Shown here: positions 1 through 46,736 of the stretch, piece by piece | How positions within the stretch are numbered: position 1 is the stretch's first letter | Layout: every line of letters starts with the position of its first letter | Sequence record: MN158208.1 | Strand: one strand, 5' to 3' | From: Escherichia phage BEK6 | Length of the DNA stretch: 46,736 nt | Notes under the pieces: generated by a model | Told to the model about the DNA's origin: nothing | Database searches by the model: none | What the model saw: only the letters and a program-made list of their open reading frames with translations | Made by a program: the position numbers and the translations under genes

Positions 1-507
1 ATGAGCAAAGAAGCATTAAAGATGGGTGAGGGAAATTTCAAGGCGCTATACAACAAGAAGTATGGCGATATTGCTATGGTGGCAATCAATCGCAAGTACA
101 CGCCTGAGGAAGTTTTCGATTTCGCTGTTCGATACTTCTCATGGGCTGAGAGTGAGGCAATCAAAGCTATTGAGACGGCAGCTTTCCGGGGCGTTGTTAG
201 TGAAAACCTTGTACACAAGCCGCGAGTGTTCACATTAACCGGGCTGGCGCTATTCATGGGTGTTAACATCAATAGATTCGCACGCTGGCGTACAGAGGCT
301 GGGTACTCTGACGTGATGGAATTCATTGATAACGTAATCTACGAGCAAAAATATCAACTTGGCGTTGCAGGTATTATAAACTCCACAATCGTTGGTAAAG
401 AACTTGGCATTGATAAGCCGCAGGAGATTACCATTAGCAACAACTCCACAGCTAACGACGTTGATAGCATGAAGGAAGCGTTGGAATCCGTTATTAGTAA
501 GCTGTAA
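1..507 (+). CDS. putative terminase small subunit
   Basis: 168-aa ORF beginning at window position 1, directly upstream of the large terminase gene; assigned by position and size only. Confidence 0.5.
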   Translation: MSKEALKMGEGNFKALYNKKYGDIAMVAINRKYTPEEVFDFAVRYFSWAESEAIKAIETAAFRGVVSENLVHKPRVFTLTGLALFMGVNINRFARWRTEAGYSDVMEFIDNVIYEQKYQLGVAGIINSTIVGKELGIDKPQEITISNNSTANDVDSMKEALESVISKL

Positions 508-676
508 CAATACGATGGTATAACAATGATTGACGCAAAACTTAGCACATCAATGGTAGCTGGAGAGCCATTTTACACGCTTGAGGTCTTCAAGGATGGT
601 GAGTTAATTCATATTGAAGGATTTTTTGATATCTACAAAGCAAAATCAGCACAACGAAAGTGGTGGAGAAACTAAC

Positions 677-2242
677 ATGTCATTAGTATGGGAACAAATG
701 ACCATTCAGGAAAAGATGGCCGTCAAGGCGATATCAGAACACAGCTTCGAGGGTTTCCTTCGTTGCTGGTTCCAAATCACGCAGGGTGAGCGATACATCC
801 CTAACTGGCATCACAAGTACTTGTGCAGAATCATTGACGAGATTATTGCGGGTGAGCGCAAGGACACTATCATCAACATAGCTCCAGGTAGCGGGAAGAC
901 GGAAATAACATCAATCCACTTCCCCGTCTACTCGATGCTGAAGCTGAAGAAGGTTCGCAACCTGAATATCTCGTTCGCAGACTCAAACGTTAAGCGAAAC
1001 TCAAAGCGTGTCCGAGACTTGATATCATCAAAGGAGTTCCAGGAGCTCTGGCCTTGCAAGTTCGGAACAAATAAGGGTGACGAGATTCAGATCGTTGACG
1101 ACAGTGGAAAGGTTAGATTCGAGTCCATATCAGCATCAAAAGGAGGCAGGATTACTGGTACGCGTGGTGGATATATCACTGACACATACAGTGGCGCGGT
1201 AATGCTGGATGACTTCGACAAGCCAGACGAGATGTTTTCACCTGTATACAGAGCAAAGAGTCACACCCTACTTGGTAATACCATCCGTTCACGTCGCGCA
1301 AGTTCGGTAAGAGGTAAAGCAACTCCAATTATTCAGATTCAGCAGCGACTTCATGTCAATGACTCGACATGGTTCATGCTTAGCGGTGGTATGGGTATTG
1401 ATTTTGATTTGGTGAAGATACCTGCGCTTGTTACTGAAGATTACGTCGACACACTACCTGACTGGATTAAGCAGCAATTCATTGATGATGTATTATCAAG
1501 CGAATACGTTGAGCGTGACGGGGTGAAGTACTACAGCTACTTCCCAGGAAAGGAATCTGTGCATGATCTGGTTGCGATGTGGGATAGTGATCCGTACACT
1601 TTCCTCAGCCAGTATCAACAAGAACCTGTAGCTCTAGGCGGCAACCTGATTAACGTGGATTGGTTCCAGCGCCTTAGCGATACATTCAGACCTCCAGCTA
1701 AATACGACTATAGATTCATCACATGCGATACTGCGATGACTACAAAGAGTTATAGTGACTTCTCTGTACTTCAGTTGTGGGGATATAAGGATGCTAAGAT
1801 TTACCTCATAGACCAGCGGCGTGGTAAATGGGAAGCGCCAGATTTGGAAGCTGAACTGCTGGACTTTGAGAAGAAATCAAGGGCAACCAGTCAGACAGAT
1901 GGAATCCTCCGAAAGATTGTCATCGAGAAGAAAGCCTCTGGTATCGGCCTGATTCAATCAGCTGGCAGGGTTATGCGAACACCGATAGAGCCATACGTTC
2001 CGGATAACGACAAGCTAACCAGGGTGATGAGCGCCATGCCGCAGATTAAGGCTGGTAACGTGGTTCTACCGGAGTCTGCGCCGTGGCTAAATGGATTGCT
2101 TACGGAGATTGCGGCTTTTACTGCTGACGACTCACACAAACACGACGACCAAATTGATACCATGACAATGGCAATAAACCTGGTGCTTAACATTGCGGAT
2201 GATCCTAAGGCGCGACTAATGCGCATAGCGGGAATTAAATAG
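677..2242 (+). CDS. terL: terminase large subunit
   Basis: Walker A-like IAPGSGKT near the N-terminus, ~520 aa; GGAG RBS 8 nt before ATG 677 (track ORF opens at TTG 614). Confidence 0.85.
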   Translation: MSLVWEQMTIQEKMAVKAISEHSFEGFLRCWFQITQGERYIPNWHHKYLCRIIDEIIAGERKDTIINIAPGSGKTEITSIHFPVYSMLKLKKVRNLNISFADSNVKRNSKRVRDLISSKEFQELWPCKFGTNKGDEIQIVDDSGKVRFESISASKGGRITGTRGGYITDTYSGAVMLDDFDKPDEMFSPVYRAKSHTLLGNTIRSRRASSVRGKATPIIQIQQRLHVNDSTWFMLSGGMGIDFDLVKIPALVTEDYVDTLPDWIKQQFIDDVLSSEYVERDGVKYYSYFPGKESVHDLVAMWDSDPYTFLSQYQQEPVALGGNLINVDWFQRLSDTFRPPAKYDYRFITCDTAMTTKSYSDFSVLQLWGYKDAKIYLIDQRRGKWEAPDLEAELLDFEKKSRATSQTDGILRKIVIEKKASGIGLIQSAGRVMRTPIEPYVPDNDKLTRVMSAMPQIKAGNVVLPESAPWLNGLLTEIAAFTADDSHKHDDQIDTMTMAINLVLNIADDPKARLMRIAGIK

Positions 2243-2253
2243 CCGTGATAAAC

Positions 2254-2278
2254 TAGCCCCGTATATGGGGCTTTTTTA
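2254..2278 (+). terminator. hairpin + T-run between terminase and portal genes
   Basis: AGCCCC-gtatat-GGGGCT followed by TTTTTT, then TTGGAGAAAAAC-ATG. Confidence 0.5.
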
Positions 2279-2290
2279 TTGGAGAAAAAC

Positions 2291-3559
2291 ATGGTCAAGA
2301 CAGACAGCTACGCCAATATCTTTCTAGGCGGCAGTGATGGTAGTGAGATTTACGGGAGCTTGCAGAACCAAGACCCTACAATTCTGGCTTCGATTTATGC
2401 GGATAATGCGCTGGTGCGTAGAATTATCGACACAATCCCAGAGACAGCGCTAGCGGCAGGATTCCACATTGATGGCATTGATGATGAACCTGCATTCTGG
2501 TCTCGATGGGATGATTTAGAAATGACGCGGAATATTAACGATGCCTGGTCATGGGCCAGATTGTTCGGCGGAGCTGCTATTGTAGCTATCGTTAAGGACA
2601 ATAGGGCGCTAACAAGTCCAGTCAGAGAAGGTGCTGAGCTTGAAACCGTTCGCGTTTACGACCGTACGCAGGTAAAAGTACAAACTCGCGAGGAGAACCC
2701 ACGCAACGCACGCTTTGGTAAGCCGTTAACCTATCGCATCACCACAAATGAGAGCGATATGTTCTACGATGTGCATTACAGCCGCATTCACATTATTGAC
2801 GGAGAGCGAATCCCTAACGTAATGCGTCGACAGAATGATGGCTGGGGCCGCAGCGTTCTCTCTAGTGATATTCTTGACTCAATCAAGGATTACACCAACT
2901 GCGAACGACTGGCCACCCAACTGCTGAAGCGAAAGCAGCAAGCGGTGTGGAAAGCGAAAGGACTGGCTGAGTTGTGTGATGATAGCGAAGGATTCGGCGC
3001 GGCTCGATTACGACTTGCGCAGGTTGACAACAATAGCGGCGTTGGCCAGGCAATTGGCATTGATGCGGAATCTGAAGAATATAGCGTTCTGAACTCTGAT
3101 ATTGGCGGGATTGATGCGTTCCTGGATAAGAAGTTTGACAGAATCGTCGCACTGAGCGGCATTCATGAAATCATCCTGAAGAACAAGAACGTTGGCGGCG
3201 TATCCTCAAGCCAGAATACAGCGATGGAGACATTCCACAAGCTAATTGACCGCAAGCGTAACTCTGAACTGCTTCCTGTTCTTGAGTTCCTAATCCCGTT
3301 CATTGTTAACGTTGACGAATGGTCAGTTGAGTTTTATCCCCTAGCGCAGGAATCAAGTAAGGATAAAGCTGAGATTTTGCAGAAGAACGTAAGCAGCATC
3401 GCGGCGCTAGTTGCATCTGGCGTTATGGATATTGATGAGGCGAGAGATACATTGCGTGCAGTCGCTCCAGAGGTTAAGATTAGTGATGGTTCAGTAGAGA
3501 CAGAGGTGACGATTAGTGAAACCAGTAGCGACCAGCTGGAAGTACCCGCAGACAATTGA
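2291..3559 (+). CDS. portal protein
   Basis: ~420-aa ORF immediately after terminase; GGAGAAAAAC-ATG start preceded by hairpin plus T-run; assigned by position and size. Confidence 0.7.
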   Translation: MVKTDSYANIFLGGSDGSEIYGSLQNQDPTILASIYADNALVRRIIDTIPETALAAGFHIDGIDDEPAFWSRWDDLEMTRNINDAWSWARLFGGAAIVAIVKDNRALTSPVREGAELETVRVYDRTQVKVQTREENPRNARFGKPLTYRITTNESDMFYDVHYSRIHIIDGERIPNVMRRQNDGWGRSVLSSDILDSIKDYTNCERLATQLLKRKQQAVWKAKGLAELCDDSEGFGAARLRLAQVDNNSGVGQAIGIDAESEEYSVLNSDIGGIDAFLDKKFDRIVALSGIHEIILKNKNVGGVSSSQNTAMETFHKLIDRKRNSELLPVLEFLIPFIVNVDEWSVEFYPLAQESSKDKAEILQKNVSSIAALVASGVMDIDEARDTLRAVAPEVKISDGSVETEVTISETSSDQLEVPADN

Positions 3560-4244
3560 GAGCCAGGTTAACCGCAATCTAAGTATTGCGGTAACTGAGT
3601 TAATTTCAGCAATGAAGGAGTCAGCAACAAGGCTTAAAATTGATAGTGCAGATGACCTTGAGGAGGAGGATGGATACCTTGACGGGGTAATTGCGGCATT
3701 GGTAGCGTCCTTTATATCAAAAATCCCAGCCATAGGGGCGGCGATATACAGATACAATAGCTCGCAATTTCTTGTGCTTGCAATAAAGACCGGAGGAAGG
3801 TCCAATCCTAGCGTTCTGAACCTTGAGGTTAACGGCATCAATGGTGATGAGCTGTGGTATAATGATGACCTAAATCAGTGGATTTACACCACTAATAAGT
3901 CAGCGATTAAATTACTGAATAACATTAAAGATGATTTCTTGCAGACGGCTGCAACAATGCAGAATGGAGATTACGTAAATCTATCTGACAGGTACAAGGT
4001 CTACAGAAAGAGAACAGCAAACATTGCTTCCGGTATTGTTTCAAGTCTGAATTCGACACTTATGAGACGCAGGCTTGAAGATGCTGGTGTTAGCCGTTAC
4101 ATCTGGCATGGCATGCTGGACGATAGGGAGCGCCAATCGCATATAGCGAGAGAGGGCCTTAGCTTTAAACTAGGTGGTAACGATATATTTCCAGGTCAAG
4201 AATACGGTTGTCGTTGCTGGTCGGTTCCAGATTGGGAATCATAA
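3516..4244 (+). CDS. head morphogenesis protein (Mu gpF / SPP1 gp7-like)
   Basis: C-terminal signature DDRERQSHIAREG...GQEYGCRCW typical of Mu F-like minor head proteins; GTG start with GAGGTGA RBS overlapping the portal 3' end (ATG 3612 is an alternative). Confidence 0.65.
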   Translation: MKPVATSWKYPQTIESQVNRNLSIAVTELISAMKESATRLKIDSADDLEEEDGYLDGVIAALVASFISKIPAIGAAIYRYNSSQFLVLAIKTGGRSNPSVLNLEVNGINGDELWYNDDLNQWIYTTNKSAIKLLNNIKDDFLQTAATMQNGDYVNLSDRYKVYRKRTANIASGIVSSLNSTLMRRRLEDAGVSRYIWHGMLDDRERQSHIAREGLSFKLGGNDIFPGQEYGCRCWSVPDWES

Positions 4245-4256
4245 TAGGAGTATTAA

Positions 4257-5342
4257 ATGAGTAAAATCCGCTATGACAGCGCAAAGTTTAAAGCAACAAT
4301 CGACGAGAATGGATTCTTAGTCGACACGCCAGTAGTCGCACGCATCGGTGTGCAGGTCTACTACACCGAGGATGGTCGCACCGTTCGAGAGTTTCGCCCA
4401 GCAGAGGAGGTTTTCAAGGATGAATCACTCTCCAGCTACCAGGGTAAGCCAATGACTCTGGAACATGTTTTCGTTAACTCAGAGAACGCTAAAGAGGTGG
4501 TGGTAGGTTCCGTTACTGGCAAAGCTGAGCCATTGGGTAGCTCAGTGGTTGCTCCGATTGTTGTTTACGATAACACAGCCATTCAGGAAGCTATGGCAGG
4601 TAACGCCAAGGAGTTATCCGTTGGTTACTCTGCAATTCTTGACGAAACCCCTGGCTGGGGTGACCCCATTACTGGTGAGTACGTACTTAAATCTGATGGT
4701 GATCAATTCGATGCGCCAGAGGGTTGGCAGGAGTTCGACGCAATTCAGCGTGACATTAAAGTGAACCATATCGCAATGGTATATCGAGGTAGAGCAGGCA
4801 TTGCCAAATTGAATATGGACGGTGAGCAGGAAAACCCGTATACTACTGACGTTGATATCAATAAAGAGGATAAACAGGAAATGATTAAAATTAAACTCGA
4901 CGGCGCGCAGGAATTCGAAGTCGCCCCAGAAATCGCTTATCACATCGAAGCACTGAACGCAAAGGCTGACACCGTAATTGCTGAGCGCGATGCACTGAAA
5001 GCTAAAGTTGATGCAATGCCTGCTGAAATCGAAGCTGCCGTGGCTAAAGCGAAAGCTGACGCTGATGCCCTTGCCGCCCTGGTTGCTGTTGCTGCTGAAG
5101 CTGGTGTTAAAGCTGATGGTCTGGATGCTAAAGGCATTAAAGTTGCTTACGTTAAAGAAGTCTCCGGCATTGATGTTTCCGAGAAGTCTGACGCGTACAT
5201 CGACGCAGCGTTCGACATTGCCAAAGAATCTGATAAAATGGCTGAAGTACGTAAAGCGACTACCGCTTCCGACAAATCTGACAGCGCCAATGAGCCTAAG
5301 AAATTAGACCCGCGTGCTCGTTTAGCTAAAATTAAGAAATAA
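4257..5342 (+). CDS. putative head scaffolding protein (possibly protease-scaffold)
   Basis: 361-aa ORF with AGGAG RBS; Ala/Lys/Glu-rich coiled-coil-like C-terminal half (AEIEAAVAKAKADADALAALVAVAAEAG); position between minor head and capsid genes. Confidence 0.5.
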   Translation: MSKIRYDSAKFKATIDENGFLVDTPVVARIGVQVYYTEDGRTVREFRPAEEVFKDESLSSYQGKPMTLEHVFVNSENAKEVVVGSVTGKAEPLGSSVVAPIVVYDNTAIQEAMAGNAKELSVGYSAILDETPGWGDPITGEYVLKSDGDQFDAPEGWQEFDAIQRDIKVNHIAMVYRGRAGIAKLNMDGEQENPYTTDVDINKEDKQEMIKIKLDGAQEFEVAPEIAYHIEALNAKADTVIAERDALKAKVDAMPAEIEAAVAKAKADADALAALVAVAAEAGVKADGLDAKGIKVAYVKEVSGIDVSEKSDAYIDAAFDIAKESDKMAEVRKATTASDKSDSANEPKKLDPRARLAKIKK

Positions 5343-5354
5343 GGAGTTATAAAC

Positions 5355-5849
5355 ATGGCAATTCGTTCCGTAGCACTGGCTGGTATGGTTTCTGATACCT
5401 CTCTGTACAACATCGATGGCGCTTGTGTAGTTGGCGGCGCAGCACCAATTCCGGCTGGCACTGTTGTTAAATTCACAACCGCTCAGTCTGTAGATGGTCA
5501 CAAGATTGTGGAGGCAACTGGCCTCACTGCGGGTAATGCTCTCGGTGTGGTTGTTCGCTCTCATTATCAGACCCCGGATGGAACTGCTCGCGTAAATGAA
5601 GCGGTTAACGTAATGACTCACGGTAGAATCTGGGTTCGCTCAAAACTTACTTCTGCACCAACGTTTGGCCAACCAGTTAAAGTTTCTACCACTGGATTGG
5701 TTGAAGATTCAGGCACGATTGACACTGGATGGACTTTTGCGGGTGGTTACATCAAAAACACTGGCACAGACCCGCAAGGCCTTAGCGTTGATGGCGCACT
5801 AGTTGAAGTTCAGCTTACTCAATCCGCAAAATCAACTGCTGCAGCTTAA
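5355..5849 (+). CDS. capsid-associated structural protein (possible decoration protein)
   Basis: 164-aa ORF with AAGGAG RBS and a strong hairpin/T-run terminator at 5866-5889; function from position only. Confidence 0.4.
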   Translation: MAIRSVALAGMVSDTSLYNIDGACVVGGAAPIPAGTVVKFTTAQSVDGHKIVEATGLTAGNALGVVVRSHYQTPDGTARVNEAVNVMTHGRIWVRSKLTSAPTFGQPVKVSTTGLVEDSGTIDTGWTFAGGYIKNTGTDPQGLSVDGALVEVQLTQSAKSTAAA

Positions 5850-5865
5850 CAATTAAGATATATAA

Positions 5866-5889
5866 AGCCTCCTTCGGGAGGTTTTTTTT
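5866..5889 (+). terminator. rho-independent terminator
   Basis: CCTCC-ttcg-GGAGG followed by TTTTTTTT. Confidence 0.6.
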
Positions 5890-5916
5890 GTAATCAAATT
5901 ACGCCTATGTTATATT
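5888..5916 (+). promoter_or_regulatory. candidate sigma70-type promoter
   Basis: TTGTAA (5888-5893), 17-bp spacer, TATATT (5911-5916), upstream of the gene at 5946. Confidence 0.4.
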
Positions 5917-5945
5917 CAATTCTCACTTAGAAAAGGAGACTAAAC

Positions 5946-6635
5946 ATGGCTTACACCGAAGTTAAGGCTATCAACGCAGATAGCGGACGATTCAATGCAC
6001 TATTGCAAGCAGCTATCACAGCAGGCTTTCAGCCAGTAAGTAAAATCACGGTAAATGGCTCTCAGTCATATTCAATAGTTGTGGCTAAAGGCGCTGATAG
6101 TTCAATCACTGAAGCCAAGGTGATTACTTCAACCAATATGCGCAAGTTGTTCAAAGATATTGAGGCCGCTTCTGATGACGGATTCACCATTGATACATCA
6201 AGCCTGAGCCTGTCGCCAGGCCAGTTCTTTGCTTACGCATATAAAGGAAGTTCAGGTGGTGCTGTTTCAGTATCTTGGGCTGACGTAACCGGAAAACCAG
6301 CCACTTTTGCCCCGATTGTTGGCACTGGTGCAAACCAAGCTATGCCTGGCAATAAGACGCTAGCTAACATTGGTGGCGTAGTTCCTGTATCTGGACTTCC
6401 CGCCGCAAGCACCTCAGCGGCTGGAATTATCCAGATTGGCGCTGAAGCTAATAACGCGATGCCTGGAAACAAGTTTGTTGCAGGCGCAGCTGTCGCTGAC
6501 ATTGTGAGCCAGACCGTGACCGGCACTGAAGCCTCAGAGGTAGCCGCATCAGCTACCACTGCAGTTAACGCAGTTGCCACCAAATTAAATAACCTCTTGG
6601 CGCAGCTTCGCGTAGCTAAGATCATCGCGAGCTAA
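5946..6635 (+). CDS. structural protein, Gly/Ala-rich with fiber-like C-terminus
   Basis: 229-aa ORF with AAAAGGAGA RBS and its own sigma70-like promoter (TTGTAA-17-TATATT); C-terminal VNAVATKLNNLLAQLR resembles fiber trimerisation helices. Confidence 0.4.
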   Translation: MAYTEVKAINADSGRFNALLQAAITAGFQPVSKITVNGSQSYSIVVAKGADSSITEAKVITSTNMRKLFKDIEAASDDGFTIDTSSLSLSPGQFFAYAYKGSSGGAVSVSWADVTGKPATFAPIVGTGANQAMPGNKTLANIGGVVPVSGLPAASTSAAGIIQIGAEANNAMPGNKFVAGAAVADIVSQTVTGTEASEVAASATTAVNAVATKLNNLLAQLRVAKIIAS

Positions 6636-6661
6636 CGAATTATGGGTGACTAACTTATCTG

Positions 6662-6689
6662 TTGATTTGCGGTCGCCCTACTGTATAAT
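6662..6689 (+). promoter_or_regulatory. candidate sigma70-type promoter for the major capsid gene
   Basis: TTGATT (6662-6667), 16-bp spacer, TATAAT (6684-6689). Confidence 0.45.
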
Positions 6690-6727
6690 AAGCTCGTAGA
6701 CACCTAACTGAAAAGGAACAATAAAGA

Positions 6728-7669
6728 ATGGCCATTAAATTTGACGCAGAACAAGCAAAAATCACTGCTCACCTCGAGCAAATGGGCGTAGATAAAGCAG
6801 ATGCCGCTGGTATCTGGACTGTTAGCCAGCTTACCGCTGCTCTGAAACGTGCTTACGAAAAAGAATACGCAGAAAACTCAGTTGTTAATATCTTCCCTGT
6901 AACAAATGAAATTCCTGGTCACGCGAAGTATTTCGAATACCCAGAATTTGATGGTGCTGGCATTGCTCAGATTATCGCTGATTACTCTGACGACCTTCCG
7001 CTGGTTGACGCTTTCATGACTGAGAAACAAGGTAAAGTGTTTCGTTTTGGTAACGCATTCCTGATTTCTATTGATGAAATTAAAGCAGGTGCCGCAACTG
7101 GTCAGCCTCTGTCGACTCGCAAGCAAGCCCTGGCTTTCGAAGCGCACGATAACCTGCTGGATAAACTGGTTTGGTCTGGCTCCACCCCGCACGGTATCCC
7201 TAGCGTATTCAACCATCCGAACATCAACAACGTTGTTGCTGGTACTTGGAACTCAGCAGCTGCTGCCATGACTGACATCACCGCGCTTATTGATGCAATC
7301 GAGACTTCGACCAATGGAACTCACACCGCAACTGATATCTTGCTGCCTGCTTCCGCTCGCCGCCTGATGCAAGAGCTGGTTCCTAACACCTCTATCAGTT
7401 ACGCGCAGTTGTTTGCTACCAACAACTCGGGCATCAATCTGCGTTATCTTCAGTTCCTGGATAACTACGACGGCGCAGGCGGCAAGGCTGCTCTGGCGTT
7501 TGAAAAGAATCCACTCAATATGTCTATCGAGATTCCGGAAGCTACCAACGTTCTTCCAGGACAACCTAAGGACTTGCACTTTAAGTACCCTGTAACATCA
7601 AAAGCTACAGGTTTGATCGTTTATCGTCCACTGACGATGGCTGTAATGAAAGGTATCAAATTCTCGTGA
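6728..7669 (+). CDS. major capsid protein (putative)
   Basis: 313-aa ORF with upstream TTGATT-16-TATAAT promoter and strong terminator 7676-7698; position and size typical of a major capsid protein. Confidence 0.6.
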   Translation: MAIKFDAEQAKITAHLEQMGVDKADAAGIWTVSQLTAALKRAYEKEYAENSVVNIFPVTNEIPGHAKYFEYPEFDGAGIAQIIADYSDDLPLVDAFMTEKQGKVFRFGNAFLISIDEIKAGAATGQPLSTRKQALAFEAHDNLLDKLVWSGSTPHGIPSVFNHPNINNVVAGTWNSAAAAMTDITALIDAIETSTNGTHTATDILLPASARRLMQELVPNTSISYAQLFATNNSGINLRYLQFLDNYDGAGGKAALAFEKNPLNMSIEIPEATNVLPGQPKDLHFKYPVTSKATGLIVYRPLTMAVMKGIKFS

Positions 7670-7675
7670 TAAATC

Positions 7676-7698
7676 GCCCTCTTCGGAGGGCTTTTTTT
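7676..7698 (+). terminator. rho-independent terminator after the major capsid gene
   Basis: GCCCTC-ttcg-GAGGGC followed by TTTTTTT. Confidence 0.65.
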
Positions 7699-7762
7699 AC
7701 GTCTGTACCAAATGGAATTGTTGGGTTATAATCACTCAATAAGATAAACAAAGGAGACAAAA

Positions 7763-8008
7763 ATGATTCGTTTAGAACACACTGGCGCTTGCCTTATCGT
7801 TTACAAGGGTGAGAAATATTTGCCTGGTGACACTTTCGAGGTTGATGTAATTTGCGACGGACTCAAGCGTTTAATCGCAGAGGGTAAACTCACTATTGAA
7901 GGTGACGCTAAAGCAACCAAGCAAATCGCGCAAGAAATTGTTAGTAAGAAAAAGCGCAAAGAACCGAAAACCATCTCCGAAGCTGAGACTGGTAACGAGT
8001 ACAAATAA
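7763..8008 (+). CDS. hypothetical protein, lysine-rich C-terminus
   Basis: 81-aa ORF with AAAGGAGA RBS, flanked by terminators on both sides. Confidence 0.5.
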   Translation: MIRLEHTGACLIVYKGEKYLPGDTFEVDVICDGLKRLIAEGKLTIEGDAKATKQIAQEIVSKKKRKEPKTISEAETGNEYK

Positions 8009-8013
8009 CAAAC

Positions 8014-8036
8014 AGGGCGCTTCGGCGTCCTTTATT
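8014..8036 (+). terminator. rho-independent terminator
   Basis: AGGGCGC-ttcg-GCGTCCT followed by TTTATT. Confidence 0.5.
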
Positions 8037-8049
8037 GTATGGAGCTAAT

Positions 8050-8451
8050 ATGAATGATGCAATTTTGGCGTTTATGCGCTCGCTTGTTCCGGCGCTCAAA
8101 GCGGTGGATGACGAATCAATTAATGTATGGATTGATTTGGCACGCCTATACGTATGCGAAAGCAAATTTGGTGCAGACAAAGACAAGGCTGTCGGGCTTT
8201 ATGCACTACACTTGATGCTCGCCGATGGCGCCTTTAAGGGCGAGAATGAAGGCCTGGAAACATACAGCCGTAGAATGGCAAGTTACGCACTGAGCGGTGA
8301 ATTCTCTGTCACCTATGATAACCAATCAGCAGCATCTGGCGACTTATCATCTTCTCAATTCGGTAGGATGTACAAGGCGCTTCTCCGCAAGAAAGGCGGC
8401 GGCTTCGGTTTAATTACTTCCGCTGGTGGCGGTGGGTGCGGTTGCCGATGA
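8050..8451 (+). CDS. putative head-tail connector / head completion protein
   Basis: ATG 8050 with GGAG RBS (track ORF opens at TTG 8035); position between capsid and tail genes; Gly-rich C-terminus. Confidence 0.4.
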   Translation: MNDAILAFMRSLVPALKAVDDESINVWIDLARLYVCESKFGADKDKAVGLYALHLMLADGAFKGENEGLETYSRRMASYALSGEFSVTYDNQSAASGDLSSSQFGRMYKALLRKKGGGFGLITSAGGGGCGCR

Positions 8452-8819
8452 ACTACAACGAAATCGAATCAATCACTCGCTCTGGCATTAACTTCTTTAG
8501 TGATGCCAATGGCGTTTATGAAATGAGTACTGGTGATGGATATGTTGAAATCGTTAACGGCGTTGAAGTTGAAGTTCCTTCGCAAACATTTCAGCTAAAA
8601 GGCTTGGTGCGAGAAATCAAGACGCGAGATATCGATGGCGAGTTTATCCAGTTTGGCGATAAGCGCGGAATCTTCACGGCACAGGTGGAAATTAAGCATG
8701 GTTATCAGATTAAGGTTGATGGTGAGACTTTCGTTGTTGTTGACCCGCGACCTGTAAAACCAGCCGGCACAGTTGTTGGTTATAGACCGATTCTTCGTAG
8801 GGTGGCTACTTATGGCTAG
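8448..8819 (+). CDS. putative head-tail joining protein
   Basis: ORF overlapping the upstream stop (start ATG 8448 or earlier at 8436); function from position only. Confidence 0.35.
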   Translation: MNYNEIESITRSGINFFSDANGVYEMSTGDGYVEIVNGVEVEVPSQTFQLKGLVREIKTRDIDGEFIQFGDKRGIFTAQVEIKHGYQIKVDGETFVVVDPRPVKPAGTVVGYRPILRRVATYG

Positions 8820-9261
8820 TTTTATACCGAAGGCTAATGGCGGGGTTATTGAATTTAGCCGCTCTATCTCTGAGTGGATAGATAAGGTTGAGTCTGGAGT
8901 TGAAGAGGTTGTTGCAGGAACCATTATCAATACAGCCAAGGGTCTGGTAGATCAGTCACCGGTTGACACTGGTAGATTTAAAGCCAACTGGCAAATAACA
9001 GCAAACTCACCGGCGCAACAATCAGTAATTGATTATGATAAGGTCGGGACCGAGACAAAAAGAGCTCTTGCAAGACAGGCTAGAGCAGTGGCTAGAGCAA
9101 AGGGAACGAAAGTTATTTACATAACAAACAGGCTTGATTACTCAATACATCTTGAGTATGGCGGATCAGGTCAGGCGCCGAACGGCATTATTAGGATTGT
9201 TCAGATGCGGCTTGGTAGATACTTCCAGGAAGCGGTAGAGGAGGCTAAACGTGCACTATGA
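8812..9261 (+). CDS. HK97 gp10-like neck / tail-component protein
   Basis: Motif PVDTGRFKANWQ characteristic of HK97 gp10-family proteins; ATG 8812 overlaps the upstream stop. Confidence 0.55.
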   Translation: MASFIPKANGGVIEFSRSISEWIDKVESGVEEVVAGTIINTAKGLVDQSPVDTGRFKANWQITANSPAQQSVIDYDKVGTETKRALARQARAVARAKGTKVIYITNRLDYSIHLEYGGSGQAPNGIIRIVQMRLGRYFQEAVEEAKRAL

Positions 9262-9652
9262 ATTATCTATAGCTGCCAGAAAATATGTTAATGATTTACT
9301 GGTGAACAAGTTCCCTGTCAGATATCCTATCTCTTGGGAAAACGTTGCTTTCACCCCTCCAGCAGACGGCTCTATCTGGCTAAAGTATGACTACATAGAG
9401 GTTGACACCGTAACCTACGGACTAAGCAGAAAGTGCAAATACTATGTAGGAATGGTGCAGGTTTCTGTTTTCTTCAGTCCAGGCACTGGCATTGATAAGC
9501 CTAGACAAATCGCTAATCAATTGGCAGAATCTATCGTTGATGGTACAATGCTTGACAGCGGGACCATTTACGAGTCTGGAGTTGTTAACCCGGTTATCAA
9601 ATCCAAGTCTGGGTGGTTTATCCCGGTTCATTTTTATGTTCGTCTAGACTAA
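9251..9652 (+). CDS. putative tail terminator / tail completion protein
   Basis: 133-aa ORF, GTG start with GAGGAGG RBS; position immediately upstream of the major tail gene. Confidence 0.4.
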   Translation: MHYELSIAARKYVNDLLVNKFPVRYPISWENVAFTPPADGSIWLKYDYIEVDTVTYGLSRKCKYYVGMVQVSVFFSPGTGIDKPRQIANQLAESIVDGTMLDSGTIYESGVVNPVIKSKSGWFIPVHFYVRLD

Positions 9653-9667
9653 CAAAAGGAAAAATAC

Positions 9668-10324
9668 ATGGCTCATTTATCAAATGGCACGCAGGTCTTC
9701 GTAGAAGGATCTCGCGGAACTGCAATTAACGTAACTGCAATCTCTAACGCAGATAAACCAGTTTTAACCGTATCTAGCGCATCTGACCTGGCTAAGGGTG
9801 ACTACCTTCTGTTTACCGCCTCCAGCTCAACCCTACTTAGCGACAAGCACGTGAGAGTAACTGAAGTTTCTGGCACTTCGGTAACAGTTGAAGGTATTGA
9901 TACCTCCAACACCACTAAGTTCCCTGCTGGCTTAACTGGTGAAGTTGTTAAGATTACTTCATGGTTCGAAGTCCCGTGTGTTCAGTACGTATCTACTGAC
10001 GGCGGCGAACAGCAGTTTGTTAACTTCCAGTGCCTTTCTGATGACCGCGAACAGCAGATTCCGACTTATAAATCTGCGGTAACAAACACCTTCACCTTTG
10101 CTCACGAGTACACCAACCCGGTCTATCCGGTTCTGCGTAAGTACGATGAGTCTGGCCAGGTTGTTGCAATTCGTCTGTTCGTACCTCGCGCTCAGGAAAT
10201 GCGTTTGCAGTCCGGCACTATCGCTTTCAACGACACCCCTACCATTGGTGTTAACGAAATCGAAACGGTATCCATCGCTGTATCCATTCGTGGCCGCCTG
10301 TCATCTGTGGCAGCTGAAGTTTAA
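9668..10324 (+). CDS. major tail protein
   Basis: 218-aa ORF with AAAAGGAAAAA RBS followed by a strong terminator (10331-10356); located before the chaperone/tape-measure genes. Confidence 0.6.
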   Translation: MAHLSNGTQVFVEGSRGTAINVTAISNADKPVLTVSSASDLAKGDYLLFTASSSTLLSDKHVRVTEVSGTSVTVEGIDTSNTTKFPAGLTGEVVKITSWFEVPCVQYVSTDGGEQQFVNFQCLSDDREQQIPTYKSAVTNTFTFAHEYTNPVYPVLRKYDESGQVVAIRLFVPRAQEMRLQSGTIAFNDTPTIGVNEIETVSIAVSIRGRLSSVAAEV

Positions 10325-10330
10325 AACACA

Positions 10331-10356
10331 AACCCTCTTCGGAGGGTTTTTTATTG
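10331..10356 (+). terminator. rho-independent terminator after the major tail gene
   Basis: CCCTC-ttcg-GAGGG followed by TTTTTTATT. Confidence 0.65.
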
Positions 10357-10357
10357 C

Positions 10358-10375
10358 ATAGCACTTTTTGATAAA
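10358..10375 (+). promoter_or_regulatory. gene-boundary palindrome copy (ATAGCACTTTTTGATAAA) with -10-like TATAGT 22 bp downstream
   Basis: TTGATA ends 10373, TATAGT 10396-10401, CATCGAAACGAAA 10407-10419, ATG 10435. Confidence 0.5.
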
Positions 10376-10434
10376 GCACTTATTCAGTTTTGCTGTATAG
10401 TTAACTCATCGAAACGAAATGGGGGAATTAAGAG

Positions 10435-10683
10435 ATGAATAACGTTAAAAACATTATCAAACTTACTGCGGTTCTGGTTGCTTTTTATGCGGTAGTTCAG
10501 ATTGTTAACCCAACTGGCGAGGCTGATGCAAATAGCAAGGCAAACAAATATACTGTTGAATTTTCCAAGGCTTATCGAGCATGTCAGGAGCTTGTGGGTG
10601 GTAAGGTTGACCAAATAATGAAATATGGCAAAGAGGTTTGTAAGGACTCAGCCGCTAAGATTGCAAAAGAAAACACTAAGTAA
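10435..10683 (+). CDS. small secreted/membrane protein (moron)
   Basis: 82-aa ORF with hydrophobic N-terminus (IIKLTAVLVAFYAVVQIV); preceded by its own palindrome / -10-like / CATCGAAACGAAA leader module. Confidence 0.5.
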   Translation: MNNVKNIIKLTAVLVAFYAVVQIVNPTGEADANSKANKYTVEFSKAYRACQELVGGKVDQIMKYGKEVCKDSAAKIAKENTK

Positions 10684-10721
10684 TAGAATACATACTCATA
10701 AACAATAAGGGGATCAACAAA

Positions 10722-11036
10722 ATGGCTAAATTCAAACTTTCACTGTCGGCACTTCCTGACTTTAAGCTGCCGGTAAAATTCAAGCTGGCTAACGACCAGG
10801 ATGTAGAGGTTATCTTTACAGTAAAGCATAAGAAAACATCTGAGCTTCAGGAATTGCTTAATAAAGAAGGACTGAGCACCAAAGAACTCATCATGGCAAT
10901 TGCTTCTGATTGGGATTTGGAGGAAGAATACAACGAGGATAACGTTAATGAGTTCTCCGACCTGTTCCCGGCCTCAACCGTTGCACTTACTACCGCTTAT
11001 ATGCAGGCACTGGCAGGCCAGCGGGTAAAAAACTAA
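10722..11036 (+). CDS. tail assembly chaperone (gpG-like)
   Basis: 104-aa acidic ORF directly upstream of the tape measure gene, ending at a slippery A_AAA_AAC. Confidence 0.6.
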   Translation: MAKFKLSLSALPDFKLPVKFKLANDQDVEVIFTVKHKKTSELQELLNKEGLSTKELIMAIASDWDLEEEYNEDNVNEFSDLFPASTVALTTAYMQALAGQRVKN

Positions 11037-11356
11037 AGAGGGCGGTGTATCTACAGTACCAGTCAGAGCCAACTGATGCCGAACTGGAAGCTATTGGGAT
11101 GCGCCGCTCTGATTACGAAGACGAAGAGCCTGAAGTTTTACACTTCGACGACAACATGATGAAGGCTTGGGACATTTATTGTTCAATGGCCACGCAATGG
11201 AGGGTTGGAGCTAACGGACCTACAGGGTTAGATTACAACGTGCTAAATTTCCTCTTTAGAGTGTATAATGTCTCAGAAGAAGAATTGGTGCTCAGTGATT
11301 TACGCATCCTTGAAGCTAAGGCTCTCGAGATGATGGATAATCTGAGAAAAAAATAA
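10722..11356 (+). CDS. tail assembly chaperone, predicted -1 frameshift product (gpGT-like)
   Basis: Heptamer A_AAA_AAC at 11027-11033 in the zero frame, 1 nt before the G stop; the -1 frame is open through 11356. Confidence 0.45.
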
Positions 11357-11376
11357 CCCGCTTCGGCGGGTTTTCT
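11356..11376 (+). terminator. hairpin + T-run before the tape measure gene
   Basis: ACCCGC-ttcg-GCGGGT followed by TTTTCT. Confidence 0.5.
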
Positions 11377-11391
11377 ATTATGGAGGCTTAG

Positions 11392-14370
11392 ATGGCAACA
11401 AATGAATTAGCCGGAATTACACTAGCCGTAGACGTCTCGCAGGTAGATAGAGGTACACAGTCCCTGCAGAAGTTCAGACAGGCAAACCAGCAGGCCGCTT
11501 CCGGCATTAGTGAGTTCGTCAACGCCGAGCAGGTTGCAAAGAATCAAGCCAGAGACACAGCTCGCGCACTTGCTGAACAGCAAGCATCTTTAGCTAAATT
11601 GCAAACAGCTATTGACCCAACTGCGGCAAAGTTCCGTAAGCTGCAAGAGGCAGCGGTAGGTCTTGATAAGGCATTCGCGGCTGGCGTGGTTCCTGATGAG
11701 GAGTTTTTCCGCTTAGGTGAGGCGCTTGAAACGCAGAGCGCAAAGCTTGCTCGCTCACGTGCGGCGCTAACTGAAGAGGGAAGGGCGGCGGCACAGGCTG
11801 CAAAGGATAAAGCAAAAGCAAAGGCTGAAGCTGATAGATTCATTGCATCACTTGAGCGTCAGGCTCAGGCGGCGACATTGACGAGAGAGGAGTACCTAAA
11901 GCTACAAGCGGCCCAGCTTGGAGTTAGTTCCCAGGCTGCGCCCATCATTGACAGAATCGCCGATGCATCACAGAAGGCAAACACCCAGCTAATTGCTCAA
12001 AGCAAGGCCTTTCAACGCTCTGGCTTAAGCGCAGGTCAATACAAGGCTGCAATCTCTCAATTGCCAGCGCAGATTACAGATATTGGGACATCACTTGCTG
12101 GCGGCATTCCGATTTGGCTTATTGCAATTCAGCAAGGCGGACAAATTAAGGATGCATTTGGAGGTATTGGTAACACATTTAGGTTTGCGCTTGCTGCTTT
12201 AAACCCGTTCAACGTAGCAGTTGGTGTTCTCGGTGGCGCTCTTGTTGCTTTAGGCGTCGGTGCTGCGCAGGCTGAAAGTGAATTCAGGGCGTTAAACTCT
12301 GCCATTGCGTTCTCAAACAACTCCACAATCGCATCAATCTCGCAGGTTAGAGAGTTGGTTAGCTCTGTTTCTGATGCTACTGGCGCAACCAGAGGGCTTG
12401 TGACTAGCATCGCAACAAGCCTTATTGAGCAAGGGAACCTTACACTGACGCAGATTGACAAGATTACCAAATCAACCGCCAGATGGGCGCAGTTGACAGG
12501 TAAGGATGCGAAGGAGATTACTGGTTACTATAACCAGATTGCAAGCGACCCAATCCAGGGTTTAGTTGACTTGGATAAGCGATTTAACTTCCTCACGCAG
12601 GGGCAATTGACGACAATCGAAAGATTGAGAGAGACTAGGGGTGAGGTTGAAGCTGTTACCGCCGCGATTGATATTTTCAGCAAGTCACAGGAAGCTAACC
12701 TTAACGACATAGCTGCGCAGTTAACTCCACTTGAGTTGGCCTGGAATGATTTTAGAAAGTACATCTCTGATATCTGGGATGCAATTAGTCGTAGAACGGT
12801 TGGGGCGCTGAACTTGTTTGTTGACGTAATAGCAGGAACAATTGAGCAAATCAGGGTCTTCCTTAACAGCGGTGACGTGCTGATTGGTGAATTCGTAATT
12901 AGCTCAATTCAGGCGTTGCAGAACATACCTGGTCTTGATGGTGTCGGTGATGACGTTATCAAGGCTCAGCGGGAGATTATCGATGCAGCTAAGAAGAATA
13001 ACCTTGAGCTAGAAAAGTCTATCAGGGAGCGAGACGCTAGAATAAGAAAAGGAGAAATGGGTTACGTTACTCGCAGAGAGAATCAGAATACCAATGAGCA
13101 GCCAGGCACGGATGAGGAGTTTGCAAAGAGGAAGAAGGCGCTTCAGGATGAGCTTGACGCGATTAAGAAGAACAGGAAAGAGGAAAATGGGAGGGTTAAG
13201 GAGCAAAGGGATTTAACAATTGGTTACGAATCTGGCGTGCTGGCACTTCAGGCTCAACTCAAGGTTCTTCAGGAAAATAGGGATATTGGCGCATTAATAA
13301 GTAATGAGCGCAAGCAGTATCTTCAAGAGGAGGCTAAATTCAGGATTCTTGAGCAGAGGCAACTTGATGGCTCAATTACCAAAGAGCAGGCAAGACTTCT
13401 CATTGAAAAGGATAAAGTTCTTGCACTCGCAAGTCAGAAAGCTGAGTTAGGCGATCAGATTGTTTTGCAGGAGCGTGCCAATAAGTTAGCTGAAGATAAC
13501 CGCAAAAAGATTCTTCAGATTAACAATGAGGCAAGCAATATTAATTTTGGGGCTGGCCTGTCTTCTCGGGAACAGCAGAGGGCAAGAGAGATCCAGGCTC
13601 TTCAGTCAAATCAGGTTAATGCTGGCGGCTCTCTTGATGATGTTGATTTCCAGCAGTTACTTGAAGCGAGAAAGGAATACTACAAGCAGGAGGATAATCT
13701 TAGGTCAGACTGGCAATCTGGTGTAACATCCACTCTCGCCGACTTGACAGAGAAATATACAGACTACAACCAGATTGCTAAGGACTTAACCGTTGCGGCA
13801 TTTGACGGGATTACAGAGCAAATTACAAACCTTGTAACCACTGGTGAGACGAACTTTAGGGAGTTCACAACAAGCATCCTGAAAATGATTGCGAAGATTG
13901 CAACTCAATTGCTTTTAGTTAAGGCCATCGAATCAACACTAACTAGTTTTGGTGGTGGTGGAGGTAACGCGTTTGGCTCATTTGCATCTGCTATGGGGTT
14001 CGCTGGCGGCGGCTACACTGGTGATGGTGGAAAATATCAGCCAGCAGGAACGGTACACCGTGGTGAGTTTGTATTCACAAAAGAAGCGACTAGCAGAATT
14101 GGCGTGAAAAACCTTTATGCGCTAATGAAGGGTTACGCAAACGGCGGTGCTGTTGGTGGTCCATCTGGTTATGCTAATGGCGGCTTGGTTTCTGGTGGGT
14201 CAAATGTTAATGTTAGTGGCATCACCGTTAACGTAAGCTCGGGTTTTGGTAGCGACCCAGAACAGGCTAAGGCATTGCAAAGTGGAGTCAAGGCTATCGT
14301 AGCGGAAGAGATTGCTCAGTCTTTCCAGCAGGGCGGCCGTGCGTATGCTTACCTTCGCGGATTCAACTAA
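11392..14370 (+). CDS. tail tape measure protein
   Basis: 992-aa ORF, GGAGG RBS, long Ala/Gln/Glu-rich coiled-coil regions and Gly-rich C-terminus; canonical position after G/GT. Confidence 0.85.
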   Translation: MATNELAGITLAVDVSQVDRGTQSLQKFRQANQQAASGISEFVNAEQVAKNQARDTARALAEQQASLAKLQTAIDPTAAKFRKLQEAAVGLDKAFAAGVVPDEEFFRLGEALETQSAKLARSRAALTEEGRAAAQAAKDKAKAKAEADRFIASLERQAQAATLTREEYLKLQAAQLGVSSQAAPIIDRIADASQKANTQLIAQSKAFQRSGLSAGQYKAAISQLPAQITDIGTSLAGGIPIWLIAIQQGGQIKDAFGGIGNTFRFALAALNPFNVAVGVLGGALVALGVGAAQAESEFRALNSAIAFSNNSTIASISQVRELVSSVSDATGATRGLVTSIATSLIEQGNLTLTQIDKITKSTARWAQLTGKDAKEITGYYNQIASDPIQGLVDLDKRFNFLTQGQLTTIERLRETRGEVEAVTAAIDIFSKSQEANLNDIAAQLTPLELAWNDFRKYISDIWDAISRRTVGALNLFVDVIAGTIEQIRVFLNSGDVLIGEFVISSIQALQNIPGLDGVGDDVIKAQREIIDAAKKNNLELEKSIRERDARIRKGEMGYVTRRENQNTNEQPGTDEEFAKRKKALQDELDAIKKNRKEENGRVKEQRDLTIGYESGVLALQAQLKVLQENRDIGALISNERKQYLQEEAKFRILEQRQLDGSITKEQARLLIEKDKVLALASQKAELGDQIVLQERANKLAEDNRKKILQINNEASNINFGAGLSSREQQRAREIQALQSNQVNAGGSLDDVDFQQLLEARKEYYKQEDNLRSDWQSGVTSTLADLTEKYTDYNQIAKDLTVAAFDGITEQITNLVTTGETNFREFTTSILKMIAKIATQLLLVKAIESTLTSFGGGGGNAFGSFASAMGFAGGGYTGDGGKYQPAGTVHRGEFVFTKEATSRIGVKNLYALMKGYANGGAVGGPSGYANGGLVSGGSNVNVSGITVNVSSGFGSDPEQAKALQSGVKAIVAEEIAQSFQQGGRAYAYLRGFN

Positions 14371-14400
14371 TTAACGGGGCTTCGGCCCCTAAGGATTTTT

Positions 14401-14751
14401 ATGGCTATTGACACATTTACCTGGTGCACTCAGATACAAAATGGAGGTGCTGCATTTTCCAACACAAACAACGTGCGAATTGTTAGCTTCGGTAATGGTT
14501 ACGAACAGCGCGGAACGGGAGGATACCGCAGCAACAAGCGCAGTTATCAGATGACTTACACTAACGAGGACTGGCGCGATGTGATGGACTTTTGCTTCAA
14601 CCACATCATTACTCCATTTTTCTGGACTACGCCGCAGGGCGATACATCCATGTTTGTTATTCAGCAGGATAGCATTAGCGTAACACCGCTAAGCAAGCAG
14701 ATTCAGACTGTAAGCATGCAATTCGTAGAAGTATTTAGTTCAATGCGTTAA
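14401..14751 (+). CDS. minor tail protein (lambda gpM-like)
   Basis: 116-aa ORF immediately after the tape measure gene; size/position as lambda M. Confidence 0.55.
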   Translation: MAIDTFTWCTQIQNGGAAFSNTNNVRIVSFGNGYEQRGTGGYRSNKRSYQMTYTNEDWRDVMDFCFNHIITPFFWTTPQGDTSMFVIQQDSISVTPLSKQIQTVSMQFVEVFSSMR

Positions 14752-14755
14752 ACTA

Positions 14756-14776
14756 AGCCCCATTAGGGGCTTTTTT
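14756..14776 (+). terminator. hairpin + T-run between M-like and L-like genes
   Basis: AGCCCC-atta-GGGGCT followed by TTTTTT, then TTGGAGAAAATC-ATG. Confidence 0.55.
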
Positions 14777-14789
14777 ATTGGAGAAAATC

Positions 14790-15545
14790 ATGTTAAGTCC
14801 AAAGTTTGAAAATCAGCTGCAAAGCCTTTTCCCTGGCGAGATTGTGACACTAATCCAGGTTGACGGAACCTCCTTCGGAAGTCTCGTTTACAACTTCCAC
14901 AATGAGAACATTTCATACACGCCAGAAGAGATTATGCTGTCCCAGATGAATGGGGAGCCACTACCAGAGAAGACTATTACATTTCGCGGTGAAGAGTATG
15001 GTCCTAGACCTTTCGGTATCTCGGGCATCAATATGACTTCTGACGGCAAGGCAAACAAAGTAACGCTAACAGTATCAAACGTGGACCAGCGTATCAGTGC
15101 CTTGATTCGCACTTACAATGGATTAGTCAAGGCTAAGGTTACTATCTGGATTACCACACGTGATAACATCAATGAAGATGGAAGTATTGCTGATGGTGAC
15201 TATCGCCGATTTGTTTACTTCATTGAGCGACCTAAGCAGGTTGATTACAAAACTGCGTCATTTGAGCTTAGTAGCCCGATGGATATGGATGGCATTTATA
15301 TCCCGGCGAGACTTGTTCAGTCTGTTTGCTATTGGGCTTCACGTGGCTGGTATCGTAGCGGGAATGGTTGCGACTACGCTGGTAATCGTTACTTTGACAA
15401 GGATGATAACCCAGTATCAGACCCTTCATTAGACTTCTGCGCCGGAACGGTTAATAGCTGTAAAATTAGATTTGGTGAGAATAATCAGCTTTCATTTGGT
15501 GGATGCGCGGCAGCAAGCCTTCAAGCTAAAGCAAATCAGAGCTAA
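14790..15545 (+). CDS. minor tail protein (lambda gpL-like)
   Basis: Cys-containing C-terminal region (CYWASRGWY...GNGCDYAGN...DFCAGTVNSC) like the gpL Fe-S motif; GGAGAAAATC-ATG start after a terminator. Confidence 0.7.
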   Translation: MLSPKFENQLQSLFPGEIVTLIQVDGTSFGSLVYNFHNENISYTPEEIMLSQMNGEPLPEKTITFRGEEYGPRPFGISGINMTSDGKANKVTLTVSNVDQRISALIRTYNGLVKAKVTIWITTRDNINEDGSIADGDYRRFVYFIERPKQVDYKTASFELSSPMDMDGIYIPARLVQSVCYWASRGWYRSGNGCDYAGNRYFDKDDNPVSDPSLDFCAGTVNSCKIRFGENNQLSFGGCAAASLQAKANQS

Positions 15546-15563
15546 ATAGCACGAATTGCTAAA
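15544..15563 (+). promoter_or_regulatory. gene-boundary palindrome copy AAATAGCACGAATTGCTAAA
   Basis: Overlaps stop of the L-like gene; TATAGT at 15584-15589 exactly 22 bp after TTGCTA. Confidence 0.5.
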
Positions 15564-15618
15564 CGATGAAGCCATGGATGGCGTATAGTTACTTCACACA
15601 AACGAGAGGGGTTAAAAA

Positions 15619-15981
15619 ATGTTCTACATTAAATTTAACGGATACAAAAAAGATAAAGAAGAATGCGAAGGTTTATTTTCTGTTGGTGAAACTTACGCCT
15701 GCGATGTTGTTGACTCGGGTAGGTACTATCAGGTTAGGGATGATGATGGTAAAACTGTAAAATTTAGCAGCATGCTCCATGATAGTTATTACAGCTTTTC
15801 ACGAGTTCATATTGAGGAAGATAGCTTAACTTTGATCAAATATGCGCGTGATGGAGAAATGAAATATCGAATGAATGGTGTTGATGTTACTAAGTCATTC
15901 TTTGAGGATAAGCTTCGTGAAGTTGAGTTACTTAAATCAAGAGGTGTTTCTGTGTTTGTAGATTTTGAGGTTAGTTTTTAA
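15619..15981 (+). CDS. hypothetical protein (moron between L-like and K-like genes)
   Basis: 120-aa ORF preceded by palindrome (15544-15563) / TATAGT (15584-15589) / leader module and followed by strong terminator 16005-16030. Confidence 0.5.
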   Translation: MFYIKFNGYKKDKEECEGLFSVGETYACDVVDSGRYYQVRDDDGKTVKFSSMLHDSYYSFSRVHIEEDSLTLIKYARDGEMKYRMNGVDVTKSFFEDKLREVELLKSRGVSVFVDFEVSF

Positions 15982-16004
15982 TAAACGAGATTAGTGTTAA
16001 ACTG

Positions 16005-16030
16005 GGTCAATCGAGAGATTGACCTTTTTT
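16005..16030 (+). terminator. rho-independent terminator after the moron at 15619
   Basis: GGTCAATC-gaga-GATTGACC followed by TTTTTT, then TTGGAGATAAA-ATG. Confidence 0.6.
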
Positions 16031-16042
16031 ATTGGAGATAAA

Positions 16043-16801
16043 ATGTTAACACCAAAAGTTAAACTGGAAATCTTCCAGCACGCAAAGGAAGCTTACCCGC
16101 ACGAATGTTGTGGGGTAGTGACCCAGAAGGGTCGTGCCCAGAAGTATCACAGAATCACAAATGCCAGCAAAGACCCTGAGAATGAGTTCATCCTTGATTC
16201 GAATGAGTATGCCGACATTGCATTTAATCTGGTTGATAACGAGTCAATTGTTTATGTAGTTCACTCACACACTGGTGATGGTGCAACAACAAGACCTAGC
16301 CCTGCGGATACATGTAGCTGTAATGAATGCGAGATTCCTTATGTAATTGTCAGCATTCCAGAGGGCGATATGCGCATCCTTGAACCTTCAACCATGCCAC
16401 TGATTGGCCGCCCGTGGGGTCTTGGAAGCTTTGATTGCTGGGGGCTAGTGATGAGTTTTCACAAGAAATACGGTGTCAAACTGAATGACTACCGAGTTAA
16501 TTACCCGTGGTGGGAGAAACGGTACAATGAAAATATCTATGACGACAACTGGATTAAGGAAGGATTTGAGCTGGTAAAAACTTCAGACATCCCGGTTGGC
16601 TCAATGATTATGATGCAGGTGCAGAGTGAGGTAACAAACCACGCTGGAGTATACATTGGCAACAACAGATTCATTCACCATCTTTATGGTAAAATGAGTT
16701 CCATTGATATCTATTCCGATTACTGGCGAGAGCGTACAGTGCGGATCGTTCGCCATAAAGATTTACCAGAGGATGTAAATTATGACCCAGAAACTGATTG
16801 A
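16043..16801 (+). CDS. tail tip assembly protein (lambda gpK-like, MPN/JAB + NlpC/P60-type)
   Basis: HSHTGDGATTRPSPADT JAB/MPN-like metal motif plus C-terminal Cys/His hydrolase-like region; GGAG RBS before ATG 16043. Confidence 0.7.
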   Translation: MLTPKVKLEIFQHAKEAYPHECCGVVTQKGRAQKYHRITNASKDPENEFILDSNEYADIAFNLVDNESIVYVVHSHTGDGATTRPSPADTCSCNECEIPYVIVSIPEGDMRILEPSTMPLIGRPWGLGSFDCWGLVMSFHKKYGVKLNDYRVNYPWWEKRYNENIYDDNWIKEGFELVKTSDIPVGSMIMMQVQSEVTNHAGVYIGNNRFIHHLYGKMSSIDIYSDYWRERTVRIVRHKDLPEDVNYDPETD

Positions 16802-17354
16802 TATTAAGTTAGGCCTGTCTCTAGGCCGTAAGTTTGGCAAGATTCACCAGATGGCAGTGAATAGCGTTCCCGAGGCTATGCGAGCACTATGCTCACAGAT
16901 TCCAGCATTCAAAGAATTCATGAACAGTCATGTCGGTCAGAACACAAGATACGCCGTGTTCGTTGATGGCAAAAATGTGAATGAGCATCGAATCTCTGAT
17001 TTTAGTGCCGTTCAGGAGATACGCATCTTACCAATCCCTCAAGGCCGTAAGTCTGGCGGGCTTTTTCAGACTATTTTAGGCGCCGCTCTTATCACGGTTG
17101 GCATCTTTACCGGGCAGATTTATCTTGTTGGCGCTGGCGTATCTTTGGCAGCGGGTGGTATTGCCCAGCTACTTTCACCTCAAGCAACTGGATTAAAGAC
17201 TCAGGACAACCAAACAAGCAACAGAGCATCTTACGCATTCGGCTCCGCAGTAAACACGGTTGCCGCTGGATATCCAGTTTGCCTACCTTATGGTTATCGA
17301 ACGGTTGGCGGCTCTGTGTTTAGTGCTGGCAGTTATTCCGAGGATATCGCTTAA
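16782..17354 (+). CDS. tail assembly protein (lambda gpI-like)
   Basis: 190-aa ORF overlapping the K-like gene end, hydrophobic Gly/Ala-rich C-terminal half; position between K and J homologs. Confidence 0.55.
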   Translation: MTQKLIDIKLGLSLGRKFGKIHQMAVNSVPEAMRALCSQIPAFKEFMNSHVGQNTRYAVFVDGKNVNEHRISDFSAVQEIRILPIPQGRKSGGLFQTILGAALITVGIFTGQIYLVGAGVSLAAGGIAQLLSPQATGLKTQDNQTSNRASYAFGSAVNTVAAGYPVCLPYGYRTVGGSVFSAGSYSEDIA

Positions 17355-17362
17355 ATATCATA

Positions 17363-17384
17363 CCCGCCTAGTGCGGGTTTTTTA
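17363..17384 (+). terminator. hairpin + T-run before the J-like gene
   Basis: CCCGC-ctagt-GCGGG followed by TTTTTTATTT. Confidence 0.5.
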
Positions 17385-17395
17385 TTTAGTGTAGA

Positions 17396-20300
17396 ATGGC
17401 ACAAATGATCAAAACAAACATGAGGCTTTGTGATATGGCTGAAGATATTAAGATTTATGGTGCTAAAGGCGGTAGCCAGAAGCCGCACCAACCAGTGGAA
17501 CAAGAAGACAACCTGATTTCATTAAACAAGGTTAAGGTGTTACTTGCGGTTGCTGACGGCGAGGTGGATTCAAACTTCTCAATGAAGGATTTATACCTTG
17601 CTGACGTTCCTGTGCAGAACCAGGATGGTAGCTACAACTACGAAGGTGTTCGCGCTGAGTTCCGTGCTGGCACGCAGTATCAGGACTATATCGCTGGGCT
17701 TGATGGTGCCAACTCAGAGATTCAGGCATCCAGAGAGATCACGAACGATACACCGTATATCATCGCGGTTAACAATACTCAGCTATCGGCGATTCGTGTA
17801 AAGCTATACTGGCCTAGACTGGTTAAGCAAGAAAGCAATGGAGATCTGAACGGAACAACCTGCGAGTATGCAATTGACCTTTCTGTTAATGGTGGCGCTT
17901 ACCAGGAATATACTCGAGGAGTTGCTAACGGGAAGACAACTACAGGTTACGACCGCAGCATTCGTGTAAACCTTCCGGCTGAATTTGATAGCGCATTGGT
18001 TCGCATCAGAAAGATTACGCCAGATTCAACAAGTAGCACATTGGTTAACGGGATGCAGATTACAACCTATCAGGAAGTGATTGACGCTAAATTCCGCTAT
18101 CCGCTTACGGCTCTGGTTTATGTTGAGTTTGGATCTGACCTTTTCCCTAACGGAATACCGACAATCTCTATCAAGAAGCGCTGGAAGCTGATTCAGGTCC
18201 CAACCAACTACGACCCGGAAACAAGAACTTACAGCGGAACATGGAATGGACTGTTCAAAATGGCATGGTCAAATAACCCAGCCTGGGTTCTTTATGACTT
18301 AGTGACAAACCGTCGCTATGGCCTTGATCAACGAGAGTTGGGCGTGGAGATTGATAAGTGGGGATTGTATGAAGCCGCGCAATTCTGTGACCAGATGGTG
18401 CCAGATGGAAAAGGTGGAATGGAGCCGCGCTACCTGTGCGATATGGTTGTACAGAATAAGGTTGAGGCCTACACGCTAATTCGTGATATCTGCTCAATCT
18501 TCCGTGGCCTGACTTTCTATGACGGCGAAAAGATTGGTATTGTGGTTGATAAGCCACGCAACCCATCATACATCTTCACGAATGATAACGTTGTAAACGG
18601 ATTATTCAGCCGAACTTTTGCCAGTGATAAGAGCCTTTACACTACGGCAAACGTTCAGTTTGATGATGTGGAGAACAACTATCAGCAGGATGTTGAGCCA
18701 GTTTTCGAGCTCGAGGCTACTCGTCGATTCGGATTCAACCCAGTCGACCTTACGGCGATTGGGTGTACTCGCAGAAGTGAAGCAAACAGACGTGGCAGAT
18801 GGCTCCTGAAAACCAACCTGAGAAGCGAAACTATCAGCTTCACTACCGGGTTGGAAGGCATGATTCCGATGATTGGAGAGGTTATTGCGGTTAATGACGC
18901 GGCATGGTCCAGCAACTATCAGTTAAACCTTTCCGGTCGTATTGAATCAGTTCAGGGATTGCAGGTTTTTACCCCGTTTAAAGTTGACGCAGCGCCAGGT
19001 GACAGAATTCTTCTGAACAAACCCGACGGAAGTCCAGAAGCAAGAACTATTGCCAGCGTTTCGGAAGATGGTAGAACAATCAACCTGAATACTGCTTTTA
19101 GCTTTGTAGCTCAACCTGATACTGTGTTCGCAATTGATAAGGACAATCTTGCTCTTCAGCAATATGTTGTGACCGGGATTCAAAAAGCAGATTCTGATGG
19201 ATCGGATTCATTCCAGTATACGATTACAGCAGTGGAGTACGACCCGAACAAGTATGACGAGATTGATTACGGCGTTAACATTGTTGACCGCCCAACTTCA
19301 ATCGTAGAGCCTGACAGATTATCGCCACCAGAAAACCTGACGGTATCAAGCTACAGTAAGGTTGTTCAGGGTTTATCAGTTGAGACGATGGTTATCGGAT
19401 GGGATAAGGCTCCATACGCTAAAACATACAATGTTCAGTGGAGGAAAGAAAATGGCAACTGGATTAACGTACCAAGAACGGCAAGTACAGAGGTTGATAT
19501 CGAAGGTATTTACGCAGGAATCTATGACGTTAGGGTTCGCAGCGTATCAGATACTGAAAACGTGTCTGCCTGGTCTGATATTGTAACGGTATCGCTAACT
19601 GGCAAGATTGGCCGCCCATCGGCGCCTACGGTTATCACGGCGTCAGCTGATGAGGTATTTGGCATCCGTGTTAAATGGGGATTCCCTGATGGCTCTGGTG
19701 ATACTGCTTACACTGAGCTTCAGCAGGTTCCTGATAATGGCGATGGTACTTACAATCCTGATAACGCAAGTTTGCTGACTTTACTGCCTTATCCAGCCTA
19801 TGAATACTGGCACACGCCAATTCAGCCAGGAAAGGTTATCTGGTATCGCGCAAGATTGATTGACAGAATCGGTAACACATCTGATTGGTCTAATTTCGCA
19901 AGAGGCATGAGTACTGACGACGCCAACATTATCAATGATTACATCAAGGTTGATATTGAGGCTTCGGAAGGATTCAAATACCTCGAGCAGAATGCGATTC
20001 AAAAGAATCAGGACATTCAGAATCAGGCAGAGTCAATTCTTGAGAATGCATTAGCTAATGATGCAGACGTTCGCCGCATGACCAAGGAGAACGGCAAGCG
20101 TAAGGCTGAATATGTTCAGGCAGTTAATCTCATAGCCGATGAAACTCAGGCTCGTGTAGAGGCTCTAACAGCCCTTAAAGCGCAGATAGATGATGAAGTT
20201 GTAGCATCGATTACAGAAGTTCAGACAGCGCTAGCCACCGAGACAGAAGCAAGGACTACTGCAGACACTGCTCTATCAGCAAGATTGGGTGATAACGAGG

Positions 20301-20806
20301 CGGCTATAAACCAGAAATTAGACGCATTTTCCAATGCGACCTCTACTGGCGTGCAGTACGGAATTAGTCTTGGCCTTAAATACAATGGAAAGACTTATTC
20401 ATCCGGCATGAGCATGGAGCTAGTTGGCACTGGTGGAAACGTTCGCAGTCAGTTCATTTTTGACGCAAACAGATTCGCAATCAGTAACGGCATTGGTTCT
20501 GGTTCCGGTCAGTGGCAACTCCCCTTCGTTGTAGAGAACGGAAACGTAATCATCCAAAGTGCGGTAATTGGCGATGGCTCAATTACTAACGCGAAGATTG
20601 GTGACTTTATTCAGTCCAGCAACTACGTGGCAGGAAGCACAGGCTGGAGGATTGATAAGTCTGGTAACGCTGAGATTCGCGGCAAACTGTACGCCAACAG
20701 TGGTGAATTCGCCTTTAACGGAACAAACAATACGGTACAGATTAACGGAAACGGAATCACGGTTAACTTGCCTGGAGGAGGAAGAGTTGTGGTAGGTACT
20801 TTCTAA
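17396..20806 (+). CDS. central tail fiber / host specificity protein (lambda gpJ-like)
   Basis: 1136-aa ORF at the end of the tail module; fibronectin-III-like segment (YNVQWRKENGNWINVP...YDVRVRSV); exact start uncertain (ATGs at 17396/17405/17435). Confidence 0.8.
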   Translation: MAQMIKTNMRLCDMAEDIKIYGAKGGSQKPHQPVEQEDNLISLNKVKVLLAVADGEVDSNFSMKDLYLADVPVQNQDGSYNYEGVRAEFRAGTQYQDYIAGLDGANSEIQASREITNDTPYIIAVNNTQLSAIRVKLYWPRLVKQESNGDLNGTTCEYAIDLSVNGGAYQEYTRGVANGKTTTGYDRSIRVNLPAEFDSALVRIRKITPDSTSSTLVNGMQITTYQEVIDAKFRYPLTALVYVEFGSDLFPNGIPTISIKKRWKLIQVPTNYDPETRTYSGTWNGLFKMAWSNNPAWVLYDLVTNRRYGLDQRELGVEIDKWGLYEAAQFCDQMVPDGKGGMEPRYLCDMVVQNKVEAYTLIRDICSIFRGLTFYDGEKIGIVVDKPRNPSYIFTNDNVVNGLFSRTFASDKSLYTTANVQFDDVENNYQQDVEPVFELEATRRFGFNPVDLTAIGCTRRSEANRRGRWLLKTNLRSETISFTTGLEGMIPMIGEVIAVNDAAWSSNYQLNLSGRIESVQGLQVFTPFKVDAAPGDRILLNKPDGSPEARTIASVSEDGRTINLNTAFSFVAQPDTVFAIDKDNLALQQYVVTGIQKADSDGSDSFQYTITAVEYDPNKYDEIDYGVNIVDRPTSIVEPDRLSPPENLTVSSYSKVVQGLSVETMVIGWDKAPYAKTYNVQWRKENGNWINVPRTASTEVDIEGIYAGIYDVRVRSVSDTENVSAWSDIVTVSLTGKIGRPSAPTVITASADEVFGIRVKWGFPDGSGDTAYTELQQVPDNGDGTYNPDNASLLTLLPYPAYEYWHTPIQPGKVIWYRARLIDRIGNTSDWSNFARGMSTDDANIINDYIKVDIEASEGFKYLEQNAIQKNQDIQNQAESILENALANDADVRRMTKENGKRKAEYVQAVNLIADETQARVEALTALKAQIDDEVVASITEVQTALATETEARTTADTALSARLGDNEAAINQKLDAFSNATSTGVQYGISLGLKYNGKTYSSGMSMELVGTGGNVRSQFIFDANRFAISNGIGSGSGQWQLPFVVENGNVIIQSAVIGDGSITNAKIGDFIQSSNYVAGSTGWRIDKSGNAEIRGKLYANSGEFAFNGTNNTVQINGNGITVNLPGGGRVVVGTF

Positions 20807-20836
20807 AACAAAAGCCCCGAAAGGGGCTTTATATTT
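20805..20836. terminator. bidirectional terminator between convergent J-like and 314-aa genes
   Basis: GCCCC-gaaa-GGGGC flanked by an A-run upstream and T-rich sequence downstream. Confidence 0.6.
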
Positions 20837-21779
20837 AATACATATCAGGAAGGTAAGGAAGTGGCGTTGATATTGTTACGTCAGGCCTATTTCCTATCTC
20901 GTATCTGACAATCCTTGAGCCCGTGCCAGATCTAACATACCCGTTGCTCATTACAATTCCTTTGTTTCTCAACTCCTTATATGCTCGTATTGCCCTTGTG
21001 TTAAATCCACATCTGAGTATTGGGAAGTAGGATTCGCCAATGTATTGATTGCTACCTGATAGGTTTATGAATCCAGAAACAACCAATGGCCTTGTTAAAG
21101 TTGAAAGCGTGCAAATCCCATTAGAGTTAAATATGTTCAAGCCTGGGCCCGGAGTTGGAGCGACCATCTGGAAGATAATCAAATCCATAGTGACGCTTCC
21201 TGGTGTATCACCAGTATCTTCAGTATTTATGTTTGTACATATCAGTTGGTTGCTACCGTTGTATTCAACTGAAACGCCTGGGTTGCTCCACTTTCCAAAT
21301 GGTATACCATAAATTGGCAGTGTGTATGTGTTGGTGAAAGATATTCTCTGAGCAAACTTGCATACTAATAGCCTGTCAGTGGTGGTTATAGAAGTAAAGT
21401 CAGTACTGTCAGCAACGTAAATACCCTGGCCTGTAGATGCTCTTAGTACCTCAACAACAGTACCAGAAAATTGAGTTATACGGTCAGAATATCCATTCTC
21501 ATAGCCAATCGATATTGTTCCGCTTGATGCCGTTGATGAGAATCCATTTATGTAGTAAATCTCAACGCCCCTATCAAGTTCGAATGAGTATGCGCCATTG
21601 TTAGGGATAAGGAATCTTGACGCTCCCTCATTGCCCTGAATTGGAAAAGTCTTGCTAAACCCACCGCTAGAAACGTTGAAATTGCCAGCGAAATTCAATG
21701 CCCGCATCCCTGCGGTTATTGTCATTGGCTTCCTTCCGTCATTTAGGTCTATATAAATACCCTGAGCCATTAATTCCAC
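20835..21779 (-). CDS. hypothetical protein, candidate receptor-binding / tail-associated protein
   Basis: 314-aa Gly/Ser/Thr/Asn-rich ORF, GGAG RBS, co-oriented with and overlapping the upstream lipoprotein gene; function inferred by analogy with RBP-lipoprotein pairs. Confidence 0.4.
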
Positions 21780-22000
21780 TCCTTAGAGCCATGATCACGA
21801 ACAGAGCCACTGGGGCCTTTAATACCATCGTAGCGCACGTCAATTTCACCAGCTGGTACAACCATGCCACTTTTCCATTTAGCTACGCACACGCCGTTTG
21901 AGGACGTTGCACACCAACCATCCGGGCGAGGACCAGAAGAACAACCAACTGCCATGATTACTACTAATGCGATGATTGCCGATTTGATTAAGTTATTCAT
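21770..22000 (-). CDS. small lipoprotein, Cor/Llp-like superinfection-exclusion candidate
   Basis: 76 aa; N-terminal signal peptide ending IMAVGC (lipobox-like) then Cys-containing mature part; AAGGA RBS and its own palindrome/-10/leader module. Confidence 0.5.
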
Positions 22001-22066
22001 TTTTAAATCCTTAGTAAGTATGTTTCGTTTCGATGAAGTAATAGTATCGCATCCCTGCGATCAGTG

Positions 22067-22086
22067 TTTAGCAATTAGTGCTATTT
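22067..22086 (-). promoter_or_regulatory. gene-boundary palindrome copy (AAATAGCACTAATTGCTAAA on minus strand)
   Basis: Overlaps stop of the Rha-like gene; minus-strand TACTAT 22 bp downstream and CATCGAAACGAAAC leader before the lipoprotein gene. Confidence 0.5.
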
Positions 22087-22734
22087 CTTTTCCAGCAACA
22101 TCTTAATGTCAATGCCTAGCTCATTCTCAATTAATCCAGTCAGTGCATCGGCTTTTTCTTTAAGGGCAAAACACTGCGCTTCATACTTAAATCTTTCCTC
22201 CATCTCATTCGAGCGACTAGCCCAACACTGGCGAGCCTCACAAGCCAGCATATCGAGTTTTTCATCGGTATTCTTATCCATGAGTAAGATCTCATTTATT
22301 CTTTGCTCTGCAACAATGCGCTGGCTCAGGTGTGCATTTTGCGCATTAGCCACACCAAGCATCATTCGCGCCTCTTTTAACTCATCAATGCTTACCATCT
22401 GGCTGATCACTTCTGCTTGTTTTTTAACTAATGCCTCAAGCTCATGAAGTCGACGGATAACCCTGTGACGAAGAGCGACACTGTAGCCAGTGATTAGCGT
22501 TTCGGTGAGTTCCTTGTTGAGTAAAACCTCAGATGTATAGCCGCGACTGTCCGTAAGTACTTGATAATCATCATGACCCAAATCTGGGGCATCGTTATAA
22601 TGTAACAATTCATTGATCATTTCCTTTGTGTCGCGAACTACGTGATCATGACGCTTACCTGTCAATTCAGCAATTTCCTTCGTGCTCATCATGGTTTTTT
22701 GCTGTTCTTTGTACACTTTAATGTTCATTTTCAT
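22081..22734 (-). CDS. Rha-family regulatory (antirepressor-like) protein
   Basis: N-terminal motif STKEIAELTGKRHDHVVRD matches the Rha signature; first gene of the minus operon leaving the 22.7-23.3 kb control region. Confidence 0.5.
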   Translation of the reverse strand: MKMNIKVYKEQQKTMMSTKEIAELTGKRHDHVVRDTKEMINELLHYNDAPDLGHDDYQVLTDSRGYTSEVLLNKELTETLITGYSVALRHRVIRRLHELEALVKKQAEVISQMVSIDELKEARMMLGVANAQNAHLSQRIVAEQRINEILLMDKNTDEKLDMLACEARQCWASRSNEMEERFKYEAQCFALKEKADALTGLIENELGIDIKMLLEKK

Positions 22735-22825
22735 CTCTCTTTGTTTTTGCGCTACCGATTTTCGGTATCACAAGCAGCACCATTGCCGCCATGCGCCTAA
22801 ATATACCTAAAGATATCCAGTTGTC

Positions 22826-22845
22826 TTTAGCAAATAGTGCTATTT
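22826..22845 (-). promoter_or_regulatory. palindrome copy (AAATAGCACTATTTGCTAAA on minus strand) upstream of the Rha-like gene
   Basis: Minus-strand TATATT (forward 22800-22805) 22 bp downstream; about 70-nt leader to ATG 22734. Confidence 0.45.
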
Positions 22846-22966
22846 ATAGCCAATTTCACCACAAATCACAGTTACACGTAACCGATGTAACTCGATGTAT
22901 ACAATCTCATCCGCGGAAAATGATATACGCCCTGTTACGCCAATTTACGCATTAGTTACATTAAAA

Positions 22967-23030
22967 TATCTATATATATCAACATTTTACTCTTATTATT
23001 ATTATTATATATATTACTGTGTATATCATG
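22967..23030. repeat. AT-rich repeat element with (TTA)n tract, copy A
   Basis: ATATCTATATATATCAACATTTTACTCTTATTATTATTATTATATATATTACTGTGTATATC; near-identical copy at 41828-41896. Confidence 0.7.
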
Positions 23031-23255
23031 TAACTACTTCTATAGAGTGTTCCGGTTATAATTTTAATATCATGTGGATTTATACAGTATTGCGTGACAG
23101 CTATACCAATGCACCCCCCCCTGCAAGAAACGGTATACACGATATACACGATGGTTACATTGAGCTATGGCTGGGCTGAGATGCCATTTTACGTAACTAG
23201 TGGCAACACCTACACGGAATTACAAGGATTCACGCGTAAGTTTAAATCAATCTGC

Positions 23256-23284
23256 TTGACATCAATGCGGATTAGTTGTACTAT
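23256..23284 (+). promoter_or_regulatory. candidate sigma70-type promoter for the HNH gene / plus-strand early operon
   Basis: TTGACA (23256-23261), 17-bp spacer, TACTAT (23279-23284). Confidence 0.5.
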
Positions 23285-23314
23285 CAATTAAACAAAACAG
23301 CGGAGGGCTTATTT

Positions 23315-23806
23315 ATGGAATGGGGAGACATCTTTGAATACAGCAACGGAAAGCTTTACTGGAAGATAAGACCAGCAATGAGGATGAGGGTTGGCGACCT
23401 TGCGGGGACGGAATGTAAGGGTTACATTCAAGTTAACTGCAAAGCCAAATCGGGGGTAAATAAACTATATAGGGCGCATAGGATTGTATGGGAAATGCAT
23501 CATGGACCAATACCAGAAGGGGTAGTTATCGACCACATTAATGGGAATGGTCTAGACAACAGGATTGAGAACCTAAGAGTGGTTACGCAAGCAGATAATC
23601 AGAAGAACAAGAAGGTTGGTAAAAACAATGAAAGTGGTGTTCTTGGTGTTGCTTGGTATAAGCCTAGTTCGAAGTGGGTCGCTAGAATATCTAAGGATGG
23701 GAAGTGGTCACATATTGGGTATTTCGATAATTTCGAGGATGCCGTAAGAGCTAGGCGAGAAGCTGAATTAGAATTCAAATATCACGAAAATCACGGGAGA
23801 CGTTAA
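23315..23806 (+). CDS. HNH homing endonuclease with AP2-like DNA-binding domain
   Basis: HNH motif (YRAHRIVWEMHHGPIPEGVVIDHINGNGLDNRIENLR) followed by GVLGVAWYKPSSKWVARI...GYFDNFEDAVRARREAE; GGAGGG RBS, TTGACA-17-TACTAT promoter upstream. Confidence 0.7.
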   Translation: MEWGDIFEYSNGKLYWKIRPAMRMRVGDLAGTECKGYIQVNCKAKSGVNKLYRAHRIVWEMHHGPIPEGVVIDHINGNGLDNRIENLRVVTQADNQKNKKVGKNNESGVLGVAWYKPSSKWVARISKDGKWSHIGYFDNFEDAVRARREAELEFKYHENHGRR

Positions 23807-23807
23807 A

Positions 23808-24002
23808 ATGACCTACTACATTATCAAAGAGAAAAACAACGCACTATTCGGCGACTGCTACTTTGGTGGCCCTGCCGGATACACAACGAATAAGAACGAG
23901 GCAGACCGATTCGAGACTAAAGAAGAAGCCAGAGATGTACTGACCGGTTACTTCACTGAGGAAGATTTGAAATCGTTTAAGATTGTTAAGGTTAAGGATT
24001 GA
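23808..24002 (+). CDS. hypothetical protein
   Basis: 64-aa ORF tightly packed after the HNH gene. Confidence 0.4.
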   Translation: MTYYIIKEKNNALFGDCYFGGPAGYTTNKNEADRFETKEEARDVLTGYFTEEDLKSFKIVKVKD

Positions 24003-24007
24003 TTGAG

Positions 24008-24226
24008 ATGAAAACATGTGAAGAGAATTTTATATCACTAAATGATTTTATTGGTGATGATTTTGACTATTCTGATGTAATTGTTACATGGACTGCTGGA
24101 GGAGACGTTTTTTCAGATATGCTGATTTATAGTACAGACTATAGCAACTACCATTGGGAAGAAGACGAAGAATACGAAGAGGCTAGACTTTATTATTCTG
24201 AAATCATTAACGTTAAGAGAGTTTAA
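24008..24226 (+). CDS. small highly acidic protein
   Basis: 72 aa, very Asp/Glu-rich (WEEDEEYEEARLYY); AAGGA RBS; sits upstream of the exonuclease/ERF/SSB genes. Confidence 0.4.
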   Translation: MKTCEENFISLNDFIGDDFDYSDVIVTWTAGGDVFSDMLIYSTDYSNYHWEEDEEYEEARLYYSEIINVKRV

Positions 24227-24230
24227 GAAA

Positions 24231-25196
24231 ATGACATTTACCGTATACACACGAGAAGAGTTAACCAACGATGCTTATCACTCAGAGACTGACCACATTT
24301 CCGGTAGCTCACTTGTCGAGATTATCCAGGGTTCGCCAGCTAAGTGGAAGTTTAAACAGCGCAACAATGATAGCAAGGCGCTCAAGTTTGGAACACTGAG
24401 TCACACGTACATCCTCGAAGGTGACATGTTTGATAAAGAATACCTTCGAGCTACAGACCTTGACGCGATTGAAGGATTAATTACAAGCCAGACCGGATTA
24501 TCTGCAGCGCTGAAAAAAGTTGGCGTAGCTGGCACGTCCGGGAAGAGCTATAGCGAACTCGTAGAGATGATGTATCGATCTGGTGAGGATTGGCCTGTTA
24601 AATGGCTAATTGAGCAGCAGGAGAGCGCTCAAGCGCTTGTGGATGGTAAGGAGCTAGTTAGTGCCGCTGACTACGATAAAGTTGTGGCTATGCGTGAGGT
24701 TCTTTGCAATATACCGGCATATAATGCAATCGTGAATAGTGAGACAGCGCAAAAAGAGCTATCAATCTTCGGTGAAATTCTCGAGGTTGGGGTTAAGATT
24801 CGAATTGACCACGTAGATGTTGTTGATGGCGTTGTTCGGATCACAGATTACAAAACTACCGCAGACGCTAGCCCAGAAGGCTTTGGCAAGTCAGCATTCT
24901 CGCACGGATACCTTGCAAAAATGGCGCTTCAGCGAGATCTTTTTGTGAAGGCATTCAACGAGAAGCGAAAGGTTGTTGTAGGATTGCTGGCACAAGAGAA
25001 AGTGGAGCCATACCTCCCCATGCTTTACACCTTGACGGATGAGCAGCTAAGAATCGGCCGATTGCAGTATCTTGAGGCTCTTGCCACATATAAGAAGTGC
25101 AAGGAGCTTGATATCTGGCCTGGCTACTCAAATGGCATTACAGAGCAAGAGCTATTGGTTCCTGATTGGGCATTAAAACAATACAAAGAAATCTAA
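24231..25196 (+). CDS. PD-(D/E)xK family exonuclease (recombination nuclease)
   Basis: RIDHVDVVDGVVRITDYKT core resembling the D...(D/E)xK nuclease motif; adjacent to ERF and SSB genes. Confidence 0.6.
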   Translation: MTFTVYTREELTNDAYHSETDHISGSSLVEIIQGSPAKWKFKQRNNDSKALKFGTLSHTYILEGDMFDKEYLRATDLDAIEGLITSQTGLSAALKKVGVAGTSGKSYSELVEMMYRSGEDWPVKWLIEQQESAQALVDGKELVSAADYDKVVAMREVLCNIPAYNAIVNSETAQKELSIFGEILEVGVKIRIDHVDVVDGVVRITDYKTTADASPEGFGKSAFSHGYLAKMALQRDLFVKAFNEKRKVVVGLLAQEKVEPYLPMLYTLTDEQLRIGRLQYLEALATYKKCKELDIWPGYSNGITEQELLVPDWALKQYKEI

Positions 25197-25214
25197 ATAG
25201 CACTAATTGCTAAA
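25195..25214 (+). promoter_or_regulatory. palindrome copy AAATAGCACTAATTGCTAAA in the ERF gene leader
   Basis: Overlaps exonuclease stop; followed directly by TACAAAAT, RBS and ATG 25236 (no -10-like hexamer). Confidence 0.45.
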
Positions 25215-25235
25215 TACAAAATTAAAAGGTGGTGT

Positions 25236-25919
25236 ATGATTACCCCATCAACGACGAACGAGGTTAATATGCAAATTTCAGAATCATGCAAATCAATTTT
25301 AAACGCGCTGCACACTGCCAAATCGCTATTTGCGAAGGCTGAAAAGTCTAAGCAGAACTCACACTTAAAGAACAAGTACGCTACCCTAGAAGACGTTTTG
25401 GCGGCCGTTGAGCCTGGTTTAGATGAGTGTGGGCTTGTTATGTTCCAGAGTGTACTTGATGATGAACAAACCAATCGCATGAAGGTTGAGACAAAACTGT
25501 TTCATGCTGAATCTGGAGAGTGGGTTAGCTTCTTGATGATCGTACCAATCAGTAAGAATGATGCACAAGGTTACGGCTCAGCTTTAACATACGCTCGACG
25601 TTACGGAATCACAGCGGCGTTAGGACTTAGCCAGGCAGATGATGATGGTAATCTCGCAGCGAAAGGTGTTAAGGACTTTAAGCGAGAGCTAGAGAAATGC
25701 AATACTCTTGATGAGCTTCGCAATGTCTGGAAGGAGGCTAAGCAGTCACTTGATGCGGCAGGATGGAAGGTTTTCGAACCCCACATCATAGAGCGAAAGG
25801 CAGAGATTGAAGCAAATGCAGCAACTGGCTTCAACCCAGCAGAACCAAAGAAAGTTGCAGAAAAAAGTAGTCCTGAAGAAAAGATTAAAGTAGAATCAAA
25901 ACAAATCGACACATTCTAA
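25236..25919 (+). CDS. ERF-family single-strand annealing protein
   Basis: Conserved ERF-like segments (KYATLEDV..., GSALTYARRYGITAALG); ATG 25269 is an alternative start. Confidence 0.65.
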   Translation: MITPSTTNEVNMQISESCKSILNALHTAKSLFAKAEKSKQNSHLKNKYATLEDVLAAVEPGLDECGLVMFQSVLDDEQTNRMKVETKLFHAESGEWVSFLMIVPISKNDAQGYGSALTYARRYGITAALGLSQADDDGNLAAKGVKDFKRELEKCNTLDELRNVWKEAKQSLDAAGWKVFEPHIIERKAEIEANAATGFNPAEPKKVAEKSSPEEKIKVESKQIDTF

Positions 25920-25960
25920 TTTAAGAGATGCTTCGGCCCCAACAATAGAGAGATAAAAAC

Positions 25961-26365
25961 ATGCACATAATTACTGGTCAGATTCGCCGCGCTCCATTCA
26001 CCAAAGAAGGCGTAAACGCCAATGGTAACTGGAAAATGTTCGCAGTTGATTTGAGTGAGCGCTACAAAGATAAAGATGGTCAATCACAGTACACAAATTA
26101 TCGTGCCGTCTTCTTCGCTAAAGAATCTATGTTAGATTGGTACAATGATGCATTTCAAGAAGGTAAAGTTGTTAGTGTTAGCGCTGAAAGCTTGGCTGTA
26201 GATGTTAGGGATAAAGATGGTAAGACTTACGTAACCATTAACATGAATAATCCTCGGCTTGAGTTTAGTCAGCGAGGTGAGAGTGGAGGTCAACAACAAC
26301 AGCAACAGCGTCAACAGCCACAGCCACAGCAGCAACAGCAGTTCAATGACGACATTCCATTCTAA
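25961..26365 (+). CDS. ssb: single-stranded DNA-binding protein
   Basis: OB-fold-like N-terminal domain, Gly/Gln-rich linker and canonical acidic tail ...FNDDIPF. Confidence 0.8.
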   Translation: MHIITGQIRRAPFTKEGVNANGNWKMFAVDLSERYKDKDGQSQYTNYRAVFFAKESMLDWYNDAFQEGKVVSVSAESLAVDVRDKDGKTYVTINMNNPRLEFSQRGESGGQQQQQQRQQPQPQQQQQFNDDIPF

Positions 26366-26380
26366 TACTGAAACAAATAA

Positions 26381-26403
26381 GGAGCCTTGCGGCTCCTTTT
26401 TTT
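26381..26403. terminator. bidirectional terminator between SSB (+) and fiber-like (-) genes
   Basis: GGAGCC-ttgc-GGCTCC followed by TTTTTTT. Confidence 0.65.
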
Positions 26404-26404
26404 A

Positions 26405-28912
26405 TCATGCTCCGTAAGCAACGGAGCCATCTGCTTTTAACCATGAAGTTCCGTTGTACCACACAGGAATCCCAAGGTTGGTATCGAAAGTTGTGAAACC
26501 TACAGGCTGAAAAGCCCTTTTGGCTTTGATTTCGGCAGTTGTTCCATAGCTGTACTCTTTAAGCCTATGCGAAACCAAGTCAGAATTCCTGTTCCATAAG
26601 ATTTCATGCTCTTCAATCTTACCCCCAGAAGTTATTGAGTTAACCTGGTAGATACACCTAATCGTAGACATAGCACCAGAGTAATAATGTCCAAAAATAG
26701 AAATGAATCCAGTATCGTCCTGTATTTCATTTAACCACGGTTGAAAAACAGATCGAATATCACCCGTTGCTTCTGAAAGTGATAGCCTGAACTCAAAATC
26801 ACTCTTAACATTGTTTGATACACACCATGCGTTTACTGCATTAAAGGCTTCCAGTACCGTCATGGAAGGCTTCACATTTGAAAAGTAAAGGTACTTTGCA
26901 ATCTCAGAGCTACTATTAACAATGACATTGGAATCCTGAATGGTGCTGCTGAAATTCTTTACAGGAAAAAGAGATGCATTAACAACATTTAAAGCCCTTG
27001 TTAATGGATATGAAAGTCTTTCCAGCGTGTTTGTGTAATGATTTCCGGTTGTCGCGTCTACTATCCCAGCCCTGTATTTTATAAGATTAGGGTCCCATAT
27101 GGTTAAGTCAAAAAAGCAACCATCCATAAAACCAATGCCGTTTGATATCTTCACAACCTTTTGCATCATTGCGTGTGGTTGTGACTTGAGTCTGACTCTT
27201 ATGTCACCAATTCCACCTGCCACATTTCCACCAGACTTCGGCAAGCTATTGTCAACAAAATGATTCGTACTAAGCCACGCAACAAGATTCAAGTCCATTG
27301 ATGAAATAAAGTTTAACTTATTTGATCCAACGCTGATTGCGTGAGCGTTAGTAAAACCAGTTGACGAAACATCTATATCATTCCATATCAATACCTCTTG
27401 ATCTTTTGAGTTGCAGTCAATTGAGAATCCATAACCCTCATCATTAACTGGTGATGCTGCGGCCTCTTGCTTGATGGCTCCTTGCTTGTTGAATACGTAG
27501 AAATTACCAAAGAATGTTCGCTGGCTAAGTCTAGAGAAGTTTTGCGGCCCAGTATAGTAATTAGAACCCCTTAAAGTAAGAGCTACGCGCGAGTAACCGC
27601 CACCAGGTATGTCAACCTCAATTCTCATTCCATTAGCATTAAAGTTTGCTATAGGGTTTTTAAAGACAAATCCGTCAATGTCAGTTTTTATTAAAAAAAC
27701 AACATCTTCCGAAATGCTTACTTCCTTTAAACGTCCAATATCAATAGTCTTCGTACTAGAAATTAGATAAACACCAGATTTTACAACAAACCTGCCATCT
27801 GAAATCATAGCGTCAAAGCTAGAATCTACTGGCGTAGCTCCGGTATTATCTGCTCCGTAAGAAACTAAATCACCAATGAACCTTGATGTTGATTCCTCTT
27901 TTGAGTAAACATCAAGATTAGTTCTTGCTGCGGCTTTATCTTTAACGTCAGAGAAATTCAATGATTTTTGAAAAGTCTCATTTTTTGAATAAACATCAAG
28001 CAACCCCCTAACCCTTAAAGCAGAAGCTCCACCAGTAGCACCATCTCCACCAGGAACGCTTAGAAGTTCCCTTACATAAAAATTCCTAGAACCAGTAGCT
28101 CCAGTAAAGGTAATTTCCGCAACCCTAAAAGCTGCGTTTGAGGTTGTAGAAGGAGAAATTCTTACTACGTTACTTCCATTAATACCACTCGTTGCAAGAA
28201 CATCAATACAAATGGTGGTGTTTGTCGCCGGGAACATTGAACTTAAGTCTGCCGGAATGTTAACCATGTTGTCAATTCTGCACTGGTAACTACCACCTGA
28301 ATAAAATTGCATTGTCTGCCAATCAAGAGATGTTAAAAGTGGTGTTGTAGTACTTCCTATACCGTGTTCTGCAAAGTAAGCCACTGCGGCGGTATTCCCG
28401 GCTGCATTTATTACGGCAACGGTTCTCTTGTATGAGTTCTGTGCATTATTGCTAGCACCAACGGCAGTAGCGGCGCTCTCTGCGGCAGCAATCTGGCTAG
28501 CAAGAGCCTCAGCAGCTCCAGTGGTGGATTGTTTTGCAAGTTTCTCGAAGCGAGGCCAGTCGAAAGTGTCTTGACCAATAAATTGCAGCAATCCTTCGAT
28601 GGATGTCTCCTTTGACTGGTAGTATCGTAAAGTCTCCGCAACATCCTGAGCCAAACCCTGAACGGTAATACCATCGTGAGCAAGAATCGCATAACCCGTA
28701 CCGGCCGGAACTGTTTCAGAATTAGGATTGTAAACATTAATCTGCGTATCACTGATGATTTCAGAGATGGTGTAAATTTTTAGTGGGTTAGTTTTAAAAA
28801 TGATAGTGGCACCAACCCTGATCAGTGTAAGAGGTGCTTTCCATACTGTCCCCGCGCCAGTTACCTCGCCATTTGCGGCCAGCGAGGCGGTTCCTAAGTC
28901 ATAAATTGCCAT
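26405..28912 (-). CDS. putative tail fiber / tailspike-like protein
   Basis: 835-aa ORF rich in Gly/Ser/Thr/Asn; GC-richer 5' portion and AT-rich central/3' portion; GGAGA RBS; palindrome copy in the 5' leader. Confidence 0.5.
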   Translation of the reverse strand: MAIYDLGTASLAANGEVTGAGTVWKAPLTLIRVGATIIFKTNPLKIYTISEIISDTQINVYNPNSETVPAGTGYAILAHDGITVQGLAQDVAETLRYYQSKETSIEGLLQFIGQDTFDWPRFEKLAKQSTTGAAEALASQIAAAESAATAVGASNNAQNSYKRTVAVINAAGNTAAVAYFAEHGIGSTTTPLLTSLDWQTMQFYSGGSYQCRIDNMVNIPADLSSMFPATNTTICIDVLATSGINGSNVVRISPSTTSNAAFRVAEITFTGATGSRNFYVRELLSVPGGDGATGGASALRVRGLLDVYSKNETFQKSLNFSDVKDKAAARTNLDVYSKEESTSRFIGDLVSYGADNTGATPVDSSFDAMISDGRFVVKSGVYLISSTKTIDIGRLKEVSISEDVVFLIKTDIDGFVFKNPIANFNANGMRIEVDIPGGGYSRVALTLRGSNYYTGPQNFSRLSQRTFFGNFYVFNKQGAIKQEAAASPVNDEGYGFSIDCNSKDQEVLIWNDIDVSSTGFTNAHAISVGSNKLNFISSMDLNLVAWLSTNHFVDNSLPKSGGNVAGGIGDIRVRLKSQPHAMMQKVVKISNGIGFMDGCFFDLTIWDPNLIKYRAGIVDATTGNHYTNTLERLSYPLTRALNVVNASLFPVKNFSSTIQDSNVIVNSSSEIAKYLYFSNVKPSMTVLEAFNAVNAWCVSNNVKSDFEFRLSLSEATGDIRSVFQPWLNEIQDDTGFISIFGHYYSGAMSTIRCIYQVNSITSGGKIEEHEILWNRNSDLVSHRLKEYSYGTTAEIKAKRAFQPVGFTTFDTNLGIPVWYNGTSWLKADGSVAYGA

Positions 28913-28924
28913 TGTGTAGAGTCT

Positions 28925-28944
28925 CCATTTTGTAGAATAGCACG
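28925..28944 (-). promoter_or_regulatory. palindrome copy in the 5' leader of the 835-aa fiber-like gene
   Basis: Minus-strand reading TTAGCAATTCGTGCTATTC then TACAAAAT-GGAGA RBS; candidate extended -10 TGaTACAAT just upstream on the minus strand. Confidence 0.45.
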
Positions 28945-28968
28945 AATTGCTAAGTTGGATTGTATCAT

Positions 28969-28992
28969 CTTTCAGGCATAAAAAAACCTCCC
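28969..28992 (-). terminator. rho-independent terminator after the primase gene (minus strand)
   Basis: Minus-strand AACCTCC-ttcg-GGAGGTT followed by TTTTTTT. Confidence 0.6.
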
Positions 28993-29000
28993 GAAGGAGG

Positions 29001-29924
29001 TTAGTCTAGTAATTCGCTTGCCTTGTATATCCTCTTCCTTATGCCTGACTTAAAAAATTTATCATCATTTGGCATTACCACATCAAGATTGCGATCGTCA
29101 GCAACGGCGAGTAAATCAAAATCGTGGCGAGCACAAGCGACGCGTAACTTGTAGTTTCTAAGCGCGTAAGCAACCATTTCCATGTTGTAGCTGGAGTAGC
29201 AAACAAACACGCAGCGGTTGCCAGTAGCAATATGAACGCGAACACCATCAATCCAATTATCGACCAGATAAGCGTACTCATCACTTTTAAAGGCACCAAT
29301 AACAGCAATAGACTGGCGAGTGTAATCTTTTGCAGCATAACTAACATCTCCCTCTTCATTAATAAACATTACATTGCACATCTCATCGGACAATCCATCA
29401 CTATAGGCCATAAAACAAGGCACTGCGTGTATTAGTTCTCCTGATTTTGTCCTGCCGACATCAAAACCAAACTCGCTATAGATACCCTCGTATATACTTA
29501 GTGGAGTTGATTCTACTCTTTCCGTCCTTTCCATTATCTCTAAGCATCTTTCGTGGTCAATCTGAGCGCCCATTTTGTACAGCTGAGTCCTTGATGCTTG
29601 CTTGTTTGCCTTATTAACCACTTCTACAGGGATAAGGTTTAACCACTCACCGAGAACATCGACACATTCACTGAATGACTCCCCTCGCATCTTCTGAACC
29701 CAGACAATTCCATCTCCTGAGCCACACTGGTTGCAGATAATGCCACCATCACCTTCTTCGCTAACCTTGTTGGTCCATCGTGCTCGGTCTTTTCCTCCAC
29801 AATAAATACATGGCTGATGCTTTTTGGTCTGGAAGAATTTTGGGTCTGCGCCGCAAATGTTTATAAGCGCCTTATCCCACAGTCCGCGCATTCTTGGTAG
29901 AACCTCTTTCTTATCGTAGTGCAT
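29001..29924 (-). CDS. putative DNA primase (zinc-ribbon containing)
   Basis: CIYCGG...CNQCGSG paired CxxC zinc-ribbon near the N-terminus; divergent from the helicase gene; strong terminator downstream on the minus strand. Confidence 0.45.
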   Translation of the reverse strand: MHYDKKEVLPRMRGLWDKALINICGADPKFFQTKKHQPCIYCGGKDRARWTNKVSEEGDGGIICNQCGSGDGIVWVQKMRGESFSECVDVLGEWLNLIPVEVVNKANKQASRTQLYKMGAQIDHERCLEIMERTERVESTPLSIYEGIYSEFGFDVGRTKSGELIHAVPCFMAYSDGLSDEMCNVMFINEEGDVSYAAKDYTRQSIAVIGAFKSDEYAYLVDNWIDGVRVHIATGNRCVFVCYSSYNMEMVAYALRNYKLRVACARHDFDLLAVADDRNLDVVMPNDDKFFKSGIRKRIYKASELLD

Positions 29925-29982
29925 ATCAATCTATCTCTTAACAAATAAAAAAGGATGTACCGATTATGGCACATCCAATTAT

Positions 29983-30456
29983 TTACTCTTTAGCTTTTCG
30001 TGCTGCTTCGTTAGCGGCCTTAATTTTGCGCCAGGAGCGACACTCCGGCTTGGTGGCTAACTCAGCCTCAGTAACCACACGCAGCATGTGGCGTTTTTTG
30101 CATCGTAGAGTTAGCGGCTTTCCGTTGCCATCGAATTGTAGATCTGGTCGGCAGAATGTAGCTCGAAAACCTTCTCCGGTTCGTTTGTAGTAGTTGTGCG
30201 ACAACTGAGCGCCACGCGCAGAAATCATACCACGCTTAAACCATTCTTCTACAGCCTGTGGTGTTACCTTTAACTGCTTTGCGATATTAGCCTTTGTGCC
30301 AAAGAAATCAAGGAGCATCTCAAGACGTGCTCGTAGCCCGGCCCTTACTTCATCTTTTAAAACGTAGTAACCTGAGGGTCGTTTTCGCTGTTTTTTGTCT
30401 TCAGTGCGGACTGTTCCGTTGTTGCCGTTAATGGTTCGCTTGTCTACTTCATTCAT
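29983..30456 (-). CDS. putative HTH DNA-binding protein
   Basis: 157-aa basic protein with helix-turn-helix-like segment GTKANIAKQLKVTPQAVEEWFKRG; first gene of the minus-strand primase operon. Confidence 0.4.
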   Translation of the reverse strand: MNEVDKRTINGNNGTVRTEDKKQRKRPSGYYVLKDEVRAGLRARLEMLLDFFGTKANIAKQLKVTPQAVEEWFKRGMISARGAQLSHNYYKRTGEGFRATFCRPDLQFDGNGKPLTLRCKKRHMLRVVTEAELATKPECRSWRKIKAANEAARKAKE

Positions 30457-30466
30457 TTGTCACCTC

Positions 30467-30486
30467 AATAGCATTTATTGTTAAAA
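30467..30486 (+). promoter_or_regulatory. degenerate palindrome copy (AATAGCATTTATTGTTAAAA) in the primase/helicase divergent region
   Basis: TGgTATTAT extended -10-like element about 20 bp downstream, upstream of helicase ATG 30557. Confidence 0.4.
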
Positions 30487-30556
30487 GTCATCCTGATTTG
30501 ATGGTATTATTGTACTCAATTAAACGCTACAAGACAATTTTTATAGGAATTTAGAT

Positions 30557-32551
30557 ATGTTGCCTATCGAGAAGCTGGTTGCCAACTTTGATAAAGAAAG
30601 AATTAAACAGATTCAGAAAGATTACCAGTTTGGCGAGATAACCCCTTACGAGTTCCAGTGCGTTACATTTGACGCAATTGGGAAGGCTATTGGCAAGTAC
30701 GAAGCGCCATTTATCGCAGACCTTTCCGTATCGGCTGGTAAGACAATCATTCTCGCTATGATTGGGAAGCGTATGGAGCAGCTTGGCCTTCCTTATATGG
30801 TGCTTTCTCGCCAGTCAGAGATAATCAGTCAGAACTCAGAGGAGCTTCGTAATTTCGGAATCCGTAACAGCGTCTATTGCGCTGGTCTTAACGTTAAATC
30901 AGTTTACTACCCAACTATAGTGGCTAGTGAGGGTACAGCAGCCAATGGCTTGTTTAAGGGGCTTGGTGACTATGTTCCGGCTGTTATAGCCATCGACGAG
31001 TGTCACATGCTTGATCCTATGGATATCGTTGAAGCTGAGGAGAACGAAGAAACATTTGAGCAAATGAGCACAAAGAAAGGCGAGGTGGTTTTTAAGGATG
31101 GCGTAAACACCGGATTGCTTGGCACTGGTCGCGCGCAATACACGCTAATTATCACCGAGATGAAACGTCGTTGTCGTGAGAAGTATGGGCGTGAGCTTCG
31201 TATATTTGGCCTTACTGGTAGCCCTTATCGAAACAATGACCATATCGTCGTTAGCAATCCAAACATCCGTGGGTTCTGGCGAAAAACTGTGATTCAGGTT
31301 CCAACAAATTACCTTGTTGATTTGGGATTCGTGGTTCCTACTGTTTATGGCGAGGTTGGCGATTTAGGCTATGACCTTAGCGAGTTTGTTCCAGACGGTA
31401 GTGATGGCGTGAAAGACTTCAGCAAGAAAGAGATGGATGCAATGGCTGCAAAGATTCACGACAACCAAACCATGACACAAAAGATAATGCAGTTTGTCGT
31501 CAAAATACTGGAAACTCGTAACGCCGCATTGGTAACGTGTGCTGGTAAACTTCACTGCGAAGAAGCTGCTGCAGCGCTACCAGATGGATACCCTTATGCC
31601 ATCATCACCGACTCCACGGGAGAGAGGAAGCGCAGAGAGATTCTTGCTGATTGCCAGACAGGTAAGTACAAAATCATATTTCAGATTGGTTGTCTAACCA
31701 CGGGCGTAAACCAACCGCTGTGGGATACTAGCGTAATACTACGAAAGATTGGAAGCCTAACTCTTATGATTCAGCTTCTTGGCAGGGGAATGCGCAAACT
31801 TAAGAGAGCGCATATTGATGCTGGTTTTCATAAAGAAGATCATCTTGTGTTGGATTTTGCTGGCGCACTGGATGACATGGCTGAACTTTACTTTGACCCA
31901 ATTATTGAAGAGATTCAGGCCGAGAAGTTTAAGTCGTCAAGGAAGGGTGGCGACGAGGTTCGCAAGTGTCCGAAATGTGGATATGAGAACTCACCATTTG
32001 CAAGGCGCTGTGGTAATAAGATCGATGAAAAGCGCTGTGAGCACTTCTTTAGCTTCGCTTTATGTGAGGATATTACCGACCCTCAGACGAAAGCTGTTAT
32101 TAAGAAGGGTTGCGGAACTAAAAATGACATAGCGGCAAAGGTTTGCCGAGAGTGCGGAGAGATGCTTAAAGACCCGAATGCTAACCTGACTGGCAAGATG
32201 TATCGTCGTGGAGATTACCTGCGTGTTTATGATTTCCAGGTTGGTTTAAGCAAGGACCAAGCGGGCATTGTAGTTAAGTACAACATCATGGCTCATAACG
32301 GAGAGAGATTTAACGCTTGGGAGTTCTTTAATCCTGAATCTGACCATCGAGTTTGCAGAGTTCTATGGAAAAACTTCTGCCTGGCTCACATTGAGAATCG
32401 CACGGAAGCAGCAAGAATTGGCAGACTGAAGAATGCCAGAATGATTATGACTAACGTAGATAAGTTCCGTGCGCCAGTGCAGGTAACGCACCGCAAGAAT
32501 GGAAAAGGAAAGGACGTGATCGCTTTTAAGAATTTTGGAGAATTGTTATGA
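30557..32551 (+). CDS. SF2 DEAD/DEAH-box-type ATP-dependent helicase
   Basis: Motif I SVSAGKT, motif II DECH, C-terminal Cys clusters (CPKCGY...RRCGNK; CRECGEM) suggesting zinc ribbons. Confidence 0.8.
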   Translation: MLPIEKLVANFDKERIKQIQKDYQFGEITPYEFQCVTFDAIGKAIGKYEAPFIADLSVSAGKTIILAMIGKRMEQLGLPYMVLSRQSEIISQNSEELRNFGIRNSVYCAGLNVKSVYYPTIVASEGTAANGLFKGLGDYVPAVIAIDECHMLDPMDIVEAEENEETFEQMSTKKGEVVFKDGVNTGLLGTGRAQYTLIITEMKRRCREKYGRELRIFGLTGSPYRNNDHIVVSNPNIRGFWRKTVIQVPTNYLVDLGFVVPTVYGEVGDLGYDLSEFVPDGSDGVKDFSKKEMDAMAAKIHDNQTMTQKIMQFVVKILETRNAALVTCAGKLHCEEAAAALPDGYPYAIITDSTGERKRREILADCQTGKYKIIFQIGCLTTGVNQPLWDTSVILRKIGSLTLMIQLLGRGMRKLKRAHIDAGFHKEDHLVLDFAGALDDMAELYFDPIIEEIQAEKFKSSRKGGDEVRKCPKCGYENSPFARRCGNKIDEKRCEHFFSFALCEDITDPQTKAVIKKGCGTKNDIAAKVCRECGEMLKDPNANLTGKMYRRGDYLRVYDFQVGLSKDQAGIVVKYNIMAHNGERFNAWEFFNPESDHRVCRVLWKNFCLAHIENRTEAARIGRLKNARMIMTNVDKFRAPVQVTHRKNGKGKDVIAFKNFGELL

Positions 32552-32781
32552 ATGCACTAGGCTTTGCTATAAAAGAAATGATTGAGGAAAGGATAAGGAA
32601 AAGAAACCATGACATTCTAATGTCCGTCTCTGATAATGTTTTTGAACATATACTATACCACGGAGTAACGAGCGAGAATTCACATTGTGCAGGTATGGTG
32701 TACAACGGTATTTACTTTAGTGAGCATGAGATAATCTCAGCTTACTTTTCTAGAAATGAAGAAGCGGAGCCATTATTTTGA
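32548..32781 (+). CDS. hypothetical protein
   Basis: 77-aa ORF, ATGA overlap with the helicase stop, GGAG RBS. Confidence 0.4.
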   Translation: MNALGFAIKEMIEERIRKRNHDILMSVSDNVFEHILYHGVTSENSHCAGMVYNGIYFSEHEIISAYFSRNEEAEPLF

Positions 32782-33197
32782 ATATTACAGACAAAGGTGA
32801 TTACGTTGAGTTTTACCCAGGCCCAGTTAAGTCATGCCCTAAAGAGGACGACGAACAAATCTTTTGCTCTGACTGGGTTAAGTATAACTATCCAGAGATG
32901 GTATTTTTCCACTGCGTGAATGAGGGTAAGAAAACCATTGGCCAAGCAAGAAAGGATCAGTCTAAGGGGTTGCTTAAGGGTGTGTCAGACTGCATGTTTT
33001 TGATACCTGAATCGCTGCGAGGCAAATACCCTTTTGGCGCCATAGAGCTCAAGAGGGCAGGAAAAACTCAGGCTAGCCCAGTCAGTGTCGAACAGAAGTC
33101 TTTCCTTAAAAGCGTAAGAGAATCGGGCGGTTTCGCTGCTGTGGCATATGGGCGTGAGGGCTTTCTGGCAGCATTTGAAGAAATGATTTCAAAATAG
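32778..33197 (+). CDS. VRR-NUC domain nuclease
   Basis: VSDCMFLIP...GAIELKRAGK pattern (D...E.K) typical of VRR-NUC; TTG start with GGAG RBS; stop codon lies inside a palindrome copy. Confidence 0.6.
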   Translation: MNITDKGDYVEFYPGPVKSCPKEDDEQIFCSDWVKYNYPEMVFFHCVNEGKKTIGQARKDQSKGLLKGVSDCMFLIPESLRGKYPFGAIELKRAGKTQASPVSVEQKSFLKSVRESGGFAAVAYGREGFLAAFEEMISK

Positions 33198-33211
33198 CAC
33201 GAATTGCTAAA
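33192..33211 (+). promoter_or_regulatory. gene-boundary palindrome copy AAATAGCACGAATTGCTAAA
   Basis: Contains the TAG stop of the VRR-NUC gene; TATTAT at 33232-33237 (22-bp spacing); CATCGAAACGAAAC 33243-33256. Confidence 0.5.
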
Positions 33212-33275
33212 GACGAATCTGTGGGGTAGTGTATTATCACTTCATCGAAACGAAACATCAAAACAGGAATCGGAA

Positions 33276-33458
33276 ATGAAAAAGTTAACATCAAACACAA
33301 AATATGAAATTATTGACGGTGAAGCTATTATTTATGCTCGCGCGAAAGGATCAAATAAACTAACAGCCGCATTCAAATGCCACCCAGCGACAATTGATCT
33401 CATCAAAGAGTATGGATTCAAGTCGGCCATAAACAAGTCGTTATTATGCAAGGCTTAA
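33276..33458 (+). CDS. hypothetical protein
   Basis: 60-aa ORF downstream of palindrome/TATTAT/CATCGAAACGAAAC module; track ORF 33204 start would include the leader. Confidence 0.4.
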   Translation: MKKLTSNTKYEIIDGEAIIYARAKGSNKLTAAFKCHPATIDLIKEYGFKSAINKSLLCKA

Positions 33459-33525
33459 CGCTTTGGGTAAAAATATAAACAATGACACACAATACTATAA
33501 GTGGGATCGCGTAAAATATTTATCA

Positions 33526-33545
33526 AAATAGCACGAATTGCTAAA
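33526..33545 (+). promoter_or_regulatory. gene-boundary palindrome copy AAATAGCACGAATTGCTAAA
   Basis: TATAGT at 33566-33571 (22-bp spacing) inside hairpin GGAGTAtagtTACTCC; leader CATCGAAACTAAAC. Confidence 0.5.
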
Positions 33546-33607
33546 GATGATTTTAAAAGATGGAGTATAGTTACTCCATCGAAACTAAACTCAGAGAGAG
33601 AAACAAA

Positions 33608-33802
33608 ATGAATACCATATATACTGCTAAATTCTACGAGTCGCGTAAAACTGGTTACGAGTATGAATTAGTAATTACAGGTGACGGTTATTTTCTTGAT
33701 GATGGTGAGGGATACTCATTCGAAGTTAGCCCGACCTACAAAGATGATCTGGAAGTCGTTAAAAACGCATTCGGCGAAAAATTTGATGAGGTATCAGAAT
33801 AA
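33608..33802 (+). CDS. hypothetical protein
   Basis: 64-aa ORF downstream of palindrome/TATAGT/CATCGAAACTAAAC module. Confidence 0.4.
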   Translation: MNTIYTAKFYESRKTGYEYELVITGDGYFLDDGEGYSFEVSPTYKDDLEVVKNAFGEKFDEVSE

Positions 33803-34023
33803 TGGCAATTTTTACATTTGAGAATCAATGGGAAGTATTTAAGTTAATGGCGGTTCAGGAACTCAAGAAATCTGGATATAAAAAAAACCCGTGGGACTTA
33901 GCATTTTGCCTGGACATGAGTTTTGAGGAGGACTACCTGAACACTGATGTTGAAAAATGGCGCGACCGCATGGTTGCTGATATCGAAGAAATGAAAAAAG
34001 ATTGCCCGGAGGATTTTGAATAA
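33802..34023 (+). CDS. hypothetical acidic protein
   Basis: 73-aa ORF, TAATG overlap with the upstream gene. Confidence 0.4.
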   Translation: MAIFTFENQWEVFKLMAVQELKKSGYKKNPWDLAFCLDMSFEEDYLNTDVEKWRDRMVADIEEMKKDCPEDFE

Positions 34024-34148
34024 TGAAAATTGTAGACAAAGAGATGTTTGAAATTGCGCAATCTTACGCAAATGACGCATTTAACACTGGCTCAGAATAT
34101 TGCTGGATGTGTGCTAAAGAATACCTAAAAATGGCTTACGGCTTATGA
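34023..34148 (+). CDS. hypothetical small protein
   Basis: 41-codon ORF (below track cutoff) with TAATG and ATGA overlaps to its neighbours. Confidence 0.3.
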   Translation: MKIVDKEMFEIAQSYANDAFNTGSEYCWMCAKEYLKMAYGL

Positions 34149-34393
34149 TAGTTGAAACAGGACGCGCCGCAGTGTGGGCGCATTGTGGAGAGGCGGGATT
34201 GCAAGATGATATTAAACAGATATCTCGCTTCTTTGACATAAAAGATATAAGCGTTGTTTTCAATGGTAAATTCTCTTACATGGATGATCGACCAAGAAAA
34301 TACGTAAGAGTTAAACCAGGTGTCAGGATTGATGTTAATGAGTTCCTCAAAGCTGAGGGATACAAGTTTAAGATAACGAAGCCTAAGGATTGA
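34145..34393 (+). CDS. hypothetical protein
   Basis: 82-aa ORF translationally coupled to neighbours. Confidence 0.4.
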   Translation: MIVETGRAAVWAHCGEAGLQDDIKQISRFFDIKDISVVFNGKFSYMDDRPRKYVRVKPGVRIDVNEFLKAEGYKFKITKPKD

Positions 34394-34395
34394 GT

Positions 34396-34647
34396 ATGTT
34401 GGGTTTGGATTTTCAGCCAGAGCATTACGATTTAGTGTATGGACAAAGTGGAAATAAGTTTAGGGCGATACCTATTTCTGACTGGTTTCCTCCAGATTAT
34501 GTGGATGTGAACGCAAAAACTAAAGACGGAAAGTGGGTGCAGATTTACTACTCTCCAGCATGCGGAAAACTTTGCATGACTGACCTTGGCCAGAAGTTAA
34601 CAATTAGTGATGATTTGATTGACTACTGGTTAAAAGAAGTTGAATGA
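34396..34647 (+). CDS. hypothetical protein
   Basis: ATG 34396 with AAGGA RBS (track opens at TTG 34390). Confidence 0.4.
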   Translation: MLGLDFQPEHYDLVYGQSGNKFRAIPISDWFPPDYVDVNAKTKDGKWVQIYYSPACGKLCMTDLGQKLTISDDLIDYWLKEVE

Positions 34648-34730
34648 GAGCTCTAACACTAGTAGCATTAGTCCCACTGTTTAGCTTTACTATCTTATAC
34701 TTTATCGTAATGAATTAAGGAACTTATATA

Positions 34731-35861
34731 ATGGCAACTGCAAAGATTAGCAACGAACAGCTTCGCGAAGAACTTGAAAATGGCATGACCAACAAGGCAA
34801 TCGCAGAGAAGTACGGAATGAACATTCGCAACGTTGAATTACGTCGTAGTAAATTGGCTAAGAGTGGAGAATTGCACGGAAATCCGGGTGTCAAGAGGCT
34901 AGTTCCTGACGGTTATATGGTTAAAGGAACTTCAACGATGATTGACGCTAGAGGTAACGAAAAGCTGCGCTGGGTTAAAACATCTGTAGATAATGAGCGC
35001 CTTGAGGTTTTAATGGAGAAAGCTCGAGAAGCATTCTGCTCTGATTTGCCAAAGGCAGATTCGGTAATCCACTCAGGCAATGAGGTCAATTCTGAATTAA
35101 TGACTCTTTACCCGATTTTCGATATCCATATCGGCATGATGGCTCATCGACATGAGTCTGGTGAAAATTATGACACCAATACCGCAGAGAAATTAATGGA
35201 ATCATATTTCGATCATGCAATTTCTGTATCGCCAGCCTCAGAGAAAGCCGTGATTTTAGTTGGTGGCGACTTCCTTCACTCTGACGGACTGGAAGCGGTA
35301 ACTCCAGCAAGCGGACACTGCCTTGATCAAGATAGCCGATATGCTAAGTTAGTTTATGTTGCTATTCGCTCAATTCGTGGCGCCGTAGAGAAGATGCTTA
35401 AGAAGCATAAGAATGTAGAGATTCAGATTATAGAGGGAAATCATGACCAAAGTGGTATGATTTGGCTTCGTGCGGCAATGGCTGCATTTTATGAAAATGA
35501 GAATCGGGTTTTTGTTGATACCAGTCCGGCAATCATGCACAAAACACGATTTGGCTCAACACTACTTGGTTACACGCACGGTCACACGATGAAGAAAGCC
35601 GAGGGTCGACTCGCAGCAATGGCGACAGACTACCGCAAAGACTTTGGTGAATGTGAGTTTGTTTACTGCCATTCCGGGCATTTTCACCACGCAACTGTCA
35701 CAGAGTGCACGCTTGGTATTGATGAAGTGCACCCTGCACTTGCTAGCAAGGACGCATATGCGGCGAGGGGAGGATGGCGATCATACCGCCAAGCGGCTGC
35801 AATTGTTTACCACAAGAATTTTGGCGAGGTTGGTCGACACATTTATCGCCCTGGTATGTAA
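34731..35861 (+). CDS. metallophosphoesterase (calcineurin-like) with N-terminal HTH-like domain
   Basis: Phosphoesterase motifs DIHIG, GGDFLH, GNHDQ, GHTHG, HSGHFHH; N-terminal ~60 aa resemble a helix-turn-helix (MTNKAIAEKYGMNIRNVELRRSK). Confidence 0.65.
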   Translation: MATAKISNEQLREELENGMTNKAIAEKYGMNIRNVELRRSKLAKSGELHGNPGVKRLVPDGYMVKGTSTMIDARGNEKLRWVKTSVDNERLEVLMEKAREAFCSDLPKADSVIHSGNEVNSELMTLYPIFDIHIGMMAHRHESGENYDTNTAEKLMESYFDHAISVSPASEKAVILVGGDFLHSDGLEAVTPASGHCLDQDSRYAKLVYVAIRSIRGAVEKMLKKHKNVEIQIIEGNHDQSGMIWLRAAMAAFYENENRVFVDTSPAIMHKTRFGSTLLGYTHGHTMKKAEGRLAAMATDYRKDFGECEFVYCHSGHFHHATVTECTLGIDEVHPALASKDAYAARGGWRSYRQAAAIVYHKNFGEVGRHIYRPGM

Positions 35862-35879
35862 ATAGCACTTTTTGCCTAA
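35860..35879 (+). promoter_or_regulatory. degenerate palindrome copy (AAATAGCACTTTTTGCCTAA)
   Basis: Overlaps stop of the phosphoesterase gene; hairpin TGCCGtagaaatGCGGCA and CATAAT at 35900-35905. Confidence 0.4.
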
Positions 35880-35935
35880 CCTATGCCGTAGAAATGCGGC
35901 ATAATTGCCATATCAAAACAAACGAGGATTCAATC

Positions 35936-36109
35936 ATGGTTAAATTATTTTGCATTAAGAACACATCCAAGACACTGCCATTTGCAGTCAATCAGCCGTA
36001 CAATGCAGAGTACCGTGGTGACGGATATTACAAGATTTACGGCGACGATATGACGCACATCTTAGCGCCGATTGATGGTTCGTTGGTTGAATTTATTATC
36101 GCTGACTAG
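35936..36109 (+). CDS. hypothetical protein
   Basis: 57-aa ORF with AGGA RBS after a degenerate palindrome module; the longer track ORF 35774 overlaps the upstream gene. Confidence 0.4.
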   Translation: MVKLFCIKNTSKTLPFAVNQPYNAEYRGDGYYKIYGDDMTHILAPIDGSLVEFIIAD

Positions 36110-36135
36110 CGCAGCAAAAACATAGCGTTACGAAC

Positions 36136-36161
36136 GGGGAGCCTTTTGGCTCCCTTTTTTT
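36136..36161 (+). terminator. rho-independent terminator before the lysis cassette
   Basis: GGGGAGCC-tttt-GGCTCCC followed by TTTTTTT. Confidence 0.65.
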
Positions 36162-36239
36162 ATGCTTCTTTTCCGAGCGGTGCTAATGTATCATTATTTT
36201 ATTAACTTAAACATTGACAAATACATAAAGGTGGATCAC

Positions 36240-36455
36240 ATGAGGGAAGTAATCAACGCCGCTACGGCATCAACCGGCGGGGCTGCGGTAACTGGCGCAG
36301 CAACTGGTCAAATGACTATAGCAATAATCAGCCTTATCGCTCTAATCATTTTTGGAGCCTGGGGTGCTTACTGGAAGTATAAGGATAGCCAGGCTATTCG
36401 CAGAGCGCTTGAATCGGGAGACTTGAAGGCAGCAATCAATATAAGGAGTAAATAA
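36240..36455 (+). CDS. holin (pinholin-like)
   Basis: 71 aa; Gly/Ala-rich first hydrophobic segment then strongly hydrophobic TMD (MTIAIISLIALIIFGAWGAYW), charged C-terminus; AAGGTGG RBS; immediately upstream of the endolysin. Confidence 0.5.
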   Translation: MREVINAATASTGGAAVTGAATGQMTIAIISLIALIIFGAWGAYWKYKDSQAIRRALESGDLKAAINIRSK

Positions 36456-36941
36456 ATGAAGCAGAAGCTGCTAATTAGCGCGGCTACGGCTGCGGCGATA
36501 TACATCGCAGCGCCGCTTATTGAGCTCGTTGAGGGTGTGGAGAATAAGCCTTACATGGACATTGCCGGAATCCCTACAGTTTGTTCCGGTATTACCGGTC
36601 CAGATGTGGTCTGGGGTAAAGCGTACAGCAACAGGGAGTGCCGTAACCTGCTGGAGAAACACATCCAGATTCATGCCAAGTATGTTCAGGATGCGGTTAC
36701 CTACCCAATCGCACCGCAGACAAGGGCAGCGTTAATTAGCTTTAGCTACAATGTTGGTGGTTCTGCCATGAGGAAATCTACTGCCGTTAAGTTAATTAAC
36801 CAGGGTAAGATTGAGCAAGGTTGTAAGGCTTTGGGTCTTTGGAATAAAGTTACCGTTAATGGCAAAAAGGTTGTCGTTAAGGGGTTAGTGAATCGCAGGA
36901 ATGAGGAGATTAAGTTATGCTTAAGCGGATTGCAGCGTTAG
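36456..36941 (+). CDS. SAR endolysin (T4-lysozyme-like muramidase)
   Basis: N-terminal weakly hydrophobic signal-anchor-release-like segment (LLISAATAAAIYIAAPLI) followed by E-x8-D-x5-T catalytic pattern (ELVEGVENKPYMDIAGIPTVCSGIT). Confidence 0.75.
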   Translation: MKQKLLISAATAAAIYIAAPLIELVEGVENKPYMDIAGIPTVCSGITGPDVVWGKAYSNRECRNLLEKHIQIHAKYVQDAVTYPIAPQTRAALISFSYNVGGSAMRKSTAVKLINQGKIEQGCKALGLWNKVTVNGKKVVVKGLVNRRNEEIKLCLSGLQR

Positions 36942-37306
36942 TAATGTGCGTAGCTTTATCTGGATGTTCGGCAACATCTGCTCTGACTGGTTTAATTGGC
37001 AGTAAGCCAGAGATTAGCGCTCAAGCTGGTGCAGAGAACAATAAGGTTGGTGTCGGGTTAACGAACAAGGTTGACTCCAGTAACTCCAGCGATGCTTCCG
37101 TTAAGGATTCTAGCGTAGGCTCTCTGGATAGCTCGAGCGGAAAAAAGACTGCTGACAACTCGATTAAGGCCTCAACAATCACTGCCGAAAAGATTGAAAT
37201 TACCAATAACGAATCATCAGCGCTTCCGTGGGTTGGAACGGGAGCTATGGGTGTGCTGGTTTTAATTCTCATGGCATTAATCTTAAGACGTAAAAAAGCC
37301 TCCTAA
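36917..37306 (+). CDS. unimolecular spanin (T1 gp11-like)
   Basis: N-terminal lipoprotein signal with LSGC lipobox plus C-terminal transmembrane helix (GAMGVLVLILMALIL) and basic tail; overlaps the endolysin 3' end. Confidence 0.65.
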   Translation: MLKRIAALVMCVALSGCSATSALTGLIGSKPEISAQAGAENNKVGVGLTNKVDSSNSSDASVKDSSVGSLDSSSGKKTADNSIKASTITAEKIEITNNESSALPWVGTGAMGVLVLILMALILRRKKAS

Positions 37307-37320
37307 TGGAGGCTATTTCT
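37292..37320. terminator. bidirectional terminator between spanin (+) and minus-strand gene
   Basis: AGCCTCC-taat-GGAGGCT with A-run upstream and T-rich downstream; spanin stop codon lies in the loop. Confidence 0.55.
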
Positions 37321-37501
37321 ATTGCTTGATCCTAACTTCAACATCAATATCAGACATTAGGGCGAACAACTGAGCTTTTCCATTTACTCGAATGGTCAGA
37401 ATGTTCTCTTTTACGTTATTCTCCATGACCAGACGGAACTTTCCAGCAAACTTAACCATCATGCCTTTTTTAACTTGGCTCATCTTCATAGTCTTATCCA
37501 T
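37319..37501 (-). CDS. hypothetical protein
   Basis: 60-aa ORF downstream (minus strand) of a palindrome/TATAGT/CATCGAAAAC module; bidirectional terminator 37292-37320. Confidence 0.4.
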   Translation of the reverse strand: MDKTMKMSQVKKGMMVKFAGKFRLVMENNVKENILTIRVNGKAQLFALMSDIDVEVRIKQ

Positions 37502-37558
37502 TTTAAAATCCTCTTTGTTTTCGATGAAGTAACTATACTATTTTTGTTTTTTCTTTTA

Positions 37559-37579
37559 TTTAACAATTCGTGCTATTAG
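37559..37579 (-). promoter_or_regulatory. palindrome copy (TAATAGCACGAATTGTTAAA on minus strand)
   Basis: Overlaps stop of micro-ORF 37576-37653; minus-strand TATAGT about 22-23 bp downstream, CATCGAAAAC leader before ATG 37501. Confidence 0.45.
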
Positions 37580-37653
37580 TACACGCCAAGATAAAGAGCT
37601 ACGTTATCAATGATTGCAACAGCAGTCAGCATACCAGCGAAGAACTTAACCAT
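37576..37653 (-). CDS. hypothetical hydrophobic micro-protein
   Basis: 25-codon ORF (MVKFFAGMLTAVAIIDNVALYLGVY) preceded by its own palindrome/-10-like/CCATCGAAACGATAGAC leader; below the ORF-track cutoff. Confidence 0.3.
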   Translation of the reverse strand: MVKFFAGMLTAVAIIDNVALYLGVY

Positions 37654-37716
37654 TTTATTTTCCTTTCATGTCTATCGTTTCGATGGATTAAATATAACAA
37701 TTAACCCACAAGATGT

Positions 37717-37736
37717 TTTAACAAAAAGTGCTATTT
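37717..37736 (-). promoter_or_regulatory. palindrome copy (AAATAGCACTTTTTGTTAAA on minus strand)
   Basis: Overlaps stop of gene 37735-38037; TATATT and CCATCGAAACGATAGAC leader before the micro-ORF. Confidence 0.45.
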
Positions 37737-38037
37737 ACTTGGATTCACTTCTCGCTATGTATTCGCGTATTGTTTTCGCCGTTTCGATTGCCGACCCGAA
37801 GTCACCGTGAACATGACGGCTGTCTCGGCAATCCTGGTAGAATTTTCTTGCCACATTTGAAAACATAGCTCCAGTTACTCTAGCATCACCAAGTTTTGTT
37901 TCTATCTCGTAACTAATGCCGTCCCGAAACTCATTACCACTCATAAACATTTTTGCTATTTCAGCGGTTTCGAAAAGGTCTGCAAGTTTTGATAAATTTT
38001 CATGGTCATCTTTGGTAAAGAGGTTAATGTTAATCAT
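37735..38037 (-). CDS. hypothetical protein
   Basis: 100-aa ORF preceded by a palindrome module containing terminator hairpin AGCCCATTATGGGCT. Confidence 0.4.
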   Translation of the reverse strand: MININLFTKDDHENLSKLADLFETAEIAKMFMSGNEFRDGISYEIETKLGDARVTGAMFSNVARKFYQDCRDSRHVHGDFGSAIETAKTIREYIARSESK

Positions 38038-38099
38038 CTTATTTTCCTTTGTTAATCTCGTTTCGATGAATTAATAATAACAAAAGCCCATAATGGGCT

Positions 38100-38119
38100 T
38101 TTAACAAAAAGTGCTATTT
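38100..38119 (-). promoter_or_regulatory. palindrome copy (AAATAGCACTTTTTGTTAAA on minus strand)
   Basis: Overlaps stop of gene 38118-38453; followed by terminator hairpin AGCCCATTATGGGCT and CATCGAAACGAG leader. Confidence 0.45.
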
Positions 38120-38453
38120 AAGAAAAAAGATCGTCATCCGTCATGTTGCATATGTTCATCATATCCTTAATATATTTACTTTCATAACCGTTAAGTGCCT
38201 CGAAGCTGAAATTAAATGGCCTCCTCAGGCTACCCTTGCTAACAAACTTACCGCACTTACCATCAATGTATCCAGCACTCAACATCTTTGCGCAGAACTC
38301 CTTTGAAGCAGCGCTGCAAAACTCTCTATGCGATAACCCTGCCGCCTTGCTAAATCTCTTAGAATCCTTATGTTGGTAGATGAATCGCGCCAAATGCTGG
38401 CGCGTGAAAAAGCTATAAGATTCGCAAAAACGATACATATCCAAAATGAACAC
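38118..38453 (-). CDS. hypothetical protein
   Basis: 111-aa ORF immediately downstream of the 527-aa gene (GTG start in track; internal ATG 38438 possible). Confidence 0.4.
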   Translation of the reverse strand: MFILDMYRFCESYSFFTRQHLARFIYQHKDSKRFSKAAGLSHREFCSAASKEFCAKMLSAGYIDGKCGKFVSKGSLRRPFNFSFEALNGYESKYIKDMMNICNMTDDDLFS

Positions 38454-38456
38454 TTA

Positions 38457-40040
38457 TCACCCCAGCAGTCGTGGATTAATGTAAACTTTATCACCAATCA
38501 GGCACGTGTAGTTTTTCTCATCAAGCATTGGCAGCAAGTGGTCTTTAATCTTCGTCATTACTCCCGCTTGAGCCTCGAACGGCTTAACCTTGCGAGCCGC
38601 TTCATATAGCGAACGAATACCTACTACTCCTTTCCCGTTTTTGCCTTGCTTAATCAGGATATCAATCAGCTTATTCATCTCTGCATTGTCGCCAGCGTGA
38701 CCCGCGGCGTTAGCGGATGACAGATAAGTTTTGCTCAACTCCTGGAACATAATTACAGCTTCCTGCATTGTATCAAGCTCAATTTCTCTCGACTTCTGAG
38801 GGCTACCGCCATTTGGGTTGAACCAGTTACGCACAGTGTGAAGGACAGCCGCAATCCTTATTGCCTGCTTATCAAACTTACCAAGCGCGCCGCGCAACAT
38901 TGTGTGTGAATACTTGCCGCCGTCCGCAAGGTGAGGTTCCATTTCCTGACGCGCACGGTTGAGATACTTCATTGCTGAGTTACTAACCGTTAGTTTTACA
39001 TCCTGCTCATTCATGATTTCATGAACAAGACGGAAGTAATCAGCCTTCAACCCTGCATCAATTGGTTCATAAGTCGATTCGCCATTTTCATCAACGAATA
39101 CACGCTCGCCCAGGAATGACTTTTCACGTACAAGCAGGAAACGCTCAGATACACCGATACCACGCGCGCCAGCGTTCATGATAGCGTTGATTGTCTCATC
39201 CTGCGCAATTACAGAGATGCAACCCATAGCGACGAAGCTCATGTTGTTTTCAGCGTTAGCACGAGCGATAGATACGTTGCCAGCATCCCATGCCTTCAGT
39301 ACCAGTTCGCTGTTCGTTTTCTTTGATCCGTCACCATAGGTCATGCCAAGTAGTGAGTTTACACTCGTTGCCTCATCCGAGATTACTGCAAAGTTACCCT
39401 GACGATTGTTTATTCGCGCAAGACCTTCCGGTGTGGTATCTGAAACCGGGAAAACGATATCGCATAGTTTCTCGAGTTTTTCCTCCAACTCCTCTTTCTC
39501 CTCGAAAAGAGAAGCCATCTCTGACGGGGATTTTTCCTGCTTCATCTCTTTGGATAACGCAGATAGTTTAGCCATAATCTTTTTGCGCTCACGCTTTCGC
39601 ACTTCATTCAGTCGAGCAGTTTCAGCAATCATCGGAGCAATTGAAAGTGAGTTGATTGCTGATTTACCAGTCGATGGTGGCTGGCTTGTTACAACATAAA
39701 GCGAAGTCGGTTGCTGCGTTCCGTGATACTCAACAGTAAAACGGCCTAGCATCGCAGCGGAAATACACCCAAGGAAGTGCATGTAAGCTGAAGACTCGGG
39801 GAACTGAACTGAGCGAGCAATATTAGCTGACAGTTTACCAACAACATCAATGTCATTGCCGAGTGAGATCACGGGATACTTGTCATTAGCCGCATCAATC
39901 TCCACCGGTGCTTTCCAGAATGATTGAGACTGGCGATAGCCATTGGCATTAATAGCGACGCGCAGGGGTGGGAGGTTGTCTGCGGCAGCAATTGCCATAA
40001 CCTGTTCAACAGATAGTTTATCTTCGTTGAAATCAAACAT
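38457..40040 (-). CDS. P-loop NTPase-like protein (Walker A/B-like motifs), function unknown
   Basis: 527 aa; Walker A-like QPPSTGKS and Walker B-like FAVISDEAT in the central region; N- and C-terminal segments shared with the 175-aa ORF at 42714-43241. Confidence 0.5.
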   Translation of the reverse strand: MFDFNEDKLSVEQVMAIAAADNLPPLRVAINANGYRQSQSFWKAPVEIDAANDKYPVISLGNDIDVVGKLSANIARSVQFPESSAYMHFLGCISAAMLGRFTVEYHGTQQPTSLYVVTSQPPSTGKSAINSLSIAPMIAETARLNEVRKRERKKIMAKLSALSKEMKQEKSPSEMASLFEEKEELEEKLEKLCDIVFPVSDTTPEGLARINNRQGNFAVISDEATSVNSLLGMTYGDGSKKTNSELVLKAWDAGNVSIARANAENNMSFVAMGCISVIAQDETINAIMNAGARGIGVSERFLLVREKSFLGERVFVDENGESTYEPIDAGLKADYFRLVHEIMNEQDVKLTVSNSAMKYLNRARQEMEPHLADGGKYSHTMLRGALGKFDKQAIRIAAVLHTVRNWFNPNGGSPQKSREIELDTMQEAVIMFQELSKTYLSSANAAGHAGDNAEMNKLIDILIKQGKNGKGVVGIRSLYEAARKVKPFEAQAGVMTKIKDHLLPMLDEKNYTCLIGDKVYINPRLLG

Positions 40041-40097
40041 TACTTCTCTCCGTATTGTTTCTGAGCGGCCATTATATCAACGACCGCTTATAATTCA

Positions 40098-40117
40098 TTA
40101 TCAATTTGTGCTATTAG
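40098..40117 (-). promoter_or_regulatory. palindrome copy (CTAATAGCACAAATTGATAA on minus strand) upstream of the 527-aa gene
   Basis: Minus-strand TATAAT (forward 40071-40076) exactly 22 bp after TTGATA; overlaps the 3' end of micro-ORF 40114-40230. Confidence 0.45.
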
Positions 40118-40230
40118 TTGTTCTTAATCCACTTTAGACACATCCACAATCCAGCTCCATAGAATGCAATCTTAATAACTTCAACTAAGACAAGGATAAT
40201 AAGGTATCCACCACCAAGTAAATCAATCAT
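40114..40230 (-). CDS. hypothetical hydrophobic micro-protein
   Basis: 38-aa ORF (MIDLLGGGYLIILVLVEVIKIAFYGAGLWMCLKWIKNN) with ATGA overlap to the upstream gene; predicted single TM helix. Confidence 0.3.
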   Translation of the reverse strand: MIDLLGGGYLIILVLVEVIKIAFYGAGLWMCLKWIKNN

Positions 40231-40466
40231 TTTTTAATCTCCATTTCCACAACTTCATAACTTATGTAATTATTTATCATTCCAATAAGTGATTTTGGGT
40301 ATGTTTTCATATGCTTCTTGGCTGAATCTTCATCAAGATGCGCTGATATGTTGTGAAAATTGTATTCATAATCCATGCCCATTAGTATGTATATCTTATC
40401 GTGCGCATTAATGAAGTTATTTGATTTTAATCCCCCAATAGACCAGCCTTTTCCTTTTCTAATCAT
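40227..40466 (-). CDS. hypothetical protein
   Basis: 79-aa ORF starting at ATG 40466 (ATGA overlap with upstream stop); track ORF extends to 40499. Confidence 0.4.
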   Translation of the reverse strand: MIRKGKGWSIGGLKSNNFINAHDKIYILMGMDYEYNFHNISAHLDEDSAKKHMKTYPKSLIGMINNYISYEVVEMEIKK

Positions 40467-40816
40467 TTGTATTGAGCCTCGAAATGGTAAGTCTGGCAAA
40501 GAGTGTAAAATCCAACATCCTCGCTACGGTAGAGCTGCCAGGCATTACCATCTTCGTCGTAAATGTATCCGGCATTTTGCCCAAGGCCTGCATGCATGGA
40601 TACCTGGTAACGTTTCTCTTCTTTAAAGTCTTTTTTAACTCCGGATTTGTGGTTAACTTTCGTGCAATACAGAGTTTTGGTCTTGATATACTTACCGCGC
40701 TCTTCCAGGTTAACCCATTTCCCATCTTTCTTGATTTGTTCTACACCATCTTTAACGCGAGCTTTGTATAGTACGTTTTCGTTGCTAATCCAGTTTTTGG
40801 TAATCGTAGTAGTCAT
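40463..40816 (-). CDS. hypothetical lysine-rich protein
   Basis: 117-aa ORF starting at ATG 40816, downstream of palindrome/TATATT/CTCATCGAAACGAAAC module; track start 40861 would include the leader. Confidence 0.45.
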   Translation of the reverse strand: MTTTITKNWISNENVLYKARVKDGVEQIKKDGKWVNLEERGKYIKTKTLYCTKVNHKSGVKKDFKEEKRYQVSMHAGLGQNAGYIYDEDGNAWQLYRSEDVGFYTLCQTYHFEAQYK

Positions 40817-40878
40817 TTCTTTTGCCCTTCGTTGTTTCGTTTCGATGAGGTTAATATACATGAAAAGCCCCGAAGGAC

Positions 40879-40898
40879 TTTAGCAATTAGTGCTATTT
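40879..40898 (-). promoter_or_regulatory. gene-boundary palindrome copy (AAATAGCACTAATTGCTAAA on minus strand)
   Basis: Encodes the C-terminus/stop of ORF 40880-41041; minus-strand TATATT (forward 40853-40858) 22 bp downstream; CTCATCGAAACGAAAC leader. Confidence 0.5.
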
Positions 40899-41041
40899 CG
40901 TGCTTTTTCTATCGCCTTGAGCATAATTTCATGGCTCTCTAGCAAGTCCTCGCGAAACCAATCGCCGCAAGGCCAGCCCTTACCAGACATCTTTGACACA
41001 ACTTCAAAATCCCAATAACTCAAATCTGAAGGTAATAGCAT
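40880..41041 (-). CDS. hypothetical small protein
   Basis: 53-aa ORF, ATGA-type overlap with upstream gene; C-terminal residues NSTNC and stop codon are encoded by the palindrome itself. Confidence 0.3.
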   Translation of the reverse strand: MLLPSDLSYWDFEVVSKMSGKGWPCGDWFREDLLESHEIMLKAIEKARNSTNC

Positions 41042-41280
41042 CATTTCACCTCATCAAAAGTTGCAATCCCAGGAATAAACATCCCAACCTTCCAGCCAGC
41101 AATCGCAATCCAGCCAGAATCGTGCTTGTGCGGTCGCTCAGCGCCATTAATCAACCACTCGTTCGGGATTGTCTTCCCGTTAATGATTAGCGGCTCAGCT
41201 TCGTATACAGAGCCTTTTACGAATGGTGTTAATACTTTCTTGTCGGTGCTGGTGATACAGTTAGTGCAGCGAATTTTCAT
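41041..41280 (-). CDS. hypothetical protein
   Basis: 79-aa ORF with GAGG RBS, second gene of the minus operon from 41470. Confidence 0.4.
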   Translation of the reverse strand: MKIRCTNCITSTDKKVLTPFVKGSVYEAEPLIINGKTIPNEWLINGAERPHKHDSGWIAIAGWKVGMFIPGIATFDEVK

Positions 41281-41290
41281 ATCTCAATCC

Positions 41291-41470
41291 TCAAATAAAT
41301 GGTAGGCATTCGGCGCATCCAAGTCCATCACAGCACAGGAATTCATCCTCTGACTGGAATTGCTTAGCCAAGTCGATGTCCAGCTTTCCGCGCAACACAA
41401 GTTCTGTGTAATCTTCATTAAGCCCAATCAGTGCGCATTCGTGACGTAATTCATCTTTATCAATCTTCAT
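41291..41470 (-). CDS. hypothetical Cys-rich small protein
   Basis: 59-aa ORF (ends ...CCDGLGCAECLPFI) with GGGGAG RBS, preceded by palindrome/TATAGT/CTCATCAACAACGG module; below the track cutoff. Confidence 0.35.
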   Translation of the reverse strand: MKIDKDELRHECALIGLNEDYTELVLRGKLDIDLAKQFQSEDEFLCCDGLGCAECLPFI

Positions 41471-41524
41471 ACCAATCTCCCCGTTGTTGATGAGCTAACT
41501 ATAGCCTGGCCATCCACACATGTC

Positions 41525-41544
41525 TTTAGCAAAAAGTGCTATTC
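41525..41544 (-). promoter_or_regulatory. palindrome copy (AATAGCACTTTTTGCTAAA on minus strand)
   Basis: Minus-strand TATAGT (forward 41498-41503) about 23 bp downstream; first gene of the minus operon starts at 41470. Confidence 0.45.
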
Positions 41545-41827
41545 GTCAGATTTATGGATTGTTGCAGATATTGCAATGATTCACATGACTATTGCACATA
41601 CAGCAATATTGCTTCAGATGCAATGATGTTTTTGATTGTTGCGAAAAGTGAAATGAAGTGGGGAGTGAGTGAATGAAAGATTGATGGACTGCCATACAAG
41701 TTGACTTTACCACTCGATGAGCACCTCACGGATATACGCGTATCCTAAGTATACTCAGTGTCGTCACAAAAGTTAGTGACCACTAACCTACGTTTTTACG
41801 CGAGATATACACACGATATACAATATA

Positions 41828-41896
41828 ATATCTATATATATCAACCTTTTACTTTATTATTATTATTATTATTATATATATGTATACTGTGTATAC
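41828..41896. repeat. AT-rich repeat element with (TTA)n tract, copy B
   Basis: ATATCTATATATATCAACCTTTTACTTTATTATTATTATTATTATTATATATATGTATACTGTGTATACC; same orientation as copy A. Confidence 0.7.
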
Positions 41897-42102
41897 CGAT
41901 CATTGGTGAGATAGTTGATATGTTCCGCGCAGATATTCTGACACTTGTAGGAAAGGGATGACATTGTAGGAATGGATAGGCATGCATGGGGCCTGGTGGG
42001 TAAAAAAAGTGTATACACGGCGTACGCGCAATATACATATAGAGATGATGCGGTGCTAGAGGCAGATTTGCGTATTAGGTGAAAAATATACAAAGAAATA
42101 CT

Positions 42103-42131
42103 TTGACTAACGCGTAAATCTGATGCAATAT
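42103..42131 (+). promoter_or_regulatory. candidate sigma70-type promoter for the 42172 gene cluster
   Basis: TTGACT (42103-42108), 17-bp spacer, CAATAT (42126-42131). Confidence 0.35.
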
Positions 42132-42171
42132 ACCAATCAATGAAACGCAGTACACAACAACGAGGTGACAT

Positions 42172-42714
42172 ATGAATGAAGTAACGCTTGGTGAAGTAAT
42201 CAGGAATATGGTAAGTAAAGCCATGGAGTCCAGCAGTGGTGAGTTTAAGGTTCCTGTAAGGGAAATATTCAAGGTGCTTAGAGGTCGGGATTATCCTGAG
42301 CTCAGGTATGATGTTGAAACTGATGAGATCATCAACCTTAAGGAGCGGTCGATTCCAGAATTGAAGAACTCATACATTTATAATACGGTATCAAGGATGC
42401 CGCAGTTAAGAGCTGCAGGAAAGCATGCTAAGCACAAGATAATCTGGATTGATGATGATGGTGAGCAGACGAGCGCAAAGCAATTCGACGGTGACGGTGC
42501 AGATAAGTATCTTGTAATCCAGATCTGCGATGGTGAACATAAGAAGAGCGAGAGCGCCAGGAGGAAGAGAGATAGCGATGCTGCTGTTATTGAGTCATTC
42601 AAGTCAAGATTAATGAAGGTAGTACCGAGCGTTATGGACTTAGATGGTGAGCAGAAGGTTGGCGCAGAGATTGCTATCGGTAGATTTTATGATTTGATTA
42701 AGGATGCTAAATAA
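42172..42714 (+). CDS. hypothetical protein
   Basis: 180-aa ORF, first plus-strand gene after the 41.5-42.2 kb control region; candidate TTGACT-17-CAATAT promoter upstream. Confidence 0.45.
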   Translation: MNEVTLGEVIRNMVSKAMESSSGEFKVPVREIFKVLRGRDYPELRYDVETDEIINLKERSIPELKNSYIYNTVSRMPQLRAAGKHAKHKIIWIDDDGEQTSAKQFDGDGADKYLVIQICDGEHKKSESARRKRDSDAAVIESFKSRLMKVVPSVMDLDGEQKVGAEIAIGRFYDLIKDAK

Positions 42715-43241
42715 TGTTTGATTTCAACGAAGACAAATTGACTGATGAACAGATTATGAGCATTGCGAAGCAGGATGGAATTCCACCGCTACGGATTGCA
42801 ATCAATGCAAATGGTTATAGGCATGTTCAGCACCTCTGGGGCCAGCCTGACGCATCGGAAGTCTACAGAGATGAAGCGCTGGGAGTTATGATTAAGTTGA
42901 TCAGGAAAATGGCAAGGAACGGCAAGGGCGTGCTTGGCATCAGGTCTTTATACGATGGCGCTCGCAGGGGGAAAAGAATTAATGGTGGCAATGCCGTGCT
43001 GATGGCTCGCATTAAGGATGAGCTCATCCCCGCTCTAGAGGAAATGAATCTCGTTTGCCTAATTGGAGATAAGATTTATGTTCATCCGGCTATCATTGAT
43101 GAGTATTGGCAACCAAACTTCAAAACTTACGAAGGTGAGCACGCTAGTAGACCACCATACCACTTGCGGTACAGCGAGGAAGAGGTGGAGGTGGCGATTG
43201 AGTTCTACCGGAAAGCTAAATCACTCCTGAATGGTGAATAG
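42714..43241 (+). CDS. truncated paralog of the 527-aa NTPase-like protein (N- and C-terminal segments only)
   Basis: Starts MFDFNEDKLTDEQIMSIA...PPLRIAINANGYR and contains NGKGVLGIRSLYDGAR...IKDELIPALEEMNLVCLIGDKIYVHP, matching both ends of the minus-strand 527-aa protein; first 20 nt identical. Confidence 0.5.
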   Translation: MFDFNEDKLTDEQIMSIAKQDGIPPLRIAINANGYRHVQHLWGQPDASEVYRDEALGVMIKLIRKMARNGKGVLGIRSLYDGARRGKRINGGNAVLMARIKDELIPALEEMNLVCLIGDKIYVHPAIIDEYWQPNFKTYEGEHASRPPYHLRYSEEEVEVAIEFYRKAKSLLNGE

Positions 43242-43255
43242 CACGAATTGTTAAA
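43236..43255 (+). promoter_or_regulatory. gene-boundary palindrome copy (GAATAGCACGAATTGTTAAA)
   Basis: Contains the TAG stop of the 175-aa paralog; TATAAT at 43276-43281 (22-bp spacing). Confidence 0.5.
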
Positions 43256-43311
43256 AGGGGATTCATCCTGACTGGTATAATCCCCACATCAACCAAACGA
43301 AAGGAATTTGA

Positions 43312-43443
43312 TTGACCATATACGAACATAAATTCAGTAGCAGGGGCATTGATATGCTCCTGCACTATGTAGACGAAAAATACGCAAATCACATGCTTAA
43401 GACGCATGGCGGAACAATGACGAGGGTTAACATAAATGTCTAA
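43312..43443 (+). CDS. hypothetical small protein (TTG start)
   Basis: 43-aa ORF after palindrome/TATAAT module with AAAGGAA RBS; 3' end overlaps the kinase start; speculative. Confidence 0.25.
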   Translation: MTIYEHKFSSRGIDMLLHYVDEKYANHMLKTHGGTMTRVNINV

Positions 43444-44053
43444 AGTCATCATTCTCAACGGTCCGGCTGGTGTAGGCAAAGACACGATCGGCAACGCTCT
43501 TGCGAAAGATTACAACTGCATCCCGACGAGCTTTAAGCGCCCTATGTTTGAGATCGCAGCTTCAATCCTTGGCCCTCGGGCGTTCAGCAAATTCATCACC
43601 GCTTATCACGACCGCGATCAGAAAGAGATTCCTTATGGATTCCTTGGTGGCAAGACCTGCCGCGAGTTCATGATTTGGATTGGCGAGTCGGTGGTCAAGC
43701 CGCTATTTGGCAACCAGCAATTCGCAAAGCTGATGAGCGAACATATCCGGATTTGTGACGAAGGCTCATGTTTTGTTTGCACTGATGGCGGTTTCCCTGA
43801 TGAGGTTATTCAGCTAGTGGAAGATGGTCACGACGTTACCGTTGTGCGCCTGTTTATGGATGGCAAAACCTTCGCAGGCGATAGTCGTAATTACATCCGC
43901 ATCAAGGAATCTCACTTCCCTGATTATAAAAAGTATCAGGAGCACAGCATTCACCTGGTTAATGGCGACATTGAAGGTGGTGTTTTGGCGGTGGTTCTTG
44001 CCTGCGGCCTGCAACCTCAGATTGACGAATGGGCGGACGATATTCCCTGGTAA
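43436..44053 (+). CDS. P-loop nucleotide/nucleoside kinase-like protein
   Basis: N-terminal Walker A IILNGPAGVGKDT; ~200 aa, typical small-kinase size. Confidence 0.6.
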   Translation: MSKVIILNGPAGVGKDTIGNALAKDYNCIPTSFKRPMFEIAASILGPRAFSKFITAYHDRDQKEIPYGFLGGKTCREFMIWIGESVVKPLFGNQQFAKLMSEHIRICDEGSCFVCTDGGFPDEVIQLVEDGHDVTVVRLFMDGKTFAGDSRNYIRIKESHFPDYKKYQEHSIHLVNGDIEGGVLAVVLACGLQPQIDEWADDIPW

Positions 44054-44071
44054 ATAGCACGAATTGCTAAA
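44052..44071 (+). promoter_or_regulatory. gene-boundary palindrome copy AAATAGCACGAATTGCTAAA
   Basis: Abuts the kinase stop; hairpin CCCGCtcctGCGGG plus T-run, then TATAGT at 44092-44097 (22-bp spacing). Confidence 0.5.
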
Positions 44072-44126
44072 CCCGCTCCTGCGGGTTTTGTTATAGTTAG
44101 TTCACACCAAGAGATAGGTAGTAAAA

Positions 44127-44219
44127 ATGAAGCAATATCCATCAAGCAATCACCATAACGGTCACGTCATGCAGTTCTATCGCCACAACCTGAAGACTAA
44201 GGGAGTATTTGGAAAATGA
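44127..44219 (+). CDS. hypothetical micro-protein
   Basis: 30-aa His-rich ORF ([30 protein letters not shown]) between the palindrome module and the next gene, ATGA overlap downstream; speculative. Confidence 0.25.
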
Positions 44220-44434
44220 TTACAATTAACCTGTCAGAGAAAGACGCAGCAATGCTTAAGTCCATGCTGTCAATCTTTGAGAAGCCAAATGAACGAGCAA
44301 TTTCAAAAGAGGTGATTGCTCAGTTCAACAATCAGCAGTTCGACGTAAGTGACTTCGAGTCATCACGTCAGTACGAGGCGCTTAGCGTCAATGCGGCATA
44401 CCTGACTAACTGGGATAAGGCGACAAAGAAATGA
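44216..44434 (+). CDS. hypothetical protein
   Basis: 72-aa ORF, translationally coupled to neighbours. Confidence 0.4.
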
Positions 44435-44616
44435 TTTACGTTCACACGTACTACACAGGCAAGTTTAATAGCGTTAAGCATGTTCGGGTTTATGATACCT
44501 TCCTTAAGGCCAGTAAGCAGATGGATGTTTTAGGTGGCACAATCAAGGCTTGTGAAGTAATTAAAGAATACAAATTAGGGTATTACTATGAAGCGCGGAT
44601 GGGTGTTGGTGGTTAA
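44431..44616 (+). CDS. hypothetical protein
   Basis: 61-aa ORF with ATGA overlap. Confidence 0.4.
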   Translation: MIYVHTYYTGKFNSVKHVRVYDTFLKASKQMDVLGGTIKACEVIKEYKLGYYYEARMGVGG

Positions 44617-44716
44617 CGGAAAAGTTATAGGTTATTTCGAAACAGAGGATGCAGCATGGTTGTATTGCGCAACCCACTGCGTTGGTGAGTTTAAATGCGA
44701 GTCAATAGAAGTAACT

Positions 44717-44735
44717 AATAGCACTAATTGCTAAA
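44717..44735 (+). promoter_or_regulatory. gene-boundary palindrome copy (AATAGCACTAATTGCTAAA)
   Basis: TATAGT at 44756-44761 (22-bp spacing) within GGGGTA...TACCCC hairpin; CATCGAAACGAAC leader. Confidence 0.5.
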
Positions 44736-44791
44736 ACAGTATTGGGGTAATTTGATATAGTTACCCCATCGAAACGAACGAGGAAGCGGAA

Positions 44792-44971
44792 ATGAAATTT
44801 CAACAGGGCGAGCCCAAGCTACAAGCTAACCACTTCGATGGCTACACAACATTCATCATCGCCCAGGCGTGCGGTATGCGAGATGAGCCTCAGGTTCACA
44901 CCATTCACTTGACCGAGGAGCAAGCTCGAGAGATGGCGTATGAAATTATTGAGCAATTGAATAAGATTTAA
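44792..44971 (+). CDS. hypothetical protein
   Basis: 59-aa ORF downstream of palindrome (44717-44735) / TATAGT (44756-44761) / CCCCATCGAAACGAACGAGG leader; below track cutoff. Confidence 0.35.
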   Translation: MKFQQGEPKLQANHFDGYTTFIIAQACGMRDEPQVHTIHLTEEQAREMAYEIIEQLNKI

Positions 44972-45020
44972 CGCGCCTAAAACGCATTCTAGCAAACTAT
45001 AATTTAAGTAAGGTGATTCT

Positions 45021-45182
45021 ATGATTAAGGTTGTCTATGTAGGTGAGAGTGATTATGTGGCGCTAATTCAGCGTGGTGATGTGTTTTTCGCAGAGATGAG
45101 TGATGATGGTAGTTGCTACATCGTAAAGAACAAGAATGGCGAAGATATCTACCTTTCAGAAGATGATGTTATAATTTACTAA
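45021..45182 (+). CDS. hypothetical small protein
   Basis: 53-aa ORF with AAGGTGA RBS; first of three overlapping small ORFs. Confidence 0.3.
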   Translation: MIKVVYVGESDYVALIQRGDVFFAEMSDDGSCYIVKNKNGEDIYLSEDDVIIY

Positions 45183-45307
45183 TGGATAACTACGAATCAC
45201 CAAGCCAGTGGTGTAAGAGAATGCAGGATGAAGCTATAAAGGTCGAAGAGGCGATAGCTTATTACGAGCTGGCTAAAATGTGGATGGAACGGGAGAAGAA
45301 AGAATGA
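45182..45307 (+). CDS. hypothetical small protein
   Basis: 41-aa ORF, TAATG overlap upstream and ATGA overlap downstream. Confidence 0.3.
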   Translation: MDNYESPSQWCKRMQDEAIKVEEAIAYYELAKMWMEREKKE

Positions 45308-45447
45308 GCTTCACTGAATATGTGATCGCATGTGAACGACTCGTCTTCGATATGAAGACTTTCCACTGGTTCATCATTAAGGATTTAATTAAGCCTTACA
45401 AGCGTGGTGTAACACCTGAGGCTTTTGTTAATTCATTCTATAAATAG
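45304..45447 (+). CDS. hypothetical small protein
   Basis: 47-aa ORF whose TAG stop lies inside the palindrome copy at 45442-45461. Confidence 0.3.
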   Translation: MSFTEYVIACERLVFDMKTFHWFIIKDLIKPYKRGVTPEAFVNSFYK

Positions 45448-45461
45448 CACGAATTGCTAAA
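45442..45461 (+). promoter_or_regulatory. gene-boundary palindrome copy AAATAGCACGAATTGCTAAA
   Basis: Contains the TAG stop of ORF 45304-45447; hairpin GCCATgtATGGC; TACAAT at 45482-45487 (22-bp spacing). Confidence 0.5.
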
Positions 45462-45517
45462 CGCAGCCGCCATGTATGGCATACAATCACCACATCAACA
45501 CAACGAGAGATTGAGAA

Positions 45518-45706
45518 ATGAGTTATTCAAAGATTTATGTAGTTTATGGGTATAATATAGGTGACGAAGATTCTATAAGCGTCATCGCATTCCCTAAAAG
45601 GTGTGAAGCTGAGTCATTCGTAAATTCAATGAAATGTAATGATAAGAGAGCATTTGATGAATACGATTTCGAAGAGATTGATTTTGCTGATACAACGAGA
45701 GATTGA
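45518..45706 (+). CDS. hypothetical protein
   Basis: 62-aa ORF downstream of palindrome/TACAAT module; leader ACAACGAGAGATTGAGAAATG. Confidence 0.4.
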   Translation: MSYSKIYVVYGYNIGDEDSISVIAFPKRCEAESFVNSMKCNDKRAFDEYDFEEIDFADTTRD

Positions 45707-45709
45707 GAA

Positions 45710-45949
45710 ATGTTCGGACTAAATGAAGCGATGTTTAACGCGGTAAAGCGCCAGGCTAAAAAGCTCAACGATAAGTATGAGTCACTAAGCAAGCTGGACC
45801 GCAAGAATGATAAGTTGGTTGCTGGTATCATCACTGAGATTTGGCAGCCTGTTTCTACAGTTATCAGTAGGGATCGATTTGTGTGGGTAGCTGGTTACTT
45901 GCGTGGACGAGTGGGTCATGACGAGAATGGGAATAGTCTTTATGAGTGA
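45710..45949 (+). CDS. hypothetical protein
   Basis: 79-aa ORF whose start context duplicates the leader of the preceding gene. Confidence 0.4.
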   Translation: MFGLNEAMFNAVKRQAKKLNDKYESLSKLDRKNDKLVAGIITEIWQPVSTVISRDRFVWVAGYLRGRVGHDENGNSLYE

Positions 45950-46028
45950 GCTAACAATCTGGTTTGTCGCAGGGCTTATTACTTGGGCTTACTTTTTAAT
46001 CTTTTAGGTGTGGGTTGTTAAAAATAGC

Positions 46029-46057
46029 TTGCATCACTGAACGGAATTATCTAACAT
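46029..46057 (+). promoter_or_regulatory. candidate sigma70-type promoter upstream of the tRNA region
   Basis: TTGCAT (46029-46034), 17-bp spacer, TAACAT (46052-46057). Confidence 0.3.
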
Positions 46058-46223
46058 TAACCACGTAGACAAACGAGGCCACCAAGTGGCAACGGCGCAC
46101 GGAGCGCAACTACTAAGTCCGTTGCTAATTAAGTAGCGTATGCGGCATTAAGACCTAGCGCAAATAGGCAGATTAACCGGCTGTATCAGGCAGCCCCGGA
46201 GCCGTAACCGGGACTCATTCAAA

Positions 46224-46301
46224 GCTCTGTTAGCTCAATTGGATAGCAGCAACGACCTTCTAAGTCGTAGGTTACTGGTTCGAATCCAGTGCGGAGCGCC
46301 A
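46224..46301 (+). tRNA. tRNA-Arg (anticodon UCU), with encoded 3' CCA
   Basis: Hand-folded cloverleaf: acceptor GCTCTGT/GCGGAGC, anticodon stem ACGAC/GTCGT with loop CTTCTAA (anticodon TCT), T-arm ACTGG-TTCGAAT-CCAGT, discriminator G then CCA; resembles enterobacterial argU-type tRNA. Confidence 0.75.
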
Positions 46302-46308
46302 AATCAAA

Positions 46309-46410
46309 CGTCGCGTTGCTAATGCTGGCCAAAGGGTGGAGCTTATACCTCCATAAAGCAATCTCCAGATAAGAGATGTAACGCAGGTTCGATTCCTGCC
46401 GCGACGACCA
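46309..46410 (+). ncRNA. tRNA-like element (non-canonical length; possibly a class II tRNA or degenerate tRNA)
   Basis: Perfect 7-bp acceptor pairing CGTCGCG/CGCGACG, canonical T-arm GCAGG-TTCGATT-CCTGC, discriminator A and CCA, D-loop-like GGCCAAAGGG, but ~99 nt with two candidate anticodon hairpins. Confidence 0.3.
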
Positions 46411-46425
46411 AAAAAGGAGTTCATT

Positions 46426-46608
46426 ATGTGGGATGTGAAGTTGTCCATTCGCTTAATGGGCCGCTCGTGCAAGAATTGCACTCAAGATTATATCGCGTCA
46501 GTTGCCGCAATCAGCGCTGAGGATGCGGTAGAGAAAGTAAAAGAGATGTCAGGCGCTGACCCTGATACTCACAAATTCCTCGTCTGCTACGTTCGCAAGC
46601 AAGACTGA
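46426..46608 (+). CDS. hypothetical protein
   Basis: 60-aa ORF with AAAAAGGAG RBS, followed by strong terminator 46670-46694. Confidence 0.45.
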   Translation: MWDVKLSIRLMGRSCKNCTQDYIASVAAISAEDAVEKVKEMSGADPDTHKFLVCYVRKQD

Positions 46609-46669
46609 CGCCGAATGGCTAGAAAAAAGTGTTATACCCTCGTTAAGTTTCGTTTCTCTCGTTGTTTTT

Positions 46670-46694
46670 AGCCCTCGCTTGAGGGCTTTTTTTC
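46670..46694 (+). terminator. rho-independent terminator
   Basis: AGCCCTC-gctt-GAGGGCT followed by TTTTTTT. Confidence 0.65.
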
Positions 46695-46704
46695 GTCTGC
46701 AATA

Positions 46705-46713
46705 TGGTATAAT
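46705..46713 (+). promoter_or_regulatory. extended -10 promoter element (TGgTATAAT) at the window end
   Basis: TGGTATAAT followed by AAAGGGGG RBS running off the window; would drive the ORF at position 1 if the genome is circularly permuted. Confidence 0.4.
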
Positions 46714-46736
46714 CTGACCTCAACAAAGGGGGATTT

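What the first reader, a model, noticed from the sequence alone, without database searches (positions are those of the whole stretch)
45021..45949. Chain of overlapping micro-ORFs and a duplicated 21-nt leader
Three ORFs (45021-45182, 45182-45307, 45304-45447) are linked by TAATG and ATGA start-stop overlaps, and the last ends within a palindrome copy. The next two genes (45518 and 45710) both start in the identical context ACAACGAGAGATTGAGAAATG (45500-45520 and 45692-45712), with the second copy doubling as the 3' end of the first gene. This indicates tight translational coupling and local duplication of the expression signal.
Basis: seen in the sequence. Interest (0 to 1): 0.35.

Follow-up and report, generated by a model that had tools for sequence, protein, structure and literature searches.

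The report
Small-gene insertion scar in T1-like phage
The overlapping mini-genes are real, conserved phage genes, and the duplicated 21-base leader marks where one extra small gene sits behind a promoter, in a spot that related phages leave empty or fill with other small genes; this is ordinary phage mosaicism with a tidy junction.

Summary
The window is a T1-like coliphage (Drexlerviridae, Braunvirinae).

**The micro-ORFs are real genes.** ORFs 45021-45182, 45182-45307 and 45304-45447 have PHROG families and pN/pS of 0.07-0.44. Their TAATG and ATGA overlaps are conserved in relatives. ORF2 has no Shine-Dalgarno sequence, so coupling to ORF1 is plausible.

**What the two copies of the 21-mer are.**
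- Copy 1 (45500-45520) is the 3' part of the 5' leader of one of 19 promoter-like cassettes. Each cassette starts with the known T1-family repeat aaATAGCACnnnTTGnTAAAA.
- Copy 2 (45692-45712) is the tail of an accessory 62-aa gene (33% GC).

**Comparative evidence.**
- Phage G8 and at least 9 other phages lack exactly this gene plus one repeat (192 bp).
- Other relatives carry at least 6 unrelated small genes in the same slot.
- All 11 loci with the 62-aa gene keep a leader remnant at its 3' end. It is usually 17-19/21; only the window has 21/21.
- The 62-aa gene precedes three different downstream genes.

**Verdict.** The repeat is the joint of a promoterless gene cassette. It was retained because it is the translation start region of the next gene. 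It is not a recent local duplication. Protein functions remain unknown. This is ordinary phage mosaicism with a neat variant; interest is low to moderate.

The parts
44715..44791 (+). Promoter-like cassette (DR element, TGATATAGT -10-like box, AC-rich leader) that heads the operon of the 59-aa gene and ORF1-3
   Evidence: DR match at 44718-44735. The cassette aligns with the other copies, and the start codon lies 76 nt downstream.
44792..44971 (+). 59-aa gene, first gene of the operon
   Evidence: phrog_7411, E 7.6e-33. pN/pS 0.05-0.15 in 13 relatives.
45021..45182 (+). ORF1, 53 aa, acidic; an accessory gene present in only some relatives
   Evidence: phrog_38524, E 2e-16. pN/pS 0.07-0.25. Absent from BEK2, 12210III, Rtp, phiA2-1 and EC3a; the homology break runs 45020-45207. 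Own SD AGGTGA, -4.8 kcal/mol.
45182..45307 (+). ORF2, 41 aa; its start overlaps the ORF1 stop (TAATG) and it has no SD
   Evidence: phrog_1312, E 3e-14. pN/pS 0.11-0.44. Anti-SD duplex +0.3 kcal/mol. TAATG is conserved in all 5 distinct ORF1-bearing sequences.
45304..45447 (+). ORF3, 47 aa; its start overlaps the ORF2 stop (ATGA) and its stop TAG lies inside the DR element
   Evidence: phrog_22596, E 1.3e-36 over 47/47 positions. pN/pS 0.07-0.32. ATGA is conserved in 11 distinct sequences.
45442..45462 (+). 21-nt DR element AAATAGCACGAATTGCTAAAC, the 'palindrome copy'; known T1-family repeat
   Evidence: 19 copies in the window. Consensus aaATAGCACnnnTTGnTAAAA, about 76 nt upstream of start codons, is described for phage TLS (PMC11447400). 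Here it lies 76 nt before the ATG at 45518.
45482..45487 (+). -10-like hexamer TACAAT (TATAAT in relatives), 22 nt after TTGCTA of the DR
   Evidence: Cassette alignment and relatives. The simple sigma-70 scan does not call it because the spacing is atypical. Promoter activity is inferred, not shown.
45500..45520 (+). 21-mer copy 1: the 3' part of the cassette's 5' leader plus the ATG of the 62-aa gene
   Evidence: Conserved at 19-21/21 in relatives whatever gene follows it.
45518..45706 (+). 62-aa accessory gene (gene62), acidic, 33.3% GC; the inserted cassette gene
   Evidence: Absent from G8 and other phages. 7 protein clusters and 11 loci carry it, always first behind the leader. GC 33.3% against 44.2% for the genome. 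AlphaFold model is beta-beta-alpha-beta with pLDDT 78 and a disordered tail at residues 58-62.
45521..45712 (+). The 192-bp indel relative to empty-slot phages (equivalently 45500-45691): gene62 plus one repeat copy
   Evidence: The two G8 alignments overlap on the same 21 nt of G8, L001 2281-2301. Sequences shown.
45692..45712 (+). 21-mer copy 2: the last codons and TGA stop of gene62, 3 nt, then the ATG of the 79-aa gene; the start region of gene79
   Evidence: Homologous positions in other gene62 loci match the leader at 17-19/21 (alignment).
45710..45949 (+). 79-aa conserved gene (gene79; its Rtp homologue rtp15 is annotated as similar to T1 gp59); in empty-slot phages it follows the leader directly
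   Evidence: phrog_303, E 9.5e-26. Rtp rtp15 annotation. pN/pS 0.00-0.38. Helical model, pLDDT 92.
45942..46007 (+). 21-aa hydrophobic ORF (MSELTIWFVAGLITWAYFLIF) overlapping the end of gene79 through ATGAGTGA
   Evidence: Conserved in relatives, pN/pS 0.13-0.36 in 15 comparisons.

Best explanation
This is the end of the small-gene region of a T1-like (Braunvirinae) phage. The region is built from short operons, each headed by a copy of a genome-wide promoter-like cassette: the DR element AAATAGCACnAATTGCTAAA, a -10-like box, then an AC-rich leader of about 30 nt.

**ORF1-3.** These are genuine small protein genes read as one unit. ORF1 was slotted in between the SD and ORF2. ORF2 now has no SD, so it most likely starts by termination-reinitiation at TAATG. 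ORF3 has its own SD plus an ATGA overlap.

**The 21-mer.** It is the leader and translation start region of the next cassette. A promoterless, AT-rich 62-aa accessory gene sits in the first position behind that leader. A second copy of the leader forms its 3' end (codons TTRD plus the stop), so the displaced 79-aa gene keeps its own start region. The stop lies 3 nt before that ATG, which also allows reinitiation.

**The slot.** The position is hypervariable. It is empty in many relatives and holds other small genes in the rest. The leader copy behind gene62 is homologous to the true leader of other phages. It therefore most likely serves as the crossover point that puts gene62 in front of whatever gene follows the leader, and lets gene62 be lost again. 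The phage's own exonuclease and Erf-like annealing protein are the likely catalysts.

**Shown:** the anatomy, the conservation, the indel and the alternative occupants. **Inferred:** promoter activity, coupling and the recombination route.
For: - **Identity of the phage:** best hits are Braunvirinae.
- **Cassette family:** 19 DR copies at a fixed distance of roughly 74-86 nt to the start codon. The DR is published for TLS, T1 and Rtp.
- **Genes are real:** PHROG families and pN/pS well below 1.
- **Coupling:** overlaps are conserved. ORF2 has no SD, and the leader's SD is weak at -3.0 kcal/mol.
- **Indel:** G8 equals the window minus 192 bp, with the two alignments overlapping on the 21-mer.
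- **Slot states:** empty in G8, DTL, IME253, L010, the three Piccard phages, ZL19, IMM-001, ES, AN_ECEAS and CY1. At least 6 unrelated occupants exist: Rtp rtp14, the BEK2/phiA2-1 36-aa gene, the OzMSK 56-aa gene, the FP/12210 gene of about 65 aa, the EC3a 46-aa gene and gene62. Leader-like second junctions occur in Rtp (15/21) and BEK2/phiA2-1 (14-15/21).
- **gene62 family:** 11 of 11 loci keep ACAACGAG... at the 3' end. gene62 precedes gene79 type A or B, an OzMSK-type gene (L025) or an EC3a-type gene (L012, with a 27-nt leader copy).
- **Signs of horizontal spread:** gene62 and gene79 identities are uncoupled. gene62 has low synonymous divergence (pS 0.09-0.25) against 0.3-0.7 for most comparisons of the flanking genes. 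Its GC is 33%.
- **Tail of the protein:** the leader-encoded tail is disordered in the model.
- **Recombination genes:** exonuclease VIII-like and Erf-like genes lie at 24231-25919.
Against: - No transcription or translation data exist. The -10 box sits 22 nt after the only -35-like hexamer, and the sigma-70 scan does not call a promoter there.
- The TTRD tail is conserved in all gene62 homologues (T60 and R61 invariant). It could therefore be native coding sequence under protein-level selection.
- The breakpoint between the two gene79 allele types lies inside gene79 at about 45740-45750, not in the leader. Only the L012 and L025 contexts, and the window's own 2-3-nt patch, place exchange in the leader itself.
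- 21-27 nt is short for efficient homologous recombination.
- Three occupant types (FP/12210, EC3a, OzMSK) show no leader remnant at their downstream junction. Leader duplication is therefore not the only way into the slot.
Confidence: 0.7

Rival explanations
1. This is a recent local tandem duplication of the ribosome-binding leader within this genome, selected so that two neighbouring genes share the same expression signal.
For: The two copies are 21/21 identical, while the closest gene62 relatives have 17-19/21 at copy 2. Something recent, such as a short conversion patch, did restore exact identity in this lineage.
Against: Copy 2 exists in decayed form in all 11 gene62 loci, down to 73% protein identity. 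The duplication therefore predates this genome. Between the copies lies a whole foreign gene with homologues, not duplicated DNA.
Confidence: 0.1
2. The 21-mer is a binding site (operator) for a phage translational repressor or small RNA, so that the 62-aa and 79-aa genes are co-regulated. On this view exact identity is under selection.
For: The leader is conserved at 19-21/21 across relatives whatever gene follows it, more tightly than most coding DNA nearby. Its SD is weak, so another recognition mode is conceivable.
Against: Copy 2 is degenerate in the nearest relatives without loss of the arrangement. No further copy exists in the genome at up to 3 mismatches. There is no Rfam hit and no unusual RNA structure, z = +0.82.
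Confidence: 0.08
3. The 192-bp unit is a miniature transposable or homing element, and the 21-mer is its target-site duplication.
For: The unit is a precise insertion flanked by direct repeats relative to G8. In L012 the flanking repeat at a different left junction is 9 nt (ATCAACACA).
Against: The unit has no terminal inverted repeats and no transposase or endonuclease. Repeat length varies from 9 to 27 nt between loci. The unit is found only in this one syntenic slot.
Confidence: 0.04
4. The micro-ORFs are not genes; the overlaps are chance features of non-coding DNA.
For: All are under 80 aa, none has a Pfam family at threshold, and no function is known.
Against: All five have PHROG family matches; that of the 62-aa gene is weak, E 2e-4. 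pN/pS is 0.05-0.44 across many relatives for ORF1-3, the 59-aa gene, gene79 and the 21-aa ORF. Start/stop overlaps are conserved. The AlphaFold models for the 62-aa and 79-aa genes are confident (pLDDT 78 and 92).
Confidence: 0.02

Closest known systems
PeSL (promoter-early stem-loop) mobile regulatory cassettes of T4-type phages (Arbiol et al. 2010, PMC2839356; Comeau et al. 2014, PMC4122927)
   Same: Short conserved regulatory sequences are repeated around small non-essential genes in variable regions. Indels between close relatives are bounded by the repeated motif. Recombination between the copies is proposed to shuffle genes.
   Different: The repeated piece here is only 21 nt of 5' leader and start region, with no promoter and no terminator stem-loop in copy 2. 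The family is T1-like, not T4-like. No mini-circles or recombination products have been observed.
Morons of lambdoid phages (Hendrix/Juhala concept; from my own knowledge)
   Same: An extra gene lies between two genes that are adjacent in relatives. It has atypically low GC and is presumably an accessory function.
   Different: Classic morons bring their own promoter and terminator. This gene has neither. It borrows the resident promoter and duplicates the resident leader.
21-nt direct repeat aaATAGCACnnnTTGnTAAAA of T1-like phages (TLS re-annotation, PMC11447400)
   Same: The 'palindrome copy' at 45442-45462 is a copy of this element. It has the same consensus and orientation, and the same distance of about 76 nt to the start codon.
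   Different: That paper describes the repeat and offers three guesses (stoperator, enhancer site, UP element). It does not describe the leader duplication or the variable gene slot behind it.
Translational coupling by overlapping stop/start codons (ATGA, TAATG) in phage and bacterial operons (general knowledge)
   Same: Same motifs and same compact layout. ORF2 lacks an SD, as expected for a reinitiation-dependent cistron.
   Different: Nothing unusual; dependence has not been measured here.
Integron cassette arrays (analogy only)
   Same: A resident promoter is followed by a site where unrelated promoterless genes accumulate, up to two in tandem (L012, L025). A repeated sequence sits between cassettes.
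   Different: No integrase and no attI/attC sites were seen. Exchange would rely on general or short-homology recombination.

Membership tests
T1-family DR element (aaATAGCACnnnTTGnTAAAA) | Match to the published consensus | tested here: met
   45442-45462 reads AAATAGCACGAATTGCTAAAC. 19 matches in the window at up to 3 mismatches, against 0.26 expected. Consensus.
T1-family DR element (aaATAGCACnnnTTGnTAAAA) | Oriented with transcription and about 76 nt upstream of a start codon | tested here: met
   76 nt from the DR to the ATG at 45518. The copies with an immediately following gene lie at about 74-86 nt.
Translationally coupled operon (termination-reinitiation) | Stop and start codons overlap or lie within a few nt | tested here: met
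   TAATG, ATGA, TGA-N3-ATG and ATGAGTGA. Conserved in relatives.
Translationally coupled operon (termination-reinitiation) | The downstream cistron lacks an independent SD | tested here: inconclusive
   ORF2 +0.3 kcal/mol (no SD); gene79 -3.0 (weak); ORF3 -7.4 (good SD).
Translationally coupled operon (termination-reinitiation) | Downstream translation depends on upstream translation | not testable with these tools
   Needs reporter fusions with upstream nonsense mutations, or ribosome profiling.
Moron | Gene present between two genes that are adjacent in related phages | tested here: met
   In G8, DTL, IME253 and L010 the leader joins gene79 directly.
Moron | Own promoter and terminator flanking the gene | tested here: not met
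   No DR or -10 cassette and no terminator lie between 45521 and 45712.
Moron | Base composition different from the surrounding genome | tested here: met
   33.3% GC against a 44.2% genome mean; below the 5th percentile of 189-nt windows.
PeSL-type mobile regulatory cassette | The repeated unit is a composite sigma-70 promoter plus terminator stem-loop | tested here: not met
   Copy 2 is leader only. The upstream cassette has a 5-bp hairpin without a T-run, and no terminator is called.
PeSL-type mobile regulatory cassette | Indels or replacements between relatives are bounded by the repeated motif | tested here: met
   The 192-bp indel is bounded by the 21-mer. gene62 is followed by leader remnants in three different downstream contexts.
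PeSL-type mobile regulatory cassette | Circular excision products (mini-circles) | not testable with these tools
   Needs outward-facing PCR on infected cells or virion DNA.
Transposable element / MITE | Terminal inverted repeats and a fixed-length target duplication | tested here: not met
   No inverted repeats in 45480-45730. Flanking repeat length is 9, 21 or 27 nt in different loci.
Integron | Integrase gene with attI/attC recombination sites | not tested
   Considered only as an analogy. No systematic search for a tyrosine recombinase was run. The ten large ORFs scanned include none.

The most novel reading that the evidence does not exclude
The leaders behind the DR promoter elements of T1-like phages may be dedicated landing pads. 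Promoterless accessory genes flanked by leader copies, such as the 62-aa gene, would then be mobile cassettes. The phage's own Erf/exonuclease system would insert, excise (perhaps as small circles) and swap them between co-infecting phages. That would make the slot an integrase-free, integron-like expression site and a predictable place to find new host-takeover or anti-defence genes.
Probability: 0.15. Interest if true: 0.55.

Novelty: new variant of a known kind. Interest (0 to 1): 0.27.

Why it matters
As it stands, this explains a curious repeat as a by-product of normal phage mosaicism and shows that the micro-ORFs are real genes.

The useful by-product is a defined hot spot in Braunvirinae genomes. 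It is the first position behind one DR-type promoter, where at least seven alternative states exist: empty, or one of six or more unrelated small genes. Variable early-gene slots like this are where host-takeover and anti-defence genes are usually found.

The exact leader repeat also gives a simple, testable handle on how T1-like phages gain and lose such genes: PCR across the slot in crosses or passages.

Finally, the finding adds context to the still unexplained DR element of T1-like phages. The DR always sits in a fixed register with a -10-like box and a conserved leader.

Tried and rejected
- **Protein function by sequence.** Pfam gave nothing at threshold for any of the ten small proteins. 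All PHROG hits are 'unknown function'.
- **Protein function by structure.** The AlphaFold models of the 62-aa protein (pLDDT 78) and the 79-aa protein (pLDDT 92) gave no significant Foldseek match in the PDB; best E values were 0.6 and 2.8.
- **RNA explanations.** Rfam at E up to 1 found only the tRNAs and chance hits. The mRNA at 45492-45760 is no more structured than shuffles, z = +0.82.
- **Leader as a general boundary sequence used all over the genome.** Rejected: no third copy at up to 3 mismatches. Only a related GAGGATTGAGATATG start region exists, on the minus strand at about 41275-41289.
- **Exact 21-mer elsewhere.** It is present in only two IMG/VR contigs, once each, both with an empty slot.
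- **The search for related loci with the 79-aa protein.** It returned only 7 loci, mostly known isolates.
- **Leader as the crossover between the two gene79 allele types.** Rejected: the switch lies inside gene79 at about 45740-45750.
- **Transposon or MITE reading.** Rejected: no inverted repeats, and the flanking repeat length varies.
- **Sigma-70 scan.** It does not call the cassette promoters because of the 22-nt spacing. Promoter function therefore stays an inference.
Full report
**1. Observation**

The region reads as the first-stage reader said.
- ORFs 45021-45182 (53 aa), 45182-45307 (41 aa) and 45304-45447 (47 aa) are joined by TAATG and ATGA.
- The ORF3 stop TAG lies inside ATAGCACGAATTGCTAAA at 45444-45461.
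- ACAACGAGAGATTGAGAAATG occurs at 45500-45520 and 45692-45712. There are no other matches at up to 3 mismatches and none in 100 shuffles.
- Copy 2 covers the last four sense codons and the TGA stop of the 62-aa gene ('gene62', 45518-45706), three bases, and the ATG of the 79-aa gene ('gene79', 45710-45949).

The chain is longer than reported. A 21-aa hydrophobic ORF (45942-46007) overlaps the end of gene79 through ATGAGTGA. ATGA overlaps also link the micro-ORFs upstream at 44127-44616.

**2. Context**

The window is a T1-like siphophage of Drexlerviridae/Braunvirinae. The nearest sequenced relative over this stretch is vB_Ec-G8 at 86.7% identity; others include Rtp, BEK2, FP, IME542 and the Veterinaerplatzvirus group.

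The 'palindrome' is a known element. The TLS re-annotation paper describes a 21-nt direct repeat, aaATAGCACnnnTTGnTAAAA. It is oriented with transcription, lies about 76 nt upstream of start codons, and is also present in T1 and Rtp. Its function is unknown; stoperator, enhancer site and UP element have been suggested (PMC11447400).

The window has 19 copies. Aligning them shows a larger cassette:
- the DR element;
- 22 nt that often contain a short hairpin;
- a -10-like box (TATAGT, TATAAT or TACAAT);
- a conserved AC-rich leader (…CATCGAAACGAAAC…);
- a start codon, typically 74-86 nt from the DR.

Copy 1 of the 21-mer is simply the 3' part of the leader of the cassette at 45442-45517. A simple sigma-70 scan does not call these promoters because TTGCTA lies 22 nt from the -10 box. 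Promoter activity is therefore inferred.

**3. The micro-ORFs are genes**
- Each of the five ORFs in the finding has a PHROG family, all of unknown function; the match for gene62 is weak at E 2e-4. Pfam gives nothing at threshold.
- Pairwise codon comparisons with up to 15 relatives give pN/pS of 0.07-0.25 (ORF1), 0.11-0.44 (ORF2), 0.07-0.32 (ORF3), 0.00-0.38 (gene79), 0.13-0.36 (the 21-aa ORF) and 0.05-0.15 (the 59-aa gene at 44792). gene62 is more relaxed, at 0.04-1.18.
- The overlaps are conserved: TAATG in all five distinct ORF1-bearing sequences, ATGA before ORF3 in eleven, and TATGAGTGA after gene79 in most.
- ORF2 has no SD (+0.3 kcal/mol against the anti-SD). ORF1 (-4.8) and ORF3 (-7.4) do have one, and the 21-mer offers only a weak GAGAG (-3.0).
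- Where ORF1 is absent (BEK2, 12210III, Rtp, phiA2-1, EC3a, IME542), ORF2 sits directly behind the SD that ORF1 uses here. ORF1 is thus itself an insertion. It took over the SD and left ORF2 dependent on reinitiation. This last step is an inference.

**4. What the duplication is**

In G8 the leader ACAACGAGAGATTGAGAAATG runs straight into gene79 (ATGTTCGGACTAAAT…). The two window-to-G8 alignments (44717-45520 and 45692-46736) overlap on the same 21 nt of G8. The window therefore equals G8 plus 192 bp, that is, gene62 plus one repeat.

The same empty state occurs in DTL, IME253 and the IMG/VR contig L010. By contiguous alignment it also occurs in JeanPiccard, JulesPiccard, AugustePiccard, ZL19, IMM-001, ES, AN_ECEAS and CY1.

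Other relatives fill the slot with unrelated small genes:

| Phage | Occupant |
|---|---|
| Rtp | rtp14, 60 aa |
| BEK2, phiA2-1 | 36-aa gene |
| OzMSK | 56-aa membrane protein |
| FP, 12210 group | gene of about 65 aa |
| EC3a | 46-aa gene |
| ACG-M12 | a further size class |

The downstream junction resembles the leader in Rtp (GAGATTGAGACATG, 15/21) and in BEK2/phiA2-1 (GGATTGAGAnATG, 14-15/21). It does not in OzMSK, EC3a or FP (6-10/21).

**5. The gene62 family**

A search of about 5.8 billion proteins found only seven clusters at 73-98% identity. Among sequenced phages, only IME542 carries the gene. I recovered 11 loci.
- In every locus gene62 is the first gene behind the DR cassette.
- In every locus its 3' end carries ACAACGAG…. 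The commonest form is ACAACGAGAGATTAAATAATG (18/21). L026 has 19/21 and IME542 17/21. L015 has drifted to a stronger SD (GAGGTGA). Only the window has 21/21.
- In L012 the leader copy is 27 nt long and is followed not by gene79 but by an EC3a-type gene. In L025 a leader remnant is followed by an OzMSK-type gene. In EC3a and OzMSK those same genes sit directly behind the true leader.
- gene62 therefore occurs in front of three different leader-proximal genes, each time with leader sequence at the joint.
- The left junction also varies. Most loci have the full leader. L012 and L027 switch after ATCAACACA to a different upstream sequence.
- gene62 and gene79 identities are uncoupled: IME542 94% and 71%, L028 93% and 73%, L026 88.5% and 94.5%.
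- gene62 has much lower synonymous divergence (pS 0.09-0.25) than most comparisons of its neighbours (0.3-0.7).
- It is AT-rich, at 33.3% GC against 44.2%.
- In the AlphaFold model (beta-beta-alpha-beta, pLDDT 78) the leader-encoded tail, residues 58-62, is the low-confidence end.

**6. Most likely mechanism**

*Shown:* a promoterless accessory gene occupies the first position behind a conserved promoter-like cassette, in a slot with many alternative states. A copy of the leader lies between it and the next gene.

*Inferred:*
- (a) Both genes are transcribed from the cassette.
- (b) Copy 1 starts gene62. Copy 2 starts gene79, either independently or by reinitiation after the TGA 3 nt upstream.
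- (c) Copy 2 persists because it is the start region of the downstream gene.
- (d) Copy 2 is homologous to the real leader of other phages. It is therefore the natural crossover site that moves gene62 in front of whichever gene follows the leader, and that allows precise loss between the direct repeats.
- (e) The window's 21/21 identity, against 17-19/21 in its closest gene62 relatives, is best explained by one short conversion or recombination event with a true leader rather than by three point changes.

The phage encodes an exonuclease VIII-like protein and an Erf-like annealing protein at 24231-25919. In well-studied phages such pairs recombine short homologies; this is my own knowledge.

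*Limits:*
- The switch between the two gene79 allele types lies inside gene79 at about 45740-45750, not in the leader.
- The TTRD tail is invariant at the protein level, so protein-level selection cannot be excluded.
- Three occupant types entered the slot without leaving a leader copy.

**7. Rivals**
- A recent local duplication is contradicted by the old, decayed copies in all relatives.
- A regulator-binding site is not excluded. It is unsupported, because copy 2 decays freely and there is no third copy.
- A miniature transposon is rejected: no inverted repeats and a variable repeat length.
- Non-coding ORFs are rejected by the substitution pattern.

**8. Comparison with known systems**

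The closest analogue in how it works is the PeSL cassette of T4-type phages, where repeated promoter/terminator units bound indels and mediate shuffling (PMC2839356, PMC4122927). The defining composite promoter-terminator is not present in the repeated unit here, so this is not a PeSL.

It is moron-like in position and composition, but it lacks its own promoter and terminator. The DR element is a member of the published T1-family repeat. The overlaps are textbook translational coupling.

**9. Dead ends**
- Fold searches of both models gave no significant PDB match.
- Rfam found nothing in the finding's coordinates.
- The mRNA is not unusually structured.
- The exact 21-mer occurs once each in only two IMG/VR contigs, both with an empty slot.

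**10. Verdict**

The micro-genes are real and conserved. The repeat is the joint of a gene-cassette insertion in a hypervariable, promoter-proximal slot. This is ordinary phage mosaicism with a neat, slightly new twist: leader-flanked rather than promoter/terminator-flanked. Functions remain unknown. Interest is about 0.27.

Noticed in passing
window 46309-46407 (+): A second tRNA-like gene lies directly after tRNA-Arg(TCT) at 46224-46301. The Rfam tRNA model scores 39.3 bits (gathering threshold 29), but ARAGORN misses it. It has anticodon loop CUUAUAC (anticodon UAU), an extra arm of about 27 nt with an AUCUC/GAGAU stem, and ends …GCGACGACCA. G8 has unrelated sequence at this position.
   Followed up: partly
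window 45942-46007 (+): A 21-aa hydrophobic micro-ORF (MSELTIWFVAGLITWAYFLIF) overlaps the gene79 stop through ATGAGTGA. It is conserved with pN/pS 0.13-0.36. In EC3a, phiA2-1 and FP another small membrane-protein gene is inserted between gene79 and this ORF. The TATGAGTRA junction is then present on both sides, making a second slot that follows the same 'reuse the junction' pattern.
   Followed up: partly
window, 19 sites (e.g. 15546, 25197, 33194, 33528, 44054, 44718, 45444; minus strand 22084, 40896, 41542): The DR element TAAATAGCACGAATTGCTAAA carries stop codons in all three forward frames: TAA at position 1, TAG at position 5 and TAA at position 18. Three upstream ORFs each use a different one (43436-44053, 45304-45447, 44588-44734). 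The DR always sits 22 nt before a -10-like box, often with a short hairpin between them (GCCAT..ATGGC; AAACCCGC..GCGGGTTT). This spacing is odd for sigma-70.
   Followed up: partly
L002 (phage FP) 1486-1800, equivalent to window 44715-44803: At the neighbouring DR cassette, FP carries an extra 70-aa gene between the leader and the 59-aa gene. The second junction (GTAGAGGAATGAAATTTCAA) again resembles the leader's SD region and has an ATGA overlap. The first position behind a DR leader may therefore be a general insertion point.
   Followed up: partly
window 45673-45681: A third copy of AGAGATTGA lies inside the invariant FEEIDF codons of gene62, 25 nt before the same 9-mer in leader copy 2. 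This may be a trace of microhomology in the original joining event, or chance.
   Followed up: no
window 41274-41291 (- strand): The start region TTTGAGGATTGAGATATG of a minus-strand gene contains the same 17 nt (TTGAGGATTGAGATATG) as the second junction in BEK2. GATTGAGAnATG is thus a recurrent start-region motif in this phage group.
   Followed up: no
window 46015-46223 (+): A non-coding stretch upstream of tRNA-Arg is 86-95% identical to relatives, which is more conserved than most neighbouring genes. It is preceded by TTGCAT-17 nt-TAACAT. There is no Rfam hit and no unusual folding, z = -1.18. It may be a tRNA precursor leader or an unknown RNA.
   Followed up: partly
window 29983-30456 (-) and 24231-25919 (+): A 157-aa protein matches the PHROG 'transcriptional regulator' family (phrog_2856, E 2e-84) and is a candidate binder of the DR element. 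Adjacent genes encode an exonuclease VIII-like protein and an Erf-like annealing protein.
   Followed up: no

Follow-up and report, generated by a model that had tools for sequence, protein, structure and literature searches.

We found that Escherichia phage BEK6 (sequence record MN158208.1; the window is the whole stretch of 46,736 nucleotides that was analysed) carries a real, conserved tRNA-like gene in which a single acceptor stem, 5' D-strand and T arm serve two anticodon-type hairpins, one bearing the isoleucine anticodon UAU and the other GAU. How to read AUA is a long-standing problem of the genetic code: in bacteria the task falls to lysidine (TilS) or to an IleRS that is specially adapted. 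The two-hairpin design is probably a self-contained means of reading this rare isoleucine codon. Our best overall explanation, which we hold with about even confidence, is that the phage, a T1-like coliphage (Drexlerviridae), has here a small cassette that supplements translation, with a tRNA-Arg for AGA followed by a tRNA-Ile for AUA of novel architecture, in which isoleucine identity and decoding would be split between two arms. Reviews describe the UAU anticodon as essentially absent in bacteria and phages (PMC8007984).

A tRNA-Arg gene and a two-hairpin tRNA-Ile-like gene

The features of the locus are collected in Table 1. A first-pass annotation of the sequence had proposed a canonical tRNA-Arg(UCU) with an encoded CCA, and both ARAGORN and the Rfam tRNA model RF00005 call it; the gene is approximately 80-82% identical to an E. 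coli tRNA-Arg gene found in 5425 of 5426 genomes. The parts that the same annotation had listed for a second, downstream element (a 7-bp acceptor, a T arm, discriminator, CCA and the loops CTTATAC and CAGATAA) are all present in the sequence. That this element can adopt a tRNA fold is borne out by RF00005, which scores positions 46309-46407 at 39.3 bits against a gathering threshold of 29 and aligns them as a class II-like tRNA with the anticodon UAU. ARAGORN did not call the element (46309-46410). Among family copies, the one in phage River4 reaches 40.7 bits with RF00005, and the one in WD615 falls below threshold.

The second element has the 7-bp acceptor, 5-bp T stem, UUCRANY loop, D-loop GG, discriminator and CCA that mark a tRNA. 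In place of a single anticodon arm (7-nt loop, U33, purine at 37) it has two. Hairpin 1 fits an anticodon arm, its loop reading C32 U33 U34 A35 U36 A37 C38, with anticodon UAU for the codon AUA, while hairpin 2 has A33 and carries C29-G41 in its stem. Homologues of 46309-46410 are annotated as tRNA-Ile in PCEc3, 12VC501, WD615 and PhiM1. The gene is left unannotated in many deposited phage genomes.

Table 1. Features of the tRNA locus and parts of the two-hairpin gene, with positions in the window.
Feature	Position	Strand	Evidence
Candidate promoter TTGCAT-N17-TAACAT, weak	46029..46057	+	7/12 consensus positions; conserved in EC3a, PCEc3, SU57
Non-coding leader 5' of tRNA-Arg	46058..46223	+	ORF list; Rfam; folding energy
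tRNA-Arg, anticodon UCU (codon AGA), G73 and encoded CCA	46224..46301	+	ARAGORN; Rfam tRNA (RF00005) 53.6 bits; tRNA-Arg annotation in relatives
Two-hairpin ("two-headed") tRNA-Ile-like gene including A73 (46407) and CCA (46408-46410)	46309..46410	+	Rfam tRNA 39.3 bits; family covariation
Acceptor stem CGUCGCG/CGCGACG, perfect 7 bp	46309..46315 with 46400-46406	+	100% paired in 42 sequences; double changes at 7/7 pairs
D-stem 5' strand GCUA (positions 10-13)	46318..46321	+	pairs with distal strand (10-25', 11-24', 12-23') in 100% of 75 sequences, with compensatory changes
Proximal candidate D-stem 3' strand AAGG	46332..46335	+	strand chosen by Rfam alignment; partial pairing
Hairpin 1 UGGAG-CUUAUAC-CUCCA	46337..46353	+	5/5 stem pairs covary; loop 46342-46348
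Distal D-stem 3' strand AAGC (22'-25'); A21' = 46355, A26' = 46360	46356..46359	+	covariation, 75 sequences
Hairpin 2 AUCUC-CAGAUAA-GAGAU	46361..46377	+	99.5% paired, 5/5 pairs covary; loop 46366-46372
Linker GUAAC, 5 nt, hairpin 2 to T stem; class-I variable-loop length	46378..46382	+	linker mode 5-6 nt, all types
T arm GCAGG-UUCGAUU-CCUGC	46383..46399	+	100% paired
Small ORF, 60 aa, with ribosome-binding site, directly 3' of the two-hairpin tRNA; conserved hypothetical protein	46426..46608	+	ORF list; annotation in relatives
Intrinsic-terminator-like hairpin and T run; would end the tRNA/small-ORF unit	46670..46695	+	terminator scan; EC3a terminator annotation

The element is conserved across unrelated phages

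We found the element, which is approximately 100 nt long, at 73-99% identity in at least 7 unrelated phage groups (Drexlerviridae, Demerecviridae, Stephanstirmvirinae, Schitoviridae, Autographiviridae, Ounavirinae and one Xanthomonas jumbo phage), where it usually sits within ordinary tRNA clusters. Further copies came from IMG/VR (43 contigs) and from metagenomes (at least 120 contigs); some close relatives, such as SU57, are without it. A search of 5,426 E. coli genomes gave no copy, and genomes sampled at one per species for 100,044 species gave only 24 matches, mostly in Xanthomonadales. In all, 182 distinct family sequences were gathered, with a 42-sequence alignment used for helix covariation and 75 type 1 sequences used for the D-stem and loops. 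Pairs were kept in 92-95% of cases across the alignment compared to approximately 65% in shuffles, with double changes at 23 of 26 pairs. Searches of openly available full-text papers, including those on PhiM1, yielded a bare "tRNA-Ile" annotation and no description of the two-arm architecture.

Two D-stem partners support two cloverleaves

The first-pass annotation had suggested a class II-like tRNA or a tRNA with an insertion, and each suggestion is half right: the gene holds two overlapping class-I cloverleaves, UAU and GAU, on shared parts. A module consisting of a D-stem 3' strand, N26 and an anticodon-type hairpin occurs twice in tandem, and since the acceptor, 5' D-strand and T arm are common to both modules, two mutually exclusive class-I cloverleaves can be drawn. 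Cloverleaf A uses hairpin 1 (UAU) as the anticodon arm, and cloverleaf B uses hairpin 2 (CAGAUAA, "GAU").

The D-stem that evolution has kept puts hairpin 2 in the anticodon-arm position, because the conserved pairing joins GCU(A) to the AAGC that lies 3' of hairpin 1. Across the 75 type 1 sequences, the distal pair 10-25' is G-C in 73, U-A in one and C-G in one, 12-23' is U-A in 73 and C-G in two, and 13-22' pairs whenever position 13 is not A. Pairing with the proximal strand is partial (11-24 in 100%, 12-23 in 88%, 13-22 in 44% and 10-25 in 13%); the proximal strand co-changes with the 5' D-strand in three lineages, and in a Xanthomonadales clade it is identical to the distal strand. The D-arm drawn by RNAfold and RNAalifold, a mini-hairpin GCUA-AUGC-UGGC, was rejected: variants at positions 10 and 13 in four family members (L231, L377, L070 and L405) break it, and the distal pairing survives them.

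When either module was removed in silico, a tRNA-Ile(tat) or a tRNA-Ile(gat) was obtained in 78 of 79 family members. With the members at full length, ARAGORN missed 66 of 79. Its calls in the family are gat for some members and tat for others. Thermodynamics was uninformative as a means of choosing the fold, with -25.7 vs -26.8 kcal/mol for the two folds here and a nearest-neighbour energy difference of -0.09 +/- 1.5 kcal/mol across the family, a mean of approximately zero. The duplicated D-strand is limited to type 1; outside it, the stem of hairpin 2 is just 3-4 bp long and no alternative cloverleaf is evident.

The variable arm of a class II tRNA follows directly after positions 44-45, with a 3' linker to the T stem of at most 3 nt (46-48). 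We rejected a true class II tRNA, given a 5' linker of 7 nt and a 3' linker of 5 nt (GUAAC; family mode 5-6 nt). Nor is the isotype one of class II (Leu, Ser, bacterial Tyr or Sec), as both loops carry Ile anticodons. An intron was rejected as well: the module of approximately 24 nt lies outside the anticodon loop, it matched no intron family, and the way in which bacteria are known to remove such an insertion, as a group I intron in the anticodon loop, does not apply.

UAU in the first hairpin is coupled to GAU in the second

When the second hairpin was left free in a scan for long-arm tRNA(UAU) genes, GAU stood in its loop in 38-39 of 40 genes, across several unrelated D-arm types. The reverse scan, unconstrained on hairpin 1, found NUUAUAN in all true two-hairpin tRNAs, and this loop is kept throughout the family, including in sets that were not selected on it. 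No single-headed relative with the same D-arm was found in IMG/VR. The hairpin 2 loop of the 75 type 1 sequences is CAGAUAA in 47, UAGAUAA in 27 and AAGAUAA in one, with A always at position 33, while some other types have a perfect U33 loop (e.g., CUGAUUA and CUGAUAU). We rejected hairpin 2 as a mimic of the AUA codon or a kissing partner of hairpin 1 (UUAU/AUAA), either of which fits type 1 only. Since other types have GAUU, GAUG or GAUC, what is common to all types is GAU. Viral contigs also have many class-I tRNA(UAU) genes that lack the extra arm, and thus the GAU arm is not universally required.

Isoleucine identity and the demand for AUA decoding

In the phage, AUA accounts for 10.1 of every 1000 codons (136 codons, 14% of its Ile codons) and AGA for 11.0, and these frequencies are several-fold above those of the E. 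coli host. The ORFs at 20835-21770 and 26405-28912 are examples of AUA-rich genes. Bacterial IleRS recognizes A73, G34/L34-A35-U36, A37(t6A)-A38, U12-A23, C29-G41 and C4-G69 (PMC9976931), and N34 is the basis on which IleRS discriminates (PMC11685878). The kcat/Km of E. coli IleRS is 360-fold lower with UAU than with LAU, and UAU is not confined to AUA on E. coli ribosomes, where it misreads AUG as well (PMC3575796). In the family, A73 is invariant, 166 of 182 sequences encode CCA and U12-A23 is conserved, while C4-G69 is not. The remaining determinants, GAUAA and C29-G41, are found on hairpin 2; C29-G41 is present there in 30 of 42 sequences and on hairpin 1 in 0 of 42.

Given the poor charging of a plain UAU tRNA by E. 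coli IleRS, we reasoned that identity and decoding might be split between the two arms. Hairpin 1 (UAU) would decode AUA on the ribosome. Hairpin 2 would not be primarily a decoder; it may imitate the major tRNA-Ile in its anticodon arm (G34 A35 U36 A37 A38, C29-G41) and, with the help of A73 and U12-A23, give the molecule isoleucine identity for the host IleRS. In this way the phage would have its own means of reading AUA, independent of lysidine (TilS) and of any adapted synthetase, and this reader might be portable between hosts. Judged from the sequences, this assignment, an AUA-reading tRNA-Ile(UAU) whose GAU arm confers IleRS identity, is about evenly balanced between being right and being wrong. 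Points against it are the armless class-I tRNA(UAU) genes, the restriction of the duplicated D-strand to type 1, the poor conservation of C4-G69, the misreading of AUG by UAU and the close relatives that manage without the gene. The split could operate through a switch between the two folds. In the fullest form of this idea, the tRNA would be bistable, with the GAU-head cloverleaf read by IleRS and the UAU-head cloverleaf reading AUA, and the gene would be a portable cassette spreading among unrelated phages and bypassing both lysidine synthesis and synthetase adaptation; we advance this form tentatively and regard it as doubtful.

Other readings of the second hairpin

We weighed several other readings. 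The molecule might be a plain tRNA-Ile(UAU) whose long arm has no part in IleRS recognition and serves folding, stability, a modification-enzyme or processing signal, nuclease evasion or the like, with charging by the host IleRS sufficient or U34 modified. The class II-like Rfam alignment with UAU, the tRNA-Ile annotation in several records, the over-use of AUA by the phage and the armless class-I tRNA(UAU) genes in many viral contigs all agree with this reading. It is nonetheless unlikely in our judgement, for it leaves unexplained the GAU in 38-39 of 40 unselected cases with unrelated D-arm types, the 5-6-nt linker instead of a class II junction, and the covarying second D-stem partner that puts hairpin 2 in the anticodon-arm position.

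It is improbable that the gene is two decoders in one, with alternating cloverleaves of which UAU reads AUA and GAU reads AUC and AUU, so that one gene would serve three Ile codons. AUC and AUU are non-limiting codons in the host, and position 33 of hairpin 2 is A in 75 of 75 type 1 sequences whereas decoders keep U. Furthermore, an ordinary tRNA-Ile(GAU) adjoins the two-hairpin element in River4 and WD615; the element is therefore not needed for AUY and is kept in phages that already have a tRNA-Ile(GAU). What speaks for two decoders are the two complete cloverleaves of near-equal predicted energy and the U33 in hairpin 2 of some types. In addition, the ordinary tRNA-Ile(GAU) of River4 has C33, which suggests that non-U33 loops may decode and weakens A33 as a mark of a non-decoding loop.

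Phage tRNAs can counter tRNA-targeting defences, and with two Ile-type anticodon loops on one scaffold the element could instead be a non-translational tRNA mimic, acting as a decoy or sponge for a host factor that recognizes the tRNA-Ile anticodon loop (an anticodon nuclease, an Ile-tRNA toxin or a regulator) or titrating IleRS. The failure of ARAGORN to accept the full-length molecule would be in keeping with such a role. Strict conservation extends, however, to the acceptor, A73, the encoded CCA and the canonical T arm and loop, which is what charging and EF-Tu binding need; the element is located in ordinary tRNA arrays, and we know of no Ile-specific defence nuclease. We give this reading, too, a low probability.

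Still less probable is a long-arm tRNA charged by an anticodon-blind synthetase (LeuRS, SerRS or TyrRS), with AUA recoded or mistranslated. There are precedents, as the nematode nev-tRNA-Ile(UAU) is charged with Leu (PMC3333845, PMC4300185) and UAU is frequent among allo-tRNAs (PMC7609411), and A73 is the discriminator of tRNA-Leu as well. Against them stand the 7/5 acceptor/T arrangement in all members (not 8/4 or 9/3), an extra arm without class II junctions, the conservation of GAU, which would have no explanation, and the probable harm of reading AUA as Leu or Ser at 136 phage codons. Finally, the "decaying tRNA" of the first-pass annotation and a chance tRNA-like sequence can be dismissed: the ARAGORN miss and the close relatives without the element are outweighed by 182 distinct sequences in which pairing is kept, every helix has compensatory changes and the loops are invariant, across unrelated phage families.

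Comparison with known isoleucine and long-arm tRNAs

We return to the reading that we prefer, in which the GAU arm would supply isoleucine identity to an AUA-decoding tRNA, and compare the element with known systems. tRNA-Ile2 (CAU with lysidine; ileX and ileY of E. coli, ileZ of Stx phages) shares with the element a presumed reading of AUA, A73 and, in phages, a frequent place beside tRNA-Arg(UCU). It is a 76-77-nt class-I tRNA with CAU and one anticodon arm, whereas every member of the family has UAU and two arms; as the anticodon is UAU and not CAU, TilS and lysidine cannot be involved. UAU itself is the anticodon of a tRNA-Ile in bacteria that lack TilS (Mycoplasma mobile, some lactic acid bacteria and Bifidobacterium), where it is of the unmodified type and reads AUA (PMC3575796). 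There the tRNA is class-I and the IleRS is adapted to UAU (Arg865 in M. mobile), whereas the element meets an E. coli-type host IleRS and has an extra GAU arm on the tRNA.

A further known relative in kind is E. coli tRNA-Ile1 (GAU). The anticodon loop of the latter, checked in the gene sequence, is CUGAUAA compared to CAGAUAA in hairpin 2, and the two arms have C29-G41 and C31-G39 in common. Without hairpin 1 the element is colinear with tRNA-Ile1 (78 vs 77 nt) and is called tRNA-Ile(gat). It differs in having A33 for U33 and a second-hairpin module of approximately 24-25 nt in the D-loop, and overall identity is only 44/77.

Class II tRNAs (Leu, Ser, Tyr and Sec) likewise have an extra helix between the anticodon and T arms, and their long arm can be an identity element read by the synthetase (SerRS, TyrRS), which in concept parallels the role proposed for the GAU arm. 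The element differs from them in its 7-nt anticodon-like loop, the 5-7-nt linkers on both sides and its Ile isotype, and in type 1, where closure of the D-stem comes 3' of hairpin 1, the "extra arm" is topologically the anticodon arm. The nev-tRNAs (nematode V-arm) and allo-tRNAs combine, like the element, a long arm with a UAU anticodon foreign to the class II isotype; their Leu or Ser identity comes from a class II or an 8/4 or 9/3 body, whereas the element has a 7/5 body, A73 and the GAU arm. Two competing secondary structures are also known from alternative-fold tRNAs such as human mt-tRNA-Lys, which needs m1A9 for its cloverleaf. In those, one fold is inactive, while each fold of the element makes a complete cloverleaf and selection apparently acts on the two partner strands alike.

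The locus opens onto a widespread family of phage tRNAs in which UAU is always accompanied by another anticodon-type arm bearing GAU. Should that arm be a synthetase handle, the element would be the first tRNA from nature whose synthetase and ribosome read different anticodons. Such a handle would account for the import of AUA decoding by phages into many hosts, and it would offer a ready scaffold for codon reassignment, as the decoding arm could be changed freely and the arm that sets identity left as it is. Annotation is affected as well, as ARAGORN is blind to most members and the gene is missing from many deposited phage annotations.

The leader and candidate promoter

The first-pass annotation had placed a candidate promoter upstream of the tRNA genes, and what speaks for it is sequence conservation: the candidate matches the consensus at 7 of 12 positions, and a promoter scan did not report TTGCAT-N17-TAACAT (46029-46057). 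The leader of approximately 165 nt had been described as free of ORFs and as containing several hairpins. It has no ORF on the + strand, as proposed; a structured leader finds no support beyond sequence conservation, with a folding energy that is ordinary (MFE z = -1.3) and an Rfam scan of the leader that matched nothing, and we rejected an sRNA or riboswitch on the same grounds. Within the leader, the hairpin GCCAC-CAA-GUGGC is CCAUC-CAA-GAUGG in SU57.

A conserved tRNA gene downstream of tRNA-Arg(UCU)

The tRNA-Arg(UCU) that the first-pass annotation had folded at 46224-46301 is confirmed by ARAGORN, as its sole call in the whole window, and by the Rfam tRNA model (53.6 bits). It is approximately 80-82% identical to an E. 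coli tRNA-Arg gene found in nearly every genome. AGA reaches 11.0 per 1000 codons in the window phage, or 22% of its Arg codons. In Klebsiella phage Opt-79 (locus L008, 1418-1493), the tRNA-Arg in the same position carries CCU, which reads AGG; that codon is also heavily used by the window phage (8.2 per 1000 codons).

ARAGORN run on the whole window made no call at the second element, while the Rfam tRNA model also finds it (46309-46407, 39.3 bits against a gathering threshold of 29). The anatomy described for it is all present in the sequence: the acceptor stem pairs perfectly, the T arm, A73, and CCA are in place, and the two hairpins have the loops CUUAUAC (hairpin 1, 46337-46353, UAU) and CAGAUAA (hairpin 2, 46361-46377, GAU). 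Using the 108-nt element alone as a BLASTN query, we found that it is 97-99% identical in close relatives and 73-92% identical in phages that otherwise share nothing with the window genome (see table). Large phages house it within tRNA arrays. Most records leave it unannotated and a few call it tRNA-Ile; the PhiM1 papers mention "a single tRNA-Ile" and nothing more on the element. Pattern scans recovered the window type (type 1) in 43 IMG/VR contigs and at least 120 metagenome contigs, while a cellular scan of one genome per species (100,044 species) gave only 24 matches. These cellular copies (L387-L410) are mostly from Xanthomonadales (Stenotrophomonas, Xanthomonas, Lysobacter, Luteimonas, Stagnimonas).

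We aligned 42 distinct type-1 sequences and found that the acceptor stem is 100% paired, with double changes in all seven pairs, and that the T stem (100%), hairpin 2 (99.5%), and hairpin 1 (91%) are similarly maintained. Over all helices, 92-95% of cells are paired, compared to approximately 65% in shuffles and 40-50% with slid partners. Both 7-nt hairpin loops are invariant or nearly so. Since the element is conserved with double changes across otherwise unrelated phages, the earlier suggestion of a decaying tRNA does not hold; the pattern is that of a conserved gene and not of a relic.

Phage SU57 and many vB_EcoS-* isolates, all close relatives, carry tRNA-Arg alone, and alignment reveals a clean indel of approximately 106 nt between the CCAA ends; the element therefore acts like a cassette. 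Endonuclease genes lie near the element in some phages and may be tied to cassette mobility.

Features and homologues noted along with the two-armed tRNA (positions without a locus are those of the window)
Feature	Position	Detail	Source
Small ORF, 60 aa	46426-46608	CxxC motif	ORF list
Terminator-like hairpin	46670-46687	downstream of the small ORF	terminator scan
HNH/homing-type endonuclease genes	L011 1102-1461; L012 4-462; L009 2672-3099	WD615, PhiM1, ETEP102; up to ~1.1 kb from the tRNA	
Conserved ~110-nt stretch	L180 about 6640-6750	also L181, L183, L186, L198, L199, L215, L233, L238, L243, L250, L252-L256	
Element homologues		Rogunavirinae, Nouzillyvirus (Drexlerviridae); 73-92%	BLASTN
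Element homologues		Vibrio phage River4/Pylo (Demerecviridae); 73-92%	BLASTN
Element homologue		Klebsiella phage KP13-26 (Stephanstirmvirinae); 73-92%	BLASTN
Element homologue		Vibrio phage 12VC501 (Schitoviridae); 73-92%	BLASTN
Element homologue		Pectobacterium phage PhiM1 (Autographiviridae); 73-92%	BLASTN
Element homologues		Arno162/Wc4 (Ounavirinae); 73-92%	BLASTN
Element homologue		Vibrio phage WD615; 73-92%	BLASTN
Element homologue		Xanthomonas phage Xoo-sp13, 309 kb; 73-92%	BLASTN

Two alternative cloverleaves may compete for one D-stem strand

In the Rfam alignment the 3' D-stem strand is AAGG at 46332-46335, directly before hairpin 1; hairpin 1 is then the anticodon arm, and a 29-nt "variable region" extends to the T arm. 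Covariation within the family points to the distal strand after hairpin 1 (AAGC, 46356-46359) over this proximal one. Among 75 distinct type-1 sequences, whose variants come from scans that left the D-stem positions unconstrained, positions 10-12 pair with the distal strand in 100%: the 10-25' pair is G-C in 73 and U-A or C-G in one each, 12-23' is U-A in 73 and C-G in two, and every non-A base at position 13 faces its Watson-Crick complement (C-G 4, G-C 3, U-A 1). Pairing with the proximal strand is weaker (10-25, 13%; 12-23, 88%; 13-22, 44%). The distal pairing yields a standard class-I cloverleaf in which a single nucleotide (A26') separates the D-stem from hairpin 2 (5-bp stem, 7-nt loop); GUAAC then serves as a 5-nt variable loop before the T arm, and hairpin 1 leaves the D-loop just before the conserved A21. 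A mini-hairpin D-arm preferred by RNAfold and RNAalifold was rejected, as natural variants break it while keeping the distal pairing.

The proximal strand is, judging by its substitutions, not neutral either. Its A-G core is nearly invariant in the type-1 alignment, and three lineages with an altered 5' strand show matching changes in each of its two possible partners (GCCA with AGGG and AGGC; GCUC with GAGC and GAGC; GCUU with AGGC and AAGC). Proximal and distal strands are identical in a GC-rich, mostly Xanthomonadales clade; in L387-L410 each is fully complementary to the 5' strand. Nearest-neighbour calculations put the energy difference between the two folds at -0.09 +/- 1.5 kcal/mol across 79 sequences (-25.7 and -26.8 kcal/mol for the window element). 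When the linker and hairpin 2 were deleted in silico, ARAGORN called tRNA-Ile(tat) in 78 of the 79; deletion of the proximal strand and hairpin 1 gave tRNA-Ile(gat), again in 78. At full length 66 of the 79 were rejected, and on natural loci the ARAGORN calls are mixed, "gat" in some members and "tat" in one other.

The simplest description is a tandem duplication, within tRNA-Ile, of the unit comprising the D-stem 3' strand, N26, and the anticodon arm. The duplicated D strand occurs in type 1 only. A class-I tRNA-Cys (GCA) in contig L531 (12765-12845) has a D-arm, UUGCUAAUGUUGGGUAUAGG, identical to the proximal one in the two-headed tRNA, down to the G10.G25 mismatch.

UAU and GAU arms occur together

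Long-arm tRNA(UAU) genes come in several D-arm types, of which the window type is one. We scanned for these with no requirement beyond CTTATA, a long spacer, and a T loop, thus leaving the second hairpin unconstrained. Its loop contains GAU in 38 of 40 parsed genes (CAGAUAA, UAGAUAA, CAGAUUA, UAGAUGU, CUGAUUA, CUGAUAU, and UAGAUCA among them), and a 39th has GAU in a hairpin other than the one picked by the script. In 33 of the 40, 5-6 nt separate the second hairpin from the T stem, as in a class-I variable loop and unlike a class II junction, which does not fit a true class II tRNA. In the converse scan, constrained only on CAGATAA and a T loop, all genuine two-hairpin tRNAs carry NUUAUAN in the first hairpin. 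IMG/VR yielded no single-headed tRNA-Ile that has the type-1 D-arm; the only tRNA found there with it is the unrelated tRNA-Cys. Given the agreement of both scan directions and this lack of single-headed relatives, UAU and GAU are coupled both ways. Viral contigs also often carry class-I tRNA(UAU) genes that lack a second arm, so the second arm marks only a subset, whose known hosts are proteobacteria.

Approximately 20 viral contigs share a conserved stretch containing GGAACAATCTGCTTAAGAGGTCC and GGACAGATAATCTCTTGGTGGTTCGATTCCATTGGTTGC with a T-arm-like hairpin; we found no acceptor stem in it, and L180 and L215 match no Rfam family at the gathering threshold.

A candidate mechanism for reading AUA

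The loop of hairpin 1 shows every hallmark of a decoding anticodon loop, while that of hairpin 2 differs from the host major tRNA-Ile loop (CUGAUAA, verified in the E. coli gene) at position 33 alone. C29-G41 is present in hairpin 2 of 30 of the 42 type-1 sequences and never in hairpin 1. Isoleucine identity resides in A73, the anticodon, t6A37, U12-A23, C29-G41, and C4-G69 (PMC9976931), and IleRS discriminates chiefly at nucleotide 34 (PMC11685878). For E. coli IleRS, kcat/Km on a UAU version of tRNA-Ile2 is 360-fold below that on the lysidine form, and a UAU anticodon misreads AUG on E. coli ribosomes (PMC3575796). Poor charging and discrimination at N34 together give a UAU tRNA an identity problem in E. 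coli. We infer that a GAU arm in the anticodon-arm position could solve it: hairpin 2 would recruit IleRS, hairpin 1 would decode AUA, and in type 1 the two D-stem partners would exchange. The window phage has a demand for such a tRNA by its codon usage, with AUA at 10.1 per 1000 codons (14% of Ile codons). Its AUA and AGA usage are both well above E. coli values.

Several caveats attend this proposal: C4-G69, an isoleucine determinant, is not conserved in the type-1 alignment, the misreading of AUG by UAU speaks against it, in types other than type 1 IleRS would have to reach a short second arm, and several close relatives lack the element. A rival explanation is that the second arm is purely structural or otherwise functional. 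Another is that both arms decode. An ordinary tRNA-Ile(GAU) adjoins the element in River4 and WD615, which argues that the element is not there for AUC/AUU. U33 is near-universal in anticodon loops, and the River4 tRNA-Ile(GAU) (L004 1232-1307; MT448617.1 78424-78499) has the loop CCGAUAA with C33, so the lack of U33 does not by itself show hairpin 2 to be unable to decode. Further rivals to the proposed reading of AUA with GAU-directed charging are a decoy outside translation and mischarging of the nev-tRNA or allo-tRNA kind.

In the full-text literature searched, which took in reviews of tRNA identity, of missing anticodons, and of non-canonical tRNAs, we found no account of a second anticodon-type arm bearing GAU in any tRNA, and one review lists UAU among anticodons absent from bacteria and phages (PMC8007984). 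Within that literature, we rate the putative two-arm, two-cloverleaf architecture as unprecedented.

Neighbourhood of the tRNA locus

T1-like coliphages (Drexlerviridae) match the last 800 bases of the window, the best being vB_EcoS_CEB_EC3a (Guelphvirus, 93% identity), and in Drexlerviridae relatives the small terminase gene lies directly downstream of the tRNA region. None of 5,426 complete E. coli genomes contains DNA similar to this region. The leader before tRNA-Arg, previously described as ORF-free and rich in hairpins, is indeed ORF-free on the + strand; its folding energy is ordinary (z = -1.3), and the 165-nt stretch has no Rfam match even at E<5. The candidate promoter (46029-46057) is conserved among relatives but missed by a consensus promoter scan. 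One leader hairpin (46078-46096) shows a compensatory change, GCCAC-CAA-GUGGC versus CCAUC-CAA-GAUGG in SU57, and the motif CCGUAACCGG directly 5' of tRNA-Arg is invariant in three Drexlerviridae lineages.

The 60-aa ORF begins 16 nt past the CCA of the second element, with the RBS AAGGAG within the spacer, and is kept as a hypothetical protein in all relatives, with or without the second tRNA. "Pseudomonas phage PsgS01F" (PP134917.1) is as long as Escherichia phage PCEc3 (44,679 bp) and gives the same match to the window end, and "Campylobacter phage A110b" (MG065688.1) is related to the T1-like coliphages; both host labels look doubtful.

What the first reader, a model, noticed from the sequence alone, without database searches (positions are those of the whole stretch)
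46666..46736. Window appears to be a complete circularly permuted genome opened at the first gene
Position 1 is exactly the ATG of the first ORF, and the window ends with a terminator, an extended -10 (TGgTATAAT) and a purine-rich RBS-like AAAGGGGGATTT that would sit 4 nt upstream of that ATG if the ends were joined. No gene is truncated at either edge.
Basis: inference. Interest (0 to 1): 0.35.

Follow-up and report, generated by a model that had tools for sequence, protein, structure and literature searches.

The report
Phage genome record opened at terminase gene
The window is one complete copy of a T1/Rtp-like coliphage genome that was assembled as a circle and then cut, by a common database convention, at the first base of its small-terminase gene, so the "split" promoter and ribosome-binding site are ordinary.

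Summary
Position 1 is the ATG of the small terminase gene terS. The last 70 bases hold an intrinsic terminator, an extended -10 promoter (TGGTATAAT) and a Shine-Dalgarno sequence. No gene is cut at either edge and nothing is duplicated at the ends. When the ends are joined, the sequence matches internal regions of relatives whose records open elsewhere. It matches base for base with no indel at the junction in 6 of 7 relatives. A reciprocal test with the circular genome vB_Ec-G8 closes both circles. Published methods such as the BASEL collection state that circular contigs are re-linearised at the first base of terS, so the opening point is curation, not biology. The terminase is 52% (TerS) and 57% (TerL) identical to that of phage T1, which packages DNA by the pac-initiated headful mechanism. 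Virion DNA is therefore expected to be terminally redundant and partly permuted. This is inferred from relatives and not shown for this phage. Read-based ends published for two close relatives (MSK, SU57) map to window 41692-41710. That places the probable first packaging cut about 5 kb upstream of terS, not at the window junction.

The parts
1..46736 (+). One complete unit-length genome of a Drexlerviridae (Braunvirinae, Rtp/T1-like) coliphage, linearised at terS
   Evidence: It is colinear end to end with BEK2/BEK3 and BEK1-1 at 88-91% identity. The reciprocal circle closure with vB_Ec-G8 holds.
1..507 (+). terS, the small terminase subunit (168 aa, P22 gp3 type)
   Evidence: Pfam GP3_package. 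PDB 3p9a at E=3e-15. 52% identical to T1 TerS.
526..675 (+). Small 49-aa ORF inserted between terS and terL
   Evidence: Translation. This stretch is extra relative to vB_Ec-G8.
677..2242 (+). terL, the large terminase subunit (521 aa). The true start is ATG 677, not the TTG at 614 given in the ORF list.
   Evidence: The N-terminus matches CEB_EC3a TerL. 57% identical to T1 TerL over the full length. Pfam Terminase_6C.
2279..3559 (+). Portal protein
   Evidence: Pfam Phage_portal_3 at E=1.5e-68.
46224..46301 (+). tRNA-Arg (anticodon TCT)
   Evidence: ARAGORN. Rfam tRNA at 53.6 bits.
46309..46407 (+). Second tRNA-like gene, with anticodon loop CUUAUAC (UAU, Ile/AUA) and a ~25-nt extra arm
   Evidence: Rfam tRNA at 39.3 bits, above the gathering score of 29. 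ARAGORN missed it. The homologous site is annotated tRNA-Ile in PQ314493.
46426..46608 (+). Conserved 60-aa hypothetical gene, the last gene of the upstream operon
   Evidence: ORF list. The homologue is annotated in CEB_EC3a, SU57, G8 and ACG-M12.
46670..46693 (+). Intrinsic terminator that closes the upstream small-gene/tRNA operon
   Evidence: Scan. Fold at -12.5 kcal/mol. Compensatory stem changes in Rtp and T1. Annotated as a terminator in CEB_EC3a and T1.
46705..46713 (+). Extended -10 promoter element TGGTATAAT for the terS/morphogenesis operon
   Evidence: All 7 relatives match TGnTATAAT and six carry TGGTATAAT itself, while ACG-M12 has TGCTATAAT. T1 has TGGTAAAAT at the same place. 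A BPROM promoter is annotated over the same site in SU57.
46726..46732 (+). Shine-Dalgarno sequence of terS (AAGGGGG, where relatives have AAGGAGG), 4 nt before the ATG at position 1 once the ends are joined
   Evidence: A ribosome-binding site is annotated at the same place in SU57.
41543..41710 (+). Conserved repeat block in the ~700-bp divergent non-coding region. It is the predicted pac recognition region, with the predicted first packaging cut at ~41692-41710 and packaging running rightward. This is an inference.
   Evidence: MSK's PhageTerm start (PMC8421802) maps to 41692. SU57's record ends map to 41709/41710 and Rtp's position 1 maps to 41602. The motifs ATTGTTGC and TGCAATGA each occur twice here and nowhere else in the window. 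T1's position 1 carries similar motifs.

Best explanation
The window is one complete, non-redundant copy of the genome of a virulent T1/Rtp-like coliphage (Drexlerviridae, Braunvirinae).

This phage family packages DNA by the pac-initiated headful mechanism, so virion DNA molecules are terminally redundant and partly permuted. Assemblers therefore return a circular contig. Someone then re-linearised that circle, by a widely used convention, at the first base of the small terminase gene.

That cut separates terS from its own control region, which ends up at the far end of the record. The control region consists of three parts. An intrinsic terminator ends the upstream operon of small genes and tRNAs. 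It is followed at once by a sigma-70 promoter that relies on an extended -10 element and has no recognisable -35. A Shine-Dalgarno sequence then precedes the terS ATG.

In the replicating (circular or concatemeric) genome these signals sit directly in front of terS. They would drive the long rightward packaging, head and tail operon (window 1 to ~20.8 kb).

The real first packaging cut is probably not at the junction. It most likely lies about 5 kb upstream, at window ~41.69-41.71 kb, in the divergent non-coding region. Packaging would run rightward, so first-headful molecules would physically span the window's end-to-start junction.

Shown here: closure of the circle, gene identities, and conservation of the signals. 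Inferred: promoter and terminator activity, headful packaging in this particular phage, and the pac position.
For: **Closure of the circle.**
- The joined junction aligns as a single piece to internal sites of relatives, and 61 records cover at least 80% of the 1200-nt junction query.
- The base-level alignment shows no indel at the junction in 6 of 7 relatives, and Rtp differs by +1 nt.
- In the reciprocal test, G8 29317/29318 maps to window 46736/1, and G8 45511/1 maps to window 17358/17359.
- The ends carry no duplication and no truncated gene.

**The opening point is a convention.**
- JeanPiccard, JulesPiccard, AugustePiccard, BEK2 and BEK3 also start at terS position 1.
- 43 MK9072xx records of 44,219 or 44,091 bp are opened at many different places.

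**Packaging mode.**
- TerS is of the P22 gp3 type.
- TerS is 52% and TerL 57% identical to T1's.
- T1 and TLS package by pac headful with 3-4 headfuls per series (PMC11447400).
- SU57 restriction digests indicate permutation (PMC7718038).
- PhageTerm called pac headful for MSK (PMC8421802).

**Signals in front of terS.**
- The terminator was found by the scan and by folding.
- Its stem pairs 2 and 6 change on both sides in Rtp and T1.
- All 7 relatives match TGnTATAAT, six with TGGTATAAT itself, and T1 has TGGTAAAAT.

**Not a prophage.** There was no match in 5,426 complete E. coli genomes.
Against: - No sequencing reads or virion DNA data exist for this phage, so the physical structure of its DNA is inferred from relatives only.
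- The phage's own junction-spanning 30-35-mer was not found in IMG/VR or in the JGI metagenomes. The junction is therefore supported by homologues at 85-92% identity, not by an independent copy of the same genome.
- TGNTATAAT by itself is barely above chance in the window.
- The promoter has no -35 match, and the consensus scan did not call it.
- The three author-defined ends in relatives differ by up to ~110 bp (41602, 41692, 41710).
- SU57's authors say that PhageTerm reported several possible ends.
Confidence: 0.9

Rival explanations
1. The window's ends are true physical ends. Under this reading the phage has a cos site, or a precise pac cut, immediately upstream of terS (as lambda has cos next to Nu1), and the record reproduces the virion molecule.
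For: In many phages the packaging site lies in or beside terS. In P22 and Sf6, whose TerS is the structural relative, pac lies inside the terS gene. The record starts at terS.
Against: - The cut falls exactly on the A of the ATG, which is the signature of the published curation convention.
- The terminase is orthologous to T1's headful enzyme.
- Read-based ends in MSK and SU57 map ~5 kb upstream, not to terS.
- The T1 record places its 2.8-kb terminal redundancy 8.4 kb upstream of terS.
- No P22-like pac sequence occurs in or near terS.
Confidence: 0.03
2. The phage has fixed direct terminal repeats, as T7 or T5 do. The assembler collapsed them into a circle, so the genome is not permuted at all.
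For: Collapsed terminal repeats also give circular contigs. This cannot be distinguished from the window sequence alone.
Against: - Family-level experiments show submolar pac fragments and stepwise-shifted ends in T1 and TLS.
- Single-cutter enzymes gave multiple bands and a smear in SU57.
- PhageTerm called headful packaging in MSK.
- The terminase is of the P22 gp3 / T1 type.
Confidence: 0.04
3. The window is incomplete or is a fragment: a contig trimmed at terS with sequence missing at the junction, or an excised piece of a prophage or larger element.
For: Nothing in the window alone proves closure. The exact junction was not found in public contigs.
Against: - The joined ends match relatives with zero indel at the junction.
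- G8's whole circle maps onto the window with a single wrap.
- The length of 46,736 bp falls inside the 43.8-50.1 kb range of complete relatives.
- No match was found in complete E. coli genomes.
Confidence: 0.02

Closest known systems
Escherichia phages BEK1-1, BEK2 and BEK3 (MN158212, MN158206, MN158207), Braunvirinae
   Same: They are colinear with the window over the whole genome at 88-91% identity. BEK2 and BEK3 are also opened at terS position 1 and are almost the same length, 46,880 and 46,884 bp.
   Different: Identity is below 95%, so the window is a separate species-level genome. Only 72% of the second half of the window aligns.
Escherichia phage T1 (NC_005833), the reference for pac-initiated headful packaging in this family
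   Same: The terminase is orthologous, with TerS 52% and TerL 57% identical. The same terminator, TGGTAnAAT and Shine-Dalgarno arrangement precedes terS. The genome has the same layout, with a ~700-bp divergent non-coding region that holds the record ends.
   Different: T1 belongs to a different subfamily (Tunavirinae), and there is almost no nucleotide similarity outside short intergenic boxes. The T1 record opens at the terminal-redundancy region, 8.4 kb upstream of terS, not at terS.
Escherichia phages vB_EcoD_SU57 (MT511058) and MSK (MW057918)
   Same: Both are close relatives, about 90% identical at the junction. Both have published read-based or restriction evidence for permuted headful DNA. 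Their proposed ends map to window 41692-41710.
   Different: Their records are opened elsewhere, with terS at 5889 and 41065. SU57 lacks the second tRNA-like gene.
Salmonella phage P22 gp3 small terminase and its pac site
   Same: TerS belongs to the same protein family, GP3_package, and matches structure 3p9a. The packaging logic is headful.
   Different: P22's pac site lies inside gene 3. The window has no P22-like pac sequence in terS, and the relatives' ends map ~5 kb upstream of terS.

Membership tests
Drexlerviridae / Braunvirinae (Rtp/T1-like coliphages) | Whole-genome nucleotide colinearity with classified members | tested here: met
   88-91% identity to BEK1-1, BEK2/3 and the vB_EcoS series across the structural half. 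Colinear with G8, SU57, CEB_EC3a (Guelphvirus) and Rtp.
Drexlerviridae / Braunvirinae (Rtp/T1-like coliphages) | Hallmark proteins orthologous to those of T1 | tested here: met
   TerS 52% and TerL 57% identical to T1 over the full length.
pac-initiated headful packaging (T1/P22 type) | Small terminase of the P22 gp3 family and a large terminase orthologous to an experimentally characterised headful enzyme | tested here: met
   Pfam GP3_package. 3p9a at E=3e-15. T1 orthology.
pac-initiated headful packaging (T1/P22 type) | Virion DNA that is terminally redundant and partly permuted, shown by a submolar pac fragment or a one-sided pile-up of read starts | not testable with these tools
   No reads or virion DNA are available. 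The feature is shown only for relatives: T1 and TLS, SU57 and MSK.
pac-initiated headful packaging (T1/P22 type) | A P22-like pac sequence inside terS | tested here: not met
   The 22-mer has 0 matches at up to 3 mismatches. The 12-mer core has 10 matches against 5.9 expected, with none in terS and none in 41471-42171. This is not required for the T1 type, whose pac lies far from terS.
Intrinsic (rho-independent) terminator | G+C-rich hairpin followed directly by a run of T | tested here: met
   7-bp stem with 5 G-C pairs, a 4-nt loop and 7 T. -12.5 kcal/mol, z=-2.8.
Intrinsic (rho-independent) terminator | Structure conserved through compensatory changes | tested here: met
   The stem is AGCCCTC/GAGGGCT in the window, AGCCCC/GGGGCT in Rtp and AACCCGC/GCGGGTT in T1. 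Pairs 2 and 6 change on both sides.
Intrinsic (rho-independent) terminator | Termination of transcripts in vivo | not testable with these tools
   This needs RNA 3'-end mapping.
Extended -10 sigma-70 promoter | TGnTATAAT motif at a suitable distance upstream of the gene | tested here: met
   TGGTATAAT at 46705-46713, 23 nt before the ATG after joining. It is conserved in 7 relatives and nearly so in T1.
Extended -10 sigma-70 promoter | A -35 hexamer, which is dispensable for this promoter class | tested here: not met
   At 17-nt spacing the -35 position reads GCTTTT. The consensus scan did not call the site.
Extended -10 sigma-70 promoter | Transcription start mapped downstream of the element | not testable with these tools
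   This needs 5'-end RNA mapping. The predicted start is near 46720.
Database records re-linearised at terS (curation convention) | Position 1 is the first base of the small terminase gene, and the joined ends form an uninterrupted sequence | tested here: met
   The convention is stated in PMC8594841. Five related records share the same start.

The most novel reading that the evidence does not exclude
In Rtp-like phages a P22-gp3-type small terminase may recognise a pac region that lies not in its own gene but ~5 kb upstream. The candidate is the conserved block of ATTGTTGC / TGCAATGA repeats around the palindrome AGCAATATTGCT (window ~41555-41690). The first cut would fall at its right edge (41692-41710), with packaging running rightward. 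No sequence-level pac site is agreed for this family. The TLS paper guessed at AGATTT from its similarity to P22, and the MSK paper says that neither MSK nor Rtp has the ATATA repeats predicted for T1. The convergence of two read-based ends on the edge of this conserved block would therefore give a concrete, testable pac candidate.
Probability: 0.5. Interest if true: 0.3.

Novelty: already known. Interest (0 to 1): 0.08.

Why it matters
It matters mainly for bookkeeping.

- **Annotation.** Anyone annotating or comparing this genome should treat it as circular for analysis. The terS promoter, ribosome-binding site and upstream terminator lie at the opposite end of the record from the gene they control.
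- **Physical ends.** The record's ends must not be mistaken for the virion's ends.
- **Practical lead.** The predicted pac region at ~41.6-41.7 kb is the one useful lead. It could guide terminal mapping, synthetic rebooting or engineering of this phage.

Tried and rejected
1. **Terminal duplication.** I looked for an assembly overlap or direct repeat at the two ends and found none.
2. **Junction-crossing genes.** The only candidate is a 139-aa ORF antisense to terS, which I rejected as a shadow ORF.
3. **The phage's own junction in public contigs.** A junction-spanning 35-mer in IMG/VR and a 30-mer in the JGI metagenomes both gave 0 hits.
4. **Prophage copies.** The junction has no match in 5,426 complete E. 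coli genomes.
5. **P22-like pac sequence.** None was found in terS or in the predicted pac region.
6. **Transferring T1's pac position by sequence homology.** This failed. T1 1-1400 has no nucleotide match in the window, and T1 ST77 is not detectably similar to the window's gene at 42172 (E=0.10). Only the synteny and the motif content are shared.
7. **An apparent terL frame problem.** This was resolved. A 49-aa ORF is inserted between terS and terL, and terL starts at ATG 677. My first coordinate, 678, was a counting error.
8. **The AGCAAAAAGTGCTA box at 41525-41541.** I first considered it part of pac. It turned out to be a leftward copy of the general intergenic promoter box.
9. **PDB search with TerL.** This gave no sequence-level hit.
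10. **The weak Rfam hit AaHKsRNA20 at 46622-46699.** It scored 25.5 bits against a gathering score of 43 and reflects terminator resemblance only.

Full report
**What is at the site.** Position 1 is the A of the ATG of a 168-aa ORF, 1-507. This ORF is a small terminase of the P22 gp3 family: Pfam GP3_package at E=5e-13 and PDB 3p9a at E=3e-15. It is followed by three genes:
- a small 49-aa ORF at 526-675;
- terL at 677-2242, whose true start was fixed by comparison with CEB_EC3a;
- the portal gene at 2279-3559.

The right end of the window holds, in order:
- tRNA-Arg(TCT) at 46224-46301;
- a second tRNA-like gene at 46309-46407 (Rfam tRNA 39.3 bits);
- a conserved 60-aa ORF at 46426-46608;
- an intrinsic terminator, with stem 46670-46676/46681-46687 and 7 T to 46693 (-12.5 kcal/mol, z=-2.8);
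- TGGTATAAT at 46705-46713;
- AAAGGGGG at 46725-46732, which ends 4 nt before the end of the window.

The ends carry no duplication. No open frame longer than 65 nt runs off the right edge. The only ORF crossing the joined junction is antisense to terS.

**Is the circle really closed?** I joined the last 600 and first 600 bases and searched the phage collection. 61 records cover at least 80% of this junction query in one place. Five records align to it as a single uninterrupted piece at internal coordinates, for example KY398841 4575-5681 and PQ433350 28759-29842. I then aligned the junction at base level against seven relatives whose records are opened elsewhere (CEB_EC3a, UALMA_PCEc3, vB_Ec-G8, SU57, DTL, ACG-M12, Rtp). 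Six show no insertion or deletion at the junction, and Rtp differs by one extra base.

A whole-genome comparison with vB_Ec-G8 gives a reciprocal test. G8 is deposited as circular, with terS at 29318. G8 1-29317 maps to window 17359-46736, and G8 29318-45511 maps to window 1-17358. Each record's opening point is thus bridged without a gap by the other genome. The window length of 46,736 bp lies inside the 43.8-50.1 kb range of complete relatives. The junction has no match in 5,426 complete E. coli genomes, so this is not a prophage fragment. The phage's own junction-spanning signature was not found in IMG/VR or in the JGI metagenomes. Closure therefore rests on homologues, not on a second copy of the same genome.

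**Why it starts at the ATG.** A random opening point would fall on the first base of terS once in 46,736 times, so the start was chosen. The BASEL phage collection paper states the practice directly. [quoted passage not shown] Related records JeanPiccard, JulesPiccard, AugustePiccard, BEK2 and BEK3 all start at terS position 1. By contrast, 43 MK9072xx records of 44,219 or 44,091 bp are opened at many different coordinates and on both strands. Other authors placed position 1 about 4-6 kb upstream of terS: ACG-M12 has terS at 3877, CEB_EC3a at 5157, Rtp at 5813 and SU57 at 5889.

**What the end-of-window signals are.** They form the control region of terS, separated from its gene only by the way the record was cut.

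- *Terminator.* It is annotated at the homologous place in CEB_EC3a and in T1. Its stem differs between the window (AGCCCTC/GAGGGCT), Rtp (AGCCCC/GGGGCT) and T1 (AACCCGC/GCGGGTT), with stem pairs 2 and 6 changed on both sides. That pattern is evidence for a selected structure.
- *Promoter.* All seven Braunvirinae relatives match TGnTATAAT (six have TGGTATAAT, ACG-M12 has TGCTATAAT). In T1 the stretch reads CCTGCAATATGGTAAAAT, although the surrounding sequence is otherwise unrelated. No -35 match exists, because the -35 position falls in the terminator's T-run. The consensus scan accordingly did not call the site. This is compatible with an extended -10 promoter, which does not need a -35. SU57's authors annotated a BPROM promoter and a ribosome-binding site over the same bases.
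- *Shine-Dalgarno sequence.* The window has AAGGGGG where all seven relatives have AAGGAGG.
- *Predicted leader.* The predicted transcript start near 46720 would give a leader of about 17 nt.

Promoter and terminator activity are inferred, not shown.

**Physical DNA structure.** The terminase is orthologous to that of T1, with TerS 52% and TerL 57% identical over the full length. The literature on this family is consistent:
- Digestion of SU57 DNA with single-cutter enzymes gives multiple bands and smears, which its authors read as permutation (PMC7718038).
- PhageTerm called pac headful packaging for MSK (PMC8421802).
- Niu et al. describe T1-like genomes as terminally redundant and circularly permuted (PMC4070988).

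**Where the real ends probably are.** MSK's PhageTerm start (position 36,862, forward, p=1.6e-9) corresponds to window 41692. SU57's record ends were chosen at an abrupt change in read depth. They correspond to window 41709/41710. Rtp's position 1 corresponds to 41602. All three lie in the ~700-bp divergent non-coding region 41471-42171, between the leftward and rightward early gene blocks.

T1's record begins in the syntenic region, between ST1 on the minus strand and ST77 on the plus strand, and it annotates 1-2800 as the repeat region.

The window sequence just left of these points (about 41543-41709) is conserved among the window, SU57, MSK and, from 41602 onward, Rtp. To the right of 41710 the relatives diverge. 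The conserved block contains ATTGTTGC twice, TGCAATGA twice, and the palindrome AGCAATATTGCT. Both 8-mers occur nowhere else in the window. T1's first 60 bases carry similar motifs: GTTGCA, TGCAAC, GATTGTTGC and ATGCAATGATTG.

I therefore predict that pac recognition and the first cut occur at about 41.6-41.71 kb, some 5.03 kb upstream of terS, with packaging running rightward. If so, first-headful molecules physically contain the window's end-to-start junction. I put this prediction at about 50-60% confidence. The published ends differ by up to ~110 bp, and SU57's authors note that PhageTerm reported several possible ends.

No P22-like pac sequence is present in terS or elsewhere in a meaningful place. 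T1's pac position could not be transferred by sequence homology.

**Comparison with what is known, and verdict.** Everything here belongs to known kinds:
- a Braunvirinae genome, under 95% identical to anything in the August 2025 phage collection and so probably a new species-level member;
- a standard record-opening convention;
- a terminator, promoter and Shine-Dalgarno region already annotated in relatives.

The rival readings are a true end at terS, collapsed fixed terminal repeats, and an incomplete genome or fragment. I put them at 2-4% each. The finding is correct but ordinary, and I score it low. Its only mildly new by-product is a concrete candidate for the pac region of Rtp-like phages.

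Noticed in passing
window 41471-42171 (core 41543-41710): This is a ~700-bp divergent non-coding region. It holds a conserved block of ATTGTTGC / TGCAATGA repeats and the palindrome AGCAATATTGCT. The read-based or author-chosen genome ends of MSK, SU57 and Rtp map to 41692, 41710 and 41602, which makes the block a candidate pac region about 5 kb upstream of terS.
   Followed up: partly
window 41797-41890: An AT-rich tract with many ATATA repeats and a (TAT)n microsatellite lies just right of the predicted pac cut. T1 has a comparable ATATA-rich tract at 210-300 of its record. The MSK paper says ATATA repeats were predicted for T1 and reports them absent from MSK and Rtp.
   Followed up: partly
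22 sites across the window, e.g. 15547, 25198, 33195, 33529, 43239, 44055, 44719, 45445 (+); 22067, 37559, 40879, 41525 (-): The 17-nt intergenic box TAGCACNAATTGYTAAA occurs 22 times at up to 3 mismatches (12 exact), against 1.6 expected. It is oriented with the local genes and, where I read the sequence (43239, 44055, 44719), is followed ~17 nt later by a TATAAT-like hexamer. It is probably the family of promoters reported as intergenic repeats in TLS. No copy precedes terS, whose promoter belongs to a different class.
   Followed up: partly
window 46309-46407: A second tRNA-like gene was missed by ARAGORN but scores 39.3 bits with the Rfam tRNA model. Its anticodon loop implies UAU (Ile, codon AUA), and it carries a ~25-nt extra arm that is unusual for tRNA-Ile. 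Together with tRNA-Arg(UCU), the phage would supply decoders for AGA and AUA, which are the two rarest E. coli codons (from my own knowledge, not tested here). The gene is absent from SU57, and DTL and the MK9072xx phages also appear to lack it.
   Followed up: partly
window 526-675: A 49-aa ORF is inserted between terS and terL, where several relatives (for example G8, CEB_EC3a and SU57) have only ~16-19 nt. It is preceded by a near-copy of the terS promoter core (GATGGTATAAC). Other relatives carry different inserts at this spot, namely homing or HNH endonucleases in JeanPiccard and Rtp.
   Followed up: partly
window 46728-46732: The terS Shine-Dalgarno sequence is GGGGG here but GGAGG in all seven aligned relatives. 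This is a single A-to-G change in an otherwise invariant stretch.
   Followed up: no
window 41278-44212: This early-region block has no detectable similarity to vB_Ec-G8. From 41710 to 43244 it is ~92% identical to SU57. This mosaicism starts exactly at the predicted pac cut.
   Followed up: no
relatives MG065688 (Campylobacter phage A110b) and PP134917 (Pseudomonas phage PsgS01F): Two records attributed to non-E. coli hosts are close relatives of this coliphage. PsgS01F has the same length (44,679 bp) and the same match statistics as coliphage UALMA_PCEc3. These may be mis-assigned hosts or carry-over of T1-like laboratory contaminants.
   Followed up: no
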